Virus record (IMG/VR): IMGVR_UViG_3300042387_001967
DNA length: 64,000 bases
Source of the DNA: a virus
Strand: one strand, 5' to 3'
The notes under the pieces are model-generated. The model was not told the DNA's origin. It searched no databases and was given only the letters and a program-made list of their open reading frames with translations. Below are positions 1 to 64,000 of this stretch, in pieces. The position numbers and the translations under genes were made by a program. Position 1 is the first letter of the stretch, and each line of letters starts with the position of its first letter.

Positions 1-1441
1 CCCGAATGTTCGCGGCCTCCGGGTCGGTGACTCCGATGTCCGGGTAGACATCCTTTCGGGGGATCTCGCGGTTTGCGGCGAGCTGCATGCGCAGCTGCAT
101 CCACTCGGCGTTGTATGCCACGACCGGACGCTTGAGTCGCACCTCCATCTCCTTCGATTCGAAGGCTCGCTGCACCGTGCGCGCGATAAATTTGAGCAGC
201 CCGTCGAGTTCTGCGTAGAGCCACTCATACTGCCGCTCGAACATGCGAATGGCATTCGGCAGCTGCTCCGGATTCAGCGTGCCACGGAATAATTCACGCG
301 GGAATCCAAGCCCGTCGAACAGCTGGTTGGTGTATGCCTCCACGACGTCATACAGCACCATGGCCTTGCCTCCGCCGTCGAAGGTCTGCATCTCGATCGG
401 GAACGGCACCGCGTGGATCGATGTGGCGTCCCTCCGGCGCGCGGCGATCATGTTCTGCATCTCCGAGCGCCAGCGCGACATCAGTGTGGTGAGCACGGCG
501 TCGCCGATGTTTCCACCGAAGTTCGGACTCAGCACTCTCGTCGGATGCAGGAATTCCTGCGCGACGGCGAAGTCCGCCTTCCGGTAAATCGCCAGTTGGT
601 AGAGCGCATCGTAGTGCATCAGCACTTCCGGCACTGCCCATCCGGAATCGGAGACTCCGCACGGCGTCGGCGATCGAAAATGATGCACCTCGCCCTTGCG
701 GAATCGATAGTCCTTGTTCTTCGAGATCGCCTCCAGCAGACCGCGCGGCGTGTTGTTGATCTCGTGCAGCTTGTTGTGCTTGACCCTGGCCTCCATGTCC
801 GGAGGAATCCGGTAGATGTATTCCGTCGTGTCCGCGTGGTGCGGCGAGTCCAGATCCACGTAGCGCGGGTCCAGGAAGATGATGGAGAAGCGGTCAGGCG
901 CAGCAGACGGCTTGTCGCGGAATTCCAACCTCACAGTCGGCAGATCGGCCATCTTGCGCTTTTGTTTCGGCAGCTTCGCCGCCGCTGCCATGTCCGGCAC
1001 CTCGTAAACCATATCGGACCAGTGATACTTCACCAAATGTTCCGGAAATATGTCCAACGAAATGGCGCGCTGGAGTCCGTCGCGGTTGTCGACGAGCCAG
1101 CGATCGAACGGCTCGACGCAGCGGACGAACGCCTGGCCGTAGATGGCCCACTCTGTGCCGGCCTTCTGCATCTTCGAGAAGATGCGCAGCGTTTCCGTCA
1201 GCAGCCGCTCCAGCTTCTTCTGTTCGTCCTTGTCGCCCGCGTCGACGAATTCGATCCCGGTGATGAAATAGGAAATTACCCGGTTGCATACTGCTCCGTA
1301 CAGACGGTTGGTCCGGTAGAGATAGAGACACAAGTCGAACGTGGACTTGATGTCGCTCGGGAATGAATCTGTCGACGGAAGCAGGAATGGATCTCCAAAC
1401 TTTTTGGAACCGTTCAGAAAGGAGTTGGAGATGACGGCCAT
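1..1441 (-). CDS. Putative phage portal protein (runs off the left edge)
   Basis: Frame read from ATG 1441 (MAVISNSFLNGSKKFGDPFLLP...FDLCLYLYRTNRLYGAVCNRVISYFITGIEF); also open at the left edge (...MQLAANREIPRKDVYPDIG); middle not fully translated. Absent from the ORF track because no stop lies in the window. N-terminal pattern resembles large-phage portals as I recall them. Confidence 0.55.
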   Translation of the reverse strand, partial: MAVISNSFLNGSKKFGDPFLLPSTDSFPSDIKSTFDLCLYLYRTNRLYGAVCNRVISYFITGIEFVDAGDKDEQKKLERLLTETLRIFSKMQKAGTEWAIYGQAFVRCVEPFDRWLVDNRDGLQRAISLDIFPEHLVKYHWSDMVYEVPDMAAAAKLPKQKRKMADLPTVRLEFRDKPSAAPDRFSIIFLDPRYVDLDSPHHADTTEYIYRIPPDMEARVKHNKLHEINNTPRGLLEAISKNKDYRFRKGEVHHFRSPTPCGVSDSGWAVPEVLMHYDALYQLAIYRKADFAVAQEFLHPTRVLSPNFGGNIGDAVLTTLMSRWRSEMQNMIAARRRDATSIHAVPFPIEMQTFDGGGKAMVLYDVVEAYTNQLFDGLGFPRELFRGTLNPEQLPNAIRMFERQYEWLYAELDGLLKFIARTVQRAFESKEMEVRLKRPVVAYNAEWMQLRMQLAANREIPRKDVYPDIGVTDPEAANIR

Positions 1442-1454
1442 CGGTTAAAGCGTG

Positions 1455-2261
1455 TCAGTTTGCGCGCGGACGATCGAAGTCCAGCCTGGCTGCCCCGGCG
1501 ACATTAGCGACGGATTTGCCGACCTCCGGGAACCGCGCGCTGGCGCTCTTCTCGCCCTCCGCAATGGGCTCGCCGGTTTCGTCGTCAACGCGATCGCTCG
1601 GTCGTCCGGAAACGACCGAAGGAACTCCGTCATGTAATACGCCTTGTTTTTCCACGCTGGCAGACTGAGGCAAAAAGCAGAGCAAGTCAATCCCAACCCC
1701 CGGATAAAGCTGCATCGGCGGCGCCAGGCACAGCACGCGCACGCGCGGGGAATCGCGGTGCTCCAGAAAGCTGATCTCCAGTTCAGATCCCGGGTGCGGC
1801 GCGAACATCGACTCCGAAGATCTCACCATGATCAGCAGCAGGTGCTTGACGCGATGCAGATGCATCGGCTCGGCGCTGCTCCACGCGACTGGTGATTTGA
1901 CGTCGCCAATCGGCGTGTGGAACACCAGCGTGAGTTTCTTCCTGGTGCGATCGCTCAGGCACTTGGCCACGGCCAGCAACTCGCTCTCTGCCTCGGTGCC
2001 GAGCAGTTGCACAAGCACCGGTGGTATGCGTATTCCCGCTTCGCGAACCGTGACAATGGGCGAGTCCGGAATGTCATACTCCGGCGTCGGGACCGCAGGA
2101 ATGCGAATTGTGGCCTGCTCGATTTCGTCCGCTTCGATGACCTCGCTCAGGTCTCCGCTGCGCATTCTCGCCACCAGCGCGTCGGTGGCGTCACCTGGGT
2201 TCGGGGGTCTGGATCCGGACTTCGCGCTCGAGTCCGGCGGCATGGTGGGTTGTGAGTGCAT
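1455..2261 (-). CDS. Hypothetical protein
   Basis: 268-aa ORF in operon-like arrangement just upstream of the portal-like gene; no family recognised. Confidence 0.6.
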   Translation of the reverse strand: MHSQPTMPPDSSAKSGSRPPNPGDATDALVARMRSGDLSEVIEADEIEQATIRIPAVPTPEYDIPDSPIVTVREAGIRIPPVLVQLLGTEAESELLAVAKCLSDRTRKKLTLVFHTPIGDVKSPVAWSSAEPMHLHRVKHLLLIMVRSSESMFAPHPGSELEISFLEHRDSPRVRVLCLAPPMQLYPGVGIDLLCFLPQSASVEKQGVLHDGVPSVVSGRPSDRVDDETGEPIAEGEKSASARFPEVGKSVANVAGAARLDFDRPRAN

Positions 2262-2907
2262 TGATTCTGGTAATGTGACGTTCGACTAGGTCGTAGGTCA
2301 TGGGTTGCTTGTCGATTCTGCCGTCTATTTTGTGGTGCCGGCTGACGAACATACGGCGCTGTCCATCTGCGCCCCGTTCCATCGTCGCGACGATTCGGTG
2401 CGGTGCGAATTTGTCAGCCAGCGGTATCAGCTCCGGGTGCTGCGTCAGGGAGACGTCCACGCTCGTCGGCCAGCCGGCGTCGTAGCGCAGCGTGAACCAG
2501 CCGCGTAGCCCGAACGCGTTGAACGCGAGAACGCAGATCGACAGCGCGCAATCGGTGGCCAGCTGCATCGCTTCCGAGAAAGTTGCCGCCGACGCCCATC
2601 CCACCATGGCCTCCACGCAGGTGCGCGTCACCCGCGCGGGTGCCACGCTGCTCAGCGGCTGGCCGACGACGTCGCAGATGCGCGCAGCCCGCCCGGTTCG
2701 CATCCGTCCGCGATACGGCTTGCTTTTGGAAAGCAGCCGCTTGGCAGTAATCTGCGAGCAGTTCAGCAGCTTCGCAACCGCAGCGCAGCGGTTCGGGAAG
2801 CCGTCGGCATACGAGGACAGGTATTGCATCAGCAGCGGAGTCGACTCCGCTGGCAGCAGACGGTTCTCCGCCCTGCCGATGACACCACCGGCCGGTCCCG
2901 CTGACAT
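2191..2907 (-). CDS. Hypothetical protein
   Basis: 238-aa ORF, abuts 2908-3090; no family recognised. Confidence 0.5.
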   Translation of the reverse strand: MSAGPAGGVIGRAENRLLPAESTPLLMQYLSSYADGFPNRCAAVAKLLNCSQITAKRLLSKSKPYRGRMRTGRAARICDVVGQPLSSVAPARVTRTCVEAMVGWASAATFSEAMQLATDCALSICVLAFNAFGLRGWFTLRYDAGWPTSVDVSLTQHPELIPLADKFAPHRIVATMERGADGQRRMFVSRHHKIDGRIDKQPMTYDLVERHITRINALTTHHAAGLEREVRIQTPEPR

Positions 2908-3090
2908 TTACTTCGAGCCCATGATAGTCTTGAAGAATCCGGACACGTTGCGCTCGCGCCGCGTGTCCTGCTTCACATAACTCGCATTCAGCGCGCTGCG
3001 GCGGGGCTCCGCAATGATCGCTGTGCTGTTGCCGTAACCTTGGTGGCGGGCGTTGCGGATCTGCTCTTGTGTGGGTTGGGATTGGCTCAT
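2908..3090 (-). CDS. Small hypothetical protein (60 aa)
   Basis: ATG 3090 (MSQSQPTQEQIRNARHQGY) fills the gap between 3095 and 2907. Confidence 0.5.
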   Translation of the reverse strand: MSQSQPTQEQIRNARHQGYGNSTAIIAEPRRSALNASYVKQDTRRERNVSGFFKTIMGSK

Positions 3091-3094
3091 GGAA

Positions 3095-4906
3095 TTAGTC
3101 GGGTAGTTTGAGGGTCTTCCCCCGCAGGTTGCTGGGGCTGACCCACTCCTTCTTACCCGTGCGCCGGTTGACGAGCAACTGATAAATTCGACCGTCAGAT
3201 CCGACACGTGCGCCGTGCGCCAGTCGGACGTCGATGCCGGCTTTTTCAGACTCCGGCCCCGCGATCGGATCCACGAAGCCGAACTGCGTGGCGCTGACTG
3301 CCGTCATGTCGTCCGTGATGGCATTCGGGTCGCCGATGCCGCCGGGTCCCATCTTGGTGATGCGACGCTTCTGCTCGAGGATGTGCATCGGGTTGATCTC
3401 CTCCAGCGCTGTGACCAGCGGATTGGACTTGAGGTAGCCCATCGTGTATCCGCCGAACGCGTCCGGGCCCACAGGGTCCAGGGTGCGCATGCGGCTCAGC
3501 CGTCCCATCATCGCGCGCAGGGCATGTCCGTGGTCGAGCTTGATGCGCTCGGCCATCAGGCGGTCCACCGTGTGGACGCGGTCGTTCGGCAGGCTGTCGC
3601 GGTCGTCCGTCTCAGCCAGGCCGCGGTTCACGGCCAGCAGCTTCTCGGTGGCAGCCAGCAGGCCGTCGATGCCCACCGGTGCATACTTCTCGTGCTCGTC
3701 GTCGTCCGCCAGGTAGCGGTGATGCGCCATGGGCGACTTCATCGGCGCTTTCGGCATCGGCTTCGGGACACCGATCGGGACGTAGGTCGATGCCGCCTTC
3801 GCAAACGCAGTCGGGCCATAATCCTGCGGATTGGCAAGCTGGTCCTCGTAAATGGGCACCTCACCCATCAATTGCCGAAGGGCGCGCGCCGTCACATTGC
3901 CGTGCAGCGCGTTATCCCGATGGGTCAGGTTGAACCGATCCGCCACCCACTTCCGACGATCGTCAGGCGTCTTGTCGAAATTCCTGATGAAGCCCTGCCG
4001 GGTGTTGAACGTCATGACGTCATCATCCACCATCTCCACCCGATGCAGCGGCTCATCCTCCTCTGGCTCGATCTCGGGATGTTCCAGCCCCTGCGCGACG
4101 AGGTAGGCGCGCAATTTCTCCAGTGCGACATCAGCGTGCTTGTCCTCCACCGATGCGTGCACATCCCCGGTGTGGGCGTCATTCACGGCCAGGCCCGAAG
4201 CTTGCAGCTCCTTGAGGATCGCGTGCCAGTTCTTCCGCAGCCCCACGCCCTGCAGCTTGTCGCCGGACAGCCGGAAAGTCTTCGCCATCTTTTCCATCGG
4301 AAACTCCAGATACTTCGGATCAATCTTCCCCGTCGGATGGATGATCTGGACGTGCGGCACGTCGCCGGCATACCGGCCGTGCCCGGGCTCGAAGTGCTTC
4401 CACAGTTCCTTCGGATTCTTCGCGCGCTCGATGAGCTGCTTGATCTCATCGATCTTCAGGTCGTGATGCCGCGCGGCAAGGATCGGCTCCTTCTCTTCGT
4501 CCGACATGGCGTCCCACTCCTCGTCGCTCAGATGTCCCCACAGCGACTTCCCTGGGGCCAGCTCGACGCCGTGCAGGCGCGTGTCTGGCGCGTCCCGCAG
4601 CAGGGCTTCGAGATCGATCCGCAGCGGCACAGACTTCCGCTGGTTCATCGGGTGCGTCGCGTCGCCCTTGATGCGGTCCGTGTCGGGCTGGCCGAAGAAT
4701 GCGGACGGGCCGGCGAACGACGCCTTCCACGGTTCCTCCTTCAGCTTCTTCTCCCGGAATGCCAGCCACTCGTCGGCCGCCTTGCCGGGGCGCGCGAGTT
4801 CCAGCAGGTGCCGGTTCTCCGGGCGCGCAAGGATGTCGCCGGACAGCAGCCCGTGCTCACGGACGGAGTCCAGCGTTTCTTCGGGGATGTAGGACAGGAG
4901 TTTCAT
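3095..4906 (-). CDS. Fusion protein: unknown N-terminal domain + acylphosphatase-like domain + RNA polymerase beta (RpoB)-like fork-loop fragment
   Basis: C-terminal ~200 aa: GLAETDDRDSLPNDRVHTVDRLMAE (cf. RpoB GEVDDIDHLGNRRIRSVGE), EEINPMHILEQKRRITKMGPGGI (cf. [23 protein letters not shown]), FGFVDPIAGPESEKAG (cf. YGRVCPIETPEGPNIG). Middle: SGDKLQGVGLR...GLAVNDAHTGDV (acylphosphatase GxVQGVGFR signature). Confidence 0.8.
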   Translation of the reverse strand: MKLLSYIPEETLDSVREHGLLSGDILARPENRHLLELARPGKAADEWLAFREKKLKEEPWKASFAGPSAFFGQPDTDRIKGDATHPMNQRKSVPLRIDLEALLRDAPDTRLHGVELAPGKSLWGHLSDEEWDAMSDEEKEPILAARHHDLKIDEIKQLIERAKNPKELWKHFEPGHGRYAGDVPHVQIIHPTGKIDPKYLEFPMEKMAKTFRLSGDKLQGVGLRKNWHAILKELQASGLAVNDAHTGDVHASVEDKHADVALEKLRAYLVAQGLEHPEIEPEEDEPLHRVEMVDDDVMTFNTRQGFIRNFDKTPDDRRKWVADRFNLTHRDNALHGNVTARALRQLMGEVPIYEDQLANPQDYGPTAFAKAASTYVPIGVPKPMPKAPMKSPMAHHRYLADDDEHEKYAPVGIDGLLAATEKLLAVNRGLAETDDRDSLPNDRVHTVDRLMAERIKLDHGHALRAMMGRLSRMRTLDPVGPDAFGGYTMGYLKSNPLVTALEEINPMHILEQKRRITKMGPGGIGDPNAITDDMTAVSATQFGFVDPIAGPESEKAGIDVRLAHGARVGSDGRIYQLLVNRRTGKKEWVSPSNLRGKTLKLPD

Positions 4907-5220
4907 AACGTCGCGCAGGTTGGTTGCGGCATGCTGCGTATCCAGACTGCCTCCACCCTGTGCTCGATCCCGCTCATGCCCAAAGGAGGGCGATGAGTAG
5001 TGACGTATTCAAGCGTTCCGCGCATGAGATCAGTCACCGCCTTGATTTGAGCATCGCACGTGTCTGACAATTCTTGCGTCAGAGTCCCGTCGCCGGGCAG
5101 AGAGATTACCATGAACCACATGTCTTCGTCCGCCGCCTTGCGTATCTCGAAAGGCAGAGCGAAAACTCCCAGCGCCTCATAGCCTCCATGTTGTGCTTGT
5201 GTCATTTGTGATTGTGTCAT
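4903..5220 (-). CDS. Hypothetical protein between the RpoB-like fragments
   Basis: 105 aa from ATG 5220; ATGA overlap with the start at 4906. Confidence 0.55.
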   Translation of the reverse strand: MTQSQMTQAQHGGYEALGVFALPFEIRKAADEDMWFMVISLPGDGTLTQELSDTCDAQIKAVTDLMRGTLEYVTTHRPPLGMSGIEHRVEAVWIRSMPQPTCATL

Positions 5221-5221
5221 T

Positions 5222-5449
5222 TTATTGTAGATCCTCCGGTTTGCTGTATCCCCCAAGTGAGCACTCAGACACGCGCTCCGTGCCAGGTATCTGCACTCGG
5301 TAATGACGCACCTGGAATCTTACATCATCCCGAGGTTGCCTAAGCCCGCACGTGAGCAAATTGATCACATCTTCTTCCTGATCCCTGGTAGGCGGGGCAG
5401 CAGACTCCGTCGTAATTTCCACCTCGAATTTGTGCGTGGTTGTCGTCAC
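5222..5449 (-). CDS. Small hypothetical protein between the RpoB-like fragments
   Basis: 75 aa; ATGA overlap with the stop of 5446-6933. Confidence 0.5.
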   Translation of the reverse strand: MTTTTHKFEVEITTESAAPPTRDQEEDVINLLTCGLRQPRDDVRFQVRHYRVQIPGTERVSECSLGGYSKPEDLQ

Positions 5450-6933
5450 GACAGATCCTCCGGTTTGATGTAGCCCTCCAGCGCCAGCGTCATCAGCTCC
5501 CCAGGTCCAGGGGTGCCGACCGCGTCAGCGCCGCGACCGCGCGCCAGCTTAGCCAGGCGTTCGCGCTCGGAGTCGTCGAAGTCGTGCCGCTGCATGTAGT
5601 GGCGGACATACTCCTTGCGCCGGTAGCCTTCCATCCCCTCCTTGAAGTCTTCCCGCTGCTTAGCGGGCAGCAGCTTCAGCGGGTCGATGCCCCAGTTGAC
5701 CAGGGCGAACGCGCGGCGTGGTGTCGGCTTGGCCTCGAACTGCGCGCCGGTCCGAGCCTTGAAACTTTTCCACCTGGCGATCTGCTTCTCGTCTGTCTCG
5801 CCGCGGCGACCGGTGTGGTAGTTCTCATACCACTGCAGCCAGCCCTGCTTGTCGGTGTCGTCCAGCCAGTGCTCCGGCCACGCGCGCATGGACGCAAGGC
5901 GCGGACCTTTGCCGCCGTAGATCGCGTTGTAGGACTCCTTGAGTTCGTCCGGCGTGAAGTCCGGGGAGAACGCTGCGCGCTTGGTCAGCGGCACGTCGAA
6001 CGATTCCCACTGTCCCCAGATCTGTTCGGGCGTGAAGTCAGGATCGAACGGGACGGCTGCCGCCTTGGTCATGCGGTCGGCTGCGTCGATCGCGGTCCCC
6101 GCCATCCTCCAGCTTGCCGCCTTCTCGTGGCTGTAGAGGTTCGGCAGGTTCTGCTTGAGAATCGACTCCGCCACCTGGGCGCGGTCCAGCGCCGCCCGGA
6201 TGTCCTTCACGCGGTCCTCTGGCGCACGCGCGGGGTCGCGCTCCCACTTTGGGATCACCTTGTTGTACACGCGGTCCAGTGTATGCCTCGAATACTTCGC
6301 CCGGTTGGCTTCGAGAATCTCCGGCCCCCACCGACGCGCGAGCTCCTCGTCCGTCACCCCGAGGTCCTTGAACACCGAGTAGGCGTGCAGGTCCGACGAT
6401 CCCACCTTGAGACGATACTGCGCCGTGCGCGGGTCGAACGACACCCGCAGGGCCGAGCCGGTGCCGGGGCGCACGTTCAGATGCGTCTCGAGCTCGCCAT
6501 TGTCCCGGCGTCGCGTGTAGGCCCCAGGCAGCAGGCGCGACTGCATGGCTGGGGCATACTCGGATCCGTTCTCGATGAACGTCCCGCGCTCCGTCAGGTA
6601 AGGCACTCGGGCCAGCGTCACATTCTTGCGCTCGTCGAGCACCTCGTTGGTCACGTCGTCCACGAGCCGCATCGTTCCGCGCAGCCGGCGCACGAGCGAC
6701 TTGTCGTCCAGCAGCGCCTCGCGTTGCTCGGCTTTGGTGAACCTCGCCGGACCGACATGCTTCATGTCTTTCAGCTCCAGCCGGACTCCGCCGTAGGCGT
6801 AGCCGTTGACGTAGCGCTGCATGGACTGCATCACAGAGGTATCGATCGCCTCCCGCGTGGCGTCGGAATCTTCCGGGTCGCGCAGCGTGACGCCTTCTGG
6901 CGGCTCAGGGATGTCGGAGGATGGATTCGGCAC
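5446..6933 (-). CDS. Fusion protein: RpoB-like N-terminal fragment + C-terminal GWLQWY...GRR...QIARW domain
   Basis: LRGTMRLVD...[31 protein letters not shown] matches RpoB [49 protein letters not shown] matches ATIILRALNYTTEQI. Confidence 0.8.
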   Translation of the reverse strand: [495 protein letters not shown]

Positions 6934-6977
6934 GTACAGCTTTTACCGCAGTCTGTCACTCGTTGCAATCCGTTACA

Positions 6978-9626
6978 TTATCGGTTCAGGTGTTTCTCCA
7001 GGAAGTCGTGCTTCGCATCGTCCGCCTCGTTCGTGTAGTCCAGCACCAGCTCCAGGTCCGCATTCGCGCGCGCAGACTTCTCGTGCAGTCGGTCAAACGA
7101 CTCCTTCGGAATTTCGTCAGGACGACGCAAGATCTGCAGCGGCTTGCGCGTGGTGGACCGCACCCATTCCAGGATGTTCTTGTCGTGCATCTTTCGCATG
7201 CGCGACATCACCGTGACCGGCTCGGCGCCGCACTGCTCCGCCAGCGCATCCACGTCGAACTGCCACCAGCCGTCCTTCTCCACGCCGACGTCGAAGATCG
7301 CGTCGCGCGTTTCCGATTCCTTCTTCGTCATGGTCGGAATGACTTCCTCAAACCGGATGCGATGCTGCCGCGCGGCGTCCGCGTCGTGCGCGAAGATTCG
7401 CTCACCCAGGCAGAACGACATGATGGCCTGGGTCGCGAACGGATCGATCGAAGCCCGCTTGCATATCTCATCGCGCGACGCCGTGATCGCCCCGTTGGCG
7501 CCCTCACGCATCTGACTTGCCGCCTTGAAGAACGCCTTGATGTCCTCCGGCGTTGGATTGCCGCAGCGGATGAAGTGCTTCCGCGTGCGAATGCCCTCAG
7601 GAGTCGGGATGATCGTGCAGTAGGAGTCGAGACCGTCTCTGCCTGCGCGACCCGCTTCTTGCGCCAAAGCCACCAGAGTGCCCGGGATGTCGAAGTGCAC
7701 CACGTGTCTGATATTGCTTTTGTCCACGCCCATGCCGAACGCGTTCGTGGCCACGATGACTGCCTCGGGGTCCGCCATGAACTTGTCCTGGTTGAACCGA
7801 CGATCCGGCTGCAGCATTCCGCCGTGGTAGAAGTAGACCGGGCGGTTGGTGTAGCGGCTGATGGCCGCCGCGTATTCCTCCACCCTCTTACGCGTGGAAG
7901 CGTAGACGATGGTCGGCCCCTCGCAGTTCGCAGCCACCCAGGGTGCGGCCTCCGACATGCGGTCCAGGAACAGGGACGCCAGATGCAGATTCGTGCGGCG
8001 CGGGTAGTGGTAGATCAGCTTGGCCTTGAGGATGCCCAGACCGCTCCGCACCTCCGCCTCAGCCTCCTCGGACAGCGTCGCAGAGAACGCCGCCACCACT
8101 TTCGGCTGCACCTTCTGGATGAACTCCCCGGCGAACTTGTAGCCGGGACGGAAGGTGTCCGCCCAGTCATGGAACGTGTGACAGTTTCCTATCACGACAA
8201 CTTTTCCGCTGCGTCGAACCACGATGCACCCGGTGGGTACAGTCACGCAGTAGACCATTCCGTCGTAGTCCGTCACGCGCTTCCTGAATTCCTGCGTGTC
8301 TACGGTTGGCTCGCCCAGGCGAATGAACAACCGGTGTACATCGCTGAATGCGTCCGACCTGTGATCCACCTGCAATGTTTTTCGGGCGCGCAGTCCAGCG
8401 CGTATGCAGACTTCCTGGAAGTAGTCTGTGTTGTCCTCCACCGTGCTGCTGTAGTAACCCAGCGAATCGCTGACGTCGCTACCATCCCAGGCGATGCATT
8501 CGTCGACCAGCGCGCGACAGGCATCAGCCGACAGATCGTTGTAATCAAGCACCTCGCGCATGATCTTGGAAAGCCCGGGCACCCCCGTCACGATGAACCT
8601 TCGACGGCTACCATCTGATCGGTCTTTTACCTCGTTGAAGGCATAACCGCCGTCTTTCATGATCTGCAGGAATCGCTTGATCTTTCGCTGCTTCACGAAC
8701 GAAAACGCAGCAGACGATTTGCTGTGGGCGTTTCCGTCCGCCTGAAAAGCAGTCTGAAGACGCTCCCAAGGTGTCAATGCGGAGCGTCCAGTGCCGGCGC
8801 CGGCTGCGGCTCTCATACGCCACATGTAGCTGAACTTGGCGTCCGCGGCAGTTCGCTTTCGCCAGCTGCCGTCAGCCCTGTAAACCAGCAGATCGTGATT
8901 CGGAGTTACCGAGATGTCTATGCCGCTGGTCGATTCGATGTGGATCATCTCTCCTTTGTGCCGCCTACGTATGACGCGCGACGGAACGACCAGCGTCATC
9001 TCGTGCGTGTCCGGATCCACCTGAGCCACCTGATCTGCATCGTCCAGTGCATCGAATCTCACGAATCCACGACCCGTGAGAATCTCAACGTCAGGCGCAA
9101 AGCACTCGTCCATCGCCACAAAATCAGGCGGGAACTGCGACACCACGTTCGACCACTCCGGATTCGAGAAGCGCTCCGGGCTGACCAGCATGAACTGCAG
9201 CGTGCCCGACGCCCAGTCCCGCAGCACCGAGGCGTTGTGTCCGTCCGTCTCCTGGCTGGAGATGGACGCCGCAGCAAGCCCCTTGCGCTGCATGGACGTG
9301 GCCTGGTCACGCATGAGCGCGATCAGCGGGTAGATGACGATGGTGCGCCAGCCCATGCACAGCGTCGGCACAACGAAGCATGCACTTTTCCCAGACCCGG
9401 TTGGCAGGATCGTGATCGTGTCCCGCTGCGCCATGATGGACTTCACCGATCGGTCCTGCCCCTCCCGGAGCGTGCTGAACCGCAGGCTGTTCAGGACCGC
9501 CGGCATCTTCTTCATTCCCTGCATCAGCGCCTGTATTTCGGCGGTGGTTGTTACGGCTTTCCGCGCTTCGATCGGAGGACTTTCAGTTTCGGATTCTTCG
9601 GGTTTCGGTTTGGTCAGAGTCGACAT
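6978..9626 (-). CDS. recQ: RecQ-family SF2 helicase containing an intein
   Basis: ILPTGSGKSACF (motif I), YPLIALMRDQ (Ia), VSPER, spliced MDE/CHTFHDWADTFRPGY (II), FSATL (III), IVYASTRKRVE (IV), YHGGM, VATNAFGMGVDK (V), QEAGRAGRDG (VI). Confidence 0.9.
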   Translation of the reverse strand: MSTLTKPKPEESETESPPIEARKAVTTTAEIQALMQGMKKMPAVLNSLRFSTLREGQDRSVKSIMAQRDTITILPTGSGKSACFVVPTLCMGWRTIVIYPLIALMRDQATSMQRKGLAAASISSQETDGHNASVLRDWASGTLQFMLVSPERFSNPEWSNVVSQFPPDFVAMDECFAPDVEILTGRGFVRFDALDDADQVAQVDPDTHEMTLVVPSRVIRRRHKGEMIHIESTSGIDISVTPNHDLLVYRADGSWRKRTAADAKFSYMWRMRAAAGAGTGRSALTPWERLQTAFQADGNAHSKSSAAFSFVKQRKIKRFLQIMKDGGYAFNEVKDRSDGSRRRFIVTGVPGLSKIMREVLDYNDLSADACRALVDECIAWDGSDVSDSLGYYSSTVEDNTDYFQEVCIRAGLRARKTLQVDHRSDAFSDVHRLFIRLGEPTVDTQEFRKRVTDYDGMVYCVTVPTGCIVVRRSGKVVVIGNCHTFHDWADTFRPGYKFAGEFIQKVQPKVVAAFSATLSEEAEAEVRSGLGILKAKLIYHYPRRTNLHLASLFLDRMSEAAPWVAANCEGPTIVYASTRKRVEEYAAAISRYTNRPVYFYHGGMLQPDRRFNQDKFMADPEAVIVATNAFGMGVDKSNIRHVVHFDIPGTLVALAQEAGRAGRDGLDSYCTIIPTPEGIRTRKHFIRCGNPTPEDIKAFFKAASQMREGANGAITASRDEICKRASIDPFATQAIMSFCLGERIFAHDADAARQHRIRFEEVIPTMTKKESETRDAIFDVGVEKDGWWQFDVDALAEQCGAEPVTVMSRMRKMHDKNILEWVRSTTRKPLQILRRPDEIPKESFDRLHEKSARANADLELVLDYTNEADDAKHDFLEKHLNR
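8184..9104 (-). mobile_element. Intein (307 aa, LAGLIDADG-type) in RecQ Walker B
   Basis: Starts CFAPDVEILTGRG, block B VTPNH, endonuclease-like motifs TAFQADG and ECIAWDG, block F VYCVTV, ends VIGN followed by Cys+1. Confidence 0.9.
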
Positions 9627-10063
9627 GATGATAGTTGCACGGCGATGATCATGGAGAGGTCATCGCCGACTTTGAATGTGTGGAATAAACCTCGACATCT
9701 CATGCGTTGCAGCGCCGCCAGCATGTCCGCCCACGGATCGGCGACAGCCAGCCATAACGACTCCGGGCCGGATGCGGTCGTGTCCTTCACCACATACATC
9801 GACCCCGGCGTCGACAGCAGATGTTCCGCAAGCGGCGTCGACTCCTCGTTCATGATGTCCGTCGCGACAGCCGCCACCCACGGATACAACCCGTGGGTGG
9901 CGACGATCAACAGCCGCAGGGGTGAGTCGGCCGGCAGGCTGTCCACTGCCGCGGTCTTGACATCGTCGAGAGCGTCAGACGCCGGCACTCCCAGCAGCTT
10001 CGCCAGCATGCGGCTGACGACCGAGTCCGATGCCTTCACCGGCGACGGTGCGTGACGCTTCAC
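9614..10063 (-). CDS. Hypothetical protein
   Basis: 149 aa; overlaps both neighbours as in an operon. Confidence 0.6.
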   Translation of the reverse strand: MKRHAPSPVKASDSVVSRMLAKLLGVPASDALDDVKTAAVDSLPADSPLRLLIVATHGLYPWVAAVATDIMNEESTPLAEHLLSTPGSMYVVKDTTASGPESLWLAVADPWADMLAALQRMRCRGLFHTFKVGDDLSMIIAVQLSSCRL

Positions 10064-11499
10064 GGCACCACCTCCGGCTCGGCGCCGTCATCCTCGTCCT
10101 CGTCATCAGCGACGTCGTTCTCGGCGGGCACGATATGTTTGATCGCCCGCGCATACCCTTCGATGTCCAGCTGACCGCCGATATACTCGATGTGCTCAGG
10201 GTGCGTATGCAGCGCGCGCATCAGCTCCTCGGGCTTCACAGCCACGCAGCCCAGCGCATCGCAGGTGTAGAGGTCCTTCTCGACAGTCGTACCGAGGAAC
10301 TTGTTGGTCACCATCCAGGTAGCGGTCCGGTCTGCGTAGGTGAACGCGGGTGCCTGATAATCCTCAGTGTCCTCATGGCGGTCGAAGAACAGCGTCATGT
10401 CGCATGTCCTGCCCCTTGGTCCATAGGAGTTTTTCAGCAGCATCACACGCAGGACATGCCCGTAGACCTCCTTGTTGCCGTCCTTCGCGCGAATGTCCGT
10501 CGTCGACATCATGGTCATCCGATAGGCGCACAGGCGCTTCATCGCCCGACCGCCGACACGCGTGTCGTTCTTCAGCGGGCTCGGCGCCATATAGGACGGC
10601 AAGGGCTTGGCGGCCATGTCGACCTTGTCGTTCTGCTTGTTGATGAACACCACCGTGGTGTTGTTCTTCTCCATGAACGCCGGCAACCAGCGCGCCATTC
10701 CCTGCGCATGCTTCGAGTGTCCGAAGTTGGATCCGTCCACCGTGTCCTTGGGCGCTTCCTTCTTCGCGTTGGCGGCCAGACCCCAGTCCGTATTGCCTAC
10801 GGCCTCGCTCTTTGACATCAACCCGCTCCACGGATCAGCGAAGAAGAAGATCGGATTGCCTTTCGTTTCGGGATCGCTGTCGCACCTCTTGCGCAGATCT
10901 TCGACCGTCTTCCGGAGCGTGTCGTCGAACTGCGGCAGCGACCTGGCTTCAGTGTATTCGATCGAGTTGACCTTGATGACCGCCAGCTTCGGGTCGCGGT
11001 CCATGATGCGCTTGATGCGCTTGTCGGACATCTGCTTGCCCTCGCACTCGCAGTAGATGGCGTAACAGCCCATATCCAGCAGCCGGCTGATCCAGTCGAA
11101 CACGAACGTCGTGCTGCCGACGCCCTCCTGCGCGATGATCTCGATGGCCAATGGGTAGCGGAAACCGATCGAGCCCAGCATGTTCTGGAACTGCAGTTCG
11201 TCGTATGGAATCATGTTCCTGCGCAGCATGGCCGGGGTGAACAGGCGGATGGGCCGCTGCTTCGATCGCTCATGCAAGACGTCGATGCTCTTGCGGATGT
11301 TCTCGGTCATCTTGCTGAGGACCTTCACCCTGTTACCGGCGTCGACCCGCGGCTTGAGCAGCAGCGGCTGGAACTTGTCCGGGTCTTCGATCTGGAGCTC
11401 GGCGGGCGTTTTGGTTGGTCTCCGCGCGACTTTCTTGGGGGCGGGTTTTGCAGCCGGCACAACGGGCTGCTTCTTGGGTGTGCGTTTTTTAGCTGGCAT
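10060..11499 (-). CDS. RecA/UvsX-like recombinase with degenerate Walker A
   Basis: IEIIAQEGVGSTT, YIYCECE, FFADPWSGL, VVFINKQNDKV, GGRAMKRLCAYRM (cf. RecA GGNALKFYASVRL), LKNSYGP. Confidence 0.75.
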   Translation of the reverse strand: MPAKKRTPKKQPVVPAAKPAPKKVARRPTKTPAELQIEDPDKFQPLLLKPRVDAGNRVKVLSKMTENIRKSIDVLHERSKQRPIRLFTPAMLRRNMIPYDELQFQNMLGSIGFRYPLAIEIIAQEGVGSTTFVFDWISRLLDMGCYAIYCECEGKQMSDKRIKRIMDRDPKLAVIKVNSIEYTEARSLPQFDDTLRKTVEDLRKRCDSDPETKGNPIFFFADPWSGLMSKSEAVGNTDWGLAANAKKEAPKDTVDGSNFGHSKHAQGMARWLPAFMEKNNTTVVFINKQNDKVDMAAKPLPSYMAPSPLKNDTRVGGRAMKRLCAYRMTMMSTTDIRAKDGNKEVYGHVLRVMLLKNSYGPRGRTCDMTLFFDRHEDTEDYQAPAFTYADRTATWMVTNKFLGTTVEKDLYTCDALGCVAVKPEELMRALHTHPEHIEYIGGQLDIEGYARAIKHIVPAENDVADDEDEDDGAEPEVVP

Positions 11500-11504
11500 A
11501 TGAT

Positions 11505-11547
11505 AGGTAAAGGAACAGAGACACCGGGGAGGACGGCCTCCCCGGTG
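11505..11547 (-). terminator. GC hairpin followed by TTTACCT
   Basis: Plus-strand caccggggagg-acgg-cctccccggtg (11522-11547) with aggtaaa at 11505; lies between 11576-13318 and the recA-like gene. Confidence 0.6.
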
Positions 11548-11575
11548 CTCAAGTTACTGTTGGTGTGGGTGTCGT

Positions 11576-13318
11576 TTAGTCGAGCAGTTCCATCAAGCCG
11601 GAGACCACGTCATCCGGCAGTTCCGTGCTGCGGCCTTTGTCGGTGGCGTTCCACGCGCGTTCGACCAAGACTTTGGCCTTCTTCTGCTTGTCGGCGGCGA
11701 GCCGCTGGAAGCTGCCGGCGTCAGGAAACAGCCGCGTATGCATGCCCTCCAGTGTCACCTCGCCTGCTGCTGAACCAGCGGGCACCGTGGGCGGTTCCTC
11801 GTCATCCGGCACCATGGGTGGTTCTTCGTCGGCTGGCACCATGGGTGGTTCTTCGTCGGCTGGCACCATGGGTGGTGCGTCATCACCTGCCGGCAGAGTG
11901 ACCAGCCCGGACTCCTCCAGGCTGACCCACGTGTTCGGCCTGATCATGACTTTGACGCCTTCGATCTGTCCGGCGTCTGTCATCGCCTGGAGTTCCGCCA
12001 GCGTTTTCTTCGCCGGTTTCACGCCTGACGCGCCCGCCCAGAACGGCGAGGCGAGGTCGCCCGCCTTCGCGATCGGTGCGTCAGCAGGCGCGCGCTCCTT
12101 CGGAGGGGACGTGCGTTCTGGCATCGGCGGCTTCGCGTTGGTCGGAGCGAGACGCGAAGCAGCAGGGCCTCCGCCGGTCACAGCGGCGACTGGATCGCCG
12201 TCGTCCGGCGCGGCTTCGCGCGACGTACGGCTCGCGCGCGACGTGCGAGTCTCCGCGTTATCTGGCGACTCTCCGTCCGGCGTGCGCGAGGCGGCTCCCG
12301 CTGTGAGGCGGACATATTCAGGACGGTCTGCGGGCAGTTCCCCGCTGTAGCGCTGCGCGCAGGCGCCGCGAATCATTTCCATCGTGACGGCCGCGTCGTA
12401 GGTCTTGATCATGTGATCCACCTGCTCCTCGTAGGTGGGGATGTTCCAATTCGCCGGGTCCGGCAGCAGGAAGCGGCTGGCCAGCACCTCCGCGCTGATC
12501 TTGTGGATCTTCGGCTTTTCGTCGAGGATCTCGGCCCGGTCCGTGAAGCAGATCACGTTGGTGTCATACGGGTCCTTCGGGTCCAGGTTGACCTTGTCAA
12601 TGTGCCATTCCAGCGCGCTGGTCGGGTCGGTCGGATCGCCCAGCAGGTAGTGCGGCCAGTTGGGATCGCGCGCCGGCCCGTCATCCGAGCGGTGCGCCCA
12701 GCGCATCTGCTCGATGCAGTAGGAATACGCCGCCTGCGTGATGGCAAGGACGCCGTTGTGCCAGCTGTGCTCCTTGGTGATGCAGCGCGCCAGCGCAAAG
12801 AAACGCAGCGAGCGTCCGGGCACCAGGGCGTTTTCCTTCATGGACGGGGCCTTCAGATAGAAGTCCTTCTTGGAATCGCTGAACGCCTTGTTCCGGCGAA
12901 TCCAGCGATTGAGGTCATCGAACGCGTCCGCGACATCATCGTTGCTGAGGGTCTCGCCTCCGATCATGTTGCGACGATTCGACGGTGAGAGCCAGTGCTC
13001 CTTCTTCTCGCCGAGGAACGGGTAGCACGTCAGCGGCAGCGCGAACGCGTTCGGCGTGAAGTGCCGCGGCAGACGCTTGTCGGGTGTGTCGCTCCAGCAT
13101 GCTGCGACCGAGGCGGCGAACGCCTTGTCGTCGAAGGAGAGCGTCCAGTCGTAGGACGGCAGCAGGAAGCCGCGGAGTTTGGCGTCGATCGACTGCTTGC
13201 CGATCATGTAGAGCTTGAATGCGTCCCCGCCGCGCGGCGTGGCGCCCAGCAGTGGGCGCCAATCGCCCTCTCCGTAAGCGGCATCGGCATCGACAACAGG
13301 TGTGAATTTCTTGGACAT
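11576..13318 (-). CDS. Hypothetical protein with Pro/acidic tail, possibly ssDNA-binding or recombination accessory
   Basis: 580 aa directly upstream of the recA-like gene; function inferred from context only. Confidence 0.5.
   Translation of the reverse strand: MSKKFTPVVDADAAYGEGDWRPLLGATPRGGDAFKLYMIGKQSIDAKLRGFLLPSYDWTLSFDDKAFAASVAACWSDTPDKRLPRHFTPNAFALPLTCYPFLGEKKEHWLSPSNRRNMIGGETLSNDDVADAFDDLNRWIRRNKAFSDSKKDFYLKAPSMKENALVPGRSLRFFALARCITKEHSWHNGVLAITQAAYSYCIEQMRWAHRSDDGPARDPNWPHYLLGDPTDPTSALEWHIDKVNLDPKDPYDTNVICFTDRAEILDEKPKIHKISAEVLASRFLLPDPANWNIPTYEEQVDHMIKTYDAAVTMEMIRGACAQRYSGELPADRPEYVRLTAGAASRTPDGESPDNAETRTSRASRTSREAAPDDGDPVAAVTGGGPAASRLAPTNAKPPMPERTSPPKERAPADAPIAKAGDLASPFWAGASGVKPAKKTLAELQAMTDAGQIEGVKVMIRPNTWVSLEESGLVTLPAGDDAPPMVPADEEPPMVPADEEPPMVPDDEEPPTVPAGSAAGEVTLEGMHTRLFPDAGSFQRLAADKQKKAKVLVERAWNATDKGRSTELPDDVVSGLMELLD
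11781..11888. repeat. Four tandem 27-bp units encoding (D/E)EPPMVPAD-like repeats
   Basis: Units start with ggcacc at 11781, 11808, 11835 and 11862. Confidence 0.9.
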
Positions 13319-13351
13319 AGGTATTTTGGTTTCTGCGTAGTTTCTGAGTGC

Positions 13352-13380
13352 GCAAAGGCGGACCGAATGGTCCGCCTTTG
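13352..13380. terminator. Intergenic hairpin
   Basis: caaaggcggacc-gaat-ggtccgcctttg, 12-bp perfect stem between genes. Confidence 0.55.
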
Positions 13381-13410
13381 CAGTGATTGATCCTCGTGTG
13401 TGTCGGTGAG

Positions 13411-14058
13411 TTAAGCGCTCTGAACTTCGGTCGCTTCCTCTTCGCCTTCCTCATCAATGGCGTCGGGGTCCATCTTGCTGTCGGACGGCTTCGTCGCTTC
13501 GCGGCGGCTCGCCGCGTTCAGCTTGATCTCGACTGAGTTTTCCGTCGTGTTGACGACCCGCCCGAGATTGCCAAGCCGCGTCGATGTCTCAACCGGCTTG
13601 CCAGACGCGAACAGCCTGTCCAGCTCGAGGATGATCGCGGCCGACTGCTCGAAGCGCACGTTGAACGGACGCTGGGTCACCCGGGCGACCACTCCGTCCA
13701 GATCGTATTGCACGATCATGGTGGTGACGCCGTCCTGCGACTTGGGCACGACTCCCGACCGGTAGAGCCGGTTCGGGATGATGTCGAGCCCGACTGCCTT
13801 GCCGGCGTCGTTGGTGTGCACGATGAACTGGTGGTTCTGCAGTCTGTCCAGTCCATCCGGGACCTCGCCAACTTCGTTGGTGCCTGCTGCGTAGAGGAAC
13901 AGTGCTTTCGTGGTCGGGCTGTGCTGCTGGTAGCTGCTGCCGTCAATGTAGGAGAGAAGGACGATGTTCTTCCCTGTGTTCGGGTCGAGCCGCGTCTCAG
14001 GTGCGGTGATCCGTTTGGCGATGGTTCTGGTGGCGGTTGCGCGTGATTTGATTTTCAT
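13411..14058 (-). CDS. Hypothetical protein
   Basis: 215 aa; ATGA overlap with the upstream gene. Confidence 0.6.
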   Translation of the reverse strand: MKIKSRATATRTIAKRITAPETRLDPNTGKNIVLLSYIDGSSYQQHSPTTKALFLYAAGTNEVGEVPDGLDRLQNHQFIVHTNDAGKAVGLDIIPNRLYRSGVVPKSQDGVTTMIVQYDLDGVVARVTQRPFNVRFEQSAAIILELDRLFASGKPVETSTRLGNLGRVVNTTENSVEIKLNAASRREATKPSDSKMDPDAIDEEGEEEATEVQSA

Positions 14059-14636
14059 GTTTTAGCGGAGCGTTCATACTCCGCGCGCAATTTAGCCGCC
14101 TCGTTCTCCGCCTGCAAGGTTTTTTGTTCAATCTCTTGAAGCAAGTCCGGATTGGTCGTCGTCTGAATCCGGTGCTGCTGGCAGAACTGCTCGTGCTCGA
14201 TCACCGGCGTGCTGAAGGATGCCGGCTTGCACTTCGGGCAGGACGCGATGTGGTAGTGCCGCCCGTTCTCAAACACGAAACCCGTCGCCTGCTTGCCAGG
14301 CTTGTAGAACCCCATCAGCGACCGGCATCCCAGACAGACGATGCGTGGCCAGTTCTTGAACTCCTTCCGGCAATCCTCACACAGCAGGTCCGTGTAGTTG
14401 ATGCCGGGCGCGATCATCACGCCCTTGCAGAACCGTCCGCTGTGCCACTTCACTTCCCACGCGATCACGTCCAGCAGCTTGCCGCAGAGGCACGGCTCGT
14501 AGCGCGTCAGCTTCAGATCTGATGCCGACTGAGTCGAGACGCCTCGCAGCATCTCCAGCATCGCGGGCGTGAGCTTGAAATCATCAGGCTGGTCAGTCAT
14601 GGCGGCAGTCGAGCAGCACACGCCGATGCAGTCCAT
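14055..14636 (-). CDS. Zn-finger-like hypothetical protein
   Basis: CLCG, CEDC, CLGC and CPKC motifs; true start may be ATG 14600. Confidence 0.6.
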   Translation of the reverse strand: MDCIGVCCSTAAMTDQPDDFKLTPAMLEMLRGVSTQSASDLKLTRYEPCLCGKLLDVIAWEVKWHSGRFCKGVMIAPGINYTDLLCEDCRKEFKNWPRIVCLGCRSLMGFYKPGKQATGFVFENGRHYHIASCPKCKPASFSTPVIEHEQFCQQHRIQTTTNPDLLQEIEQKTLQAENEAAKLRAEYERSAKT

Positions 14637-14652
14637 CGGAATTTCGTCAGCC

Positions 14653-14696
14653 AGGTAAAGAAGATGAAGAGCCGGGGACCATGTCCCCGGCTCTTC
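14653..14696 (-). terminator. GC hairpin followed by TTTACCT
   Basis: gaagagccggggac-cat-gtccccggctcttc (14666-14696), aggtaaa at 14653. Confidence 0.65.
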
Positions 14697-14738
14697 CCAC
14701 GCGAAGTCATTCCACGCTTATGCCCTGCGGCTCAGGTG

Positions 14739-14945
14739 TTACCCTTTGCCGTATCCTATGCGGGAGGCGGCATAAGCCGCGCCTCCCAAGCAGGCGAGTG
14801 CCGGTATCGACAAGACGATACCGTTACCAAGACCTTTCAGCACCGCCACGACGGCGGCAGCTGAGAAGCCTATGCCTGCCAGGATCGCCACCGCGCAAGC
14901 GGCAGCACCCAGAGCACCTATGATCATTTTGATGAGGTCATTCAT
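14739..14945 (-). CDS. Small hydrophobic (membrane) protein
   Basis: MNDLIKMIIGALGAAACAVAILAGIG..., 68 aa, directly after a promoter motif. Confidence 0.6.
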   Translation of the reverse strand: MNDLIKMIIGALGAAACAVAILAGIGFSAAAVVAVLKGLGNGIVLSIPALACLGGAAYAASRIGYGKG

Positions 14946-14954
14946 GTGCAATAC

Positions 14955-14984
14955 ATTATGACACGCCAGGCTGCGCTTTTGCAA
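14955..14984 (-). promoter_or_regulatory. Sigma70-like promoter, class GCAAWW-N14-GTCATAA
   Basis: TTGCAA-N18-CATAAT, 9 nt upstream of ATG 14945; same spacing as three promoters at 48.8-49.7 kb. Confidence 0.65.
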
Positions 14985-14997
14985 GGAGCGCGACGCG

Positions 14998-15150
14998 TCA
15001 GTTAAGCGTGCCGTCGCCGCGGATGTCGCCGAACTGGAGGGCATACACGCCCACGAAATATGGGTCCGTGGTGCCGTAGCCGCTCTGGCACGCCTCGGCG
15101 CCTGCCTCGCGCAGCATGATGTTGCCGAGCTCGATCATTGTTTTCGTCAT
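14998..15150 (-). CDS. Small hypothetical protein (50 aa)
   Basis: MTKTMIELGNIML..., ATGA overlap with the HNH gene stop. Confidence 0.45.
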   Translation of the reverse strand: MTKTMIELGNIMLREAGAEACQSGYGTTDPYFVGVYALQFGDIRGDGTLN

Positions 15151-15872
15151 TGGTGTTTTGGCTGGGGTAGTCCGGCGAGCGCCCGCTGCAAACGCAGAAC
15201 GTAGGCGCGTAGAAACTCGAAGAATTCGTCCTCCGTCCTGGTCCACTTCAACGTGTTGCAGTCGTAGCAGGCGATGCGGAAGTTCGCCGTGTGGTGTGCG
15301 CCTCCTCGATCGCACGGGGTAGCGTGATCGACTGAAGTTGCTTCCGGGCGTAGTGGATCAGTGCAGTAGTAGCACTCACCTCGTTGTCGCTCGAATATCT
15401 GCAGCAGGTCTTGCGGTTTGCAGACGTAGTCCAAATCCTTCAGCGCCACTTTGCTCACCTTCACGCCGCGTCGTTTGGCCAACGCTTGTCGGCCGGCGGT
15501 GTTACACGTGTATGCTTTCTTGCGCCACCATGCCTCGTCAAAACCAGAAGACCGGCGAGAGTCCGAGTTGTAGACGCGCGTCAGACAAGTGTCGCATATC
15601 TTGTTCAACTTTTCCTGGCATCGTCGATTCTTTCTCGGTGAGAACTCGCTGAGAAGCTTATGTCGAAAACATTTCACACAGACACGCCGCCCAGACGCGT
15701 CGTCCGGCGCGGCTAGGAGTGCCAGCTTTTTATCTCGCCGCTTTTTCGCGATTTCCTCTTTGTTGTAGCTGCGGACGCACGCCAGACACCTCCCTTTGGA
15801 TTTGCCACCGGAATAGTGTATCGGCGCTCCTGTGTCGCAGTGCGGGCATATAGGATCGTTCATGGCGATCAA
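15147..15872 (-). CDS. HNH endonuclease with Zn-finger N-terminus
   Basis: CYYC...SVDHATPCDRGGAHHTANFRIACYDCNTLK; overlaps the polymerase stop. Confidence 0.85.
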   Translation of the reverse strand: MIAMNDPICPHCDTGAPIHYSGGKSKGRCLACVRSYNKEEIAKKRRDKKLALLAAPDDASGRRVCVKCFRHKLLSEFSPRKNRRCQEKLNKICDTCLTRVYNSDSRRSSGFDEAWWRKKAYTCNTAGRQALAKRRGVKVSKVALKDLDYVCKPQDLLQIFERQRGECYYCTDPLRPEATSVDHATPCDRGGAHHTANFRIACYDCNTLKWTRTEDEFFEFLRAYVLRLQRALAGLPQPKHQ

Positions 15873-18800
15873 CTTACACCATACGCAGTCTTGACGTCAA
15901 CAGGCTTCTGTAGGTGCCCCAAACCCGCGAGCATAAGCAGATTGGGGTGCTGCTCTAAAAACTTCAACTTGCTGGAAGGTGCGTGAAACTCTCGATCATC
16001 CAACGTCCGCTGATCCTCATCGTTCGGTCGTGTAGACCACCGGTAGTTGAACTCGTTCTCGATAGAGTAGCGCAGCGTTCTAGCTCCGCGCTCATCGTTG
16101 TAGTCCCAGGTGTTCAACTCAGACATGCAGAGCGTGTGTAACCGCGCGACGAGGAATCGCTCCTCTAGCGGAGCCAGCGTCACGACGGAGTCATATAAAC
16201 AGATCATCGGACGCGCTTTCATTCCCAGTCTACGATACGCCATCAGCAACCAGTTACACGCTCGCGCTGAGGTGCTTGCAACTGATTCCTGCATGGCGTA
16301 ATTCTTCATCTCGCGACCCAGGGCGCTGTCGATCGAGTTGCGCGTGCGCCAGCTCACGCCGCTACCGGCCGAGTGCGTCAGGCAGTGACGAATGCGTCCG
16401 GACGCTGCGCGATACATACCACGCTCCTTCGGCGTCCTGGCCATCTCCTCCAGGAACTCTGTCGCGCGCGGTTGACGTTCGCGTATAGCTTCCAGCCCAC
16501 GCTCGCCGGTACCCTCCTCCGGCTTGACGCCGGTGACAGCTTCGATCTGTCGCTCTAGCGAATTTTCAGAGGCGCCATAGGCGCTAGAAAAGTTGAGTAC
16601 CTTCCCGGCCGCTCTATCCTTCTTGGCCTTCATCATCTCGCGATACTTACCGTATGTGCTCTCCACCAGCGACCAGTGAATGTCGTAGCGAGTGTGTACC
16701 ACGGCGCCGGACTCGTCCCGCAGCAAATCGCTCTCCTCGACCTTACCAAGACACACACCATCCGCCCATACGTGCATCAGGAATTTCGGGTTTTGCGCAT
16801 TCTCCGGGATGCCAGATGTCTTCGCGTCAGTGAACGCCACCCTCACCACGGTCGCGCCATACATCTTACTCTTCAGTCTCGCCCACTCGGGGTCCGGATC
16901 AAACAGAATGCGCATCAGATCCTTGTCCCCGGAGATCATCGCCAGCGCGACCATCTCAGCCGTGACGTAATCGCTCTCGACCAGCACGTAGCCTTCCGGA
17001 GCCTGCACGCACGACCGTATCGACGGCAAGTCGTCTGCGTCCCTGTCGACCCATCGCAGCAGATTCTCCGGCAGGTCGCCTTCCTCGTGGGCTTCCTTCA
17101 CGCAGCGCGCCACAGACGCCGAGATGCGCCTGTTCACGAAGCTCGGCCAGTTGAGCACGTTTGGGAAGAACGTCCGCGGCCGGCCCGTCTCCGTCGATGA
17201 CGTCTGCGGGTGGATGCGGCCGTCGCTCTGCAGCCACAGGTGCAAGCCGTTCTCCTCGATGACTTCCTCGCCGGTGTCCTCGTCGATCTCGATCGTCGGC
17301 TCCTTCAGGAACGCCTTCGACAAGTTGCCGACGGCGTTCAGGTTCAGAAGCTCGTCGATGGCGGGCAGCTGCTCCGAGAGAATCGCGAGCGTCTGCTTGT
17401 CCACCGCGGGCTTGTAAAGCGACTGGCGGTCCTCAGGCAGCTCCAGCACTTTCTCCCACGCCATGGACGGCAGGCCCTTGGCCTTCTGGTTGGTGGACTT
17501 GATCGGGACGAGCTCCTCGAAGTCGAACAACCAGCGCACCATCTGGTCAGGAGACCGGATGTTGAACGCCGGGGAATCCTCCCAATGGGCGATCCACTTG
17601 TTCCACTTCGGCACCTCCGCGAGCTTGCCGGCGTCGAGCAGCATCTGCTTCACCTGCGTGCGCAGCAGCTCGCCGTCATGCGCCACGATCGCCGGCAGGC
17701 ACAGCTTAGTCGCCGCGACACCGAACGCCTTGATGAGCTTCGACCTGAGCTTCGACTCCGCCTCCGCAGCCACCCGTCGCTTGAACGTCTTGTCCAGACG
17801 CAGCTTCGCGAAGGTGAACAGGTGACGCAGGTCGTCCATCATCGAGATGTCCATCGGCAGCCCGGTCATGCAGAACTCGACGAACACGTCCGATGAGAAC
17901 GGACCGAACATGTCGCGGTAGTAGGCCCACAGCCGCTGCGCCTCCAGCTGCCGCTTGATCAGCGGGTAGGCACGATACGGCGTGATGACGTCAGCCGCAG
18001 CGTAGGGATGCAGGATGGCGCTCGGGATGAAGCCGTAGCCGCCCTTGCAGAGATCCTTATTCTCGCGCTTCCACATGACGAGCTCTTGGTCGTATCGACC
18101 CAGGCTCGTGTATTGCATTGCGATGCGCTCCAACCCGAGGTCCGAGCTTTCGTCGGAAACCTGCTGCGCAAACTCCGTGTCCATTTCCAGCTTCCCGTAG
18201 GTCTCCATCCCGAGCCAGTGCTGCATCCACGGGGCGTCCGCCGGGAAGTGGTGGCCGATGTAGCGGACGCCGAGGCGTGCGAAGGTGCTCGCGATCGGTC
18301 TGCCGATGGTTGCGTAGCGGAACCTGTCGACGACTTCCGGACACGTCTTCTCCTTTTGCAGCGCCGCCAGCCGGTTGGCCTCGACTATGAAGTGCACGTA
18401 GGCTTCCCTGCTTTCTGCTGGGTTCGGTGTTGGCATCTCGAAACTCCACTCACCCTTCTCGTCCCGAAACTCGATCACCACGGCGTCAGTCTCCGACCAC
18501 GCGAACTGAATCGTCCGAAACTTTCCGTCGATGTGCGTCCTGCCGTGCCACTCGCCGTCCACCGACACGAGCGGGTTGCCGTGCTCGTCCTTGAGTCCCG
18601 GCCAGCGGTCCTCCTCGACAAGCGTCTCCAGGTGGCTAAGCCAGTCCTCCAGTTCGTCCATGTTGCGAATCACCTGATGCGTGAAGGTCTGGCCGACGAT
18701 GTTACCGCCGTTGTCCAGGATCTCCTTGCGCCGGGCCGCCTCCTTGAAGTCGATGCGGAACATCTCGTAATACTCCGGCTTGCCGACCAGAAGCGACGGC

Positions 18801-19366
18801 GCATACATCACGTAGAGGTGCGCCTGGTGATCCTCTGACCAGAACCAGCAGCCGTGGGCGTCATCGAAGCTGATCTTCTGCGGGCTGAGCATGTCGAACA
18901 CGTGCTTGCCCAGGCAGACGATGATCTTCGGTTTCACGCGGGCGATCTCGTCCTCGAGGATCGGCATCCCCCACTTCATGATCTTCTTCGCCGGCTTCGA
19001 CCGCTGCGCGCGCGGCAGCAGCCACTTGCAGCACGCGGTGTAGTAGCACCGCTCCATGTCGATTCCGGCCCGCAGCGCCACGTCCTTGATGATGCCCGTG
19101 GACCCTTTCAGATACTCGGCCGGCTGCGGGATTCGCATGCCGAACACCGAGGTGGCCGCAGTCGCCGCCTCGTCCTCCTCAAGGGAGGACGTGACGAACA
19201 TGATGTCGTATTCCTCCTGCTTGTCCACCAGGGCCCGGCCTGCGACGTAGAGCACGCCGTCGATGTGTCGGGTCTTGGTCAGCGTCCTGGGGCACTTCGC
19301 AGCCTCGTCGTAGGGAGGTTGCAGCTCCTCCAGTGTCCGCCCGCGGCGGGATGGTGTTTCGCTCAT
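15869..19366 (-). CDS. polA: Family A DNA polymerase with N-terminal UDG-family-4-like domain and 3'-5' exonuclease
   Basis: UDG-like YYTACCKW...EIARVKPKIIVCLG; exonuclease VSVDGEW; polymerase PNVLNWP, motif A ESDYVTAEM, motif B RAAGKVLNFSSAYG, motif C LYDSVV. Confidence 0.9.
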   Translation of the reverse strand: MSETPSRRGRTLEELQPPYDEAAKCPRTLTKTRHIDGVLYVAGRALVDKQEEYDIMFVTSSLEEDEAATAATSVFGMRIPQPAEYLKGSTGIIKDVALRAGIDMERCYYTACCKWLLPRAQRSKPAKKIMKWGMPILEDEIARVKPKIIVCLGKHVFDMLSPQKISFDDAHGCWFWSEDHQAHLYVMYAPSLLVGKPEYYEMFRIDFKEAARRKEILDNGGNIVGQTFTHQVIRNMDELEDWLSHLETLVEEDRWPGLKDEHGNPLVSVDGEWHGRTHIDGKFRTIQFAWSETDAVVIEFRDEKGEWSFEMPTPNPAESREAYVHFIVEANRLAALQKEKTCPEVVDRFRYATIGRPIASTFARLGVRYIGHHFPADAPWMQHWLGMETYGKLEMDTEFAQQVSDESSDLGLERIAMQYTSLGRYDQELVMWKRENKDLCKGGYGFIPSAILHPYAAADVITPYRAYPLIKRQLEAQRLWAYYRDMFGPFSSDVFVEFCMTGLPMDISMMDDLRHLFTFAKLRLDKTFKRRVAAEAESKLRSKLIKAFGVAATKLCLPAIVAHDGELLRTQVKQMLLDAGKLAEVPKWNKWIAHWEDSPAFNIRSPDQMVRWLFDFEELVPIKSTNQKAKGLPSMAWEKVLELPEDRQSLYKPAVDKQTLAILSEQLPAIDELLNLNAVGNLSKAFLKEPTIEIDEDTGEEVIEENGLHLWLQSDGRIHPQTSSTETGRPRTFFPNVLNWPSFVNRRISASVARCVKEAHEEGDLPENLLRWVDRDADDLPSIRSCVQAPEGYVLVESDYVTAEMVALAMISGDKDLMRILFDPDPEWARLKSKMYGATVVRVAFTDAKTSGIPENAQNPKFLMHVWADGVCLGKVEESDLLRDESGAVVHTRYDIHWSLVESTYGKYREMMKAKKDRAAGKVLNFSSAYGASENSLERQIEAVTGVKPEEGTGERGLEAIRERQPRATEFLEEMARTPKERGMYRAASGRIRHCLTHSAGSGVSWRTRNSIDSALGREMKNYAMQESVASTSARACNWLLMAYRRLGMKARPMICLYDSVVTLAPLEERFLVARLHTLCMSELNTWDYNDERGARTLRYSIENEFNYRWSTRPNDEDQRTLDDREFHAPSSKLKFLEQHPNLLMLAGLGHLQKPVDVKTAYGVS

Positions 19367-19375
19367 GGTTTCGGT

Positions 19376-19570
19376 TCAGTATGTTGGCGGTCCGGCTTCG
19401 AGCCGCAGCAGCCGCCGGTGGATGTCGATCAGCTTCTCCTCGGTGGTCTTCGCCATCCACGCAGCCAGCGCTTCGCGCTGTTCGCGCGCGCGGCAGTTGT
19501 TGCACTTGTTGTTGGTGAACGTCGTGTATTCCGCGCAGACGTCACAGTGTTGTCGTATCACGTAGGCCAT
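19376..19570 (-). CDS. Small Zn-ribbon protein
   Basis: CDVC...CNNC, 64 aa. Confidence 0.55.
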   Translation of the reverse strand: MAYVIRQHCDVCAEYTTFTNNKCNNCRAREQREALAAWMAKTTEEKLIDIHRRLLRLEAGPPTY

Positions 19571-19573
19571 GAC

Positions 19574-20062
19574 TCAACCCTCCTGCATTCCGGTTGCGGG
19601 CAATTCGGCGATCATCGGCATCCGGCCCAGCGCCTCGCAGGCATCCACGTATGCGTGCGCCAAGTCCAGCCAGTCCTCGTCGGCGGCGCAACCCTGCACC
19701 TGCCCGTCGCGGTCTTCGATGACGCCGCCGCTGTTCTCGATCGTCCGCACCAATTTCATCAGCGCGGCCTCATAAGCGAACTCCTCCTCGCTCGACAGCC
19801 GGTAGTCAAGATTCCACTCGTCGTGGATGCACTCTCCGTCCTCCCCGCCGAGATGCACGCTGGCATACACCAGCCGCTCGCTCATCTCGCCGGCGACGCG
19901 GAAGAGCTCACTCAGGACGTGCTTCGCCTGCTGCTTGGCCTCCGGCAAATTGTTCGCGCGCCGGTCCGCCGACCATCCGGTAATGTGCCACGTCTTGCCT
20001 CTGCATTTCTCGACGGCCATCCGGTCGTAGCCGAGGATTGTGTATTTGGAGTCTGAGTTCAT
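19574..20062 (-). CDS. Hypothetical protein
   Basis: 162 aa; its first 14 codons are duplicated at 20374-20415. Confidence 0.55.
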   Translation of the reverse strand: MNSDSKYTILGYDRMAVEKCRGKTWHITGWSADRRANNLPEAKQQAKHVLSELFRVAGEMSERLVYASVHLGGEDGECIHDEWNLDYRLSSEEEFAYEAALMKLVRTIENSGGVIEDRDGQVQGCAADEDWLDLAHAYVDACEALGRMPMIAELPATGMQEG

Positions 20063-20415
20063 ACGATTTCGCGTGGCGTCGGGACTCTTCGGCGGATGAT
20101 CCGGAATGATGACATCGCCGAGTCGGCACCGCAGGCGACGTAAATCGGATCTTTGACACCCAACAATTCTGCGGCGGTGTGCAGCAGCGCGACGATCTTC
20201 CCTTCGTCGATGTCATCCGGCAGGTGCATGTCGATTTGCGCAACTTTCACGAACTCGCGGTCGTTGCTGATGATGATAAGCTGACTGCCTTTGTTGGCGG
20301 CTTCTTGTATGCTATTGAGGTTCATATGGTTTCAGTCGTTGTTATTCGTAGGGGATTCCTAACTCATCGAGCTCCGGTCGTAGCCGAGGATTGTGTATTT
20401 GTAGTCTGAGTTCAT
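20021..20415. repeat. 42-bp direct repeat (41/42 identical) at 20021-20062 and 20374-20415
   Basis: ccggtcgtagccgaggattgtgtatttg(g/t)agtctgagttcat occurs twice. Confidence 0.9.
20059..20325 (-). CDS. Hypothetical protein between the 42-bp repeats
   Basis: 88 aa; ATGA overlap with 19574-20062. Confidence 0.55.
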   Translation of the reverse strand: MNLNSIQEAANKGSQLIIISNDREFVKVAQIDMHLPDDIDEGKIVALLHTAAELLGVKDPIYVACGADSAMSSFRIIRRRVPTPREIV

Positions 20416-20419
20416 GTGA

Positions 20420-20680
20420 TTATTGGCCGGAGACAGCCGGCGCGCTGAAGACTTCGATCGTCAGCGAAGCAGCGTGCTTGTGCACGTGCGCCGCTGCTTT
20501 GCGTCCGCCGACCGCCAAGGCCAGCGCACGTATAGAGTTACCCAGCGCAGAAGGGTCTACGCTCGATGCATTGTTAATTAGAATATCCGCGAGCTTGGTC
20601 CGCCCGCGCATATCCATCTTGTCGATTCGCAGTCCTTCGTTTGCCGCTCTTTCGACAGCGGCGTGTATAGATGTGCTCAT
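20420..20680 (-). CDS. Hypothetical protein
   Basis: 86-aa ORF in a minus-strand run. Confidence 0.5.
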   Translation of the reverse strand: MSTSIHAAVERAANEGLRIDKMDMRGRTKLADILINNASSVDPSALGNSIRALALAVGGRKAAAHVHKHAASLTIEVFSAPAVSGQ

Positions 20681-20723
20681 AGTGTGTTTGTTGTTATTCG
20701 ATCAGTTTGTTATCGATCATGCG

Positions 20724-22445
20724 TCACGGTACGATGTTCGGCGGTTCGGCGTCAGCATTGCCCTCGCGGATGCTGCGGTAATACCGCATGACGTGCGGGT
20801 CCACCTTCGCCACGAAGTCGTCCTCGGCGAGTATCAAGCCCTCCGGCGACCGCAAGCGGGACAGTCCTACGTAGACGTGCCCGGATGCAAACGCGCGGGA
20901 AAGCGCCAGGATCGCGCTGTCCATCGAAAGGCCTTGCGATTTGTGGATTGTGATCGAGGTAGCCGGGATGAGCGGGAACTGCCGCACCGTCGGATACAGG
21001 CTAATCTCCGGCGGCAGCTTCGGGTTGTCGATGTTCATGCGCCATGAAGGCGGAACGACGATTAGTTCCCTCGGGTCCTGCTCGCGTGTTCGCGTGTAGT
21101 TGTGACGATATAATGCCACAAGCCGTTCCTCGTCCTCCGGCTTGCGCCCTGGGACACCGATGACGATGTTGTCCTCGTCGTAGCTCTCACTGTCGCGCGG
21201 CAAAATGTTGATCTCGCGCACGAAGCCGCGCGTGCCGTTCACGAATCTGCCGTCGGGGTCGTTGACTGTGAACATCACAGGATACCCGATGCGCACGAAC
21301 GTCCGCTTGTCCAGCAGGCGTCGCTGCAACGCTTTAGTCAATTCATCCTTCACGCCTTCGACGTTCTTGGTCTCCCAGTCCTTCATCTGTTGCACCCCGG
21401 GCACGATGCAGAACTCTGCGTCGAGTGGTTGCGTGGGGGCCGGATAGTGTTCCAGCGCCTGCGCGTTGATCGCTTTCGCCTGTTTGTTGGTCGGCACCAG
21501 AAACGTGTAGAACCGCGTCTCCTCCAGCGTCATGTCCTTGCGCACAAACCTTCGCGCATACGCCCGGTCGTCCTGCGTCGTGATGCCCACGCGAATGTTA
21601 TTAAGGAACTCGACGAACCGATGATCGCCCTGCCGAAACACCTTCGTCAGCGCGATCGGTTTCACGCGTGCGTCGTCCCATGCGCGCGCCAGGAATGCCC
21701 AGTCGGGACGCTCATCGTTCATACCCTCCTCGACCGGAGGCAGCTGCGCGAAGTCGCCGATGAATACCATCTGCAGCCCGCCGAACGGCTGCTCGTTGCC
21801 GCGGATACGCTTCAGCATGAAGTCCAGGTAGCCGAGCATGGCAGCGCCGGAGAGCATGGAGACTTCGTCGAGCAGCAGCACCTCGTGAGCGCGCAGCCGC
21901 GCCAGCACGCCGTGGCGCATGAACGGCTTGATCTTCGGATCAGTCATCCAGCGCTCGTAGAACATCTCATACCACGCGTCCAACTCCTCCTTGCTCATGT
22001 CCGCCGCCCGCGGCACATCGGCGCCTGGCCGCACGTCCGCCAGGAACTCGCACATTTTCTTCGGGTAGCACGGCGGCCAGTCCGGCCCCAGGCCAATCCC
22101 GAAGAACGAGTGCATGGTCTTGCCGTCCAGATGGCTGCCGGCGATGCCGGTCGTAGCTGTGACTGACCAATGCATGTTGCGATAATCCAGCTCCGGCATC
22201 ACCACAGCCTTCACGAACGTCGTCTTGCCGACGCCAGCACCTCCGGTGATCAGAACGTGCCGGTGCTCGGTGAAGATGGACACGAGAGCATCCAGATGTT
22301 CTTCCGTGCCCTCGAACCCCGGAGTGTTCTTCTCGTAGTATTTCAACCGGGCTGCGAGTTCGGCGCGCTCGATGCGTTTGCGACGATTCGGCGCCTCGGC
22401 GAACGGGTCTTCCGCCGTCTGTTTCAGGAATAGGCTCAGGTCCAT
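20724..22445 (-). CDS. Pif1/RecD/Dda-like SF1B helicase
   Basis: ITGGAGVGKT, TATTGIAG, LLLDEVSM, FGGLQMVFIGDFAQLPPV, LTKVFRQ, FVNGTRG, QFPLIPATSITIHKSQGLS, YVGLSR. Confidence 0.9.
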   Translation of the reverse strand: MDLSLFLKQTAEDPFAEAPNRRKRIERAELAARLKYYEKNTPGFEGTEEHLDALVSIFTEHRHVLITGGAGVGKTTFVKAVVMPELDYRNMHWSVTATTGIAGSHLDGKTMHSFFGIGLGPDWPPCYPKKMCEFLADVRPGADVPRAADMSKEELDAWYEMFYERWMTDPKIKPFMRHGVLARLRAHEVLLLDEVSMLSGAAMLGYLDFMLKRIRGNEQPFGGLQMVFIGDFAQLPPVEEGMNDERPDWAFLARAWDDARVKPIALTKVFRQGDHRFVEFLNNIRVGITTQDDRAYARRFVRKDMTLEETRFYTFLVPTNKQAKAINAQALEHYPAPTQPLDAEFCIVPGVQQMKDWETKNVEGVKDELTKALQRRLLDKRTFVRIGYPVMFTVNDPDGRFVNGTRGFVREINILPRDSESYDEDNIVIGVPGRKPEDEERLVALYRHNYTRTREQDPRELIVVPPSWRMNIDNPKLPPEISLYPTVRQFPLIPATSITIHKSQGLSMDSAILALSRAFASGHVYVGLSRLRSPEGLILAEDDFVAKVDPHVMRYYRSIREGNADAEPPNIVP

Positions 22446-23108
22446 TTACTCGCCCTCCTTTTTGTCGGCGCGCGCCTGCGCTGCGGCGTCGGAATACGTC
22501 CCATCCTTGTAGCGGGCGTTCGGTCCTCGCTCAAGCTTCACGATGTTGAGTTCGCGCAAGCGGTCTTCGTCGATTTCCAGCAGCCCCGCCATCTCACGCA
22601 CGACCCAGCAATCCTGCAGCAGCAGATCCCTGAGTTTGTCCCGGTCCAAATCTTTGCGATAGAACACGTGCTTCTTGATGACGTCCAGGATGTGGCCCGC
22701 CAATACGGAGTGCATGCTGATGAGGTTGCAGAGAGCGTCATCCGGATACGGGCACGAAGGCGGACCCCACGGCATCGCCCACGACGCCGGCATTGACAAC
22801 TCGGCATCGCCTAGCTGCACAAAACCCGCGGCGATTCGCAACGCGCCCTCGTAGAACAGATGGTCGCCCAGCTCCTCGATAATGTTTTCGGCATCCAACT
22901 TCGGATGCAAGATCGACGACAACTTGAAGCCGGACATTCTGACTCCGATCGCCGCTTTTTCAAGTTCCGCCGCTTCGGTGGCGATGCCTACGGCGGCGTG
23001 CAGCATCGAGAGTGCGTCTGCGGTGATCCCCGTGATGATCTGATCGCCGCCCTTGAAGAGGCGCGCGATCAGGTCGAGGTGTGCGGGTGGAATAGTGAGT
23101 GGGTTCAT
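22446..23108 (-). CDS. MazG-like NTP pyrophosphohydrolase with internal duplication
   Basis: HAAVGIATEAAEL...EELGDHLFY, then ILDVIKKHVFYRKDLD...NIVKL...YSDAAAQARADK. Confidence 0.7.
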   Translation of the reverse strand: MNPLTIPPAHLDLIARLFKGGDQIITGITADALSMLHAAVGIATEAAELEKAAIGVRMSGFKLSSILHPKLDAENIIEELGDHLFYEGALRIAAGFVQLGDAELSMPASWAMPWGPPSCPYPDDALCNLISMHSVLAGHILDVIKKHVFYRKDLDRDKLRDLLLQDCWVVREMAGLLEIDEDRLRELNIVKLERGPNARYKDGTYSDAAAQARADKKEGE

Positions 23109-23893
23109 CGTTTGAGTGTAGTGGATTTGTTCTTGTTGTAGGAGAACTGGACGTTCTCCCGCTTGAGCCGTTTGATCGCGTCCGAGCCTGTCGAGCCAGC
23201 TTTCTGCGCGCCGTGAAGAAGTAACGCGAAGTCATGTCCGTCGTCCGCCCTCGCGTGACTGTCGTCGTGGTCAATCTCCAGCCCGAGCCGCTCGGCCTCA
23301 TCCGGGTGGAAGACTATCCGGGCGCTGCGCAGCTTGTTCGGTTCGATCAGGCTGTCCCACTTTCCTCCCCATGAAGCAGTCAGCACGAAGTTCTTCGGTA
23401 CCTTCTTGCGGTGGGCGATCCAGATCGGAAGGCTTTTGGTGTAGGCATAGAACCACCGGTTCGGGTTGCTGCGCGCCGCCGCCATCCAGGCCAGAAAATA
23501 ATCCTGGTGGTAGAAATCCCCGTCCACGTGCACCCGCACGTTGTGCAGCCATGCCGCGGGCAGGGACAGGTCGATGATGTTCGTCATCCGTTCCGTGGTG
23601 CGCGCCTCCTGTAGGATGGCCAGATTGCGATCCACAGACGCGCGCAGCGTCGGTGTGTAAGCCTCCATCGAGGCGGCGAAGCAGCGATGCTCTGACTTCG
23701 GTCCGTCGACGAGTCGTTTTTCCTTGCGGTCGAACCACGCCAGACACTTCTCGGCGCCTGGGCATGTGTAGCCGGCCGGCAGTGAGAAGGTGGCAGTGCC
23801 TTCGATTTTTGCGTTGCCGATACCGAAGAAGAGCGTGCGACGCTCTTCAGGATACGGAGGCTTGAGTTTATTGAATGGTGAGTAGGTAGACAT
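23105..23893 (-). CDS. Phage gp88-like protein
   Basis: FSLPAGYTCPGA...CFAAS, VRVHVDGDFY, FYAYTKS, LTAS. Confidence 0.7.
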   Translation of the reverse strand: MSTYSPFNKLKPPYPEERRTLFFGIGNAKIEGTATFSLPAGYTCPGAEKCLAWFDRKEKRLVDGPKSEHRCFAASMEAYTPTLRASVDRNLAILQEARTTERMTNIIDLSLPAAWLHNVRVHVDGDFYHQDYFLAWMAAARSNPNRWFYAYTKSLPIWIAHRKKVPKNFVLTASWGGKWDSLIEPNKLRSARIVFHPDEAERLGLEIDHDDSHARADDGHDFALLLHGAQKAGSTGSDAIKRLKRENVQFSYNKNKSTTLKR

Positions 23894-25362
23894 TAAAGGC
23901 TGCGTTTTAAGCGCTTGAGCGCTCGGTTAAAGATCCTCTGGTATTCTTCTGGCGTCAGGTCGCCCAGGTCCTTCCCTGCTGGGAGTTCCAGTTTGGCGAG
24001 CGCCAGCATGATCTGCTCCTTGTGCTGCGTGGACCGCAACAGCTTGGCAATCTTCTCCGTCGCCTCGCGGCCAGCGACGTCGTCGTCGAACGCCAAGAAC
24101 ACCAGGTGAAAGTGTCTTACCACCTTTGCGGCGTTCTCCAGGCTGATGGACGAGCCGGTGACGGGGAGGACACCGGGGCCTCCGCGCCCGCCGTCCAGTG
24201 GTCCTTCGGTGAGCACCGCCCACTTGAGATCGTCCGGATCGCTCTTCGCGCGCGCGATCGCCGCGTCCCACCCCATCAGCTGCCGCTGTGAGTATTTCGC
24301 GGTGCGATACTTCGACGGTCGGAACTTGAGCGTGCCGTCCTTGATTTCGTCGTATGGCGGCATCGGCTGCCACGCCGCGCTGGGGTTCGCGCGAGTGTGC
24401 GTGTGGCTCCAGACGCACAGCCAGTAGCCGCCGCGCTGCTCGTCTCGCACCATCCGCATCTGGTCTCCCGGCCCGCCCGACTTGAACGATGCCCTGTGCG
24501 ATCTGGCGATCGTCGATAAGTCGAACCCGCGGTAGAAGCCGCCGCCGTATGGATGCAGCATGTAGCGGTTGAGGCCATCCTCGGACTCCCGCTCGATGAC
24601 ACGCGCCTGCCAGCCCAAGGGTATGCCGTCCACCGTCGCCTTGAAGATGATGCGGTGCTGCGGCGTGTCCTTCCAGCCGCCTGGCATCTTCCGGTAGAAT
24701 ATCTGCTTCTCGCCGTAGGGATATTCCTTCACGCAAAACCCAACGTCGAACTGCTGCACGAGCGCCTTGATGTCGTAGCGCCGGTTGACCAGATACCGGA
24801 CTGCCGGATGCTCAGCAGGCAGCGTGTCCAACCCCACCACCTCGCCGGGCGGCGGAGGGGCCAGTTCGCCGCTCTTCGGATCCTTCTCCCACATCTCCTT
24901 GATATCGTCCGCGACGGCCCCGCCGCGCATGTCTGCGCGCGTGGCGATGTCGGGGAATCGTTCGGAAACGGTTCCCATGTTCAGCAGGTCATCCAGCGGG
25001 ATCATGTGCGGTTGCCGCGATGACCGCGTGCGCATGCAGATGCCGGCGCCGTATTCCTGCTTCTTCCGCAGTTCCTCGCGTTCCTCGAACATCCTGGGGC
25101 GCCAGGCTTGCCCGGCGGTGGTGTCCCGGAAGTCGCCAAGGCCGGCGAGCACGCTCAGGTTGATCGCATATTTCGGATCGTCCAGCTCGCGCCGTCCGTG
25201 GTCCTCCAGGCACTTCGGACACGGGATGTAGAGGTGGTAGCCGCTGACTTCGCGCGCAAGTACCGTGGGGCACCCTTGCAACTCCGTGATCCTCTGCGCC
25301 CATTTTCGAACCTCCTCCGGCGCGTGCGCCGCGCTGTCGTTCGTGTGAATTTCGCTACTCAT
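23893..25362 (-). CDS. DnaG-like primase
   Basis: N-terminal CPKC Zn motif, GWQAR, TOPRIM VLTEGPLDG and FLAFDDDVAGREA. Confidence 0.8.
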   Translation of the reverse strand: MSSEIHTNDSAAHAPEEVRKWAQRITELQGCPTVLAREVSGYHLYIPCPKCLEDHGRRELDDPKYAINLSVLAGLGDFRDTTAGQAWRPRMFEEREELRKKQEYGAGICMRTRSSRQPHMIPLDDLLNMGTVSERFPDIATRADMRGGAVADDIKEMWEKDPKSGELAPPPPGEVVGLDTLPAEHPAVRYLVNRRYDIKALVQQFDVGFCVKEYPYGEKQIFYRKMPGGWKDTPQHRIIFKATVDGIPLGWQARVIERESEDGLNRYMLHPYGGGFYRGFDLSTIARSHRASFKSGGPGDQMRMVRDEQRGGYWLCVWSHTHTRANPSAAWQPMPPYDEIKDGTLKFRPSKYRTAKYSQRQLMGWDAAIARAKSDPDDLKWAVLTEGPLDGGRGGPGVLPVTGSSISLENAAKVVRHFHLVFLAFDDDVAGREATEKIAKLLRSTQHKEQIMLALAKLELPAGKDLGDLTPEEYQRIFNRALKRLKRSL

Positions 25363-25372
25363 GTTGTGGTTA

Positions 25373-27157
25373 TCACGCCGGCACGACGGCCGGCACGTCT
25401 TGTAGGTGTCCCCAGTAGGCGGCGAGCTTCAGCTTGCCGGCCCTGTTCCAGTCGCAGAAATCCTCGCCGTTCGGCTTGTGCTTGACCCACAGATTGATGC
25501 CGTCCTTATCGATCGGAGCATCATCGTCATCGGCAATAATCGGCGGCTCGGGAATGCCCACCGCCCCGCCGCGCAGCAGGAGCGAGTCTGGAAACATGTC
25601 GAGCAGCTTCGGCAGCACCCTGCGCTCCAGCTTCGACATGCGGGTGAGCGACACGACTGGCAGGAAATGCACCGCGTAAATCGCGTCCGCCTTGTGCCCC
25701 AGCGTAACCATCATCTGCAAGGCTTCGCTGTCGTGGAACGCCTCGGGGTGCTCCGCGAAGTCAGCCCGGGCCTCCTCGAACTCGTCGAGCGCGTCCTGCA
25801 GATCGATCGCCGGCGCCCGGTTCGGCAACGTGTAGGCCCGCGTCGTCCTGCCCATCTGGCATTCCTCGGTGCCGCACAGCTCCGCCAGGTCGCCGCGCGC
25901 CACCAGCTCGTCCAGCAGCGCCAGCGTGACGCCGGGGATGTCCCTGCGGACCTGTGTGCGCGGTACGCGCCTGTGCGTGGATTTCTCAATCGCTTCCTCC
26001 ATCGCCCGCTTGGCCACGGTGAGCCGGGGCGCTGTCACGAAGATGTCCCGCGGATGCCTGAGGTTGAGAATCCGCTTCTCGAACCCTGCCTGCCCGCTGG
26101 CCATACGGTAAATGTAGCGAGCCATCCCCTGCGCAAACTCCAGCGACTTCGCGTCCAGCTCCACATCGCGCAACGGACCGTCCCGGTTGGTCTGTGCGGC
26201 CTCCAGGAATGAATTGACCATGGCCGCGCGCGCGGCGAACAGGATGGCGTTCTCCGGCGACGTCGGCGAAGTTTCCGCCAGCTTCACCTGCCACGCCGGC
26301 ACCTCGGGAACGTCCAGCAGATGCGACAGCTGCCAGTTGAGAAACTTGCGCCAGCCCGCAGCAGCGTCGGCCGCGAAGCGAACCTTCACCCGCTTCTCCT
26401 CCGGCTTGTCGCCGAGCGCGAACACCCGACGTGCCAGCGAATACAGCACGTCCGCGCTGGTGCCGCTGAAGACGCCGGGGCGTCCGGGAATGACGATGGT
26501 CGTGCCGATACCAACCTGTCCGGATGCGGTGGTCTTCACCCGCTCCAGCAATGTCGTCAGATGCTGCTCCTTGCAGCTGCAGAAGAAGTTGAACGCCGGA
26601 CAGACGCCGGTCAGCGAGTGGATGAGCGCGCCACCAGTCGCGCCGGCCCGGATGAATGTCTCGTCGGTCGTGCCTTCCATCAGCGTCGTCCATCCGAGGT
26701 CACCGGCCAGATTCCGCGGATTGCTGAGATGCGCGCCGAGCCGGGCGCCGACTGGATCGACGTAAGTGAACGCTCCGTAGTAGTGCGTCTTGAGCAGCTC
26801 GATGATCGTGGACTTCTGAGTCTGATCCTCCTTCCACGCGATGTGCGCTCGCATCGCAATTTTGTCCTTCAGCTCCTTGAGCTTTGCCTTGTTCATGCCG
26901 GTCGCACTCGCGAGTTGTTCCGGCTGCTGTTCTGCTGCCTCGACTGCGCGCCGGTCTGCGGCTGTGGCGTCGTCGTGGAAGCGCTTGAACATGACCTCCG
27001 CGTTCGCCAGGTTGACCAGCGCCATGCTGGGCAGCGCTGACGTGAACACCATTCCCCGGGTCAGCGGAAATGGCGAGCTGTAGCCGCGCCCCAACGTCGC
27101 ATGGTAGAGCAGCAGCTCTGCGAGCATGGAAGCCCGGGGTTCAGTGGTGGATTGCAT
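25373..27157 (-). CDS. Large hypothetical protein next to primase and candidate origin
   Basis: 594 aa from ATG 27157; no motif confidently recognised. Confidence 0.6.
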   Translation of the reverse strand: MQSTTEPRASMLAELLLYHATLGRGYSSPFPLTRGMVFTSALPSMALVNLANAEVMFKRFHDDATAADRRAVEAAEQQPEQLASATGMNKAKLKELKDKIAMRAHIAWKEDQTQKSTIIELLKTHYYGAFTYVDPVGARLGAHLSNPRNLAGDLGWTTLMEGTTDETFIRAGATGGALIHSLTGVCPAFNFFCSCKEQHLTTLLERVKTTASGQVGIGTTIVIPGRPGVFSGTSADVLYSLARRVFALGDKPEEKRVKVRFAADAAAGWRKFLNWQLSHLLDVPEVPAWQVKLAETSPTSPENAILFAARAAMVNSFLEAAQTNRDGPLRDVELDAKSLEFAQGMARYIYRMASGQAGFEKRILNLRHPRDIFVTAPRLTVAKRAMEEAIEKSTHRRVPRTQVRRDIPGVTLALLDELVARGDLAELCGTEECQMGRTTRAYTLPNRAPAIDLQDALDEFEEARADFAEHPEAFHDSEALQMMVTLGHKADAIYAVHFLPVVSLTRMSKLERRVLPKLLDMFPDSLLLRGGAVGIPEPPIIADDDDAPIDKDGINLWVKHKPNGEDFCDWNRAGKLKLAAYWGHLQDVPAVVPA

Positions 27158-27307
27158 AGTGTCGCATTGTGTTGATTCGTGATCGCCCCGCAGCAGCCAA
27201 GCCGGGGGCGACGTTGTATGGTTAGACTCTCCGCGGAAGCTCGTCAACTGCTTATTTCAAAGTCTTGAACGAATTTTTATTGACCGGGAAGTGTGCGCAA
27301 CGCTGCA

Positions 27308-27592
27308 GCACGTACAAAGCCAAAGCCAATCTCGAGATTGCTAGTGCTTTGTACGTGCTTTGATTTGATAATCACCCGGGTGTCAACGACTTACGTCAAA
27401 TCCAATCTGGAAAAGGCCTTTTCTATATAACGCGCGCGCGTTTTATTCCGGACCTCTTATATAAGAAGCGTCTTTTCCAGATTGGATTTGACGTAAGTGC
27501 CTGATGTTGTTTGTTTAATCAAATCAAAGCACGTACAAAGCACTAGCAATCTCGAGATTGGCTTTGGCTTTGTTTTCGAGATTGGCTTTGTA
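27308..27592. repeat. Nested inverted-repeat array, candidate replication origin
   Basis: Perfect 56-bp IR (27314-27369 / 27518-27573) enclosing a perfect 27-bp IR (27389-27415 / 27472-27498); each outer arm holds the palindrome CAATCTCGAGATTG; AT-rich and non-coding. Confidence 0.85.
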
Positions 27593-27654
27593 TTCTGCCC
27601 GGTTTTTCCAGATGTGCTATTTTAGCAGACTAGACTATCGGGACAACTCGACGA

Positions 27655-27957
27655 TTACGGCAGCCGCATCAAGATTCGCTCACGCCGTTCCATGTACACG
27701 ACGCCGATGACGTAGCTGCCGCCTTCCTCGATTGCGATGCGCCACCCCTCGTCGGGATTCCCGGGGATGCCTTGTGCACGCAGCAACGCGTCCGCTTCCT
27801 CGTAGGTGCAGAGTCTCAGCTCGAGTCGTCGGTATCGTTTGAAGATTCGGTAGTAGAGGCTTTTCAACGCTCGGAGCAGCAGCTGAAAACCAGACGCCGG
27901 TCTGGTTTTCAGTCTCCTCGATTTGAGTGCGTCATGCTGTGGTGTTTTCTGTATCAT
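27655..27957 (-). CDS. Small hypothetical protein
   Basis: 100 aa from ATG 27957. Confidence 0.4.
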   Translation of the reverse strand: MIQKTPQHDALKSRRLKTRPASGFQLLLRALKSLYYRIFKRYRRLELRLCTYEEADALLRAQGIPGNPDEGWRIAIEEGGSYVIGVVYMERRERILMRLP

Positions 27958-28042
27958 AGGTGATTGTGTTTGACACTGTGCGCTGTTGCGATATTTTTCC
28001 CGCGTCGAGATGCTCGTCGCATTGTATCTCAACAGCCAGCGT

Positions 28043-28076
28043 AACGCCGGCCCTCACGGGCCGGCGTTTTCGTTTT
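28043..28076 (+). terminator. Intrinsic terminator
   Basis: aacgccggccc-tcac-gggccggcgtt followed by ttcgtttt. Confidence 0.7.
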
Positions 28077-28094
28077 GTGCGACAGAGATGAGTC

Positions 28095-28123
28095 TTGCAC
28101 CCCGGAGAGTTTTCGCCTACATT
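28095..28123 (+). promoter_or_regulatory. Sigma70-like promoter
   Basis: TTGCAC-N17-TACATT, 50 bp upstream of 28173. Confidence 0.55.
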
Positions 28124-28172
28124 TGATCCTCTGTAAATCCCACGCAACAAAAACCATCAACTACCCACTACC

Positions 28173-29315
28173 ATGACTGTCCGAGTTCCCACTACCAATC
28201 TCAGCGGCAACGACGGCCGCGCAGGCTTCCGCGACGTCGACTTTAAGACGGCAGATGACCTTGTCGTTACGTTTCCCAAAGTCGGGAAGCGCTACCGCAT
28301 CAAATCCATCTCGATCATCTCCAAGACGGTCTCAGTGCTGACCAACGGCGCGACCGTGGTGGCGAACGAAGCGACCACCAGCGTCGACACGGACGCGCAA
28401 GTCACGCTGACCAGCAACGCTACCGCGCCGACGAACGGCGAGACGGTCACGCTGGGCAACAAGACCTACACCCTGAAGGATTTCGTGAAAGCATCCGGGA
28501 CGCTGACGTCGGACGGCACGGCCCCTTCGGACGGTGACACTGTCACCATCGGGAACAAGACCTACACGTTCAAGACGACCCTGACGCCCACGGAAGGCCA
28601 GGTGTTGATCGGCGTCTCCGCTGCGGTGGCCCTGGACAATCTCAAGGCGGCCGTCAACCACACCGGGACTCCTGACACGGACTACAAGTGCGCGGCGGCC
28701 CACACGCAAGTCGAGGCCACCACGAACACGAACACGACCCAGCTATTCGTGGCTCTGGACGCTGGCACCGCTGGTAACGCTCTCGTCACCACGGAGGCGG
28801 GCACGCATACGTCCTTCGGCGCGGCCACGCTCGCCGGCGGCACCGACCCGACCGTCGAGGGCGAAGTGAAGATCGGCGTCTCTGCTGCCACCTGCCTCGA
28901 CAACCTCAAGGCCGCGGTCAACAAGGACGCCGGCCACGGCACCCTCTACTTCGCTGCGGCGGCCCACACGCAGTTCACGGCGACGACCAACTCGGACACC
29001 ACGCAGCTGTTCGTGGCCAGCGTGGGTGCATACACCGGCGCAGGCGGCAACGGTCTCACCGTGTCGGACACCTCGTCCACCCTGACCTGGAGCGTGGCGA
29101 CACTCGCTGGCGGTCTGGATGGCATCCTCGTCAACGAGATGGTCGACAGCACCAACCTCGCGGACACCGACGAGGACGGACTCATTCAGAACCTCACCCT
29201 TCGCTCCGACGCAGAGGTCATCACCGGCGGCAACTCGCTCATCCTGTCCATCCGCGGCGGATCCACTGCGACCACGGACGTGAAGGACGTGGACATCGAA
29301 TACAGCGTCATCTAG
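28173..29315 (+). CDS. Thr/Ala-rich protein with internal duplications, probable virion decoration/structural protein
   Basis: Repeats GETVTLGNKTYT / GDTVTIGNKTYT and EGQVLIGVSAAVALDNLKAAVN...AAAHTQ..ATTN..TTQLFVA / EGEVKIGVSAATCLDNLKAAVN...AAAHTQ..ATTN..TTQLFVA; own promoter and terminator. Confidence 0.6.
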   Translation: MTVRVPTTNLSGNDGRAGFRDVDFKTADDLVVTFPKVGKRYRIKSISIISKTVSVLTNGATVVANEATTSVDTDAQVTLTSNATAPTNGETVTLGNKTYTLKDFVKASGTLTSDGTAPSDGDTVTIGNKTYTFKTTLTPTEGQVLIGVSAAVALDNLKAAVNHTGTPDTDYKCAAAHTQVEATTNTNTTQLFVALDAGTAGNALVTTEAGTHTSFGAATLAGGTDPTVEGEVKIGVSAATCLDNLKAAVNKDAGHGTLYFAAAAHTQFTATTNSDTTQLFVASVGAYTGAGGNGLTVSDTSSTLTWSVATLAGGLDGILVNEMVDSTNLADTDEDGLIQNLTLRSDAEVITGGNSLILSIRGGSTATTDVKDVDIEYSVI

Positions 29316-29335
29316 TCCAGCAGGCTGAAACATTC

Positions 29336-29373
29336 AAGGCGCCGGTCTCTCGCGAGACCGGCGCCTTTTGTTT
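29336..29373 (+). terminator. Strong intrinsic terminator
   Basis: aaggcgccggtctc-tcgc-gagaccggcgcctt followed by ttgttt, between convergent genes. Confidence 0.85.
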
Positions 29374-29404
29374 CTACGCGATAGTGTCAACCGATCGGGG
29401 CTCG

Positions 29405-29812
29405 TTATTTGCTTCCTCCCCAGATTCCGTCCCCTGCTAGCCTTCTATCCCGGTCTGCGTGCACTTCGTGTAAGTGCAACTTCCTCCGTATCTCGTCGCG
29501 CTCCGCGAACTTCGATGAGTAAGGGCGCTTGCCTTTGAGCGCGACAGAGAGCTGCCGGTTGAGTTCGTCGAGCGCGACATCGCCCTCACGTTCAGCGGTC
29601 TGCACGTAATCCAGCATCCCGTCCACCTGCGGCAGGATTGCCAAGATCAGCTTGTCCCGGGTGCGCCAGTCGTCCGGATCCATTCCGAGCGCAAGCATCG
29701 CAGTGACGGCGATCGCGCTCGAGGCAGAGACGCCTTCTTCGTTGTCGAGTCGCCACACGCTACCTGACTTGCCTCGCCGAACTGCGAAGGGATTGGTTTT
29801 TGGTTTGCTCAT
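29405..29812 (-). CDS. Hypothetical protein
   Basis: MSKPKTNPF..., ATGA overlap with the helicase stop. Confidence 0.55.
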   Translation of the reverse strand: MSKPKTNPFAVRRGKSGSVWRLDNEEGVSASSAIAVTAMLALGMDPDDWRTRDKLILAILPQVDGMLDYVQTAEREGDVALDELNRQLSVALKGKRPYSSKFAERDEIRRKLHLHEVHADRDRRLAGDGIWGGSK

Positions 29813-32280
29813 GCTGTCTTTGCTGTGAATCGCTGGAACCGGAACTCCCGGCGCACTTGAATGTTGTTTCCCTCGCCCTTTCTGGCCTTGCACAGGCAGA
29901 ACAGCTGGTCATCGAGGAACATGCTGCGAGGCATGTCCGCCTTGCCGCGCTCTGCCGCCACGATGCCGGCCTTGTCGATCGTGTTGGTGACGCCGATCAC
30001 GGCGACCATGTTCTTGCCGAGCCCCTTGCTGATGCCTATGTCGTTGATCGTCAGTATGCGCTTGAGCTGTGCATCGTTGACCGCCTGGGCCAGGAGCAGC
30101 GTCGGGATTCCGGAGCGGTCCGCAAACTTCACGCCGCTGTTGGCTGACTGCTCCCAGAGCATTGCCCGCTCCGAGGTGCCGCCGTGCTTGCCGCCCGGCG
30201 CGGCGTCCGCCACCGAGCCCAGCCAGTCCAGACACACCCAGGTCGGGTCGTGTCCCATCTTGGACTTGTAGATCATGCACTCCCGCTCCAGCAGCATCTG
30301 CAGGTTCATCCCGTCATCCGGGGAGACCTTGTGGATGCGCGTGCGCTCGAGGAACTTTGCCAGCACCTCGTCCACCTTCTTGATGCGATACATGGACGCG
30401 GGGTTGCTCATGACCGCCTGCCGTATCTGCGCGACGTTCTCGCAGTCCTGCACGACGTTGATCGGGATACCGGCCGCGTTGGACACCGTGCGCACGGCAT
30501 ACTCACGCGGGTGCAGCTCCGTGGTCACAATCAACGGCCAGCCGTGGTTGTGGCTGGCCTCCCACCAGGCGCACTGCCCCGCGGCGATCGAGTTGTGCGT
30601 AATGGAGAAATCACCCAGCAGGTAGCGACGATCCGGTCCTTCCACGCTGAAACCGTAGTAGTCACCTTCCCCTAGACTTTCCACGGAGAACCCATTGGTC
30701 AGCGGATTTTTGATCTGCCGCCTGGTCGGCGGCGTCACCCTTTTTACAGGCAACACCACGTCGCCGTAAGGCTGTATGAGCGCGCGCCAGCTGGTGCAGT
30801 CGACATCAAACCCACGCGTTACGCGAGGACTGGACACCGTGACCGAGTATCCCAGCGAACGACCCAGAAACGCCACAGCGTTCACTAGGTCTTCCTGCGT
30901 GTTTGAAAACTCCCAGCCGGACTTCGCGACGCACCCGTCGGAATCAAGCAACCCAGCCAGCAGTGCTGCCCTCTCGTCGATGGAGGCGACCAGAAAATGA
31001 GCCGGAACATGCTTATTACGGATCAGTCCCAATTTGCGCAGAGCCGCCTTGAAACCGCCAGTGATGGAAATCTTTTCGCAACGATCCGGGTCGTCCGGAC
31101 GGCGCACGCATGTCCACCCGGCGGATTCGACTATTTCCCGAAGCATCCGCTCGCATCCTGGCTTGCTGATTTCTGGGTGCCACTTGCACCCGTCGCCTAA
31201 CCAAAATCCCAGCAGGTAAGGTGGGATTTCCAACGGAGACGCCTGCTGCGGAAACACCACGATCCCGGCTTGCACCCACTTGGTGACATGCCGAAACTTT
31301 TTGCTGCTCGCCAGATAGTCGTCCAGCGGGACATCAATCAGTGTTCCACTGCGCGCAGCTACGCCGCGAGAGGACCTCACCGTCCTCTTTCCTATGTTGG
31401 TGACAGCCAGAGTCAGCGTGTGGCTGCGGTTGACAACGACAGGTTCGGCCGACCGCAGAGGGGTGATCCGGAACATCTCTTCTCTTCCGCGGACAAGCTC
31501 GGTGACTTTTCTCGGGGTCGAGTCGGGTCCCATGAGCAGGTCGCCTACGACGACATCTTCGACTGCCTTAGTAATACCGTCATACATCAGTATTCGAGTC
31601 CCCTTGCTGTAGCACTTGCCGCCGCCTGTGCCCCCGAAGAGCAGGTAGCACTCGTTGGGGCCCCATCCGCCGTTCAGGCACTCGTCCAGCCCTGTGATGC
31701 CTGTGGGGCGCCTCAGCGTGCGTTCGAGGATCTGACTGCCGGCGAACGCCTGCATGGGGTCCTCCGCGCCTTCTGCGACCGCCTGGGCCGCGGCGGAGAG
31801 GGACCGCTGCATCTCGACGATCTGCCCGGGTACATCGGGAATCACGTCCCGCCGGAGCACCAACGCGGCTTTCTTCGCGCGGATGCTGCCATACCAGGCC
31901 TCGAAGTAGGGCCGGATGCAGTAGTGCTGCTCGCAGAACGATGGGTCCTGCAGTTCCTTGATTAACTTCACAGCGATCGCGACGATCTCGTCATCGGAGC
32001 TTTCCGTCTTCGCGGCGACCTCCAGGTAGGTGCGCAGGAACTCGTAGGTCGGCGGGCACGGCACCTGGTGCCCGATGACGTGCATGATCTTCACGGCGCT
32101 GGTCAGGGCCGCCACGATCAGCGAGTGCTCTTCCCGCTCGAAGTCATCATCCGTCACCGGGACGCTGAGCATCGCTGCGCGCATCAGCGGATCGTGCATC
32201 ATCGCGTGCAGCAGGTAGAACGCGTAGGTGTCGCGGTTGTCCGCGAGCCACTGCTTCATCTCATCTGTGATCTGGGCCAT
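29809..32280 (-). CDS. DnaB-like replicative helicase containing an intein
   Basis: GITGLDECLNGGWGPNECYLLFGGTGGGK/S (Walker A after splicing), IVTTEL, VCLDWL, LLLAQAVN, LCKARKG. Confidence 0.8.
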   Translation of the reverse strand: MAQITDEMKQWLADNRDTYAFYLLHAMMHDPLMRAAMLSVPVTDDDFEREEHSLIVAALTSAVKIMHVIGHQVPCPPTYEFLRTYLEVAAKTESSDDEIVAIAVKLIKELQDPSFCEQHYCIRPYFEAWYGSIRAKKAALVLRRDVIPDVPGQIVEMQRSLSAAAQAVAEGAEDPMQAFAGSQILERTLRRPTGITGLDECLNGGWGPNECYLLFGGTGGGKCYSKGTRILMYDGITKAVEDVVVGDLLMGPDSTPRKVTELVRGREEMFRITPLRSAEPVVVNRSHTLTLAVTNIGKRTVRSSRGVAARSGTLIDVPLDDYLASSKKFRHVTKWVQAGIVVFPQQASPLEIPPYLLGFWLGDGCKWHPEISKPGCERMLREIVESAGWTCVRRPDDPDRCEKISITGGFKAALRKLGLIRNKHVPAHFLVASIDERAALLAGLLDSDGCVAKSGWEFSNTQEDLVNAVAFLGRSLGYSVTVSSPRVTRGFDVDCTSWRALIQPYGDVVLPVKRVTPPTRRQIKNPLTNGFSVESLGEGDYYGFSVEGPDRRYLLGDFSITHNSIAAGQCAWWEASHNHGWPLIVTTELHPREYAVRTVSNAAGIPINVVQDCENVAQIRQAVMSNPASMYRIKKVDEVLAKFLERTRIHKVSPDDGMNLQMLLERECMIYKSKMGHDPTWVCLDWLGSVADAAPGGKHGGTSERAMLWEQSANSGVKFADRSGIPTLLLAQAVNDAQLKRILTINDIGISKGLGKNMVAVIGVTNTIDKAGIVAAERGKADMPRSMFLDDQLFCLCKARKGEGNNIQVRREFRFQRFTAKTA
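30592..31614 (-). mobile_element. Intein (341 aa) with LAGLIDADG homing endonuclease in the P-loop
   Basis: Starts CYSKGTRILMYDG, block B VNRSH, LLGFWLGDG and LLAGLLDSDG, ends ITHN followed by Ser+1. Confidence 0.92.
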
Positions 32281-32282
32281 GT

Positions 32283-32483
32283 TTACGCAGCCTCCTTGAT
32301 GTAGTCCGAGGCCATCTTCTCACTCACTCCGCAGAGGACGGGCGTTTGATACGCTGGCGAGCCGACGGTCTCATACACCGTGTAGGTTTTGAGCAGCACG
32401 ACTTTGGTGTTCGACCATTTCTTCGTGACGGGACACTGCTCCGCTTCGTAGGTTCTGTCCCGCTCGTAGGTGAGCCTCTTCAT
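32283..32483 (-). CDS. Small hypothetical protein
   Basis: 66 aa from ATG 32483; ATGA overlap. Confidence 0.5.
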   Translation of the reverse strand: MKRLTYERDRTYEAEQCPVTKKWSNTKVVLLKTYTVYETVGSPAYQTPVLCGVSEKMASDYIKEAA

Positions 32484-33097
32484 TTGGGTTGGTTCTTTCG
32501 TTTGTTGAATTGTGCAGCCACACGTTCGTAGAGCACCCCGCGGTGCGCCAGCCACTTGGTCACGCGGCGGTCGGCCGACATCATCGCCAGGAGTTCCTGT
32601 GCCATGTAGAACATCGACTCCATGTCCATCCGGTGAACCGCGATGAGGTAGCGCACCTCGACCGGGTAGGACGTGGCGGTGGTGACGTCGGTCACGCCGG
32701 CCCGCTCCAGCTCCTGCCGCATCCGGGTGAACTCGAAGTCGCGACGCTCCAGGAACAGCTTGGCGCTGCGCTTGTCCACCACGACCTCGTAGGGCACCTG
32801 CAGGTAGTTGCTGAGCGCCTTGGTGAGATACTTCGACGAGAACAGCATGTTCGGCATGGGGCCGTCCGGATGCTTGTTGAACTTCGCCCAGTCGAATATC
32901 GCCTCCATCAGGATGTCCGGCTGCACGTCCCAGTCGTGCACGACGCTCGCCATCTTCTCGATACGAGGCAGCATCAGCGAGCGTAGGCGCCGTTCGTCCA
33001 GCTTGCCGTGATGCCCGGCGTCCTCGAGCAGCTTGGCCTTCTGGTAGATGTAGTTGTCGAGGAGCCGCGTGACGAGGGTTGGGTCAATGTCCGGCAT
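32480..33097 (-). CDS. Hypothetical protein
   Basis: MPDIDPTLV..., 205 aa. Confidence 0.6.
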   Translation of the reverse strand: MPDIDPTLVTRLLDNYIYQKAKLLEDAGHHGKLDERRLRSLMLPRIEKMASVVHDWDVQPDILMEAIFDWAKFNKHPDGPMPNMLFSSKYLTKALSNYLQVPYEVVVDKRSAKLFLERRDFEFTRMRQELERAGVTDVTTATSYPVEVRYLIAVHRMDMESMFYMAQELLAMMSADRRVTKWLAHRGVLYERVAAQFNKRKNQPK

Positions 33098-33293
33098 TCT
33101 TGGTCTTCTGTTTGGACCTGGTGACTTGTCCAATGTTTGCGCGGTCGAACTTTATGCGACGTTTGGCGCCGTTCGGAAACACTCCGTGGACTTCGAAGCG
33201 CTCGATGCGCCACTCTGGATCGTCGAAAGTTTCACGAATTCTGTCCAATGTCCGTTCGATGGTCCTGCAGTCTTTTTGTGGGTCTTCTTTCAT
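33084..33293 (-). CDS. Small hypothetical protein
   Basis: 69 aa in an operon chain. Confidence 0.5.
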   Translation of the reverse strand: MKEDPQKDCRTIERTLDRIRETFDDPEWRIERFEVHGVFPNGAKRRIKFDRANIGQVTRSKQKTKNAGH

Positions 33294-33511
33294 GGTGGTG
33301 TCGTGGATGTTGATTTACCGCGTCGACGCTCAGCTTCGGGTGCGTGCTCAAGGCACGGCCAGACATTTCCGCAGTCACCGCAGCGTCCAGTCTGTGGGCA
33401 CCGGATCTTCGGATGATGCGCCCCGCTGCGATGAAAGCCGCACTCGCAACAGGCAACCTCTTCACGGTGTCACTGTCGACCCACGAGCCGGTCGTAAGTC
33501 CTGTTGCTCAT
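33290..33511 (-). pseudogene. Cys/His-rich small ORF interrupted by an in-frame TGA at codon 14
   Basis: MSNRTYDRLVGRQ*HREEVACCECGFH...HHPKIRCPQTGRCGDCGNVWPCLEH...; ATGA overlaps at both ends. Confidence 0.55.
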
Positions 33512-34317
33512 GCTGCGCCGACCAGACCCAGCAGGTCCGGTCGGAGTTTGTTGGCCCTCGGCGGAATGTGCCACTTGACTGGAATTCCCAGCTCCTGCGC
33601 CAGCTGCCTGGTCAACCCGGGGAATTCGGTGTCCTTCTCCTTGCATTCAGCGAACTGCGCCCATCCCGCGGCCCATCCGTCAGCGCCATCAAGTATCGGC
33701 ATGGCCACCGTGAACGCAGGCTCGTAGAACGTGCGACCCAGGCGCGCGTTGAAGTGAATCAGCACGTAGCAGTCCACGTTGAACCGGCTGCGCTTGAGCA
33801 TGTGTCGCAACTGCTTCTGCTTGATCTTGTCGTTCTGGATGCGGAAGGACGGCTGGCTGCAGACCTTGGCCTCGATGATGAACTGCCGTCCGCTGGAGCG
33901 CACGCCTTCGAAGTCCGGCAGGCTCGGCACCGGCAGCCAGGCGTCGTCCACCATGCTGACCATCGTGCCGTAGCGACCCATCGTCAGGCTGCCGTCCTTC
34001 TCGAGCCGCTTGGCCTCGTTCATCAGCAGCTCCTCCAGCTCCTTGCCGTTCCCGCCCAGGTGGCGCGGCGGCGAGTATGGGTCACGCGAGGCGACGGTGT
34101 CGTGGATGAACTGCAGCACATCGCCGACGTCGGCCTCGGCTTCGAGCAGCAACCCGGATGGTAAACTGCTCTGGATGACGTCGTCCCCGTAGGCAACGAA
34201 CGTCAGGTGGCCGCAGCGGAGTGTGTCCAGTTCGTAGTGGAACCGCGCGTCGGACCTCCACAGCAGCTCCGCCGCCTTTTCGAACAGGCTTTTCTTGGGA
34301 GCCGCAGGCTTAGCCAC
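33508..34317 (-). CDS. RecU-like Holliday junction resolvase (PD-(D/E)XK)
   Basis: SLPDFEGVRSSGRQFIIEAKV...QKQLRHM...CYVLIHF; GTG 34317 chosen as start. Confidence 0.7.
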   Translation of the reverse strand: MAKPAAPKKSLFEKAAELLWRSDARFHYELDTLRCGHLTFVAYGDDVIQSSLPSGLLLEAEADVGDVLQFIHDTVASRDPYSPPRHLGGNGKELEELLMNEAKRLEKDGSLTMGRYGTMVSMVDDAWLPVPSLPDFEGVRSSGRQFIIEAKVCSQPSFRIQNDKIKQKQLRHMLKRSRFNVDCYVLIHFNARLGRTFYEPAFTVAMPILDGADGWAAGWAQFAECKEKDTEFPGLTRQLAQELGIPVKWHIPPRANKLRPDLLGLVGAA

Positions 34318-34525
34318 GGGGCGCCTCCTCCTGCGTGAACGCTGCAATGCGCTCACCGAGCACGACCGAATACTGGTCCATGATCTTCGACTGCCGTATG
34401 AGGCGTTCCTGTTCTTCCGCTGGCAGCGTCGGAAAGACGTCTCCACGTCCGAACGCATTCAGCTTTTCGAGCTTTTCATCCAGATCTTGTTTTTCTGTCA
34501 CGACTCTCTGTTGATGTGGTTTCAT
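34310..34525 (-). CDS. crAss001_48-like small phage protein
   Basis: MKPHQQRVVTEKQDLDEKLEKL..F...EQERL..Q..IM.QYS.VL.ERI. Confidence 0.7.
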   Translation of the reverse strand: MKPHQQRVVTEKQDLDEKLEKLNAFGRGDVFPTLPAEEQERLIRQSKIMDQYSVVLGERIAAFTQEEAPRG

Positions 34526-34536
34526 GTGTTGTGTGA

Positions 34537-36039
34537 TTAAATGGTTGTAACCGCTGTTTGCTCGTAAGCCCCCAGCACGATTTCTCGCGCGCGTTCAGAC
34601 GTCGCCACGAACTCGATGTCGTAGCCGATCTCCTCGTATGCTTTGTGCCGCGCCCAGCACTCCCCGATGATGCCGGAGTACGGAGGGTTGCTGCGCGTCT
34701 CCTGCTCCGCGTCGCGGCACTCGAACATGAAGTCGACCATCACGCCGTAATTCTTGCCGGGGCGGCACTGCAGCAGCCGGCCCGGCTTCTGAATCGCCGT
34801 CGTGTTCGCCCCGCCGCCGGCCAGATTCACCACCACCTTCAGGTCCGGAAAAGTCAGCCCCTGCACGTAGATGTTGCTCGCGAGCACGCGGATGATCGAG
34901 CCGTCGGCAATCCTGCGTGTGACGCTGTCGCGCTCTTTGTCCGTCATGCGTTTGGCCATGGCGATGGTGCCCCACGGCGGCATGGCGTGCTCAAGGTAGA
35001 ACTCGGCTTGCTTCTCGTCGCGGATGAACGCCATGGTCTGCCAGTCCTGCGGAATCACCTCGTCCACGATCTTCTTCACCAGCGCCGCGGTGCGGGAGGA
35101 TTCAGTCAGCAGCCGCTGATACACCACCGCGCGGTCCACCATGCGCCCCGGCACCGTGTCCTTGCTGAACGGGATCTTCACGAAGATGACCTTCAGCGGC
35201 GCAATGGCGCCCCAGGCGACGGCCTCGCGGTAGGTGACGTTCGATATCACCGGCCCGATGATCCCCTCGATCAGACGGTCCTTCTTGTCGAACCGGCCTT
35301 TCAGCGTGGCGCCGAACCCATACTTCCGGGCACGGACGAACGCGGTCACCTTGGGCATGCGCTCATCCGACACCACTGCGTGCGGCTCGTCGATGATCAG
35401 CAGCTCGGTCGCGTCCGGATCCATCTTGTCCAGCGAGTCGACGGAGCAGATCGTGATGTCGTCCGACTGCTTGGAGTTGCGGCTGCCGGTGTAGACTCCT
35501 TTGATCTCGCGCCCAGGAATGGCATCCTTGAAGTGCGCGAAGAGCTGCTTGCACAAGTCCACGCCGGGGGCGGTGATCACCGTCATCGCCTTCGGGAACG
35601 CTTTGCAGATGGCGGACATTCCAAAACTCTTCCCAAATCTGGTTGGAGCGCCGATCAAGCCGGAGTCGCCGCACATCAGAGCGTCCATGATCCAGCGCTT
35701 CTGGAACCCGCGCAGCCCTGGCAGGGCTGTCAGGAAGTTCGGATGGTCCAGCACCTTTGGGCGCACATCCTGCACGACCACCGTGTGTCCCAGCTCGACG
35801 AGATGCTGCCGTAAAACTTTCCAGAAGCCCTGATGGCTGAGCAGCGCCGCCCGCCCATCCACGGAGGTCATGTTGAACATCGGCTCCGTGATTGTCTCGA
35901 ACCTCGTGCGACCGCGATCGAAAATCATCTCGCGGTATTGCAGGGTCAGGAATTCCCGCACGAGCGGATGGTCTGGCAGCACAGTCAGGCCGCCTTCGTC
36001 CCTGGCTATGACGAAATGGGTAGATTCATTCTTCTTCAC
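34537..36039 (-). CDS. UvsW-like SF2 helicase
   Basis: APTRFGKS, IIDEPH, GFGATL, QGLTFPDL, IQKPGRLL. Confidence 0.85.
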   Translation of the reverse strand: MKKNESTHFVIARDEGGLTVLPDHPLVREFLTLQYREMIFDRGRTRFETITEPMFNMTSVDGRAALLSHQGFWKVLRQHLVELGHTVVVQDVRPKVLDHPNFLTALPGLRGFQKRWIMDALMCGDSGLIGAPTRFGKSFGMSAICKAFPKAMTVITAPGVDLCKQLFAHFKDAIPGREIKGVYTGSRNSKQSDDITICSVDSLDKMDPDATELLIIDEPHAVVSDERMPKVTAFVRARKYGFGATLKGRFDKKDRLIEGIIGPVISNVTYREAVAWGAIAPLKVIFVKIPFSKDTVPGRMVDRAVVYQRLLTESSRTAALVKKIVDEVIPQDWQTMAFIRDEKQAEFYLEHAMPPWGTIAMAKRMTDKERDSVTRRIADGSIIRVLASNIYVQGLTFPDLKVVVNLAGGGANTTAIQKPGRLLQCRPGKNYGVMVDFMFECRDAEQETRSNPPYSGIIGECWARHKAYEEIGYDIEFVATSERAREIVLGAYEQTAVTTI

Positions 36040-36625
36040 TTAGGTTTGCAAATTGTTCATCGGCCTGCGCCGGCGACTCCAGCGGCAGATCGCCGCTGGG
36101 TTCTTTTTCGTCCACAGAGCGCAGCTCGAACCGTCCGTAATCACGCGCGTGTCCCCACTCGGATATCCCAAGATGCGCGCCGATATGCAGCAGCATCTCG
36201 TCGAACTCTTGCTCATCTGGCGCCCGGGTGAATCGTCCTCCGCCGTCGGTGTTCGGAGGGATGTGCTTGGACAGGGTGAACTGCACGTCGAGCGTCTGCC
36301 CGGTGGACAGCGACTCGAACTTTTCCGTCAGCATCTGTCCCGCGCGCTTGAACTTTCGGTTGTAGGCCGACGTGCGCTTCACCGAATACCAGCGGCAGGG
36401 GATGATGGCACTCACAGCCACGTCACTCAGGTGCAGCGCGTCGCGGGCCTCCAGGAACGCCCACTCCCATCGCGGCATGTCCATGTAGATGTAGCAGCGA
36501 TCTGGATCGCACCCCTGCGGAGGCTTCAGCACGCGGTTGAACACCCGCTTCGGGTCTTTGCGGTCGTTGTTGTGTTTCGCCGCGAGCAGCGGAGTGAGGA
36601 GACGAAGACGTCGGTTAATCAGCAT
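36026..36625 (-). CDS. Solo RAMP (Cas7/Csm3-like fold) protein, putative
   Basis: N-terminal RLRLLTPLLA, central FESLSTGQTLDVQFTL, C-terminal Gly-loop LGISEWGHARDYGRFEL. Confidence 0.5.
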   Translation of the reverse strand: MLINRRLRLLTPLLAAKHNNDRKDPKRVFNRVLKPPQGCDPDRCYIYMDMPRWEWAFLEARDALHLSDVAVSAIIPCRWYSVKRTSAYNRKFKRAGQMLTEKFESLSTGQTLDVQFTLSKHIPPNTDGGGRFTRAPDEQEFDEMLLHIGAHLGISEWGHARDYGRFELRSVDEKEPSGDLPLESPAQADEQFANLSEEE

Positions 36626-36667
36626 GGTGGCAATCGTTGAGCAACTGGCGCAATCTGGCAAGGCCCA

Positions 36668-36729
36668 TGTAGGCGTTCTGTGGGCGTAACATTTTAACCG
36701 CCTGGACTTTGTAGGCGTCCTGTAGGCGT
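36668..36729. promoter_or_regulatory. Phased array of four TGT(A/G)GGCGT boxes
   Basis: Copies at 36668, 36679, 36710 and 36721; minus-strand TAAAAT between the pairs. Confidence 0.6.
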
Positions 36730-36732
36730 GCT

Positions 36733-36775
36733 AGGTAAACAACGAGAAGCGGCGGCCCCTTTCGGAGCCGCCGCT
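36733..36775 (-). terminator. GC hairpin followed by TTTACCT
   Basis: agcggcggc...gccgccgct (36748-36775), aggtaaa at 36733. Confidence 0.6.
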
Positions 36776-36777
36776 GG

Positions 36778-37086
36778 CTAGTTCGGAATTCGTTCTGCGT
36801 CCCGCATCCGCTGCTGAGCGCAACGCTTGTCCCACGCGACGCGGTCGTAATAGACATCGATCATGTCGACGGACAAACGCGGGTCCACTATGAATGGCAG
36901 ACCACACAGAGCATTGAAGAACATGTCGGCGCGCGACAGCAGGTCGTGCTCCAACCTCAGAATGTCTTCCGCCTGCGGGCTGATCGCTATCCCGACCGGC
37001 GATACCGCGGGACGCTCAGCCGCAAGCATCGCGGCGAGCGCGCCACCAAAGTCAGGCCCGGGGCTCGTGGTGAATGTCCCTGTCAT
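36778..37086 (-). CDS. Hypothetical protein
   Basis: 102 aa from ATG 37086; ATGA overlap. Confidence 0.5.
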   Translation of the reverse strand: MTGTFTTSPGPDFGGALAAMLAAERPAVSPVGIAISPQAEDILRLEHDLLSRADMFFNALCGLPFIVDPRLSVDMIDVYYDRVAWDKRCAQQRMRDAERIPN

Positions 37087-37535
37087 GGCAGCGCCTTCGT
37101 GGTGGAAGATGTCGGAAGCGCGAGCCCGGCAAATCCGCGTTCCTTCAGCGTCTCGTAGAGCGTCGCTCCCGACGCATCCTGCGCATACGGCAAGAAGACC
37201 TGCTCGAGTTCCGCCAGCCCGGCGCTCACCAGCGCCAACTGCGCGGCGAGCCAGTCTTTCACGATGCGCCACGCAACGCGCGCGGCCTGCTCGTGTGTCT
37301 TCAGTTTGGGAGTGACGTTCTGCCGCACAAGCACCTGATATATCCTCGGCACGTTTGATGGCAAACGAAAACTCATCAGTCCCGCCGCCGTCTGAATCCG
37401 GAAGCTCAGAGCGACCAGCACGCCGTCGGTATACTCGGTCATCACAGCCTGCGCCTTGGCCTTCGCGAGCATAGCCTGGATCTCCGTCACCGTTTTCTCC
37501 GCAGCAATCTGTGTATTATAATTCAGGATGGGCAT
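37083..37535 (-). CDS. Conserved phage protein of unknown function
   Basis: MPILNYNTQIAAEKTVTEIQ.ML...QA.RVAWR.VKDW...Q...V......EQVFLPY pattern is familiar from many phages. Confidence 0.7.
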   Translation of the reverse strand: MPILNYNTQIAAEKTVTEIQAMLAKAKAQAVMTEYTDGVLVALSFRIQTAAGLMSFRLPSNVPRIYQVLVRQNVTPKLKTHEQAARVAWRIVKDWLAAQLALVSAGLAELEQVFLPYAQDASGATLYETLKERGFAGLALPTSSTTKALP

Positions 37536-37574
37536 ACGTCTCCTTCGCCGTTCGCCGCGTCGAATTTTTCCTGC

Positions 37575-37895
37575 TCATCGTCGTCCAACACCCCCTCCGG
37601 CGTCGGCTGCGTCGTCGAGGTCGTAGTTCTGCGCCTTCCTGCCTTCGAGCAGTATCAGCGCGAAATCCCGGTTATTGAGTCCGGTGAATTTCCACTCCGC
37701 GAGTTCTTCCTTTGTGACCGGGATTGGCTCGCCGTCTTCTATCCACGTCACTTTTTCGAGCGGCACACTTTCCACGGTTGCGAGGTATGCCATCACTCTC
37801 CGAAGGTCTTTCATTTCCACGCGAAGCCCCGGCGCAGAACCCGGCGCTGCGCTAGAACGCGCCTCCTGTGTGCTATTTTCGGTTTCGGTTTTCAT
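37575..37895 (-). CDS. Small cassette-like hypothetical protein
   Basis: 106 aa, bounded by complementary GTTCTGC / GCAGAAC heptamers. Confidence 0.55.
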   Translation of the reverse strand: MKTETENSTQEARSSAAPGSAPGLRVEMKDLRRVMAYLATVESVPLEKVTWIEDGEPIPVTKEELAEWKFTGLNNRDFALILLEGRKAQNYDLDDAADAGGGVGRR

Positions 37896-37922
37896 AGAGT
37901 TTTCAGTGTTTTCGATGCGCTA

Positions 37923-38540
37923 TCACGGCGCGTCTGTGAGCTTTGCGGTGGGCGAACTTCCTTCGTGCGAGCGACGCGCAGCTTCCCACCCCGCCAAGAA
38001 TACCTCTTGGTGAGTTAGTCGGGGCCACACTCCGCGCTTGTCGCACCATTGCAGGAACGCCCATTCCGGCCCCTCCTCCCACTCCTTGTTCGCCCGGCGC
38101 TTCTCGTCGTCGCCCACCACGCTAGTGCAGCGAACGGCGGTCTCAGGTTGTTTGTCGTTTTCAGTGTTCATAAAGGTTGTTTCTTCTCCGCGCGCGCCGG
38201 CCCTGCAGAACGCATCTGCAGGGCCGGCGTAGATGTCGTCCCCGTGTAGAGCCACCGTCACCGTCGCGTCGGCGAACATCTTGGTCAGCCACTCTGCAAG
38301 GGGCAGCGCCGGACCCTCGCACCAGGCGTCATGGATCAACCCGGCGATCAACGGGACCATGTGGTAGCGCCAAGGGTAGTCCCAATCTTCTCCCTCCGCG
38401 TGGATGATGGCGTCGCCGGGTTCGGTGATCGCATCGGCCAGCTCACCGCATAGGCCGTCCCAGTCTTCCACGGTTTCGCCGCGCGCATCCAAGAACGCCG
38501 TCGCCAGATTGGGAATTTCCTTGGAAGCGGGGTCAGACAT
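37923..38540 (-). CDS. Two-module hypothetical ORF (second module starts ATG 38171)
   Basis: MSDPASKEIP... runs in frame through a 15-bp hairpin into MNTENDKQPETAVRCTSVVG...SSPTAKLTDAP. Confidence 0.45.
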   Translation of the reverse strand: MSDPASKEIPNLATAFLDARGETVEDWDGLCGELADAITEPGDAIIHAEGEDWDYPWRYHMVPLIAGLIHDAWCEGPALPLAEWLTKMFADATVTVALHGDDIYAGPADAFCRAGARGEETTFMNTENDKQPETAVRCTSVVGDDEKRRANKEWEEGPEWAFLQWCDKRGVWPRLTHQEVFLAGWEAARRSHEGSSPTAKLTDAP

Positions 38541-38817
38541 GGGCGCCTCCTCTCGGCGATGGCTCCAAAGATTTGCCGCATTTCCGGCATTTGGTTTCGT
38601 AGGCGGCGTGTGCCCTGTTACAGCATATCGCCCGTGTCGGGCATCCGCTGATCTCACGAGTGCCGCAAAGCCATTCCTGCTTTCCTTTGCTGCTGCGATA
38701 CCCCTGCCCCTGCGTGAATACTCCAGGATCAGGGCGAGGCCAGTAGCACGGGCATTTGAGGCAGCGCGAATCGGCCACGCTCACGGTTTGTCTGACATTC
38801 CTGTCGCGGACATTCAT
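38533..38817 (-). CDS. Small Cys-rich protein
   Basis: CLKCPC, CC and CRKC motifs, 94 aa. Confidence 0.45.
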   Translation of the reverse strand: MNVRDRNVRQTVSVADSRCLKCPCYWPRPDPGVFTQGQGYRSSKGKQEWLCGTREISGCPTRAICCNRAHAAYETKCRKCGKSLEPSPRGGAHV

Positions 38818-38830
38818 GTTACTGTGCCCG

Positions 38831-41353
38831 TCATTCTGGGATCTCGATCAGGTCACTGAAGGCGTCGATGAGCGTCGGGGAGTGGTCGCAGACGATCATC
38901 TGCAGCGTGCCCTCTTCGCCGATCTTCCGGAGCATGTCCGCCATAGCGCGTTTGGCTTCTTCGTCCAGATGCGTGGTCGGCTCGTCCAGCGACAGGAGTC
39001 CCACGTTTGGCATGATCATCGCGTGCAGCGCGCGCAGCGTAGCCACGGCCAGGCGCACCTTCTGGCCGCCTGACATGCGGCTTTGCGGCATCCAGGCCTC
39101 GTCCGCGCGGTCAGTGCGGAGGAAGTCATAGGACAGCGGCAGCTCCTCGCTCGCCGAGACCATGAAGTCCGCGCCGCTCTCCGCCAGATAATCCCCGGCC
39201 AGTTGTGCGATCTGCCCGAACTTGTAGTTCAGGAATTCGAGGCTGGCGCCGTTCGGTCGGAACGTGTCGCGCAGCATCTCCAGATCCTTGGCGAGCGCCA
39301 GGCGCGTCTTCTGTTCCGCGGTCCGAAGGTCGAGCTCGTCGATCTTGCGGCTCGCCGCCTTCATCGACTCGTTGGCGGCGTCGTGCCGTCCGCGGGCCTC
39401 GTCGAGGGTCTGCTGCGCCTTCTCGAGTTCGGTCAGTTTGCTCTGCACCATCTGCTGCGTCAGCACCGGGGCACCGTCGCTCGGGAAGAATCCCAGCGGC
39501 ACATCAGCAAGCAATTTGTGCAGGCTGTCGTGCGCGGCTTCCATGCTGCGCTGCGCGGCGTCGACTTCCGCGATCTGCTTCTGTACAGTCTCCACTGCGT
39601 CGCTGGTGCTCTTGGCTTTCTCGGCGGCGTCGTGAAGCATTGCACCGTCGATCAGCGCGCGCCACGGCGCGTCTTTCAGCGCTTGCGCCTGGCTCGCCTC
39701 TTGCGCGACCAGATTGTCGATCTCGTGCTGCGTCGGCTCCGTCTTGCCTTTGACAGCGACCCTGTAGCGGTCCACGACCTGCGTGAGACGCGCGTGCTCG
39801 TGCGCCTTGGCGTGCCACGCCTGCAGCTTTGCCGTCGCTTCATTCAGCCCCTGCTGTGTCGTCTCCCTGGTAGTCAGCGACGTTTCAATCTGCAGCCGCC
39901 TCCGGTCGTTCAGGTGCTTTGCCAGCGCGTCAGCCAGCGTCGCGTGCGCGCGTTGCAACGCGCCCGCATCCTTCTGCTTCGCGCGAAGAGCGTCGCCGCT
40001 GACCACCCCCTTGTCCTCGGCCTTTTTCAACTGCCCCTCGAGGTCTGTGATTTCCTTGCGCAGATGCTCTGGGTCAGGAGGCGTCGTGCCGCCACAAAGC
40101 GGACAGTGATCCGCGTGTCCCCCGCCGACTTCGAGTCCACGCAGAAGATCACGCCGCATCTGCAGAGCATTGCGAATCAGAACGTATGACTCCCGGTTGG
40201 CGTCATACGCAGTCTGCAAGGCCGTGACGACTTCTGTGCCCGCGGTCACCTTCTCCTCTGCCTCTCTCTCGCTCGCAGTCGCGCCGGGGATGGATGTCGT
40301 CAGCGTGTCCAGGTCGTCGAACTTCTTCAGCATCGCCTCGGCGCGTTTGACGGACGACTCGGGACTGTCGCCCAGCTCTCCGGCCTCTTTCAGCTTTGCT
40401 TCCGCGTCTGCGAGTTCCGCGAACTGTTGCTTGAGCCCGCGCGCGCTGAGCAGAGCCAGGTCCGTCTTGGACTGGTCTGCGCTGGCTTGCAGATTCGCCT
40501 GCTTGCGCTGCGTCAAACTGGTCAGCTTCTTCTGCCACTCTTGTTGCTGCTGGCGCGCGTTGACGAGCCACAGGGCAGCGTCCTCGCCCGCTGGGACGTG
40601 CTGCTGCAGTTGCGTCTTGGCCGCTGTCGCGGCATCCTCCGCCGCCGCAACCGCGCTGTGTTGGGACGAAACATTGCGGACCAGCGCCAGATACTCGGCA
40701 GGCGAAGGCAACCCTTTCATCTCCGACTCGCAGGTCTCGAAGAAACGGCGGGCCTCTTCGTAGGTCGCCTGGGCGGCGTCGCGCACCGCGCCGAGATCCT
40801 GGACGCTGCTCGCGACGGTTTCCCGATGCGTCTCGATCACGTTGGCAATCTTCGCGAGGTGCCCCAGCATGAGCAGTTTGGTGTAGAACTCCCGGCGGTC
40901 AGTCTCGAGCCCGAACATGTTGGCCATCTCGCCCTGCCGGATGAACACCGTGGAGTTGATGGCCTTTTTGTCGACGCCGAGGATGTCGAACATGATGCTG
41001 CTGACCTCTGCGTCGGACGTGATGGGCTTCTCGGCCCCGTCCCACCACAGCTTCCTGGTCACTGTCGTGCGCGTGATGCGCCGCTGGATCTTGCCTACCT
41101 TGCCGTCCGCCACGAACTCCAGCGTCACCTCGGCCGCGGCCGGCGGATTTTCGCCGCTCGACCGGCGGATGAATGCGCGCAGCGGGTCCGGGTGGTCGAT
41201 GGTGCCGGTGAGTCCGAATTGAATGGCCTGCAGCACAGTCGATTTGCCGCGCCCGTTGGGGCCGGCCAAGCCGACGACGCAGCCCTGCAGTTTGCTTTTG
41301 ATCGAGTGATGCCGACCGAAGTCGGTGATCTCGATGGATGTGATTTTGATCAT
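38831..41353 (-). CDS. sbcC: SbcC/Rad50-like (gp46-like) SMC ATPase
   Basis: GPNGRGKS, FIRQGE, coiled coil with CPLC hook, MSGGQK signature, LLSLDEPTTHLD, IVCDH. Confidence 0.9.
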   Translation of the reverse strand: MIKITSIEITDFGRHHSIKSKLQGCVVGLAGPNGRGKSTVLQAIQFGLTGTIDHPDPLRAFIRRSSGENPPAAAEVTLEFVADGKVGKIQRRITRTTVTRKLWWDGAEKPITSDAEVSSIMFDILGVDKKAINSTVFIRQGEMANMFGLETDRREFYTKLLMLGHLAKIANVIETHRETVASSVQDLGAVRDAAQATYEEARRFFETCESEMKGLPSPAEYLALVRNVSSQHSAVAAAEDAATAAKTQLQQHVPAGEDAALWLVNARQQQQEWQKKLTSLTQRKQANLQASADQSKTDLALLSARGLKQQFAELADAEAKLKEAGELGDSPESSVKRAEAMLKKFDDLDTLTTSIPGATASEREAEEKVTAGTEVVTALQTAYDANRESYVLIRNALQMRRDLLRGLEVGGGHADHCPLCGGTTPPDPEHLRKEITDLEGQLKKAEDKGVVSGDALRAKQKDAGALQRAHATLADALAKHLNDRRRLQIETSLTTRETTQQGLNEATAKLQAWHAKAHEHARLTQVVDRYRVAVKGKTEPTQHEIDNLVAQEASQAQALKDAPWRALIDGAMLHDAAEKAKSTSDAVETVQKQIAEVDAAQRSMEAAHDSLHKLLADVPLGFFPSDGAPVLTQQMVQSKLTELEKAQQTLDEARGRHDAANESMKAASRKIDELDLRTAEQKTRLALAKDLEMLRDTFRPNGASLEFLNYKFGQIAQLAGDYLAESGADFMVSASEELPLSYDFLRTDRADEAWMPQSRMSGGQKVRLAVATLRALHAMIMPNVGLLSLDEPTTHLDEEAKRAMADMLRKIGEEGTLQMIVCDHSPTLIDAFSDLIEIPE

Positions 41354-41366
41354 GTAATGAGTATGG

Positions 41367-41927
41367 CTAGAAAGGACAATTTGGGTCGTCCGGGATGGTG
41401 TATTCGCCGCTGTCCTTTTCATCTAAGACGTCGGACTCCTCTCGGTTGTCCATCGCCAGGTATTTCGCATTCCTCTCCTGGATGTCGTCGCGTTTGCGTT
41501 CCAGCATGTGCTGCACGTGCTCTGGCAGGTAGCGCTCCTGATGCGATTTCCATGAGTTCAGCTCCACCGTCACCACGCGCATGTTGCCCTCCTCGTAGCC
41601 GAGCGTCGGATTCACGCGGTCGATCGTCAGCACCGAATCGTCGCCCTCTTTTTTGGAATACAGACCGAAGGCGTCCACCAACCCTCGCCAGTAGTCCAGC
41701 GTGATCCTGAACGGTATTTTCCGCTCGGCCGCGTGGTCACGCAGCGTGCAGTAGTCCGCGGTTTTCTTCTGCTGCGCACGCCAACGCCGCATCTCGTGCA
41801 TGTGACACAGACACCGATCGTCCCGCGACGCGCGCCGGCAGCCTTTTACCCAGCACAGTCCGTCGCCGGAATTCCCCTTGAACTCGAAGAATCCTTCGGC
41901 AAGCAGAGCTGCGCTGGGTTTCGGCAT
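41367..41927 (-). CDS. HNH-like endonuclease between sbcD and sbcC
   Basis: CWVKGC...CHMH Zn motif; LTIDRVNPTLGYEEGNMRVVTVELNSWK. Confidence 0.6.
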   Translation of the reverse strand: MPKPSAALLAEGFFEFKGNSGDGLCWVKGCRRASRDDRCLCHMHEMRRWRAQQKKTADYCTLRDHAAERKIPFRITLDYWRGLVDAFGLYSKKEGDDSVLTIDRVNPTLGYEEGNMRVVTVELNSWKSHQERYLPEHVQHMLERKRDDIQERNAKYLAMDNREESDVLDEKDSGEYTIPDDPNCPF

Positions 41928-41933
41928 GTCAGC

Positions 41934-43142
41934 CTATTCTTCATTTTCCCTGACGTCTGCTGCGACTAGGCGAGCCTCGATCAGATCTGCCACGATATTG
42001 CTGGCGTCGCTCTCGCCCCGGTGCAGGAGATCCAGCGCCGTCTTCTGCAGGTCTTCCCGGTCCTTGAATCGCTGACTCACGAAGTATTCCATCGTGAACT
42101 CCTTCTCGGAGTCCGGTGAATCTTTGACTCTCGCCGGATGCGCCTGCGTGTTGGGCAGCGGGTAGCACCGTATGACCGCGCGCTGGGCGTCCAGCATCGA
42201 GTGCAGCCGGTTGATCGTCTGCGGAAACTGCCGGTCGAACTGCACGACCGCCACAGGATGCTGCGCGGCCACCGGCTCGATACGCAGCATGAGCGCGTCG
42301 AGGTCCTCGGCGGTGCGCACCTCCGCGTTGATGAACGGACGGGTGTGAATCGGAATCGTCTCCTTCAGGACAGCGCCCTCGGCGGTCAGCCGGATGATCG
42401 GCACAGACTTGCCGATCGGCTCGCCGGCGTTGCACATCTCGGTCGACCCCGGGTAACCGATCAGGCACTTGCCTCCGCCGGGACGGTCCAGCTGCTGGAA
42501 CCCCTGCAGGTGGATGTCGCCGAGCAGCCAGGCCTTGTTGTGCTTCGAGATTGGCAGCTCGGATACGTGCAGCGGGTCCGGTGTGTGAATCGGAAACTTC
42601 ACCACTCCGTCGATGAGTCCGTGGAACAGCACGACATCTGCCTGCCGCGCCCGCACGGTGATGTTCGCCAAGTCGCCGCGGAAGCTGGCTGCGGTGTGCG
42701 GCGTGAGCCCCACGATGCGGTAGCCACGGAAGACGACGCTGGAGTCGTCCAACGGCACGATGCCTGTCTCACCTTCAAATAGCGTCTCGGTGTCGTCGTC
42801 CGTCAGATTTAACGCGCGCCCCGGAAACAGCGTCTGCAGCCACGTGGGCGTGCTCCAGTCGTGGTTGCCGGTGATGGTGAATGCCACCTTCCCGGCGCTC
42901 CGGATCATCTGGTCGATGTGCATCAGCTGCCCGATTACCTGCGGGCTCGGCCGCGGGCGGTCGAAGATGTCGCCGGTGATGCAGATGATGTCCGCGTGCT
43001 TCAGCGCCGCCTCGACTGCATTACGGAAGCCGTCGTAGAAGTCCTGGCCCCGACGGGCAGCCGCGTATTGTGAGTCTCGCAGGTGGGTGTCACCGATAAG
43101 TGCGATCAGAAGATCGCTGTTTGGGGTCGCATTTTTTGCCAT
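41934..43142 (-). CDS. sbcD: SbcD/Mre11-like (gp47-like) nuclease
   Basis: IGDTHL, ITGDIFD, ITGNHD, LFHG, LGDIH, YPGS. Confidence 0.9.
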   Translation of the reverse strand: MAKNATPNSDLLIALIGDTHLRDSQYAAARRGQDFYDGFRNAVEAALKHADIICITGDIFDRPRPSPQVIGQLMHIDQMIRSAGKVAFTITGNHDWSTPTWLQTLFPGRALNLTDDDTETLFEGETGIVPLDDSSVVFRGYRIVGLTPHTAASFRGDLANITVRARQADVVLFHGLIDGVVKFPIHTPDPLHVSELPISKHNKAWLLGDIHLQGFQQLDRPGGGKCLIGYPGSTEMCNAGEPIGKSVPIIRLTAEGAVLKETIPIHTRPFINAEVRTAEDLDALMLRIEPVAAQHPVAVVQFDRQFPQTINRLHSMLDAQRAVIRCYPLPNTQAHPARVKDSPDSEKEFTMEYFVSQRFKDREDLQKTALDLLHRGESDASNIVADLIEARLVAADVRENEE

Positions 43143-43873
43143 TTTTCAGTAGGGTAAATTTTGGAAGCCGCTTCAGCCAATTCTTCGCGAGCCCCCTTGA
43201 GGAGAGCGCGCGCCGCGCCTGCGAGTGCATCACAAATCGCCTGCCCGTCCACGACATTACGCGGGCGGCACATGGGCGTGATGCAAACGTGCTTGGCCAT
43301 GAACGACCAACGCATCCACAGATCACGCTCCTTCAGCCGGGACATCAGCGGGTCGCCATCCTCGTTGTAGAGGAACGCGTGGGCGAGACTGCTGCGATCG
43401 GTGTACCAGAGAATCGAGACCCGGTCAGGTCCCGTGAATTGGTTCAGGATTCCCTCGGTGCCGATTTTGTAAAGCTCCGCGGAGTCAGTCGTCTGCTCCT
43501 GAAGCTCCCGCCCGCGCTCTGTCAGGATGGAGTGCACGCCATCCAGCAGGGCGCTGAACTCCGATCGGCTGACCGTGGACCCATAGGTGCCAGCGACGTA
43601 GCAACCGCGCGACACCGGCGCCCTGACCTCGCCGATCAGATCGATACGCTCCCAGACGGCCGCGTAGCCGCCCCATCCCTCGGTGCAGCCGGAGCCGTCG
43701 GTGTAGAGGACGCAGTCGTGCTCGTAAGGATCCGGGGCGACATCTTCGAGCCACTCGAACACGTCGGCGTAGCGCTCCTTGATCAGCTCACCGTCGACGG
43801 TCAGGTTATCCCACCAGGACGTCTCTTTTCGCCACTTGTGTTTGTTCCAGGTGTCACGGTTGTGGTGAGTCAT
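43106..43873 (-). CDS. RNase H-like protein
   Basis: LYTDGSG..GWGGYAAV, SRSEFSALLDG, WYTDRS, AICDALA carry the four acidic residues. Confidence 0.8.
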   Translation of the reverse strand: MTHHNRDTWNKHKWRKETSWWDNLTVDGELIKERYADVFEWLEDVAPDPYEHDCVLYTDGSGCTEGWGGYAAVWERIDLIGEVRAPVSRGCYVAGTYGSTVSRSEFSALLDGVHSILTERGRELQEQTTDSAELYKIGTEGILNQFTGPDRVSILWYTDRSSLAHAFLYNEDGDPLMSRLKERDLWMRWSFMAKHVCITPMCRPRNVVDGQAICDALAGAARALLKGAREELAEAASKIYPTEKWQKMRPQTAIF

Positions 43874-44462
43874 CGTCGTCCGCTTCTGGAGTCCTCACGT
43901 TTCCGGCCGTCTCCTTTTCGTGCTGCTGCGCCGCGTCCAGAACGCTGCCGTTCGCGTCCTCTCCTTGTGGTAATTTCGGCACGGCGGGTGCGGTGGTCTC
44001 GACCGCCGTGATCAGGCGCCGGCTGGCAATTCGCTTCAGAGAGCCGACGTTCTGATGTTCCGCTTCTTCCATGAACGCAGCGATGAGAGGGCCGGCCATC
44101 TTGTCCGCCACCTCCTGCTGAATCTGCGCTTGAGCATGCGGTCGCATCTTGTCGCTCAGCATACCGGGCATGGATGATGTGCCAGTGACCTGCGTGAACG
44201 GCTGGTCGGCCCCGCGCACAATGCGGATGTCCCAGTAGATGCGGATGTCGCTGTCGTTGACCCCGACGACGCCCGAGTGGAAATCGATCAGCGGACGTTC
44301 GCGGTCCAGCAGCCTGGCGTTGAGTTCGTTGGCCTCCTGGATGGCCTTGACCGCGCTCTGCAGTGCGGCCAAGACATCGACGGACGGCGCGTCAGGCGTT
44401 GAATTTCGCCCGGATTTCTTCTGCTTCGCTTTCGACTGGTTCGGTGGGTGGTGATTGCTCAT
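43854..44462 (-). CDS. Hypothetical protein
   Basis: MSNHHPPNQS..., about 200 aa. Confidence 0.55.
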   Translation of the reverse strand: MSNHHPPNQSKAKQKKSGRNSTPDAPSVDVLAALQSAVKAIQEANELNARLLDRERPLIDFHSGVVGVNDSDIRIYWDIRIVRGADQPFTQVTGTSSMPGMLSDKMRPHAQAQIQQEVADKMAGPLIAAFMEEAEHQNVGSLKRIASRRLITAVETTAPAVPKLPQGEDANGSVLDAAQQHEKETAGNVRTPEADDDDSPQP

Positions 44463-44586
44463 TTTGAATATCGCGTAGTTTCTCGCCTTGCTCACGCGTC
44501 CAGATCAAATAGAGTGACGTGCGTGCTTTTCCGAACCTGTCCGCACGTTCGTTTTCCAACAACACCGTCGATTTTGATTGAGCCAT
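44392..44586 (-). CDS. Small hypothetical protein
   Basis: 64 aa, divergent from the terminase N-half. Confidence 0.4.
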   Translation of the reverse strand: MAQSKSTVLLENERADRFGKARTSLYLIWTREQGEKLRDIQNEQSPPTEPVESEAEEIRAKFNA

Positions 44587-45019
44587 GTTAGCGCAAGGTG
44601 AATTTATTTATGATTTGATGAACGCCTTGAGGAGAGACCCTCAGCGGGCGGCAAAGGTGTCCGCCGCTCTGCAGCGCATGGACACGGTAACGGCGGCCGT
44701 GGCGGATGGCAAGGCCACACGCAGCGACATCGCCAAGATCGAGGCTGAGATCGTCCCGCTGTGCGGTTTCAACTTCGGCCTTCTCATTCCTCGATTCTTC
44801 CCGCGTTACCCATTCGAGAAGCCGCTCGACCTGAGCGCGCGCCCGTTCATGTATGCCATGACCGCGCTGGCGCCGGGCAGCGTCGTCACCCTAAAGGCTG
44901 GACGTCAGGTCGGGAAATGCGCCGACGGCGACACCACGGTCGTCACCGACCGCGGCGTCGCCACGTTGCACGACATCTTCGCGGAGGGGATCCCAGTTCA
45001 GGCCAGCATCGTGCGATAG
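44585..45019 (+). CDS. terL: Terminase large subunit, N-terminal fragment + split-intein N-part
   Basis: PLDLSARPFMYAM...VVTLKAGRQVGK ends exactly at the Walker A Lys, followed by intein block A CADGDTTVVTDRG and a stop 33 aa later. Start may be ATG 44618. Confidence 0.85.
   Translation: MLAQGEFIYDLMNALRRDPQRAAKVSAALQRMDTVTAAVADGKATRSDIAKIEAEIVPLCGFNFGLLIPRFFPRYPFEKPLDLSARPFMYAMTALAPGSVVTLKAGRQVGKCADGDTTVVTDRGVATLHDIFAEGIPVQASIVR
44918..45016 (+). other. Split intein N-fragment (33 aa)
   Basis: C1-A-D-G-D-T-T-V-V-T-D-R-G-V-A-T-L-H-D-I matches intein block A. Confidence 0.85.
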
Positions 45020-45960
45020 CTGCGAATGGCTTCTGCTCCGTGGATCTCGACGTATGACGGGTCGAACACTTCCGCCTCCGCAGGCGTGTAGATCAGCCCG
45101 TCCTTCAGCTTGTCGATCAGGTGCTGCGAGAACCGGTAGCGGACGCCGGGCGAAGCGAGCATCCACTTCGACTGCAGCGTGAGGATCATCTCGCCGGACA
45201 TCCCGGCTGCGAATCCGCAATCCCGCAGCAGATCGGTGATGTAGTTTTCCCGGATGCGCGCGAAACGATCCGCCAGCGTCTCGAAGTGGTGTCTGGCGCT
45301 CAGCGGCCAGCTTTTCTTCAGCCACTTGTGGCGCTCGAGGTAGATGTCCTGCATGCTCGGGGACAGGGCGCTCACGTCGGCGTAGAGGCAGGACACTCCG
45401 CAGGTCCACATCTTGTGCTCGCCGACGTAGAACTGATCAAGGTCCGCCTTGCCCGATTCCATGATCATGCGGCGGCAGAGCATGCCGAAGTTGGAATGAT
45501 CCGCGGCGCTGGCTCCGGCGTGATCCTCCGCGCACGCCAGCAGCGACAGCTGCGGTTGACGCAGCGCGGTCCGCATCTGCTGCAGCAGGATGCTACGGTC
45601 AATCTGCAGCGCCGTTGCGTCCGGGCCCGTATATGGGTATTCCGGCTTCGGCAACTTCTTGCTCAGCTTTCCGGCTGCGTCATACATCTCGACGATCCGC
45701 TCGTCGCGACGCAGGAAGAACGCATCGCTCTCGTCTTTCCTCGCTGCCTTGCGCATCCATATTTCGGCGTCTTCGACGTCGATTCGGTAGATGGTGATGT
45801 CCGGCCTGCCCGGGTCGTTGCTGGCGGCCTGGACGCTGACGAGTCCTGCGAGGAACGGGGATGGACGCGGAGTCCATTGCTGCTTTTTTGGTAGTTTCTG
45901 AGTGGTGTTCAAATGGTTGAGTTGTGGACGACCATACAGCGTGGAGACGGCGGACGGCAA
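44998..45960 (-). CDS. Hypothetical protein inserted antisense between the terminase halves
   Basis: About 300-320 aa ORF; no HNH, GIY-YIG, LAGLIDADG or Vsr motif seen. Confidence 0.65.
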   Translation of the reverse strand: MPSAVSTLYGRPQLNHLNTTQKLPKKQQWTPRPSPFLAGLVSVQAASNDPGRPDITIYRIDVEDAEIWMRKAARKDESDAFFLRRDERIVEMYDAAGKLSKKLPKPEYPYTGPDATALQIDRSILLQQMRTALRQPQLSLLACAEDHAGASAADHSNFGMLCRRMIMESGKADLDQFYVGEHKMWTCGVSCLYADVSALSPSMQDIYLERHKWLKKSWPLSARHHFETLADRFARIRENYITDLLRDCGFAAGMSGEMILTLQSKWMLASPGVRYRFSQHLIDKLKDGLIYTPAEAEVFDPSYVEIHGAEAIRSYRTMLA

Positions 45961-46088
45961 GTCCGTGGATGTCTTCGCTGCCCCTTCGTCCGTAATGGGG
46001 AATAATGCGCGCGGTCGTTCCGTGCCGACCGTGTTCCTGCGCCTGTTCAGGTGAGCCCCCGCCGCTTGCGCTTGCGGGGATCTTCATC

Positions 46089-46116
46089 TTGACGCTATTT
46101 GCGATGCGCCTACGAT
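46089..46116 (+). promoter_or_regulatory. Sigma70-like promoter for the terminase C-half
   Basis: TTGACG-N16-TACGAT, 12 nt upstream of in-frame GTG 46129. Confidence 0.55.
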
Positions 46117-46128
46117 GCCAAACATCGC

Positions 46129-46485
46129 GTGCTGTTGGAAACCGAAATAGCTGAGGAAAGATCCGTGGAGCATCTCGACTTAAAAGTCGCTGCTCCGGGT
46201 GGTGCTTTTGTGCGTGTCACCCACGTCTGCCGAACCGTGCCGATGCCGGTGTGGCGAATCCTGACGCGAGATTTCGCGTTGGAGTGCGCCGGCAAGCATT
46301 TGGTAAGGAGACTCAGTGGATATGGGCAGGTGGATCAATGCCTGCCCGGTGACTTCATACTGACTCAAGACGGCTGGCAGCCCGTCACTGCATGTGCGCC
46401 GGTGGGTGAGGAACGCGAGATGTTCGACCTCCGTGTGGAGGGCGAGGATCACGCATACTTCACCTCCGGGATTGCCAGCCACAAT
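46129..46485 (+). other. Split intein C-fragment (about 119 aa, no endonuclease)
   Basis: KVAAPGGAFVRVTHV, block B ECAGKH, block F EMFDLRVE, block G YFTSGIASHN followed by Ser+1. Confidence 0.88.
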
Positions 46486-48045
46486 TCCACGGGCCTCGGG
46501 GCCGCTGAGCTGTTCAAGCTCAGCGTGGTTCCAAATTACCGCTCCATCTACCTGACCCCGCTGAGGGAGCAGAGCAAGACGATGGCGGACAAGCTGCTCA
46601 ACATGCAGCGCGGCTCGATCTGTCCCCCGGCGTATTTCACCTCCCGCGGCTACCGCAACAACATGTATTACAAGGAGTCGCCACAGGGAGGCTCGCTGAA
46701 GCTGATGCACATCCTGACGGACCCGACAAAGATCCGCGGCGAAAGCGTGCCCACCATCATCATCGATGAGAGCCAGGATTTCGACGCCGAGCATCTGCCG
46801 GAAATCGAGCAGGTTCAAAAAGCCTTTCCCGACGATCGTCTGACCGTGTTCGCCGGCACGTCGAAGCATCTCGATACCTGCCTGGAGGCTCAATACAACC
46901 TGGGCAGTCGCGGCGTGTGGCACGTGTATTGTCCGTGTCCGAAGAAGTTCCACTCGCTTGGCGACGCAGAGCTCGTGCCGAAAATGATGGCCTCCGTGGA
47001 AGGCCTGCGCTGCCCGGACAACAAGCACATCAAGCTCAACCCCCTGATGGGGGAGTTCGTCCACGAAGACCGGTCTCGGCTGCGCGTCAACATGCCCAGC
47101 TTCCATCTGCCGCAGGTGATCGTGCCGGAGTATGCCCTCGGAAAGGGCTTCATGGACATCTGGAAGGACTACAAAAAGTATCCTCTCAAGAAGTTCCTGC
47201 AGGAGGTCTGGGGTATCGCAGTCGAGTCCGGGCTGACCGAACTCAACGAGGAAGATTTGAAGCGGTGCTGCACCACCAAGACGTTCGCGCAGACGCAGGA
47301 GGACTGCCTCGCCGGACGTTCGCGCTACATGTATCTGTTCTCCGGCGTGGACTGGGGCGGCTCGGACTGGGAGCCGGCGTATCGCAGCAAACTCTCCTAC
47401 ACGGTGCATACGATTTACGGGATGCGCGGCGACGGGAAGATGGACCTAGTCTACGCCTTCCGCTACTCCGGCATGAACTACCGCGAGATCGCACAGAACA
47501 TCGTCGAGCAGCACAACAAGTATAAGAGCTTCGCGATGGGCACCGACAACGGCGGCGGCGCTTACTACAACGCCTACATGCGGGACTGCGGACGCATCCG
47601 GACGGAATCGATCATTCACTTTCAGTATACCGACACCAAGCTGATGCTGGACCGCATCAAGCACCCGGAGGCGCACATCATGTCGCTGCACCGGTCGGAC
47701 TCCCTCTCGGCTCTGCTTGCCGACATCAAGGACCAGAACATCTCATGGCCACGCTGGGACGAGTCCAGCCCATTCGTGTTGGACTGCCTGAACATCCGGA
47801 GAAACATAGCCGAAGCGCCGTCCGGTCGCACCATCATGCGCTACATCAAGGCTGGGGCGCGGTCGGATGACTTCCTGCAGTCTACCAACTACGCGTGCAT
47901 GATGAAGCGCATCGTGCGCAACGAATCGCTCATCCCGAACAAGCAGATCATGGACGAGCTGCGGACGTTGTTCGGTCTGTCCATCCCGACCGATCTGGCG
48001 TCGCGGATGGGCGACATGTTCGAGGGCGGCTACGTGGGCGGGTAA
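46129..48045 (+). CDS. terL: Split-intein C-part + terminase large subunit C-terminal fragment
   Basis: Extein begins STGLG (completes GRQVGK/ST); YLTPLREQS, IRGESVPTIIIDESQDF (Walker B), FAGTSK, nuclease SGVDWGG, GTDNGGG, SDDFLQSTNY. The ORF track starts at TTG 46099. Confidence 0.88.
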   Translation: MLLETEIAEERSVEHLDLKVAAPGGAFVRVTHVCRTVPMPVWRILTRDFALECAGKHLVRRLSGYGQVDQCLPGDFILTQDGWQPVTACAPVGEEREMFDLRVEGEDHAYFTSGIASHNSTGLGAAELFKLSVVPNYRSIYLTPLREQSKTMADKLLNMQRGSICPPAYFTSRGYRNNMYYKESPQGGSLKLMHILTDPTKIRGESVPTIIIDESQDFDAEHLPEIEQVQKAFPDDRLTVFAGTSKHLDTCLEAQYNLGSRGVWHVYCPCPKKFHSLGDAELVPKMMASVEGLRCPDNKHIKLNPLMGEFVHEDRSRLRVNMPSFHLPQVIVPEYALGKGFMDIWKDYKKYPLKKFLQEVWGIAVESGLTELNEEDLKRCCTTKTFAQTQEDCLAGRSRYMYLFSGVDWGGSDWEPAYRSKLSYTVHTIYGMRGDGKMDLVYAFRYSGMNYREIAQNIVEQHNKYKSFAMGTDNGGGAYYNAYMRDCGRIRTESIIHFQYTDTKLMLDRIKHPEAHIMSLHRSDSLSALLADIKDQNISWPRWDESSPFVLDCLNIRRNIAEAPSGRTIMRYIKAGARSDDFLQSTNYACMMKRIVRNESLIPNKQIMDELRTLFGLSIPTDLASRMGDMFEGGYVGG

Positions 48046-48055
48046 TTTCTGTAGT

Positions 48056-48097
48056 AGGTAAAGAAGACGCCGGCGCGGCCCCACCTGGGGCCGCGCC
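48056..48097 (-). terminator. GC hairpin followed by TTTACCT
   Basis: ggcgcggcccca-cc-tggggccgcgcc (48072-48097), aggtaaa at 48056. Confidence 0.65.
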
Positions 48098-48110
48098 ATG
48101 CGCAGACGAC

Positions 48111-48593
48111 TTAGATGTTTTTTCGTTCTGCCGCCTCGGCGGCGATCATCGCCGACATCAGTGGGGCGGCGTCAGTCGGCAGCACTTTCTTGATCGCCAT
48201 CGGACGACACATGCCGTGTGTGTATGCCGACGCCTCCATCATGTCAGCTGCGCTGGGCATGCAATCGTTAGCGCGCGCAGACTTTGCGGTTTCCCCGCAG
48301 CACCCACGGCCGCACGGGCCGCAGTAGGTGCCGGAGGCGTGGCTCCTGCAGCTGCAGCCGCAGCGGCACTCGCAGAAGCTCGGGAGCGGCGGCGTGTAGA
48401 GACACACCCACTCGCCCAGCGCCTCGCGGCGGCCCACTTCAATCTGCGCCTCTTCCTCCGTCGCGTAGCGGTCGCCGACTAGCGCACGACTCTCCCCGGA
48501 CCACACCCCGTATGGCAGCGGGGGTGTGATGCTAACGATATTGAGGCCTTCGCGCACAACAGTCAGCCCGTCACTTGTGATAGTGGTTTTCAT
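48111..48593 (-). CDS. Cys-rich hypothetical protein
   Basis: CECRCGCSC...CGPCGRGCC, 160 aa; purine-rich AAGGGGGT upstream. Confidence 0.5.
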   Translation of the reverse strand: MKTTITSDGLTVVREGLNIVSITPPLPYGVWSGESRALVGDRYATEEEAQIEVGRREALGEWVCLYTPPLPSFCECRCGCSCRSHASGTYCGPCGRGCCGETAKSARANDCMPSAADMMEASAYTHGMCRPMAIKKVLPTDAAPLMSAMIAAEAAERKNI

Positions 48594-48599
48594 AACGAC

Positions 48600-48785
48600 A
48601 ACCCCCTTAGCCCGTCCTTCAACAGGCGTTGGCGTCCAGACTCGGGGGAAGTCCAGAAGGCTGACTCAGCATGACGCCCCGGAAGTGGGGAACCCGGGCG
48701 CCGTTCGAAGCAGCGCCCGGGTCTTGTCGTCATTGCCTGTCGGCGTGCACACACACAGCCACCAGACGAATCTGGTAACCATGTA
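48600..48785 (-). ncRNA. Candidate structured leader or small RNA
   Basis: Follows promoter 48796-48825; ACCAGA-UUCG-UCUGGU hairpin, ACCCGGGCGC/GCGCCCGGGU stem and AUGACG/CGUCAU closing helix. Confidence 0.35.
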
Positions 48786-48795
48786 TATACAAAGT

Positions 48796-48825
48796 ATTAT
48801 GACACGGAAGGGTCTGGAATTGCAC
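48796..48825 (-). promoter_or_regulatory. Promoter, class GCAAWW-N14-GTCATAA
   Basis: GTGCAA-N18-CATAAT-ACTTTG. Confidence 0.65.
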
Positions 48826-48836
48826 GGGGTCCAACC

Positions 48837-48883
48837 AGGTAAAGGAAGTGCCGCCGCGGCCCCCGAAGGAGCCGCGGCGGCAC
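48837..48883 (-). terminator. GC hairpin followed by TTTACCT
   Basis: gtgccgccgcggc...gccgcggcggcac (48848-48883), aggtaaa at 48837. Confidence 0.65.
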
Positions 48884-48889
48884 GTTGCG

Positions 48890-49258
48890 TTACAGGGCGG
48901 GGTCGGCGCCAGCAAGGAGGCTGCCGGTGGTGCGCAGGCGCTCGACGAGTTCCCGCAGTCTGGCAGCGACGCCAGCCACGAACGGGATCTCGTAGTCGAG
49001 GTCCGTTGGTCCGCTAAGGACCGCCGGCAGCCACCCGCCGTCATCGTCGTCGGGCTTGGTCGACGCTTCGAGCCAGAGAACGTCGGCGAGGTTTTTGGAA
49101 GTGAACTCCGAGAGGAGTTCCTTCCGGTGTTTCTCCAGCGCAGCGATAACTGACCAGCCCTTGCGGGCTGCGTCATCACTGGCCATGGTTCCGAGCTGTT
49201 TGACCAGCTCACACAGTTCAGCCGCTTTTGGCGGCATCATGGTATTGGTGGTGTCCAT
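48890..49258 (-). CDS. Hypothetical protein, probably leaderless
   Basis: ATG 49258 lies 7 nt after the -10 box; bounded by a promoter and a terminator. Confidence 0.6.
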   Translation of the reverse strand: MDTTNTMMPPKAAELCELVKQLGTMASDDAARKGWSVIAALEKHRKELLSEFTSKNLADVLWLEASTKPDDDDGGWLPAVLSGPTDLDYEIPFVAGVAARLRELVERLRTTGSLLAGADPAL

Positions 49259-49265
49259 ACAAAGT

Positions 49266-49295
49266 CTTATGACACCGCGCGGTCTCGAATTGCGG
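49266..49295 (-). promoter_or_regulatory. Promoter, class GCAAWW-N14-GTCATAA
   Basis: CCGCAA-N18-CATAAG-ACTTTG. Confidence 0.6.
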
Positions 49296-49296
49296 C

Positions 49297-49383
49297 AGGT
49301 AAAGAAGACGAGCCGGCGCGGCCTCGTGGGCCGCGCCGGCTGTTTCGTAAAGTGAACCGGGCGGGACCTCAGCCCCGCCCGGT
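49297..49383 (-). terminator. Tandem hairpins with TTTAC(C/G) tails
   Basis: agccggcgcggcc/ggccgcgccggct (49311-49341) with aggtaaa 49297; accgggcggg/cccgcccggt (49356-49383) with cgtaaag just below it. Confidence 0.65.
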
Positions 49384-49628
49384 GTATCGAGGCGATACGG
49401 TATCGCAGCACGACGCTGCGATTGATGAACACCAACCGCTCGAAGAGGCGCAGGACTCGCCTGCAGCTTTTCGAGCGGGGTGCGAAACGAAAAAGAACGG
49501 ACACCGTATCCGTCAGCCAGCGGCGCATCTGTTGCTGTAGATGATCCCACGCATGACGCAGGATGAACTTCACAACAGATGCGCGGGCTGACGAGGCGTG
49601 ATGTGTTTAGACGGCGAACACCACTCAG
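49345..49628 (-). ncRNA. Candidate structured non-coding RNA (about 280 nt)
   Basis: Lies between promoter 49635-49664 and terminators; stems 49511-18/49586-93, 49523-34/49573-84, 49436-44/49470-78, 49402-09/49415-22; no credible ORF confined to the unit. Confidence 0.5.
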
Positions 49629-49634
49629 CAAAGT

Positions 49635-49664
49635 ATTATGACGCAAGATGACGCCAAATTGCGT
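49635..49664 (-). promoter_or_regulatory. Promoter, class GCAAWW-N14-GTCATAA
   Basis: ACGCAA-N18-CATAAT-ACTTTG. Confidence 0.65.
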
Positions 49665-50293
49665 CAAGCATCCGAGTCGTCTTTGAACTCGGCCGCGACC
49701 GCTGCATACTCCTCATCCATCGCGCGCAGCATGTCGGTCGGGACTCCCAGCGCACGCATCTGGTCGAGCACCATCAGGTATGCCCGCTCGACCTCTGTCG
49801 CATTCTGATCCTGATCCTCTTGCTCGTATTCGAGCGCATCCTGGATGTATCGCCGCACCGCATTCGAGAATGTCGGCGGATCGACGGAGTCGCTCGCCAT
49901 CCCCATTTCGAGCACCGCCCACATGATCTCCGTAGCGTCCAGGTCATCGAAGATCAGCGTGTCGCCGAGGTCACCGTCGAACAAAGCGGTAGCGACCGCC
50001 ACGAACACATCCGCGTCATACCAGAATTGTCCGTTCGTCAGCCCAGTGATGATCGCGTTGAGTTTGTTCTCCCCCTCCTCGGTCACCCAGGTTCCATACC
50101 GGGTAAACAGGTCTGACCACATCTCAGATGGATCCATCTGCTCCACGCCTGCCTCAGCATCCCCCATGACCGCGGGGCCGAAGGCGTGGAGCGCAATGAC
50201 AAACAGGACGATACCAGACGTGTCAGCATCTCCGAGGGCCTTCCTTATCTCGCCCTCGTCCAGTTTGACAGATGCCGTCATCAAGCTGCTCAT
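49664..50293 (-). CDS. Hypothetical protein, possibly head-associated
   Basis: 209 aa, acidic, co-oriented downstream of the KxA-rich protein. Confidence 0.6.
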   Translation of the reverse strand: MSSLMTASVKLDEGEIRKALGDADTSGIVLFVIALHAFGPAVMGDAEAGVEQMDPSEMWSDLFTRYGTWVTEEGENKLNAIITGLTNGQFWYDADVFVAVATALFDGDLGDTLIFDDLDATEIMWAVLEMGMASDSVDPPTFSNAVRRYIQDALEYEQEDQDQNATEVERAYLMVLDQMRALGVPTDMLRAMDEEYAAVAAEFKDDSDA

Positions 50294-50312
50294 AGTGCGT
50301 CAGGTGTTGGTT

Positions 50313-51380
50313 TCAGGCGGCGGCAGCGACGGTCAAACGTAGTAGAGTTTTTTGGTCGCTCTCCGGCCACTGCTCGACAGCGAGACTGAGGTCGCGCGCA
50401 TCCCCGGTGTCCCGCAGACGTCTGAATGTATCCGCAGCAGATTTGCTGAGCCGATACTCCGCATCCATCGCATCGATCGAGCGGACTTCTTGCAGCGGCA
50501 GTAAAACGTCACGAACCAGGACGTGCTCCTTCGCCGCCTTTTCCGCATCAGAGGCGAGCGCGCCGCAGAACACGATGTCGAACGGCGTCGGCACCAGCGA
50601 TGAGTGACGGTAGCTGTTGGAGACGCCAGCGACGAAATCGATGGTCGCAATTTTTTCCATGGCAGCGTCCGGCTCGGCCTCCAGGTCGGCGAGGGCCGCC
50701 TGGTAGTCCGCCTCCACCTGCTCCCGGATTGTCGCGTCCTTGCAAAACTGCGACCGTCCCTGAATTCTTCGTGCGGCCTCCTCTGCGTCCGGGAAGCGCT
50801 CTACGCCGTGCCGCATGATGAGATCCGGCAGTTCGTGCGACACGTTATGGTCGTGCGCGGCTTTCACGATCTCTCTGGCCGCAGCCACGAACATCGGAAG
50901 CATGATGCGATTCTCCGCTGCCATCTTCGACAGCTCGAACGATGAATCGCGAACGTCGACCGCGTCGTTCAGCGGCAGCAGCTTGAAAACTTCGCCACCG
51001 AATTCGTCATTGATGGCGTAGCGGCCCTCCGTCAATTCGTCGAGCGAGGCGCTCTTCTCGAACTCGCCCGCGAACAGTTCAGCGTAGGGCAGGATGTCCT
51101 GCTCGATGCCATAGTGGGCGCACGCTGACTTGACGCGTTCCAGCGTGGCGTCGTCGTAATTATCCAGATGCGCGAATACGTTGAGTGCTGAGTGAAAGGC
51201 TGCAGACTTTGTGCAGATTGGCAGCAGCCGGCGCTTCGTGTCGGCGAAGGCTGCCGATGCTTTCTTCTCGAATTCCGCCGCCTCCGGCATGGGTTCGCTC
51301 GCGACCCAATCGGGAAACGGATGATGCATCTCTGCCCGATACAAAAACTTGGGATTGTTGAGGGTGTTGAAGTCTTGCAT
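50313..51380 (-). CDS. KxA-motif-rich protein, probable head/scaffold component
   Basis: EKKASAA, EKSAS, SKMAA, VKAAH, EKAAK and SKSAA motifs; ATG 51380. Confidence 0.55.
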   Translation of the reverse strand: MQDFNTLNNPKFLYRAEMHHPFPDWVASEPMPEAAEFEKKASAAFADTKRRLLPICTKSAAFHSALNVFAHLDNYDDATLERVKSACAHYGIEQDILPYAELFAGEFEKSASLDELTEGRYAINDEFGGEVFKLLPLNDAVDVRDSSFELSKMAAENRIMLPMFVAAAREIVKAAHDHNVSHELPDLIMRHGVERFPDAEEAARRIQGRSQFCKDATIREQVEADYQAALADLEAEPDAAMEKIATIDFVAGVSNSYRHSSLVPTPFDIVFCGALASDAEKAAKEHVLVRDVLLPLQEVRSIDAMDAEYRLSKSAADTFRRLRDTGDARDLSLAVEQWPESDQKTLLRLTVAAAA

Positions 51381-51498
51381 GTTCGTGTCGTAGAGGTGGC
51401 TGTGGGTATGGAGACAGCATAGCCGAATTTTTGCAACTGTGGAAGTGCAAATCCTGACGTGGACTTCCGGCAGAGGATCGCGATAATGCCAAACACCT

Positions 51499-53964
51499 GT
51501 GCGCATCATTACGGCAATCGACTTTCTGGGCATCCCAGTCACTCCACTGGACACGTGGTCACATCAGCTGGTGTGTCCGTGGTGTCATGAGGATGCCTGG
51601 GCCGTCTCGGACTACCTCCAGTGCTACAATCCCACATGCACAACGCAGGCGGCGACAGCGGAGGATCTGCTCGCGCATCAGTTCGGCAGCTACGAGCAGG
51701 CCGCTCAAATCATGGCTCAAAAATATAAGCACGAGCCGGACTTTCAGAGGGCGAAAAGCCGCGAGGCGGAGCGCCTGGTGCTGGACACGTGGTTGCGGTT
51801 CTGCGTCACGCCGCCGACGAACGAAGCGCTGCAGGCAGCGGGCCGGCTGCAAGCCAGTGGTTACGGCATACGCAGCAGCCGTTTCGGCGCCATCGTGTTG
51901 GACTCCAATCAGATCAAGCAGCTCGTCGACGTGGCCATGTCCACCGGGGCGGAAGTTCCCGAGGCGTGGCAAAAAACACCACCATCGGTCGTCCGAGCGT
52001 TCTGTGTGCAGACGCGCCCGCACACCGTGGACCGCATCATCATCATGCACCACAGCGGACGCACCGAGGAGATTATCTGGTACTCGCACGCCGCGGGGTT
52101 CTGTTCGCTGCTGGGGTTGCGCCCGAACCAGCCGCGCCTTCTGGCTGCCGACATCGAGACGGCGCTGAAGCTTCAGCACGATCTGACCGCGGTTGGCAAA
52201 TCGGAGGAGGTAGCCTGCATCCACCTGGACCTGCACCGCGGAGACCCGTGCCCGCGATGGGAAGTGCAGGAGCATCTGCTGACGGCGGTGCCACGTCACT
52301 GCGCAACGAGTTCGAACGCGAAGTTTTTCGGACCCAACGACATCGTGCGGATACAGAACGCGATGGACCACTTCCCGGGCGCGGAGGGTAGCGTGCGAGG
52401 TCTGCCGATCGACCATGTCATCAATCTGCGTCCGCGCGAGCAAGCGGTGGCTTGGTCATCGCTGCGCTTCGCCATGATCGCCAGCATGGTGCCGTCGACG
52501 GTCGCGCAGATGCCGCCGGCCGCCGCCAGCATCTTCGAGCAGACTGGCACCAAGGCCGAGGACGCAGCGGCACTCATCGACTGTTACGCCAAGCAGGGAC
52601 GTCAGCGCCTGGTGGAGGACGTGGAGATGCTGGCAATGACACGCGTGATCCAGCGCGACAGGTCGATGACCGTAAAGGAGACGGCAAACGACTACCGCAT
52701 CATTCGCGGGGCTGACACAGCCCTGCTGACCAACTTCAGCCTGCGCATCACCTCGAACGTCACGTTCCGCAACCACAAGGCCGACCGCTACTGCCAGGCC
52801 ACGATGCGCTGCGGCAAGGCCGTCGTGGACGTCATCTTTCCGCAGACGCTGCTCAACGACCGCGTGCAAAGCCTGGAGGGAGAACTGCAGCGTCAGATCA
52901 CCGTGGCAGACATGGTGACTCAGGCCGGCAGAATGCCGACAGTCATCGAGATCAACAAGTTCAGGCAGTTCGTCGTCCCGCATCTGCGCACACAGGCGGC
53001 CAAGGCCAAACCGATCCGGGGCGTCGACATGCTCGGGTGGAGCGACAACCGCAAGTCGTTCATGTTCCCCGGCTTCGTCGTGACGGCGAACGGGACGGAA
53101 GCTGCCAGCCAGATTCTCTGTCCGTCCGTGCCTGTGCTGTCCCGATACAAGGCCATCCCGCTTGCGGGCTGGTCCGAGAGCTGCCCGGCGAATCTGGACT
53201 CTGCCTGCCACGACATCATCGCCATGATGGTGGCATCCAGTGTCCGATATTTCCGCCGGTGCATCACGCAGCCGATCATGATCGCGCAGAACTCAGCTGC
53301 GATGACCTTGCTGGACCGCCTGAGCACCGCGATGGGGCAGCACGAAATTCATACGCTGAACAGCAACGCCAGAGAGGGCAGCCGCATCGAGGGAATCTAC
53401 GGTTACCCGCTGCTGGCCGCGGGCGCCCGCAACGCAGGCCTGGCAGATTCGCAGACGCCGTTCCTGCATCTGACCGACAGCGGATACAGCATGTCCACTC
53501 CTACCGAGCCGCAGCAGGCGGCCGCCGCGGGCCGCGCAGCGCAGTTCTGTCTGAAGAAGGTGGTGGAGTGGTGCCTGGCGACCGGCGGCGACGCGTTCCA
53601 GGAGGTGCCGGCGTTGATCCATTACCACTCCCTGCTGCGCGAAGGCCGCTGGCTGATCGAGCAGGTGTGCGGACTCAATGGTTGGACTGTCTCACACCTG
53701 GAAGCGACCGCGCTGGAAAAGCTGCTCGCGCAGATACCATATGCCGAGGCCGGACGCCGCATCACACTCATCGACGGACAGGATCTCAGCATCGACATCC
53801 GCGGACTCGATCATGACCACGACGGTATTCTTCGGGAGGCGCGCGACATGGGCACCATCATCGCCATCAACGAGGATCAGCTGGCATCGTCCGCGGTCCG
53901 GCTACTGCCGGCCATCGCAACCTACTACGGGCAGGAGCCGGACGTCACTGTTGTGGTGTCGTGA
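51499..53964 (+). CDS. Large hypothetical protein with N-terminal Zn ribbon
   Basis: 821 aa, CPWC...CYNPTC; GTG start preceded by GATAATGCCAAACA. Confidence 0.7.
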   Translation: MRIITAIDFLGIPVTPLDTWSHQLVCPWCHEDAWAVSDYLQCYNPTCTTQAATAEDLLAHQFGSYEQAAQIMAQKYKHEPDFQRAKSREAERLVLDTWLRFCVTPPTNEALQAAGRLQASGYGIRSSRFGAIVLDSNQIKQLVDVAMSTGAEVPEAWQKTPPSVVRAFCVQTRPHTVDRIIIMHHSGRTEEIIWYSHAAGFCSLLGLRPNQPRLLAADIETALKLQHDLTAVGKSEEVACIHLDLHRGDPCPRWEVQEHLLTAVPRHCATSSNAKFFGPNDIVRIQNAMDHFPGAEGSVRGLPIDHVINLRPREQAVAWSSLRFAMIASMVPSTVAQMPPAAASIFEQTGTKAEDAAALIDCYAKQGRQRLVEDVEMLAMTRVIQRDRSMTVKETANDYRIIRGADTALLTNFSLRITSNVTFRNHKADRYCQATMRCGKAVVDVIFPQTLLNDRVQSLEGELQRQITVADMVTQAGRMPTVIEINKFRQFVVPHLRTQAAKAKPIRGVDMLGWSDNRKSFMFPGFVVTANGTEAASQILCPSVPVLSRYKAIPLAGWSESCPANLDSACHDIIAMMVASSVRYFRRCITQPIMIAQNSAAMTLLDRLSTAMGQHEIHTLNSNAREGSRIEGIYGYPLLAAGARNAGLADSQTPFLHLTDSGYSMSTPTEPQQAAAAGRAAQFCLKKVVEWCLATGGDAFQEVPALIHYHSLLREGRWLIEQVCGLNGWTVSHLEATALEKLLAQIPYAEAGRRITLIDGQDLSIDIRGLDHDHDGILREARDMGTIIAINEDQLASSAVRLLPAIATYYGQEPDVTVVVS

Positions 53965-54337
53965 CTGCGCACCAGCAGTCGTAACACCACACCCCAGCCA
54001 GCATGAGCCAGCGCCGACACCGTGTGACTCTCGGTGACTGCTTCAGCTGCGTGTGCATCCATTTGCGCGCGACGTCGCGCGGAAATCCCATGTCCAGCAT
54101 GCGGTCATGTAGCAGCGCAGCCGGTGCGTGCGCTCCGATCTGAGACAGCAGCGACTGCAGAAACCACGGCACGGATGCGATGTCGGTTCTCCAGCCGACA
54201 GGGAACGACAGCATGCAACCTCCGACTCCCAACTCCACCTCCCCGGCTGCGGTGCAGACGAGAGTTCGGTAGTATTCGTCGTTCACCAGGCTGAACACCG
54301 GGCGGGTCTTCCACGTGATGTGCGTGTTCGGATCCAT
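53945..54337 (-). CDS. DUF1353-like protein
   Basis: GWRTDIASVPW...AALLHD. Confidence 0.75.
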   Translation of the reverse strand: MDPNTHITWKTRPVFSLVNDEYYRTLVCTAAGEVELGVGGCMLSFPVGWRTDIASVPWFLQSLLSQIGAHAPAALLHDRMLDMGFPRDVARKWMHTQLKQSPRVTRCRRWLMLAGVWCYDCWCAVTTPQQ

Positions 54338-54339
54338 CG

Positions 54340-54552
54340 CTACGATGACGCGATAGTAAAGCCCAGCGGCAGTCCGCTGATGCTCAGGATCACATCATCG
54401 ACCGCCAACTGATTCGTCAGCAGCGTTCCGCCAGTCAGCGTCATCGGCCCCTTCAGTGCGAAGTCGCGCCGCATGGGAGGCGCGACCAAAGATCCGTCCT
54501 GTCGCCGGCTGTCGATGGTCATCAGATCCTCGATGGCGAGATGCTCGTTCAT
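54340..54552 (-). CDS. Small hypothetical protein
   Basis: 70 aa; ATGA overlap. Confidence 0.5.
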   Translation of the reverse strand: MNEHLAIEDLMTIDSRRQDGSLVAPPMRRDFALKGPMTLTGGTLLTNQLAVDDVILSISGLPLGFTIASS

Positions 54553-54941
54553 GCCTCCTCGGGTTCGATGATGATCTGCTCCGTGATGGAAAGCGATTCC
54601 GCAGCCTGCAAATTGTTGGCCAGATCTTGCACCATCATCTCGACCTTCTCCACAAACTCCTCCGCGGCCTTCGCGCTGCGGCAGAGTTTCGTCACCGTGG
54701 ACACCCGGTAATACGGGCTTCCCTCCGCGGGCTCCGACTCCGGCAGATCAGTCATCTGGATGGCGCTGGCGATGCAGGACAGGCTGTCCGCGGACACGTC
54801 CGGCTGTGGCGATGCCTGCATCACGAAGATGAACGCAGGCTCGTCGTTCCATGTGTAGAGCGCGGTGTAGCGCACCGGCCACAAGTGCCGGTTGTTGATC
54901 ACATCCTCGTCGCTTATTTCTTCTCTCGTCAGTTTGAACAT
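54549..54941 (-). CDS. Hypothetical protein, possibly tail/baseplate
   Basis: 130 aa in the baseplate operon. Confidence 0.55.
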   Translation of the reverse strand: MFKLTREEISDEDVINNRHLWPVRYTALYTWNDEPAFIFVMQASPQPDVSADSLSCIASAIQMTDLPESEPAEGSPYYRVSTVTKLCRSAKAAEEFVEKVEMMVQDLANNLQAAESLSITEQIIIEPEEA

Positions 54942-54961
54942 GTGGCGGGTGGGTTGCTGTC

Positions 54962-55156
54962 CTAGTCGCCAGCGACGGCAAGAGGCTGACCGGAGATCGT
55001 GAAGATGTAGTTCGGACCGCCTGGCGTGGTGGGAGAGACGGCAAAAGTGAAATTCTCAGCGCCAGGGTCGGATATCAACGCTCTCACGTATTGTCCGCGC
55101 TCATCCAACAGCGGCGCTCCGAATGAGTTTTCAGGTGGTGTCAGCAGCAGATTCAT
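54962..55156 (-). CDS. Small hypothetical protein
   Basis: 64 aa; ATGA overlap. Confidence 0.5.
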   Translation of the reverse strand: MNLLLTPPENSFGAPLLDERGQYVRALISDPGAENFTFAVSPTTPGGPNYIFTISGQPLAVAGD

Positions 55157-56538
55157 AGCGGCAGCGGTTTGATGCTGACGAGAATGTTACACGACTTCGG
55201 CCGGTGTTCGAACAAAAACCGCCACAGCCGGCTGTTGATTGGGGGTCCGTGATCGGCAGCCACAGCCAGCGCAAGCCGGCTGCCGTAGAACGTGTGCAGC
55301 ATCTCCCAGAAATTCACGCTGTGTGGAAACGACGGAGCGCCCAGTTCCTCATGCAGGAAGACTCCGGTCGCGCGCTCGTGCAAGGCCGAGAATTCCCAGT
55401 AGCGCTCCTGCACCGCAGTGTCGCCGTCGAACATCAAGCGGGCATGCGTCTTACCATTGTGGGGCCCGGGTTCTGGGTTGGTGCCGCCGTCAGTCAGCAT
55501 GACTTCGCTGACGCCGTCCCAGGTCAGCCCGTTTACAGGCAGGATGCCGTCGAGCGTGATCGGATGGTCCCATCCGGAAAACATCTGCTTTCGAAGATCC
55601 TCGGTGCTGGCGTGCCTGGTGTTCACCAGCTCGAACTTATCGCAGACGATGTAGCCCGGCTCCACGGTTTGGCCCGGCGTGAGATGGACGTGCGGATAGG
55701 CGATCTCAATCGCCCCGGCGGACGCGGTGGCGTAGACCATGGTGTCGACACCACTGACCGCGTGCGCTGAGAGCACCACGTCGGCTGAGTGAAAGACGTA
55801 GAGACCGGCATACTCCGCCGCGGCCCTTTTGTAAGCCTCCAGCGACTGCGTCTTGTAGGTGTAATCGGCCACCCACTTGCTGCGCGTCAGCTGCGCAGGC
55901 GCGGACAGCACGAACCGGTTGACCGACGCGGTCTTCACATACGCGGAGTTTACCTTCACCACGCCCCTGGGCATCACCAGAGTCGGCAGATCGATCATGG
56001 CGATGTAACCTTCGAAGGCCAGGAAATCCACACCCTGCACCAGATACTCCCCTGCATTCAGACCCTGAATAACGATCGGCAGGATGTGCGACGGCACGGG
56101 AACCAGATACCAGTCACGACTCTGGTCTGCCAGGAACATGTCCTGGTCCTCCTCGACCTTCGCGACGAACTCGAGCGACAGGCGCGCAAGTTTCGTCGCC
56201 AACGGATCGGCGCTGTAGCCGCCAGCCCCGGACCGGTAGCCGGCGTAGATCGGCGTGCCGTCCGGCATGACGACGCGCCGGTGGCTATACTCCCGCTGCT
56301 TCTTGCCGATGACTGCGAATTCGCCGTCCGTAAATTGGAAGTAGACATCCTCCACGAGCACGCGCTCGCTGTTCAGCGCGGCGGCCGCCGCCTGATCCAG
56401 CTGGGCAAGCAGCGATGCGCCGCCTGCCGCGCTCACGATGGCGCGGATGATCTGACGGGTGGGCCCGTCGACCTGGCTCTCCCAGAGCGAACCCTGCCCG
56501 CCGTATAATTTGTGCCGCAGATCGTAGTCGGCTTTCAT
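55153..56538 (-). CDS. Putative baseplate wedge protein
   Basis: 461 aa directly downstream of the baseplate-J-like gene; assigned mainly from context. Confidence 0.5.
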   Translation of the reverse strand: MKADYDLRHKLYGGQGSLWESQVDGPTRQIIRAIVSAAGGASLLAQLDQAAAAALNSERVLVEDVYFQFTDGEFAVIGKKQREYSHRRVVMPDGTPIYAGYRSGAGGYSADPLATKLARLSLEFVAKVEEDQDMFLADQSRDWYLVPVPSHILPIVIQGLNAGEYLVQGVDFLAFEGYIAMIDLPTLVMPRGVVKVNSAYVKTASVNRFVLSAPAQLTRSKWVADYTYKTQSLEAYKRAAAEYAGLYVFHSADVVLSAHAVSGVDTMVYATASAGAIEIAYPHVHLTPGQTVEPGYIVCDKFELVNTRHASTEDLRKQMFSGWDHPITLDGILPVNGLTWDGVSEVMLTDGGTNPEPGPHNGKTHARLMFDGDTAVQERYWEFSALHERATGVFLHEELGAPSFPHSVNFWEMLHTFYGSRLALAVAADHGPPINSRLWRFLFEHRPKSCNILVSIKPLPL

Positions 56539-56539
56539 G

Positions 56540-58294
56540 TCAGGCGGTTTCGACGAAGCTCACGTTCTCAGGATCGACAGCGTAACGCACGGTGCGGTTG
56601 GTTGCTGCCCAGGCGTCGGCAGGTCCTCCCGGTGAGATCTCCCCGTCGACGATCTCATACGGATTGTTGACCGTCGCGATGTCCGTAAACGTGGGGATGT
56701 AGAGCGCGTCCGATTCCGTCGCCCAGTCCGCCGTGATGTCCGCATCACCAGGATCAGCGATCGCGACGCGCAGCAAGCGTGAAGCTGCCGAGACCAGTAT
56801 GCGCCCAGCGACGCCCACCGCGATGATTTTGTCCGCTCCGGCGTTGCGCATGATGTCGTAGATCTCCGTCACGCGAAAATCATCCGGGTGGCCAGCGGTG
56901 CGGAGATACTCCACGATCTTGTCCCTGGCCACGCTGAGCAGCGTCTTCACTCCCTGCTTCTTCACATACGTGATTTCGAGATCATCGAGGACAAGCAGCG
57001 GGCCGGACTTCACGAGCACGTCCACGCCGGCCGGTCGATACTCCGGCGACTCGAGCAACGACGACACCGTTTCGAGCAGCGGATCAGCGTCGTAGGTGAT
57101 GGTGAAAATGGCATACTGATCGCCGTCATCCTCGCTCAGCGGAATCAGCGGCACGTCCAAACCGTCCACGATCGGCACCAGCGACAAGTAGAGCGACTCG
57201 AACCGCGTTCCGCAGTGCAGGCTGCCGTAGAGATCGGCGCGATCGGTTTTGCTGAACACCGCATAAGAACTCACCAGCGACTCGGTCGTGGTGCCGGACC
57301 ACTCGATGCTGACGATCCGCGACGCGCGGTGAAGCAACGGCAGCAGGCCGCGGAACACTTTGTCCCCGACCGACGGTTGCACGTAGTCCAGGCGGACGCT
57401 CTGCGTGATGCGCTGCATGTCCCGAGCCGACCGGAAGTAGACGTCGACGGAGGGCGCCGTCAGCGCGAGCGCCGAACCTGCGGCGATTCGCTGCATCTCA
57501 GCGTCGCTCGGGACGATAGGTGAGACCATGTTGGACTCCGGCCAGTTGCGATACACCAGCGCCTTCGTGGACGCGCGCGACCCGGACGTCAGCGAGCAGG
57601 CGATCTTGCGCGCCGTGCGCGCCAAGTCAGACAGTGTAGCTGACGGCACGCCCGACGTGAAAGTGATGGCCGCCGCAATGCCGACGAGCGTCGTCGCGAT
57701 CTCAGTGGCTGCGCCTTCCGTGCCGATTTCGATTGGCGCGCTCAGTGTGCCTTCCACCGGCAAGTCCACCGCCCAAGTGTTGGCGGTCGTCTGCGCCAGA
57801 ATGTAGGTGTCAGCCGCCCCGGTGTGCGTGCTGCCGGCGGCCAGTATCTGGACGTAGGTGGCGTCCGGGTTGACCGCCTTCAGAACCCAATCGTCGTCAG
57901 CGGCGAAGCGGAAGCGAATCGTGCGATCCAAACTGACGGCGTTTGGACTCGAGAAGGTCAGACGCACCAGACCAAACGCCCGCAGGTTCTCCACGTCGTA
58001 GACCCCGAAATTCCCGAGGTAGGCCTTCACAAACTCGCATGAGTAGATCAGCCCTTCGGCGACGTTGCCCAGGTCCAGGTCGCTCATGAACCTGCTGTGC
58101 GCTTCGTTCGTGGCTGCCCTGCGCAGTGCCAGCGGGGTGATGACGAGATCGCCGGTCGGCGTACCTGGCGCCAGGTCCACGTCGGGCATGGCGGGACGCA
58201 ACTCGGCCACCTCTTCCGCGCGCGCAGCAGCGATCTGCTCCGGCGTCAGTTCCGCCACGGATGGGTAATACTCTTTGGTGAAGCTCAGGTTCAT
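56540..58294 (-). CDS. Baseplate J-like protein
   Basis: ELRPAMPDVDLAPGTPTGDLVITPLA N-terminus, YLGNFGV...AFGLVRLTF, RPAGVDVLVK C-terminal pattern. Confidence 0.65.
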   Translation of the reverse strand: MNLSFTKEYYPSVAELTPEQIAAARAEEVAELRPAMPDVDLAPGTPTGDLVITPLALRRAATNEAHSRFMSDLDLGNVAEGLIYSCEFVKAYLGNFGVYDVENLRAFGLVRLTFSSPNAVSLDRTIRFRFAADDDWVLKAVNPDATYVQILAAGSTHTGAADTYILAQTTANTWAVDLPVEGTLSAPIEIGTEGAATEIATTLVGIAAAITFTSGVPSATLSDLARTARKIACSLTSGSRASTKALVYRNWPESNMVSPIVPSDAEMQRIAAGSALALTAPSVDVYFRSARDMQRITQSVRLDYVQPSVGDKVFRGLLPLLHRASRIVSIEWSGTTTESLVSSYAVFSKTDRADLYGSLHCGTRFESLYLSLVPIVDGLDVPLIPLSEDDGDQYAIFTITYDADPLLETVSSLLESPEYRPAGVDVLVKSGPLLVLDDLEITYVKKQGVKTLLSVARDKIVEYLRTAGHPDDFRVTEIYDIMRNAGADKIIAVGVAGRILVSAASRLLRVAIADPGDADITADWATESDALYIPTFTDIATVNNPYEIVDGEISPGGPADAWAATNRTVRYAVDPENVSFVETA

Positions 58295-58692
58295 TCGATG
58301 GATTTGATTTCCTGCGTGGTTTGTCCAGCGCGATTGGTCACGGTGATACCCACCTGCGCCACGTTGTCTTTGACGGTGATCAGCGTGGTTTTTATGCTGG
58401 CTACGCTGTCGGCCGCCGCGCGCGCAGGTTCGTCGTAGAGCAGCATGTCGCTGCGCGCCTTCAGCGCGCCGAAGTTCAGGATGTGCTGCAGGCCCAGCAT
58501 GTCAAACGCGCCGTAGCTGAAAAGCGTGCGCGCCACTTCCGTGCCTCGGTCCGGCAGCAGCTTGTCGGACCCGAGCTGAGTCAGCAGCGAAACGCTGACG
58601 CGCTGCGCGACCGCAGCCATCCCATCCACTGAGCTGCCCCAGTCGATCGCCACTTTATTGGCTCCGCCGAAATTGATCTTGAGTGCTCTCAT
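58291..58692 (-). CDS. gp25-like baseplate wedge protein
   Basis: GMAAVAQRVSVSLLTQLGSDKLLPDRGT, 133 aa, upstream of the J-like gene. Confidence 0.6.
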   Translation of the reverse strand: MRALKINFGGANKVAIDWGSSVDGMAAVAQRVSVSLLTQLGSDKLLPDRGTEVARTLFSYGAFDMLGLQHILNFGALKARSDMLLYDEPARAAADSVASIKTTLITVKDNVAQVGITVTNRAGQTTQEIKSIE

Positions 58693-59015
58693 GCGTAGTT
58701 GTTGCCGTCCTGGATCTGACCGCCCCCGTCGTAGATGGATCTCAGGCATTGGCTCATGCCGAAAATCTGCAGGTAAGGAGCGGAAGCCACAGCGTAGCGC
58801 GCGTCCCGCGCGACCGCCAGCTTGAAGCGCCGGACCATCGAAGAGTCGCCGTCGGCCGGCTTCACGTCAGCGAAACTGAGTCGCTCCTGCATCGTCGCGC
58901 CGCCGCTGCCTGAGAACTCGAAAGGACCGCTTGGCAGGCGACCCTGCAGTTCCTGCCGGTGCTCTTGGAATGCGCGCGTGCGTGCGCGTTCATCTGCGAG
59001 CGCGTGCCCTTTCAT
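58689..59015 (-). CDS. Hypothetical protein
   Basis: 108 aa; ATGA overlaps on both sides. Confidence 0.55.
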   Translation of the reverse strand: MKGHALADERARTRAFQEHRQELQGRLPSGPFEFSGSGGATMQERLSFADVKPADGDSSMVRRFKLAVARDARYAVASAPYLQIFGMSQCLRSIYDGGGQIQDGNNYA

Positions 59016-59740
59016 GCGTGTGCGCCCTCGATTTGACCTTCCATGTCCTGCATCTTCAGGCCGATGCGGTCCGAGCGGCGGGTCACCTGAGACGGCGAGA
59101 TCCCGAGCTGCGCGGCGATGACATTCTTCGCCAGCAGCGGCGATCCGCCGTAGCCAGTCGTGTGCTCGATAATCTTGCGGTCGACGCGGTCGGACGTGTC
59201 GTAGACATACTCCAGAGCCTCACCCAGGAAGTCCGGCATGTCGTGCCCTTCGTCATACATCTGCGAGGACGCCGCCACCGGCCTGGTGATCTTGCGCACC
59301 GCGGCGATGCGCTTCACGGACAGCCCGGAGCGGTCCGCCAGCTGCTTCACGTCCGGGTCGAACCCGAGCTCGTCCTGCAGTTCCCTCGATGAGCGTTCGA
59401 TTGCCCAGGCATCGATCGCGGCGCGATCCGGAACCTTCACCGGCCCCTGACTCTCGCGGCGGTAGCGCTGCAGCGACTGCAGCTGGTTCTGCGTCCATGT
59501 GCGCAGGTTGACGCCAGCGCCCGGACTGAATTTCCGAACGGCGTCCGCCGCATACAGCCGCGCCTGGTGCCGCATCTGCGGGTTCACGCTCACGCCCATG
59601 GAGGACAGCTTGAAGCTGATCGTAGGGTCGAGCGAGCGCACCACGCGGTTCATGTTGTCCGGCGTCGGATCCTTGCGCCACGCGCCGTAGAGCGCCTCTG
59701 ACGAAGTCGGCAGCGGGGACGTTGGAATATCTGGAGTCAC
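59012..59740 (-). CDS. Sigma70-family sigma factor-like protein
   Basis: Region 2 AVRKFSPGAGVNLRTW, VKVP, region 3 HTH ELGFDPDVKQLADRSGLSVKRI, region 4 HTH IAAQLGISPSQVTR. GTG 59740 chosen; track start is 59776. Confidence 0.7.
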   Translation of the reverse strand: MTPDIPTSPLPTSSEALYGAWRKDPTPDNMNRVVRSLDPTISFKLSSMGVSVNPQMRHQARLYAADAVRKFSPGAGVNLRTWTQNQLQSLQRYRRESQGPVKVPDRAAIDAWAIERSSRELQDELGFDPDVKQLADRSGLSVKRIAAVRKITRPVAASSQMYDEGHDMPDFLGEALEYVYDTSDRVDRKIIEHTTGYGGSPLLAKNVIAAQLGISPSQVTRRSDRIGLKMQDMEGQIEGAHA

Positions 59741-59750
59741 GGGTATCAGT

Positions 59751-59933
59751 CTATACGCTTTGCTGCGGCTTGTCACGCTTGAGCCGCTCGCTCAGCATGT
59801 AGCGAAATCGCTCATGCACTTTGCGCACGGCGCACTTGCTGCATCCCCCTCCTCGGGAATGCAAGGCGGACTGCAGCTCCGCGTGGTAGCGTTTCTCAAG
59901 TTCCGGGTAGCGCGCGATACCCGGAACGCTCAC
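59751..59933 (-). CDS. Small CxxC protein, paralog of the upstream gene C-terminus
   Basis: PG...EL...Y.......GG.CSKC. Confidence 0.55.
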   Translation of the reverse strand: MSVPGIARYPELEKRYHAELQSALHSRGGGCSKCAVRKVHERFRYMLSERLKRDKPQQSV

Positions 59934-60307
59934 AGCAGGCCCTTCGCCTCGAGCTTCCCCCGGAACGCGCGGATCAACTTTCCGACCTCGCAGCTGGGGC
60001 AGGGTGCGCCGCCGTAGCTCGACACGAGCTTCCGCTTCGCGGCGAAGAATTCCTCGCGAAGTTCCTCGCTTCCAGGAATCGGATTGACGTCCACTTGTTC
60101 CGTCACCCAGCGTCCGACAACCTGCGCCTTGCGGCGCTCAGGCGACGTCTCCTGCGTGGGGGTCGCGCGCCCTTCGGCGACGTGATCGAGCGCGGTCATG
60201 TCGGCATACTCCGCGATGACGGTGAGTTCCGCGTCGAGCTCGATCGTGTAGGGCACGCGCTGGTCGCCCTTCATCCGGAATATCCTCAGTTTGCGTGGTG
60301 CTGGCAT
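59930..60307 (-). CDS. CxxC hypothetical protein
   Basis: MPAPRKLRIF...PGSEELREEF....GGAPCPSC. Confidence 0.55.
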   Translation of the reverse strand: MPAPRKLRIFRMKGDQRVPYTIELDAELTVIAEYADMTALDHVAEGRATPTQETSPERRKAQVVGRWVTEQVDVNPIPGSEELREEFFAAKRKLVSSYGGAPCPSCEVGKLIRAFRGKLEAKGLL

Positions 60308-60312
60308 GGGTG

Positions 60313-60681
60313 TTAGATGTGGTGGAACAGGCGGTGGCCGATCCAGGCTGCGGTCGCCCATATCAGCGGCACGAGAAAGATTGGCAAGAAGAAACCGGCG
60401 ACGCCGAACAGCGTCCCGACCGCGGCGACATGCGCGGACAGGCAGCCTGGACATCCGAGGACGCCACGAATGAACCCGGGGGCGTTGGACTCGGCCGCCA
60501 GGAACATCTCGAAGTCCTCCGTGTTGAGCGTCAGGATGTCCTCGCGCGTCCGGTCCGCGCGCCACGATTTCGGAAACACGTAGGCGAACAGCGCGTGACG
60601 CAGCTCGCCCTTGAAGAACCAGTGGAGCCAGGCGGCGGTCCAGCCGGCGACGAGGAACAGAATGAAGACGATGGTGAGCAT
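60313..60681 (-). CDS. Small membrane protein with CPGC motif
   Basis: Hydrophobic segments flanking LGCPGCLSAH. Confidence 0.55.
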   Translation of the reverse strand: MLTIVFILFLVAGWTAAWLHWFFKGELRHALFAYVFPKSWRADRTREDILTLNTEDFEMFLAAESNAPGFIRGVLGCPGCLSAHVAAVGTLFGVAGFFLPIFLVPLIWATAAWIGHRLFHHI

Positions 60682-60745
60682 GGGGAAAGATTTACCGGAT
60701 GCGCGGAGCGACGCAAGCACGATTATGACCAGCGACTAGAGCTCT

Positions 60746-61354
60746 TTATGTTAAACTTTCAAATTCCTCACATATTCTTCTTATGTCTTCTTCTGTGAAT
60801 TGCTTTTTCAAATGCGTGTTCTCCTTCAGGCATCGCGGCGGTGTCCCAACATACAAACCGAAGCATTTTGGGTTCACCTTTTTGGTGATGACAGTACCCA
60901 TTCCTATCATACTCCCGCTGCCTATCCTTGAGTATTGGTGACACATGCTACCAATTCCCATATTAACGTAACGCCCGATCATGGAGTGCCCGGCTATTAT
61001 GACATTACACGACAGTATGGCATTACTCATTATTGTTGAGTCATGCCCTACGTGGCTGGCTTTAAGCATGAGTATGTGATCCATCAGCTTTGTTGGTTTT
61101 TCACAACCCGCGTTTATAGTCACATACTCTCTAAAGATGTTGTCATCTCCTATGATGACCCCTTTGTTGGGCTTGCCAAAATAAGCCTTGTGTTCTGGCT
61201 CGGTGCCGACAGAACAAAAGGCTTCAAATCTGTTGTTGTGACCAATCAAGGTATCTCCGGTGATATAACAAAAAGCGCCAACGTAATTACCGTGACCCAA
61301 TTTCACACCATCGCCGATCACAGCGGTCGGGTGTATGTAGTTTGCTTTGTCCAT
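60746..61354 (-). CDS. LpxA-like left-handed beta-helix acyltransferase
   Basis: IHPTAVI, hexapeptide repeats, FREYVTIN, SHVGHD (LpxA HxxHD), CHQY; visibly AT-richer than the rest of the window. Confidence 0.8.
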   Translation of the reverse strand: MDKANYIHPTAVIGDGVKLGHGNYVGAFCYITGDTLIGHNNRFEAFCSVGTEPEHKAYFGKPNKGVIIGDDNIFREYVTINAGCEKPTKLMDHILMLKASHVGHDSTIMSNAILSCNVIIAGHSMIGRYVNMGIGSMCHQYSRIGSGSMIGMGTVITKKVNPKCFGLYVGTPPRCLKENTHLKKQFTEEDIRRICEEFESLT

Positions 61355-61397
61355 CGTGTTCAGGTCTTTATATTACGCATTATTGGTAAAGGAGCAG

Positions 61398-62726
61398 TCA
61401 CAACCACCTAATACGATCATGATACGTGAGCGCCTTGTCAACAAAAGAGCACACTGTCGGATCTGCATCGTGTATGCGTCGAAAAAGATTTCCCTCCTCA
61501 CCAAACTCAGAGTAGGACCATCCGAAAGAATTGTAGTAGTCCGCATCAAATGCAATTTGTCCTCCGTCGACGTGCCCTCCTGTAAGATGGCTTAACCCAG
61601 CCGCGCGAAAGTGACCATGATTCACTTCCTGTCGAAAGTGAATCATCTTGACCACGGGATTCTCTCTTACGTGAGCAACGAGGCTAGACACAAATTCCGG
61701 GTGAAGCAGATTGTCGTCTGACAGTATCAGCACCCAGGTCTTACTGAGGCTGCGGAGTGTGTCGTCCCATATACGAAGGTGGTCGCAAAACTGCATTCTC
61801 TCGGGTCTGTTCATTTTGACCAGCCACCGCAGATCCACACCGTCCGGAACCTGCGCGCTAGTAACTGAAGCAGCTACGCAAGGTAGCAACTGCGGACGAC
61901 TACAGAAGGTCAGAAGTGTCACGCGCAGGGTGGTGTCTGCGGGTTGTTTGATATGAGGTGCCAACTCGCCTTTGATGTTGTTCCAATGCGTGTGCACGCG
62001 TGAACCGCTCCAGAAATTTTCGTTTTCACACAGTAGACTGACCATGTGATGCCACGGCTTGCTACCTAACCACAGTTCTGCGTGCATGCGCGCCCATGGA
62101 TTGCCGGCTATGTGAGGTCCTCCGCGCTCTCTGTAACTCGACACAGAATCAAGGCTGTTAATCCAGTCCGCTCTCGCCATCCAGAAATTACCACTGTAGT
62201 GCGGATGCTGTGGATTGTGCTGCCAGTTCACGCCGACCATATCCGCCGATTGGAGAAGCTGTAGGTTGTGCTGCCATCCGGTAACGATGTAATGCATCAT
62301 CACGCGACGCCAAGCGCCTTTGCAGGAATCGTGCGGCGCACTAACACCTTTCGTGTGTAGATACATCACGACACCGGACGGATGCTCTTCGCACCACACA
62401 TCCAGCGCAGCCAATGTAGGAGTTTCGTAATTATGGAAGTCGGGAGCGCTACCAACGATATCGAGATCGAATTGACGAAGCCACGCAACATCATCAGACG
62501 TCCCCAGCACGAAAGACTTCGGCCTGCCTAACCCGGCGGCTGTCAAGTGCGCCATCTGTTCCGTTACAACTTCTTTCCAGTTACCCATACACGCTATGTG
62601 ATAGAACACCTGCAAATCTTCCAAGGTATATGACACAGCAGATTCTCGCACGCCGCGCCTGAGATCGTAACCTGCTTTGCTGTGATAATCGATCAGTGTA
62701 GTCGTAGCGAATTGATCTACTGCCAT
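61398..62726 (-). CDS. Two-domain putative glycosyltransferase
   Basis: N-domain YETPTL...YLHTKG...HYSGNFW; C-domain GT-A-like LLTFCSRP...LILSDDNLL. ATG 62726 overlaps the GT25 stop. Confidence 0.6.
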   Translation of the reverse strand: MAVDQFATTTLIDYHSKAGYDLRRGVRESAVSYTLEDLQVFYHIACMGNWKEVVTEQMAHLTAAGLGRPKSFVLGTSDDVAWLRQFDLDIVGSAPDFHNYETPTLAALDVWCEEHPSGVVMYLHTKGVSAPHDSCKGAWRRVMMHYIVTGWQHNLQLLQSADMVGVNWQHNPQHPHYSGNFWMARADWINSLDSVSSYRERGGPHIAGNPWARMHAELWLGSKPWHHMVSLLCENENFWSGSRVHTHWNNIKGELAPHIKQPADTTLRVTLLTFCSRPQLLPCVAASVTSAQVPDGVDLRWLVKMNRPERMQFCDHLRIWDDTLRSLSKTWVLILSDDNLLHPEFVSSLVAHVRENPVVKMIHFRQEVNHGHFRAAGLSHLTGGHVDGGQIAFDADYYNSFGWSYSEFGEEGNLFRRIHDADPTVCSFVDKALTYHDRIRWL

Positions 62727-63484
62727 GTCATCGCCTCCAGTTTTTTTCCACTCACGTTGGAGGTGTTGGCACGTTGCCCGCAAATCCATTTCGCAGGGCA
62801 GTAGACTGGCCAGTCCGCGCGCTGATGCGCCAACTCCAGCTGGTGGTCGATGTGCTTGTTCGTGCCGACGTAATCCGGCATGTAGGACACGTGGTTGTAG
62901 ATCTTCTGGATGTAGGCGGCGCTGACTGCATAAGCGTGCGTCCTGTTCACCGACTTGCCGACGATGACATCCGGGTTTGGCGTCTTGCCGATCGGTCTCC
63001 TGTGCTGCCCGCCCAGGTAGATCTGGCCCCAATCGGCAGGCACGCTCGTCATGAAGCGTTTGAGATCCTCCAGCGCGTTGTCCAGGAAGAACACGTCGTC
63101 CTCCAGGATCAGGGCGCTGCCCCAGGTCAGCGCCTCGCGCTCGTCCCGGATGTGCATCAGGTCCTCGCATATGCGCCTGTGGCTCTGCAGGCAACCCCAA
63201 GCTCCGCGGCCGCCGCCCCACCCGGCAGGGTGCGACGTGTAGTCTCCGATGATCGCCGGGTAGACGGTGATCTTGTCGATATCCGCGAGCCCCTTGCTCG
63301 TGATCTCTTCCTTGAATTCCGCCAGGCGGTCGGGCCGGTGCTGGCAGTTGATTACGAACACGCGGTCGAACCAGTCGGTCAGCTTCGCGGGCGCGGCGAT
63401 CACCGGCTGCGGCGCCTCCGCGAGGCTGACCGTCGCGCCGTTCTTGCTGTGCGGTCTGCCCTTTGTGCTAGGTTTTAGGCTCAT
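62717..63484 (-). CDS. Glycosyltransferase family 25-like
   Basis: VFVINCQHRPDR, GCLQSH, LILEDD, THAYAVS. Confidence 0.8.
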   Translation of the reverse strand: MSLKPSTKGRPHSKNGATVSLAEAPQPVIAAPAKLTDWFDRVFVINCQHRPDRLAEFKEEITSKGLADIDKITVYPAIIGDYTSHPAGWGGGRGAWGCLQSHRRICEDLMHIRDEREALTWGSALILEDDVFFLDNALEDLKRFMTSVPADWGQIYLGGQHRRPIGKTPNPDVIVGKSVNRTHAYAVSAAYIQKIYNHVSYMPDYVGTNKHIDHQLELAHQRADWPVYCPAKWICGQRANTSNVSGKKLEAMTWQ

Positions 63485-63644
63485 GCTCTGTATGGGTGTC
63501 TGCTGTTGATTTACACTGCTGCGTGCCGCGGGTGTCGTCAACGCGAACGTCATTCAGCGCCGTGGATGCTTTTGCAATTCGGGCGACAGCGCAAGCGATT
63601 TCGCAGTCCTCTCCCGGCTTCCGGTTGGTCCGCAGCACGCAGCA

Positions 63645-64000
63645 TCAGATCAGTGTGAACGTCCCGTTGTCGAACACGGTAACGGTAGCGACAGTCTTTG
63701 CGGCAGGCACGGCCGTGATGTTCGGGTTGAAGCCGGGAGTGATGGTCAGCGGAGGCGATGTGACGCCGTTATATGTGACGGTCACGGTTGCGGTCGAACC
63801 CCTCCTGAACCACCAGTCCGCCTTGAGGTCCAGCACGGTTGACGTGGTCCACGCTCCGGCCGTAAGGGCGTCCTCGGCGCTGATGTAATAGTCCTCGTGC
63901 CCGCCGGTCCATGGTACAGAGAAGTCCTGCCAGAGCATATACGCGGCAGAAATACCGTTAGCATACCAGCCTAGTGTGTTACCCAGAAACGCAGTGCTGG
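63645..64000 (-). CDS. C-terminal part of a probable tail/fibre protein (runs off the right edge)
   Basis: Frame open from the window edge; Thr/Val-rich beta-strand character. Confidence 0.45.
   Translation of the reverse strand, partial: STAFLGNTLGWYANGISAAYMLWQDFSVPWTGGHEDYYISAEDALTAGAWTTSTVLDLKADWWFRRGSTATVTVTYNGVTSPPLTITPGFNPNITAVPAAKTVATVTVFDNGTFTLI

Follow-up and report, generated by a model that had tools for sequence, protein, structure and literature searches.

Among the closest described systems are the virion RNA polymerases (vRNAPs) of the phiKZ-like phages (201phi2-1, SPN3US and phiKZ), which are multisubunit enzymes with split beta/beta' subunits that are carried in the head and encoded next to its genes; the prohead protease of 201phi2-1 removes a 275-aa N-terminal propeptide from the vRNAP beta at its motif, and in SPN3US the vRNAP has already assembled into a multimer when it enters the prohead (PMC5694885). 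Head-loaded effectors are likewise represented by the T4 internal proteins and the ADP-ribosyltransferase Alt, trimmed by gp21 at the head-protease motif, and the polyvalent proteins combine several enzymes in one mosaic chain that is delivered along with the DNA, the N4 virion RNAP being found in one such chain (PMC5512222). In Salmonella phage Arash, which is, like Vibrio phages D69, D148 and D181, a cultured relative of the phage studied here, the portal gene (gp204) adjoins that of beta (gp206), one contiguous 1525-aa gene without insertion or motif at the joint that is of interest here. Beta was the protein with the most spectra in Arash particle preparations, and beta' was also found, within a proteome of 116 proteins, among them helicases and ribonucleotide reductases, with coverage often reaching ~100% (PMC10585845); this proteome is weak as evidence of packaging, because many non-structural proteins were also in the preparation. 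The descriptions of Arash and mReC (PMC10585845, PMC7481178) report no splitting at this site, no passenger modules and no motif of the kind considered below.

The stretch of DNA analysed here (64,000 nt of the IMG/VR virus record IMGVR_UViG_3300042387_001967; hereafter, the window) comes from an uncultured jumbo phage of the Arash/mReC type (~200-kb) with one bacterial-type multisubunit RNAP, and lies in a wider 98-kb contig (G000, ~50% complete). Its beta pieces match Arash gp206 (tblastn E 5e-15 and 3e-10; 27-29% identity), its portal gene (2..1441, (-) strand; 623 aa in the whole contig, G000 5382-7253) matches Arash gp204 (BLASTP E 2e-29), and the portal and head module are homologous to those of Arash and in the same order, with the Arash head-module proteins gp220, gp223 and gp225 also dense in K-x-A-[A/S]. 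Judged by these homologies, the locus belongs to the Arash/mReC-type phage RNAP lineage, sharing with Arash (gp206/gp216) and mReC the beta, the portal, the head-module order and the motif-dense head proteins, whereas beta, contiguous in Arash, is split and accompanied by modules here. The lineage is unrelated to the phiKZ-like one: the enzyme is bacterial-like, there is one RNAP set rather than two, and the motif is K-x-A-[A/S] rather than [S/A/G]-x-E.

A preliminary description of the window had read the gene at 5446-6933 as the RpoB N-terminal region followed by an unrelated domain, and the one at 3095-4906 as two unrelated domains followed by a further RpoB segment, and both readings are borne out. 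The former gene, P0002 (5446..6933, (-), 495 aa; 169 homologues, mostly ~495 aa, at 97-100% coverage), encodes betaN1, a linker, module X and a tail. P0002 has the beta1 (protrusion) and beta2 (lobe) fold of the RpoB/Rpb2 N-terminus, the RpoB-like part spanning aa ~16-270, and its betaN1 (6130..6933, (-), aa 1-268, ending ...NLPNLYS) comprises the beta1 N-part with a minimal beta2 lobe. The family profile matches PDB RpoB 8syi_C at residues 24-197 (E 1.2e-8), and betaN1 in the AF2 model (mean pLDDT of 82 for P0002) matches Mtb beta1-beta2 (4kbj; Foldseek E 8e-10; VIA Z 9.9 over 246 residues) and the E. coli lobe (7egs; VIA Z 9.5, rmsd 3.0); within the 1191 positions of PHROG 24349, 77-203 match P0002 and 379-541 match P0001. 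The 50-aa linker (5980..6129, (-), aa 269-318) holds three K-x-A-[A/S] motifs, E270-K-A-A, T289-K-A-A-A and T317-K-R-A-A (nt 6112-6126, 6055-6069 and 5971-5985, (-)), two of the three being followed by F-x-P-D-[L/F]-x-P-[E/D]. Across 54 relatives, the motifs keep their K and A (3.0-3.8 bits) but leave x free (1.2-1.5 bits), and the linker position is the place of variable inserts of 130-340 aa. The remaining, helical part (5449..5979, (-)) consists of module X (aa 319-450) and the tail (aa 451-495, ending GYIKPEDLS). X has no RpoB counterpart and no PDB match, and its structure weakly resembles those of DUF5824-type viral proteins (TM 0.49). It is indeed unrelated to RpoB, but it is not the random passenger that this might suggest, being present in most relatives and more conserved than betaN1 (44-61% identity, also in relatives whose betaN1 is down to ~42%); other phages carry it as a gene of its own of 130-160 aa, and in L039, L040, L051, L057 and L058 it is found at another place in the genome.

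The second gene, P0001 (3095..4906, (-), 603 aa), whose homologues have only the last 25-40% in common, devotes its first ~370 aa to two non-RpoB modules, A and B, which a linker joins to betaN2. By its predicted structure, module A (4292..4906, (-), aa 1-204) resembles an ADP-ribosyltransferase (ART)-type fold of the DarT/Tpt1 kind, the VIA matches being 7omu DarTG (Z 7.4, 154 aligned), 7yk3 (Z 7.2), 7omv (Z 6.8) and 7yw2 Tpt1 (Z 6.2), a Z range of 6.2-7.4 that the tool rates as common; Foldseek gives 7omu a probability of 0.97 (E 0.06), and sequence searches of Pfam and PDB found no match. Module B (3800..4291, (-), aa 205-369) has a ferredoxin-like beta-alpha-beta-beta-alpha-beta core (acylphosphatase-like) with a helical part; many folds of this class match it in VIA at Z 6-8, and Foldseek aligns it to acylphosphatases at 23-24% identity (E 0.2-0.4). 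The K-x-A motifs do lie at the residues first proposed for them (270, 289 and 317 in P0002; 205 and 369 in P0001), the A/B joint, E205-K-M-A-K, being a degenerate, off-consensus copy, and the junction before betaN2 (3725..3802, (-)) consisting of A369-K-A-A-S373 and a Pro/Lys-rich spacer, then HHRYLADDDEH. BetaN2 itself (3098..3724, (-), aa 395-603) comprises the RpoB beta1 C-part and the fork domain, and its last residues, ...KLPD, are those of the whole family; it matches Pfam Rpb2_3 (PF04565) at aa 500-568 (27.4 bits vs a cut-off of 21), aligns to residues 439-625 of a bona fide RpoB (P0060) and is 60-98% identical family-wide, with many invariant residues. An intein as the cause of the interruption was considered and rejected, no Hint/intein family being found in P0001 or P0002; true inteins of the relatives occupy another site, GPE|C...N|SEK, which is uninterrupted here.

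The catalytic double-psi beta-barrel (DPBB) part of beta is, as already observed, not in the window, and it is absent from the 98-kb contig as well; the search for the remaining beta parts that had been recommended located the catalytic betaC ~14 kb downstream in the 98%-identical relative G004, and the hybrid-binding DPBB domain (Rpb2_6) occurs once in each of five related records. Taking these close relatives as a guide, the beta subunit would be spread over at least three genes (betaN1, betaN2 and betaC), the break between the last two, after the fork domain, presumably resembling the archaeal B''/B' break. Natural RpoB/RpoC splits (archaeal B''/B', cyanobacterial gamma/beta', AR9 and the phiKZ nvRNAP) fall in surface loops with function kept, and are clean, without foreign modules or a common junction motif. 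The comparison with contiguous relatives, also recommended, finds the two RpoB parts in one gene in the distant ones, including Arash, so that one hot spot just past the lobe, the place of the betaN1/betaN2 break, has gained modules and then split into genes. The modules at this site in relatives include NUDIX, 2H phosphoesterase, AAA_33 kinase and InPase, and module swaps fall exactly at motifs: module B is precisely deleted in the 98%-identical P0007, A-B stands in front of a DNA ligase in P0059 (K-Q-A-A at both joints), and A-B recurs in changed order with NUDIX in P0058. As in polyvalent proteins, A, B, X, NUDIX, 2H, AAA_33, InPase and ligase are reshuffled, in a phage that encodes both portal and terminase.

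Conservation of the junction motifs, which had been named as a check, holds for almost every betaN2 homologue that is extended at the N-terminus, K-x-[A/S/G]-[A/S] lying ~20-25 aa before HHRYL regardless of whether A-B, A alone, A with other modules, the betaN1 linker, InPase or X stands upstream (at least eight different architectures). In distant P0002 relatives, the motif is within ~5 residues of the betaN1 end in 17/17 and directly before X in 14/17. The stand-alone genes begin 5-16 aa before HHRYL (betaN2) or 1-5 aa before F-x-P-D (X), in both cases at the place where cleavage would put the N-terminus. In the proteome of the 98-kb contig, K.A[AS] occurs 59 times vs 26 expected (2.3-fold, z 6.7) and [TE]K.A[AS] 23 times vs 3.2 (z 11), with no enrichment of R.A[AS], E.A[AS] or the reversed pattern, and the motif density per 1000 aa is 8.06 in the head block vs 0.87 in replication enzymes (~9-fold); the motif codons vary, which therefore points to selection at the protein level. 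Ala-rich linkers are common in high-GC proteomes, which counts against reading the motif as a cleavage site. The motif is also seen at residues ~28-33 of the capsid protein, conserved in relatives down to 38% identity. A candidate head protease (G000 94739-96205; PHROG 18299, E 1.6e-4) matches nothing in Pfam or PDB by sequence, and hhalign does not match it to HK97 gp4; its family (>2,000 representatives at 50% clustering) has His, Ser, Asp and Glu columns that are invariant and, directly past the conserved domain, a nearly invariant K-A-A-S, as would be expected if it cleaved itself. No other protease was found in the 98-kb contig, and one motif type is common to the capsid protein, scaffold-like proteins, the candidate protease and its candidate substrates.

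We give even odds to P0001 and P0002 being precursors that are cut at K-x-A by a head-maturation protease, packaged and injected. K-x-A-[A/S] would then be the recognition site of that phage protease; the precursors P0002 and P0001 would join the polymerase complex and afterwards enter the prohead, where cutting would yield betaN1, X, A (perhaps A-B) and betaN2, and the virion would carry a ready polymerase and free accessory enzymes into the next host along with the DNA. Since the chain would be cut at a joint anyway, splitting the gene, inserting cassettes or swapping modules there would be cost-free, and we propose this as the reason for the diverse architectures. Polyprotein cleavage fits the comparative data best and, by analogy, has a measured precedent in 201phi2-1, with the difference that one propeptide is removed there, whereas the putative removal here concerns folded exchangeable enzyme-like modules inside beta. 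It gains support from the beta genes adjoining the portal gene here and in Arash (almost every related locus keeps the portal gene in synteny with the beta pieces); the off-consensus A/B joint, the motif-free contiguous Arash beta and the betaC of relatives, which has no motif and no propeptide, count against it, and the single beta set in the complete relatives means that uncleaved forms may also need to work in the cytoplasm. If true, these would be the first bacterial-type multisubunit RNAP pieces made as cleavable precursors with exchangeable enzymes, K-x-A|[A/S] would be the cleavage code of a large, almost uncultured phage lineage, and the stepwise fragmentation of beta among relatives would have a simple evolutionary reason; split phage RNAPs, head-protease processing and injected effector cargo, topics usually kept separate, would be linked. 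More tentatively, the packaged RNAP subunit may serve as a capsid-entry vehicle for exchangeable counter-defence/RNA-repair enzymes (ART/Tpt1-like, 2H, kinase, NUDIX and ligase-associated modules as cargo, and X as a lineage-specific polymerase partner, freed likewise), with cutting at the joints licensing gene fission; the carrier would be a cellular-type beta fragment, unlike the short targeting peptide or single-subunit RNAP of T4 and N4, the N4 vRNAP being packaged uncut.

The modules might instead be lineage-specific surface-loop insertions that remain attached, like SI1 of bacterial beta, with X on betaN1 and A-B on betaN2 tethering enzymes to the transcribing polymerase and K-x-A-[A/S] acting as an uncut linker or docking element. 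P0009, P0042, P0049 and P0057, which hold modules within a single continuous betaN1-...-betaN2 chain, speak for such stably decorated subunits, as do the single RNAP set per genome, which implies that uncleaved forms must function at some stage, and the behaviour of X, always linked to beta and more conserved than betaN1, like a true subunit; other RNAPs also tolerate surface-loop splits (archaeal B'/B'', cyanobacterial beta' and phiKZ). We nevertheless regard permanent attachment as rather unlikely: it leaves unexplained the concentration of the motif in head proteins, at the capsid N-terminus and after the protease domain, the stand-alone orthologues starting just past the motif position and the identical modules in front of a DNA ligase.

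The position of the block bears on a further possibility, cutting at K-x-A-[A/S] in the cytoplasm, be it by the proteins themselves or by a different protease of phage or host, with a non-virion RNAP and modules that are merely co-translated early or middle proteins. The RNAP block follows the replication genes (helicase, UvsX and PolA) in the same orientation, no terminator-like site being seen in between, and betaC lacks the motif, both of which would suit it; the block also runs directly into the portal gene, however, and the scarcity of the motif in replication proteins and the lack of another protease in the contig make cytoplasmic cutting improbable. That the RpoB N-terminal half is a non-functional gene being broken by insertions is very hard to believe, since, for all the fragmentation, the inserted orphan ORFs P0003/P0004 and the inteins nearby, betaN1, betaN2 and X remain whole and are conserved across hundreds of contigs (40-98% identity), many of their residues are invariant, termini (...KLPD) are kept and translation is tightly coupled. 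The ATGA overlaps initially ascribed to the whole block hold for the P0003 stop and the P0001 ATG, whereas P0002 and P0004 are coupled by GTGA, and P0004 and P0003 are 1 nt apart if P0003 starts at ATG 5220. P0003 (4903..5220, (-), ~105 aa; TTG 5256 in the ORF list) has no family match in Pfam or PHROG and is retained, at 93% identity, in L006/L007 only; an additional 59-aa ORF lies at 2910-3089, after P0001. P0004 (5222..5449, (-), 75 aa), with no homologue found and no Pfam or PHROG match, is an inserted cassette missing from the 98%-identical L006/L007, and its 3' end is a 15-nt copy of the P0002 3' end, CAAACCGGAGGATCT, the GGAGGA ribosome-binding site included.

The preliminary description had taken P0002 (495 aa; 5446-6933, minus strand) for an RpoB N-terminal region followed by an unrelated domain, and this is borne out: RpoB chains of the PDB are hit over residues 24-198 by a profile built from 54 of its relatives (best E 1.2e-8), Foldseek (E 8e-10) and VIA (Z 9.9) both align its AlphaFold model (mean pLDDT 82) to the beta1-beta2 fragment from M. 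tuberculosis, and the E. coli lobe taken alone is matched by residues 134-267 (Z 9.5, rmsd 3.0), so that the RpoB portion of the protein, betaN1, comprises beta1(N) and a minimal lobe. A helical or disordered linker (residues 269-318) then leads into a helical module X (residues 319-450), which has no RpoB counterpart and for which Pfam, PDB (VIA) and the Atlas features search gave no usable match, which does not make its fold a new one. The element F-x-P-D-[L/F]-x-P-[E/D] is seen twice in P0002 (aa 296-303, ~6025-6048, and aa 322-329, ~5947-5970), each copy directly following a K-x-A-[A/S] motif, and also makes up the N-terminal end of X proteins encoded alone; the repeat could serve as a docking peptide or be the scar of a duplication.

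P0001 (603 aa; 3095-4906, minus strand) indeed carries, as had also been claimed, two unrelated domains and then the next RpoB segment. Its first 370 aa consist of two modules foreign to RpoB, A and B; A weakly resembles, in its model, an ADP-ribosyltransferase-type fold (DarT/Tpt1; Z 6.2-7.4) and B, just as weakly, a ferredoxin-like or acylphosphatase-like one. The RpoB segment, betaN2 (the C-terminal part of beta1 and the fork), is recognized by Pfam Rpb2_3 at aa 500-568 with a score exceeding the gathering threshold and by P0060, a bona fide RpoB, which aligns with aa 414-592, and in the PHROG 24349 profile P0002 falls at positions 77-203, P0001 at 379-541. Of the two small ORFs between these genes, P0003 is found only in the closest relatives, and P0004 (5222-5449) is missing in the 98%-identical loci L006/L007 and flanked by the 15-nt repeat CAAACCGGAGGATCT, ribosome-binding site/Shine-Dalgarno included (5222-5449, 5446-5480); this orphan ORF is an inserted cassette. 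The duplication also produces the identical ...KPEDL tail of P0002 and P0004, a simpler account of these tails than a docking peptide, and neither ORF supplies a missing lobe, as the lobe lies inside P0002 and both ORFs are missing in most relatives.

Relatives with a contiguous subunit, a comparison proposed at the outset, were found: betaN1 and betaN2 share one frame in distant relatives (L039-L065), Vibrio phages D69, D148 and D181 and the cultured Salmonella phage Arash, the direct joint reading ...LDPEVT.RTLG...L.LDAVL..., and in one relative a 1480-aa ORF takes in Rpb2_6 (part of the catalytic rest of beta, betaC) too. Within the phage's own sub-lineage, variable material fills one site, directly after the lobe. 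Most relatives have betaN1-linker-X as a single gene followed by a stand-alone betaN2 gene (L008-L013); other layouts are betaN1-linker-betaN2 (P0036 group), betaN1-X-betaN2 (P0057) and betaN1-A-...-betaN2 (P0009), some relatives have inserts of 130-340 aa (NUDIX among them) between betaN1 and X, and in some a 2H phosphoesterase domain sits at another point of the chain. Upstream of betaN2, A-B, A alone, A with an AAA_33 domain, InPase and others are encountered; A-B also precedes a DNA ligase (P0059) and recurs in changed order with NUDIX and acylphosphatase (P0058), many phages encode module X by itself, in a gene of 130-160 aa, and in some related genomes X lies at a different place. An intein origin of the RpoB interruption was rejected upon a family scan of P0001/P0002 and the intein sites of their relatives. 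Most relatives (P0008-P0056) do carry a mini-intein or LAGLIDADG intein in the betaN2 fork domain (GPE|C...N|SEKAGIDV), a site uninterrupted in P0001 (aa 552/553, ~3248-3250) and occupied by ~300 aa in L006/L007, which are 98% identical elsewhere.

The joints themselves are marked by a recurrent motif. Among 17 distant P0002 relatives, K-x-A-[A/S] lies no more than ~5 residues from the betaN1 end in all 17 and directly ahead of X in 14, and the 54-sequence alignment gives 3.0-3.8 bits for the K and A columns and 1.2-1.5 bits for the x column. Nearly all N-terminally extended betaN2 homologues have K-x-[A/S/G]-[A/S] ~20-25 aa upstream of HHRYLADDDEH, and stand-alone betaN2 proteins start 5-16 aa ahead of it; similarly, fused X proteins have the motif 2-4 aa ahead of F-x-P-D, and stand-alone ones start 1-5 aa ahead of it. 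The 98%-identical P0007 lacks exactly B, A being joined to betaN2 at T-E-K-A-A-S. The K-x-A motifs claimed earlier at the domain junctions are confirmed; the one at the A/B joint of P0001, E-K-M-A-K, departs from the consensus and may escape cutting.

Across the 91 contig ORFs, K.A[AS] occurs 59 times (26 expected by shuffles, z 6.7) and [TE]K.A[AS] 23 times (3.2 expected, z 11), and the controls R.A[AS], E.A[AS] and the reversed pattern show no enrichment. Motif density reaches 8.06 per 1000 aa in eight head-block proteins and 0.87 in twelve replication and packaging enzymes, and 5-7 copies are present in each of three head-module proteins of Arash (gp220, gp223, gp225). The candidate for the capsid protein (contig 91490-92458; PHROG 2522, E 4e-6) has V-K-K-A-S at residue 28, and relatives at identities down to 38% retain the motif there. 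A candidate head protease (contig 94739-96205; PHROG 18299, E 1.6e-4), unconfirmed by PDB sequence search, profile search and hhalign against HK97 gp4, belongs to a family of 2,183 representatives; His, Ser, Asp and Glu columns are invariant in it, and a K-A-A-S that hardly varies stands directly past the conserved domain, at the self-cutting position of T4-type and phiKZ-type proteases (PMC5694885). Two further proteins outside the head block, with five motifs each (50313-51554, minus strand; contig 1722-3197, minus strand), are candidates for further substrates or cargo chains. Arash beta (gp206) begins M-P-K-S-A-S, a motif copy at residues 3-6 that may be due to chance.

The simplest reading of these sequence patterns is that the motif would be a head-protease site in the phage's own lineage, with P0002 and P0001 as precursors from which cutting would release betaN1, X, A (or A-B) and betaN2. 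Counting against this reading are the single beta set per genome, the lack of the motif in betaC and the unconfirmed identity of the head protease candidate. The main rival, that the modules remain attached as polymerase decorations, fits less well because it leaves unexplained both the distribution of the motif in head proteins and the places at which stand-alone orthologues start. A reading of the motif as a conserved recombination signal in the DNA was rejected since codons differ between motif sites. The motif Ala is encoded by GCA in 11 of the 23 [T/E]-K-x-A-[A/S] sites versus 14% of Ala codons genome-wide.

For cleavage by a head protease there is a precedent in phage 201phi2-1, where removal of a 275-aa propeptide from vRNAP beta by the prohead protease has been measured, whereas that of P0001/P0002 is predicted from sequence; in SPN3US, the vRNAP is already an assembled multimer when it enters the prohead (PMC5694885). 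The polymerase may be packaged, as the conserved portal-beta neighbourhood suggests: the gene immediately downstream of the block (623 aa) is a homologue of the Arash portal gp204 (E 2e-29). Beta also gave the most spectra in Arash particle proteomics, which argues weakly for packaging because many non-structural proteins were present, at near-full coverage, in that preparation (PMC10585845). Phage RNAPs with split subunits, head cargo processed by proteases and polyvalent proteins are each known already, and the mReC and Arash papers make no mention of the RpoB split, the modules or the motif (PMC7481178, PMC10585845); what is new is the combination, i.e., cellular-type beta fragments in reshuffled, putatively cleavable precursor chains with a single insertion hot spot.

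The catalytic DPBB part, correctly said to lie outside the window, is absent from the whole 98,463-bp contig (~50% complete), and Pfam and PHROG scans of ~45 other contig ORFs returned no additional RNAP piece; in G004, a record of 98% identity, the Rpb2_6 piece is ~14 kb downstream, and it is single-copy in each of five related records. The contig, of which the window makes up bases 5813-69812, is 61% G+C with genes mostly on the minus strand; GenBank phages gave no match to the block at the DNA level, and a promoter/terminator scan of 1-10000 was uninformative. Around the block are genes for an intein-bearing DEAD-box helicase, a UvsX-like recombinase, an HNH endonuclease and a DNA polymerase of family A whose N-terminal domain is UDG-like (15869-19366, minus strand), and farther along a Dda-like helicase, a primase, a DnaB-like helicase split by a Hint and LAGLIDADG intein (29809-32280, minus strand), SbcCD and the terminase, with tail and head genes beyond the terminase/SbcCD stretch. 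In the DEAD-box helicase (6978-9626, minus strand), the intein at ~aa 176-476, weakly matched by Intein_splicing at aa 203-464 under Pfam's cut-off, is cleanly missing from the 98%-identical L006/L007, indicating recent gain or loss. A sigma-70-like gene (59012-59776, minus strand; PHROG 351, and Sigma70_r3 with a score over Pfam's cut-off) might direct the phage's polymerase or the host's, and a 59-aa ORF (2910-3089, minus strand) is tightly packed between P0001 and the following gene (TAA stop, ATG adjoining).
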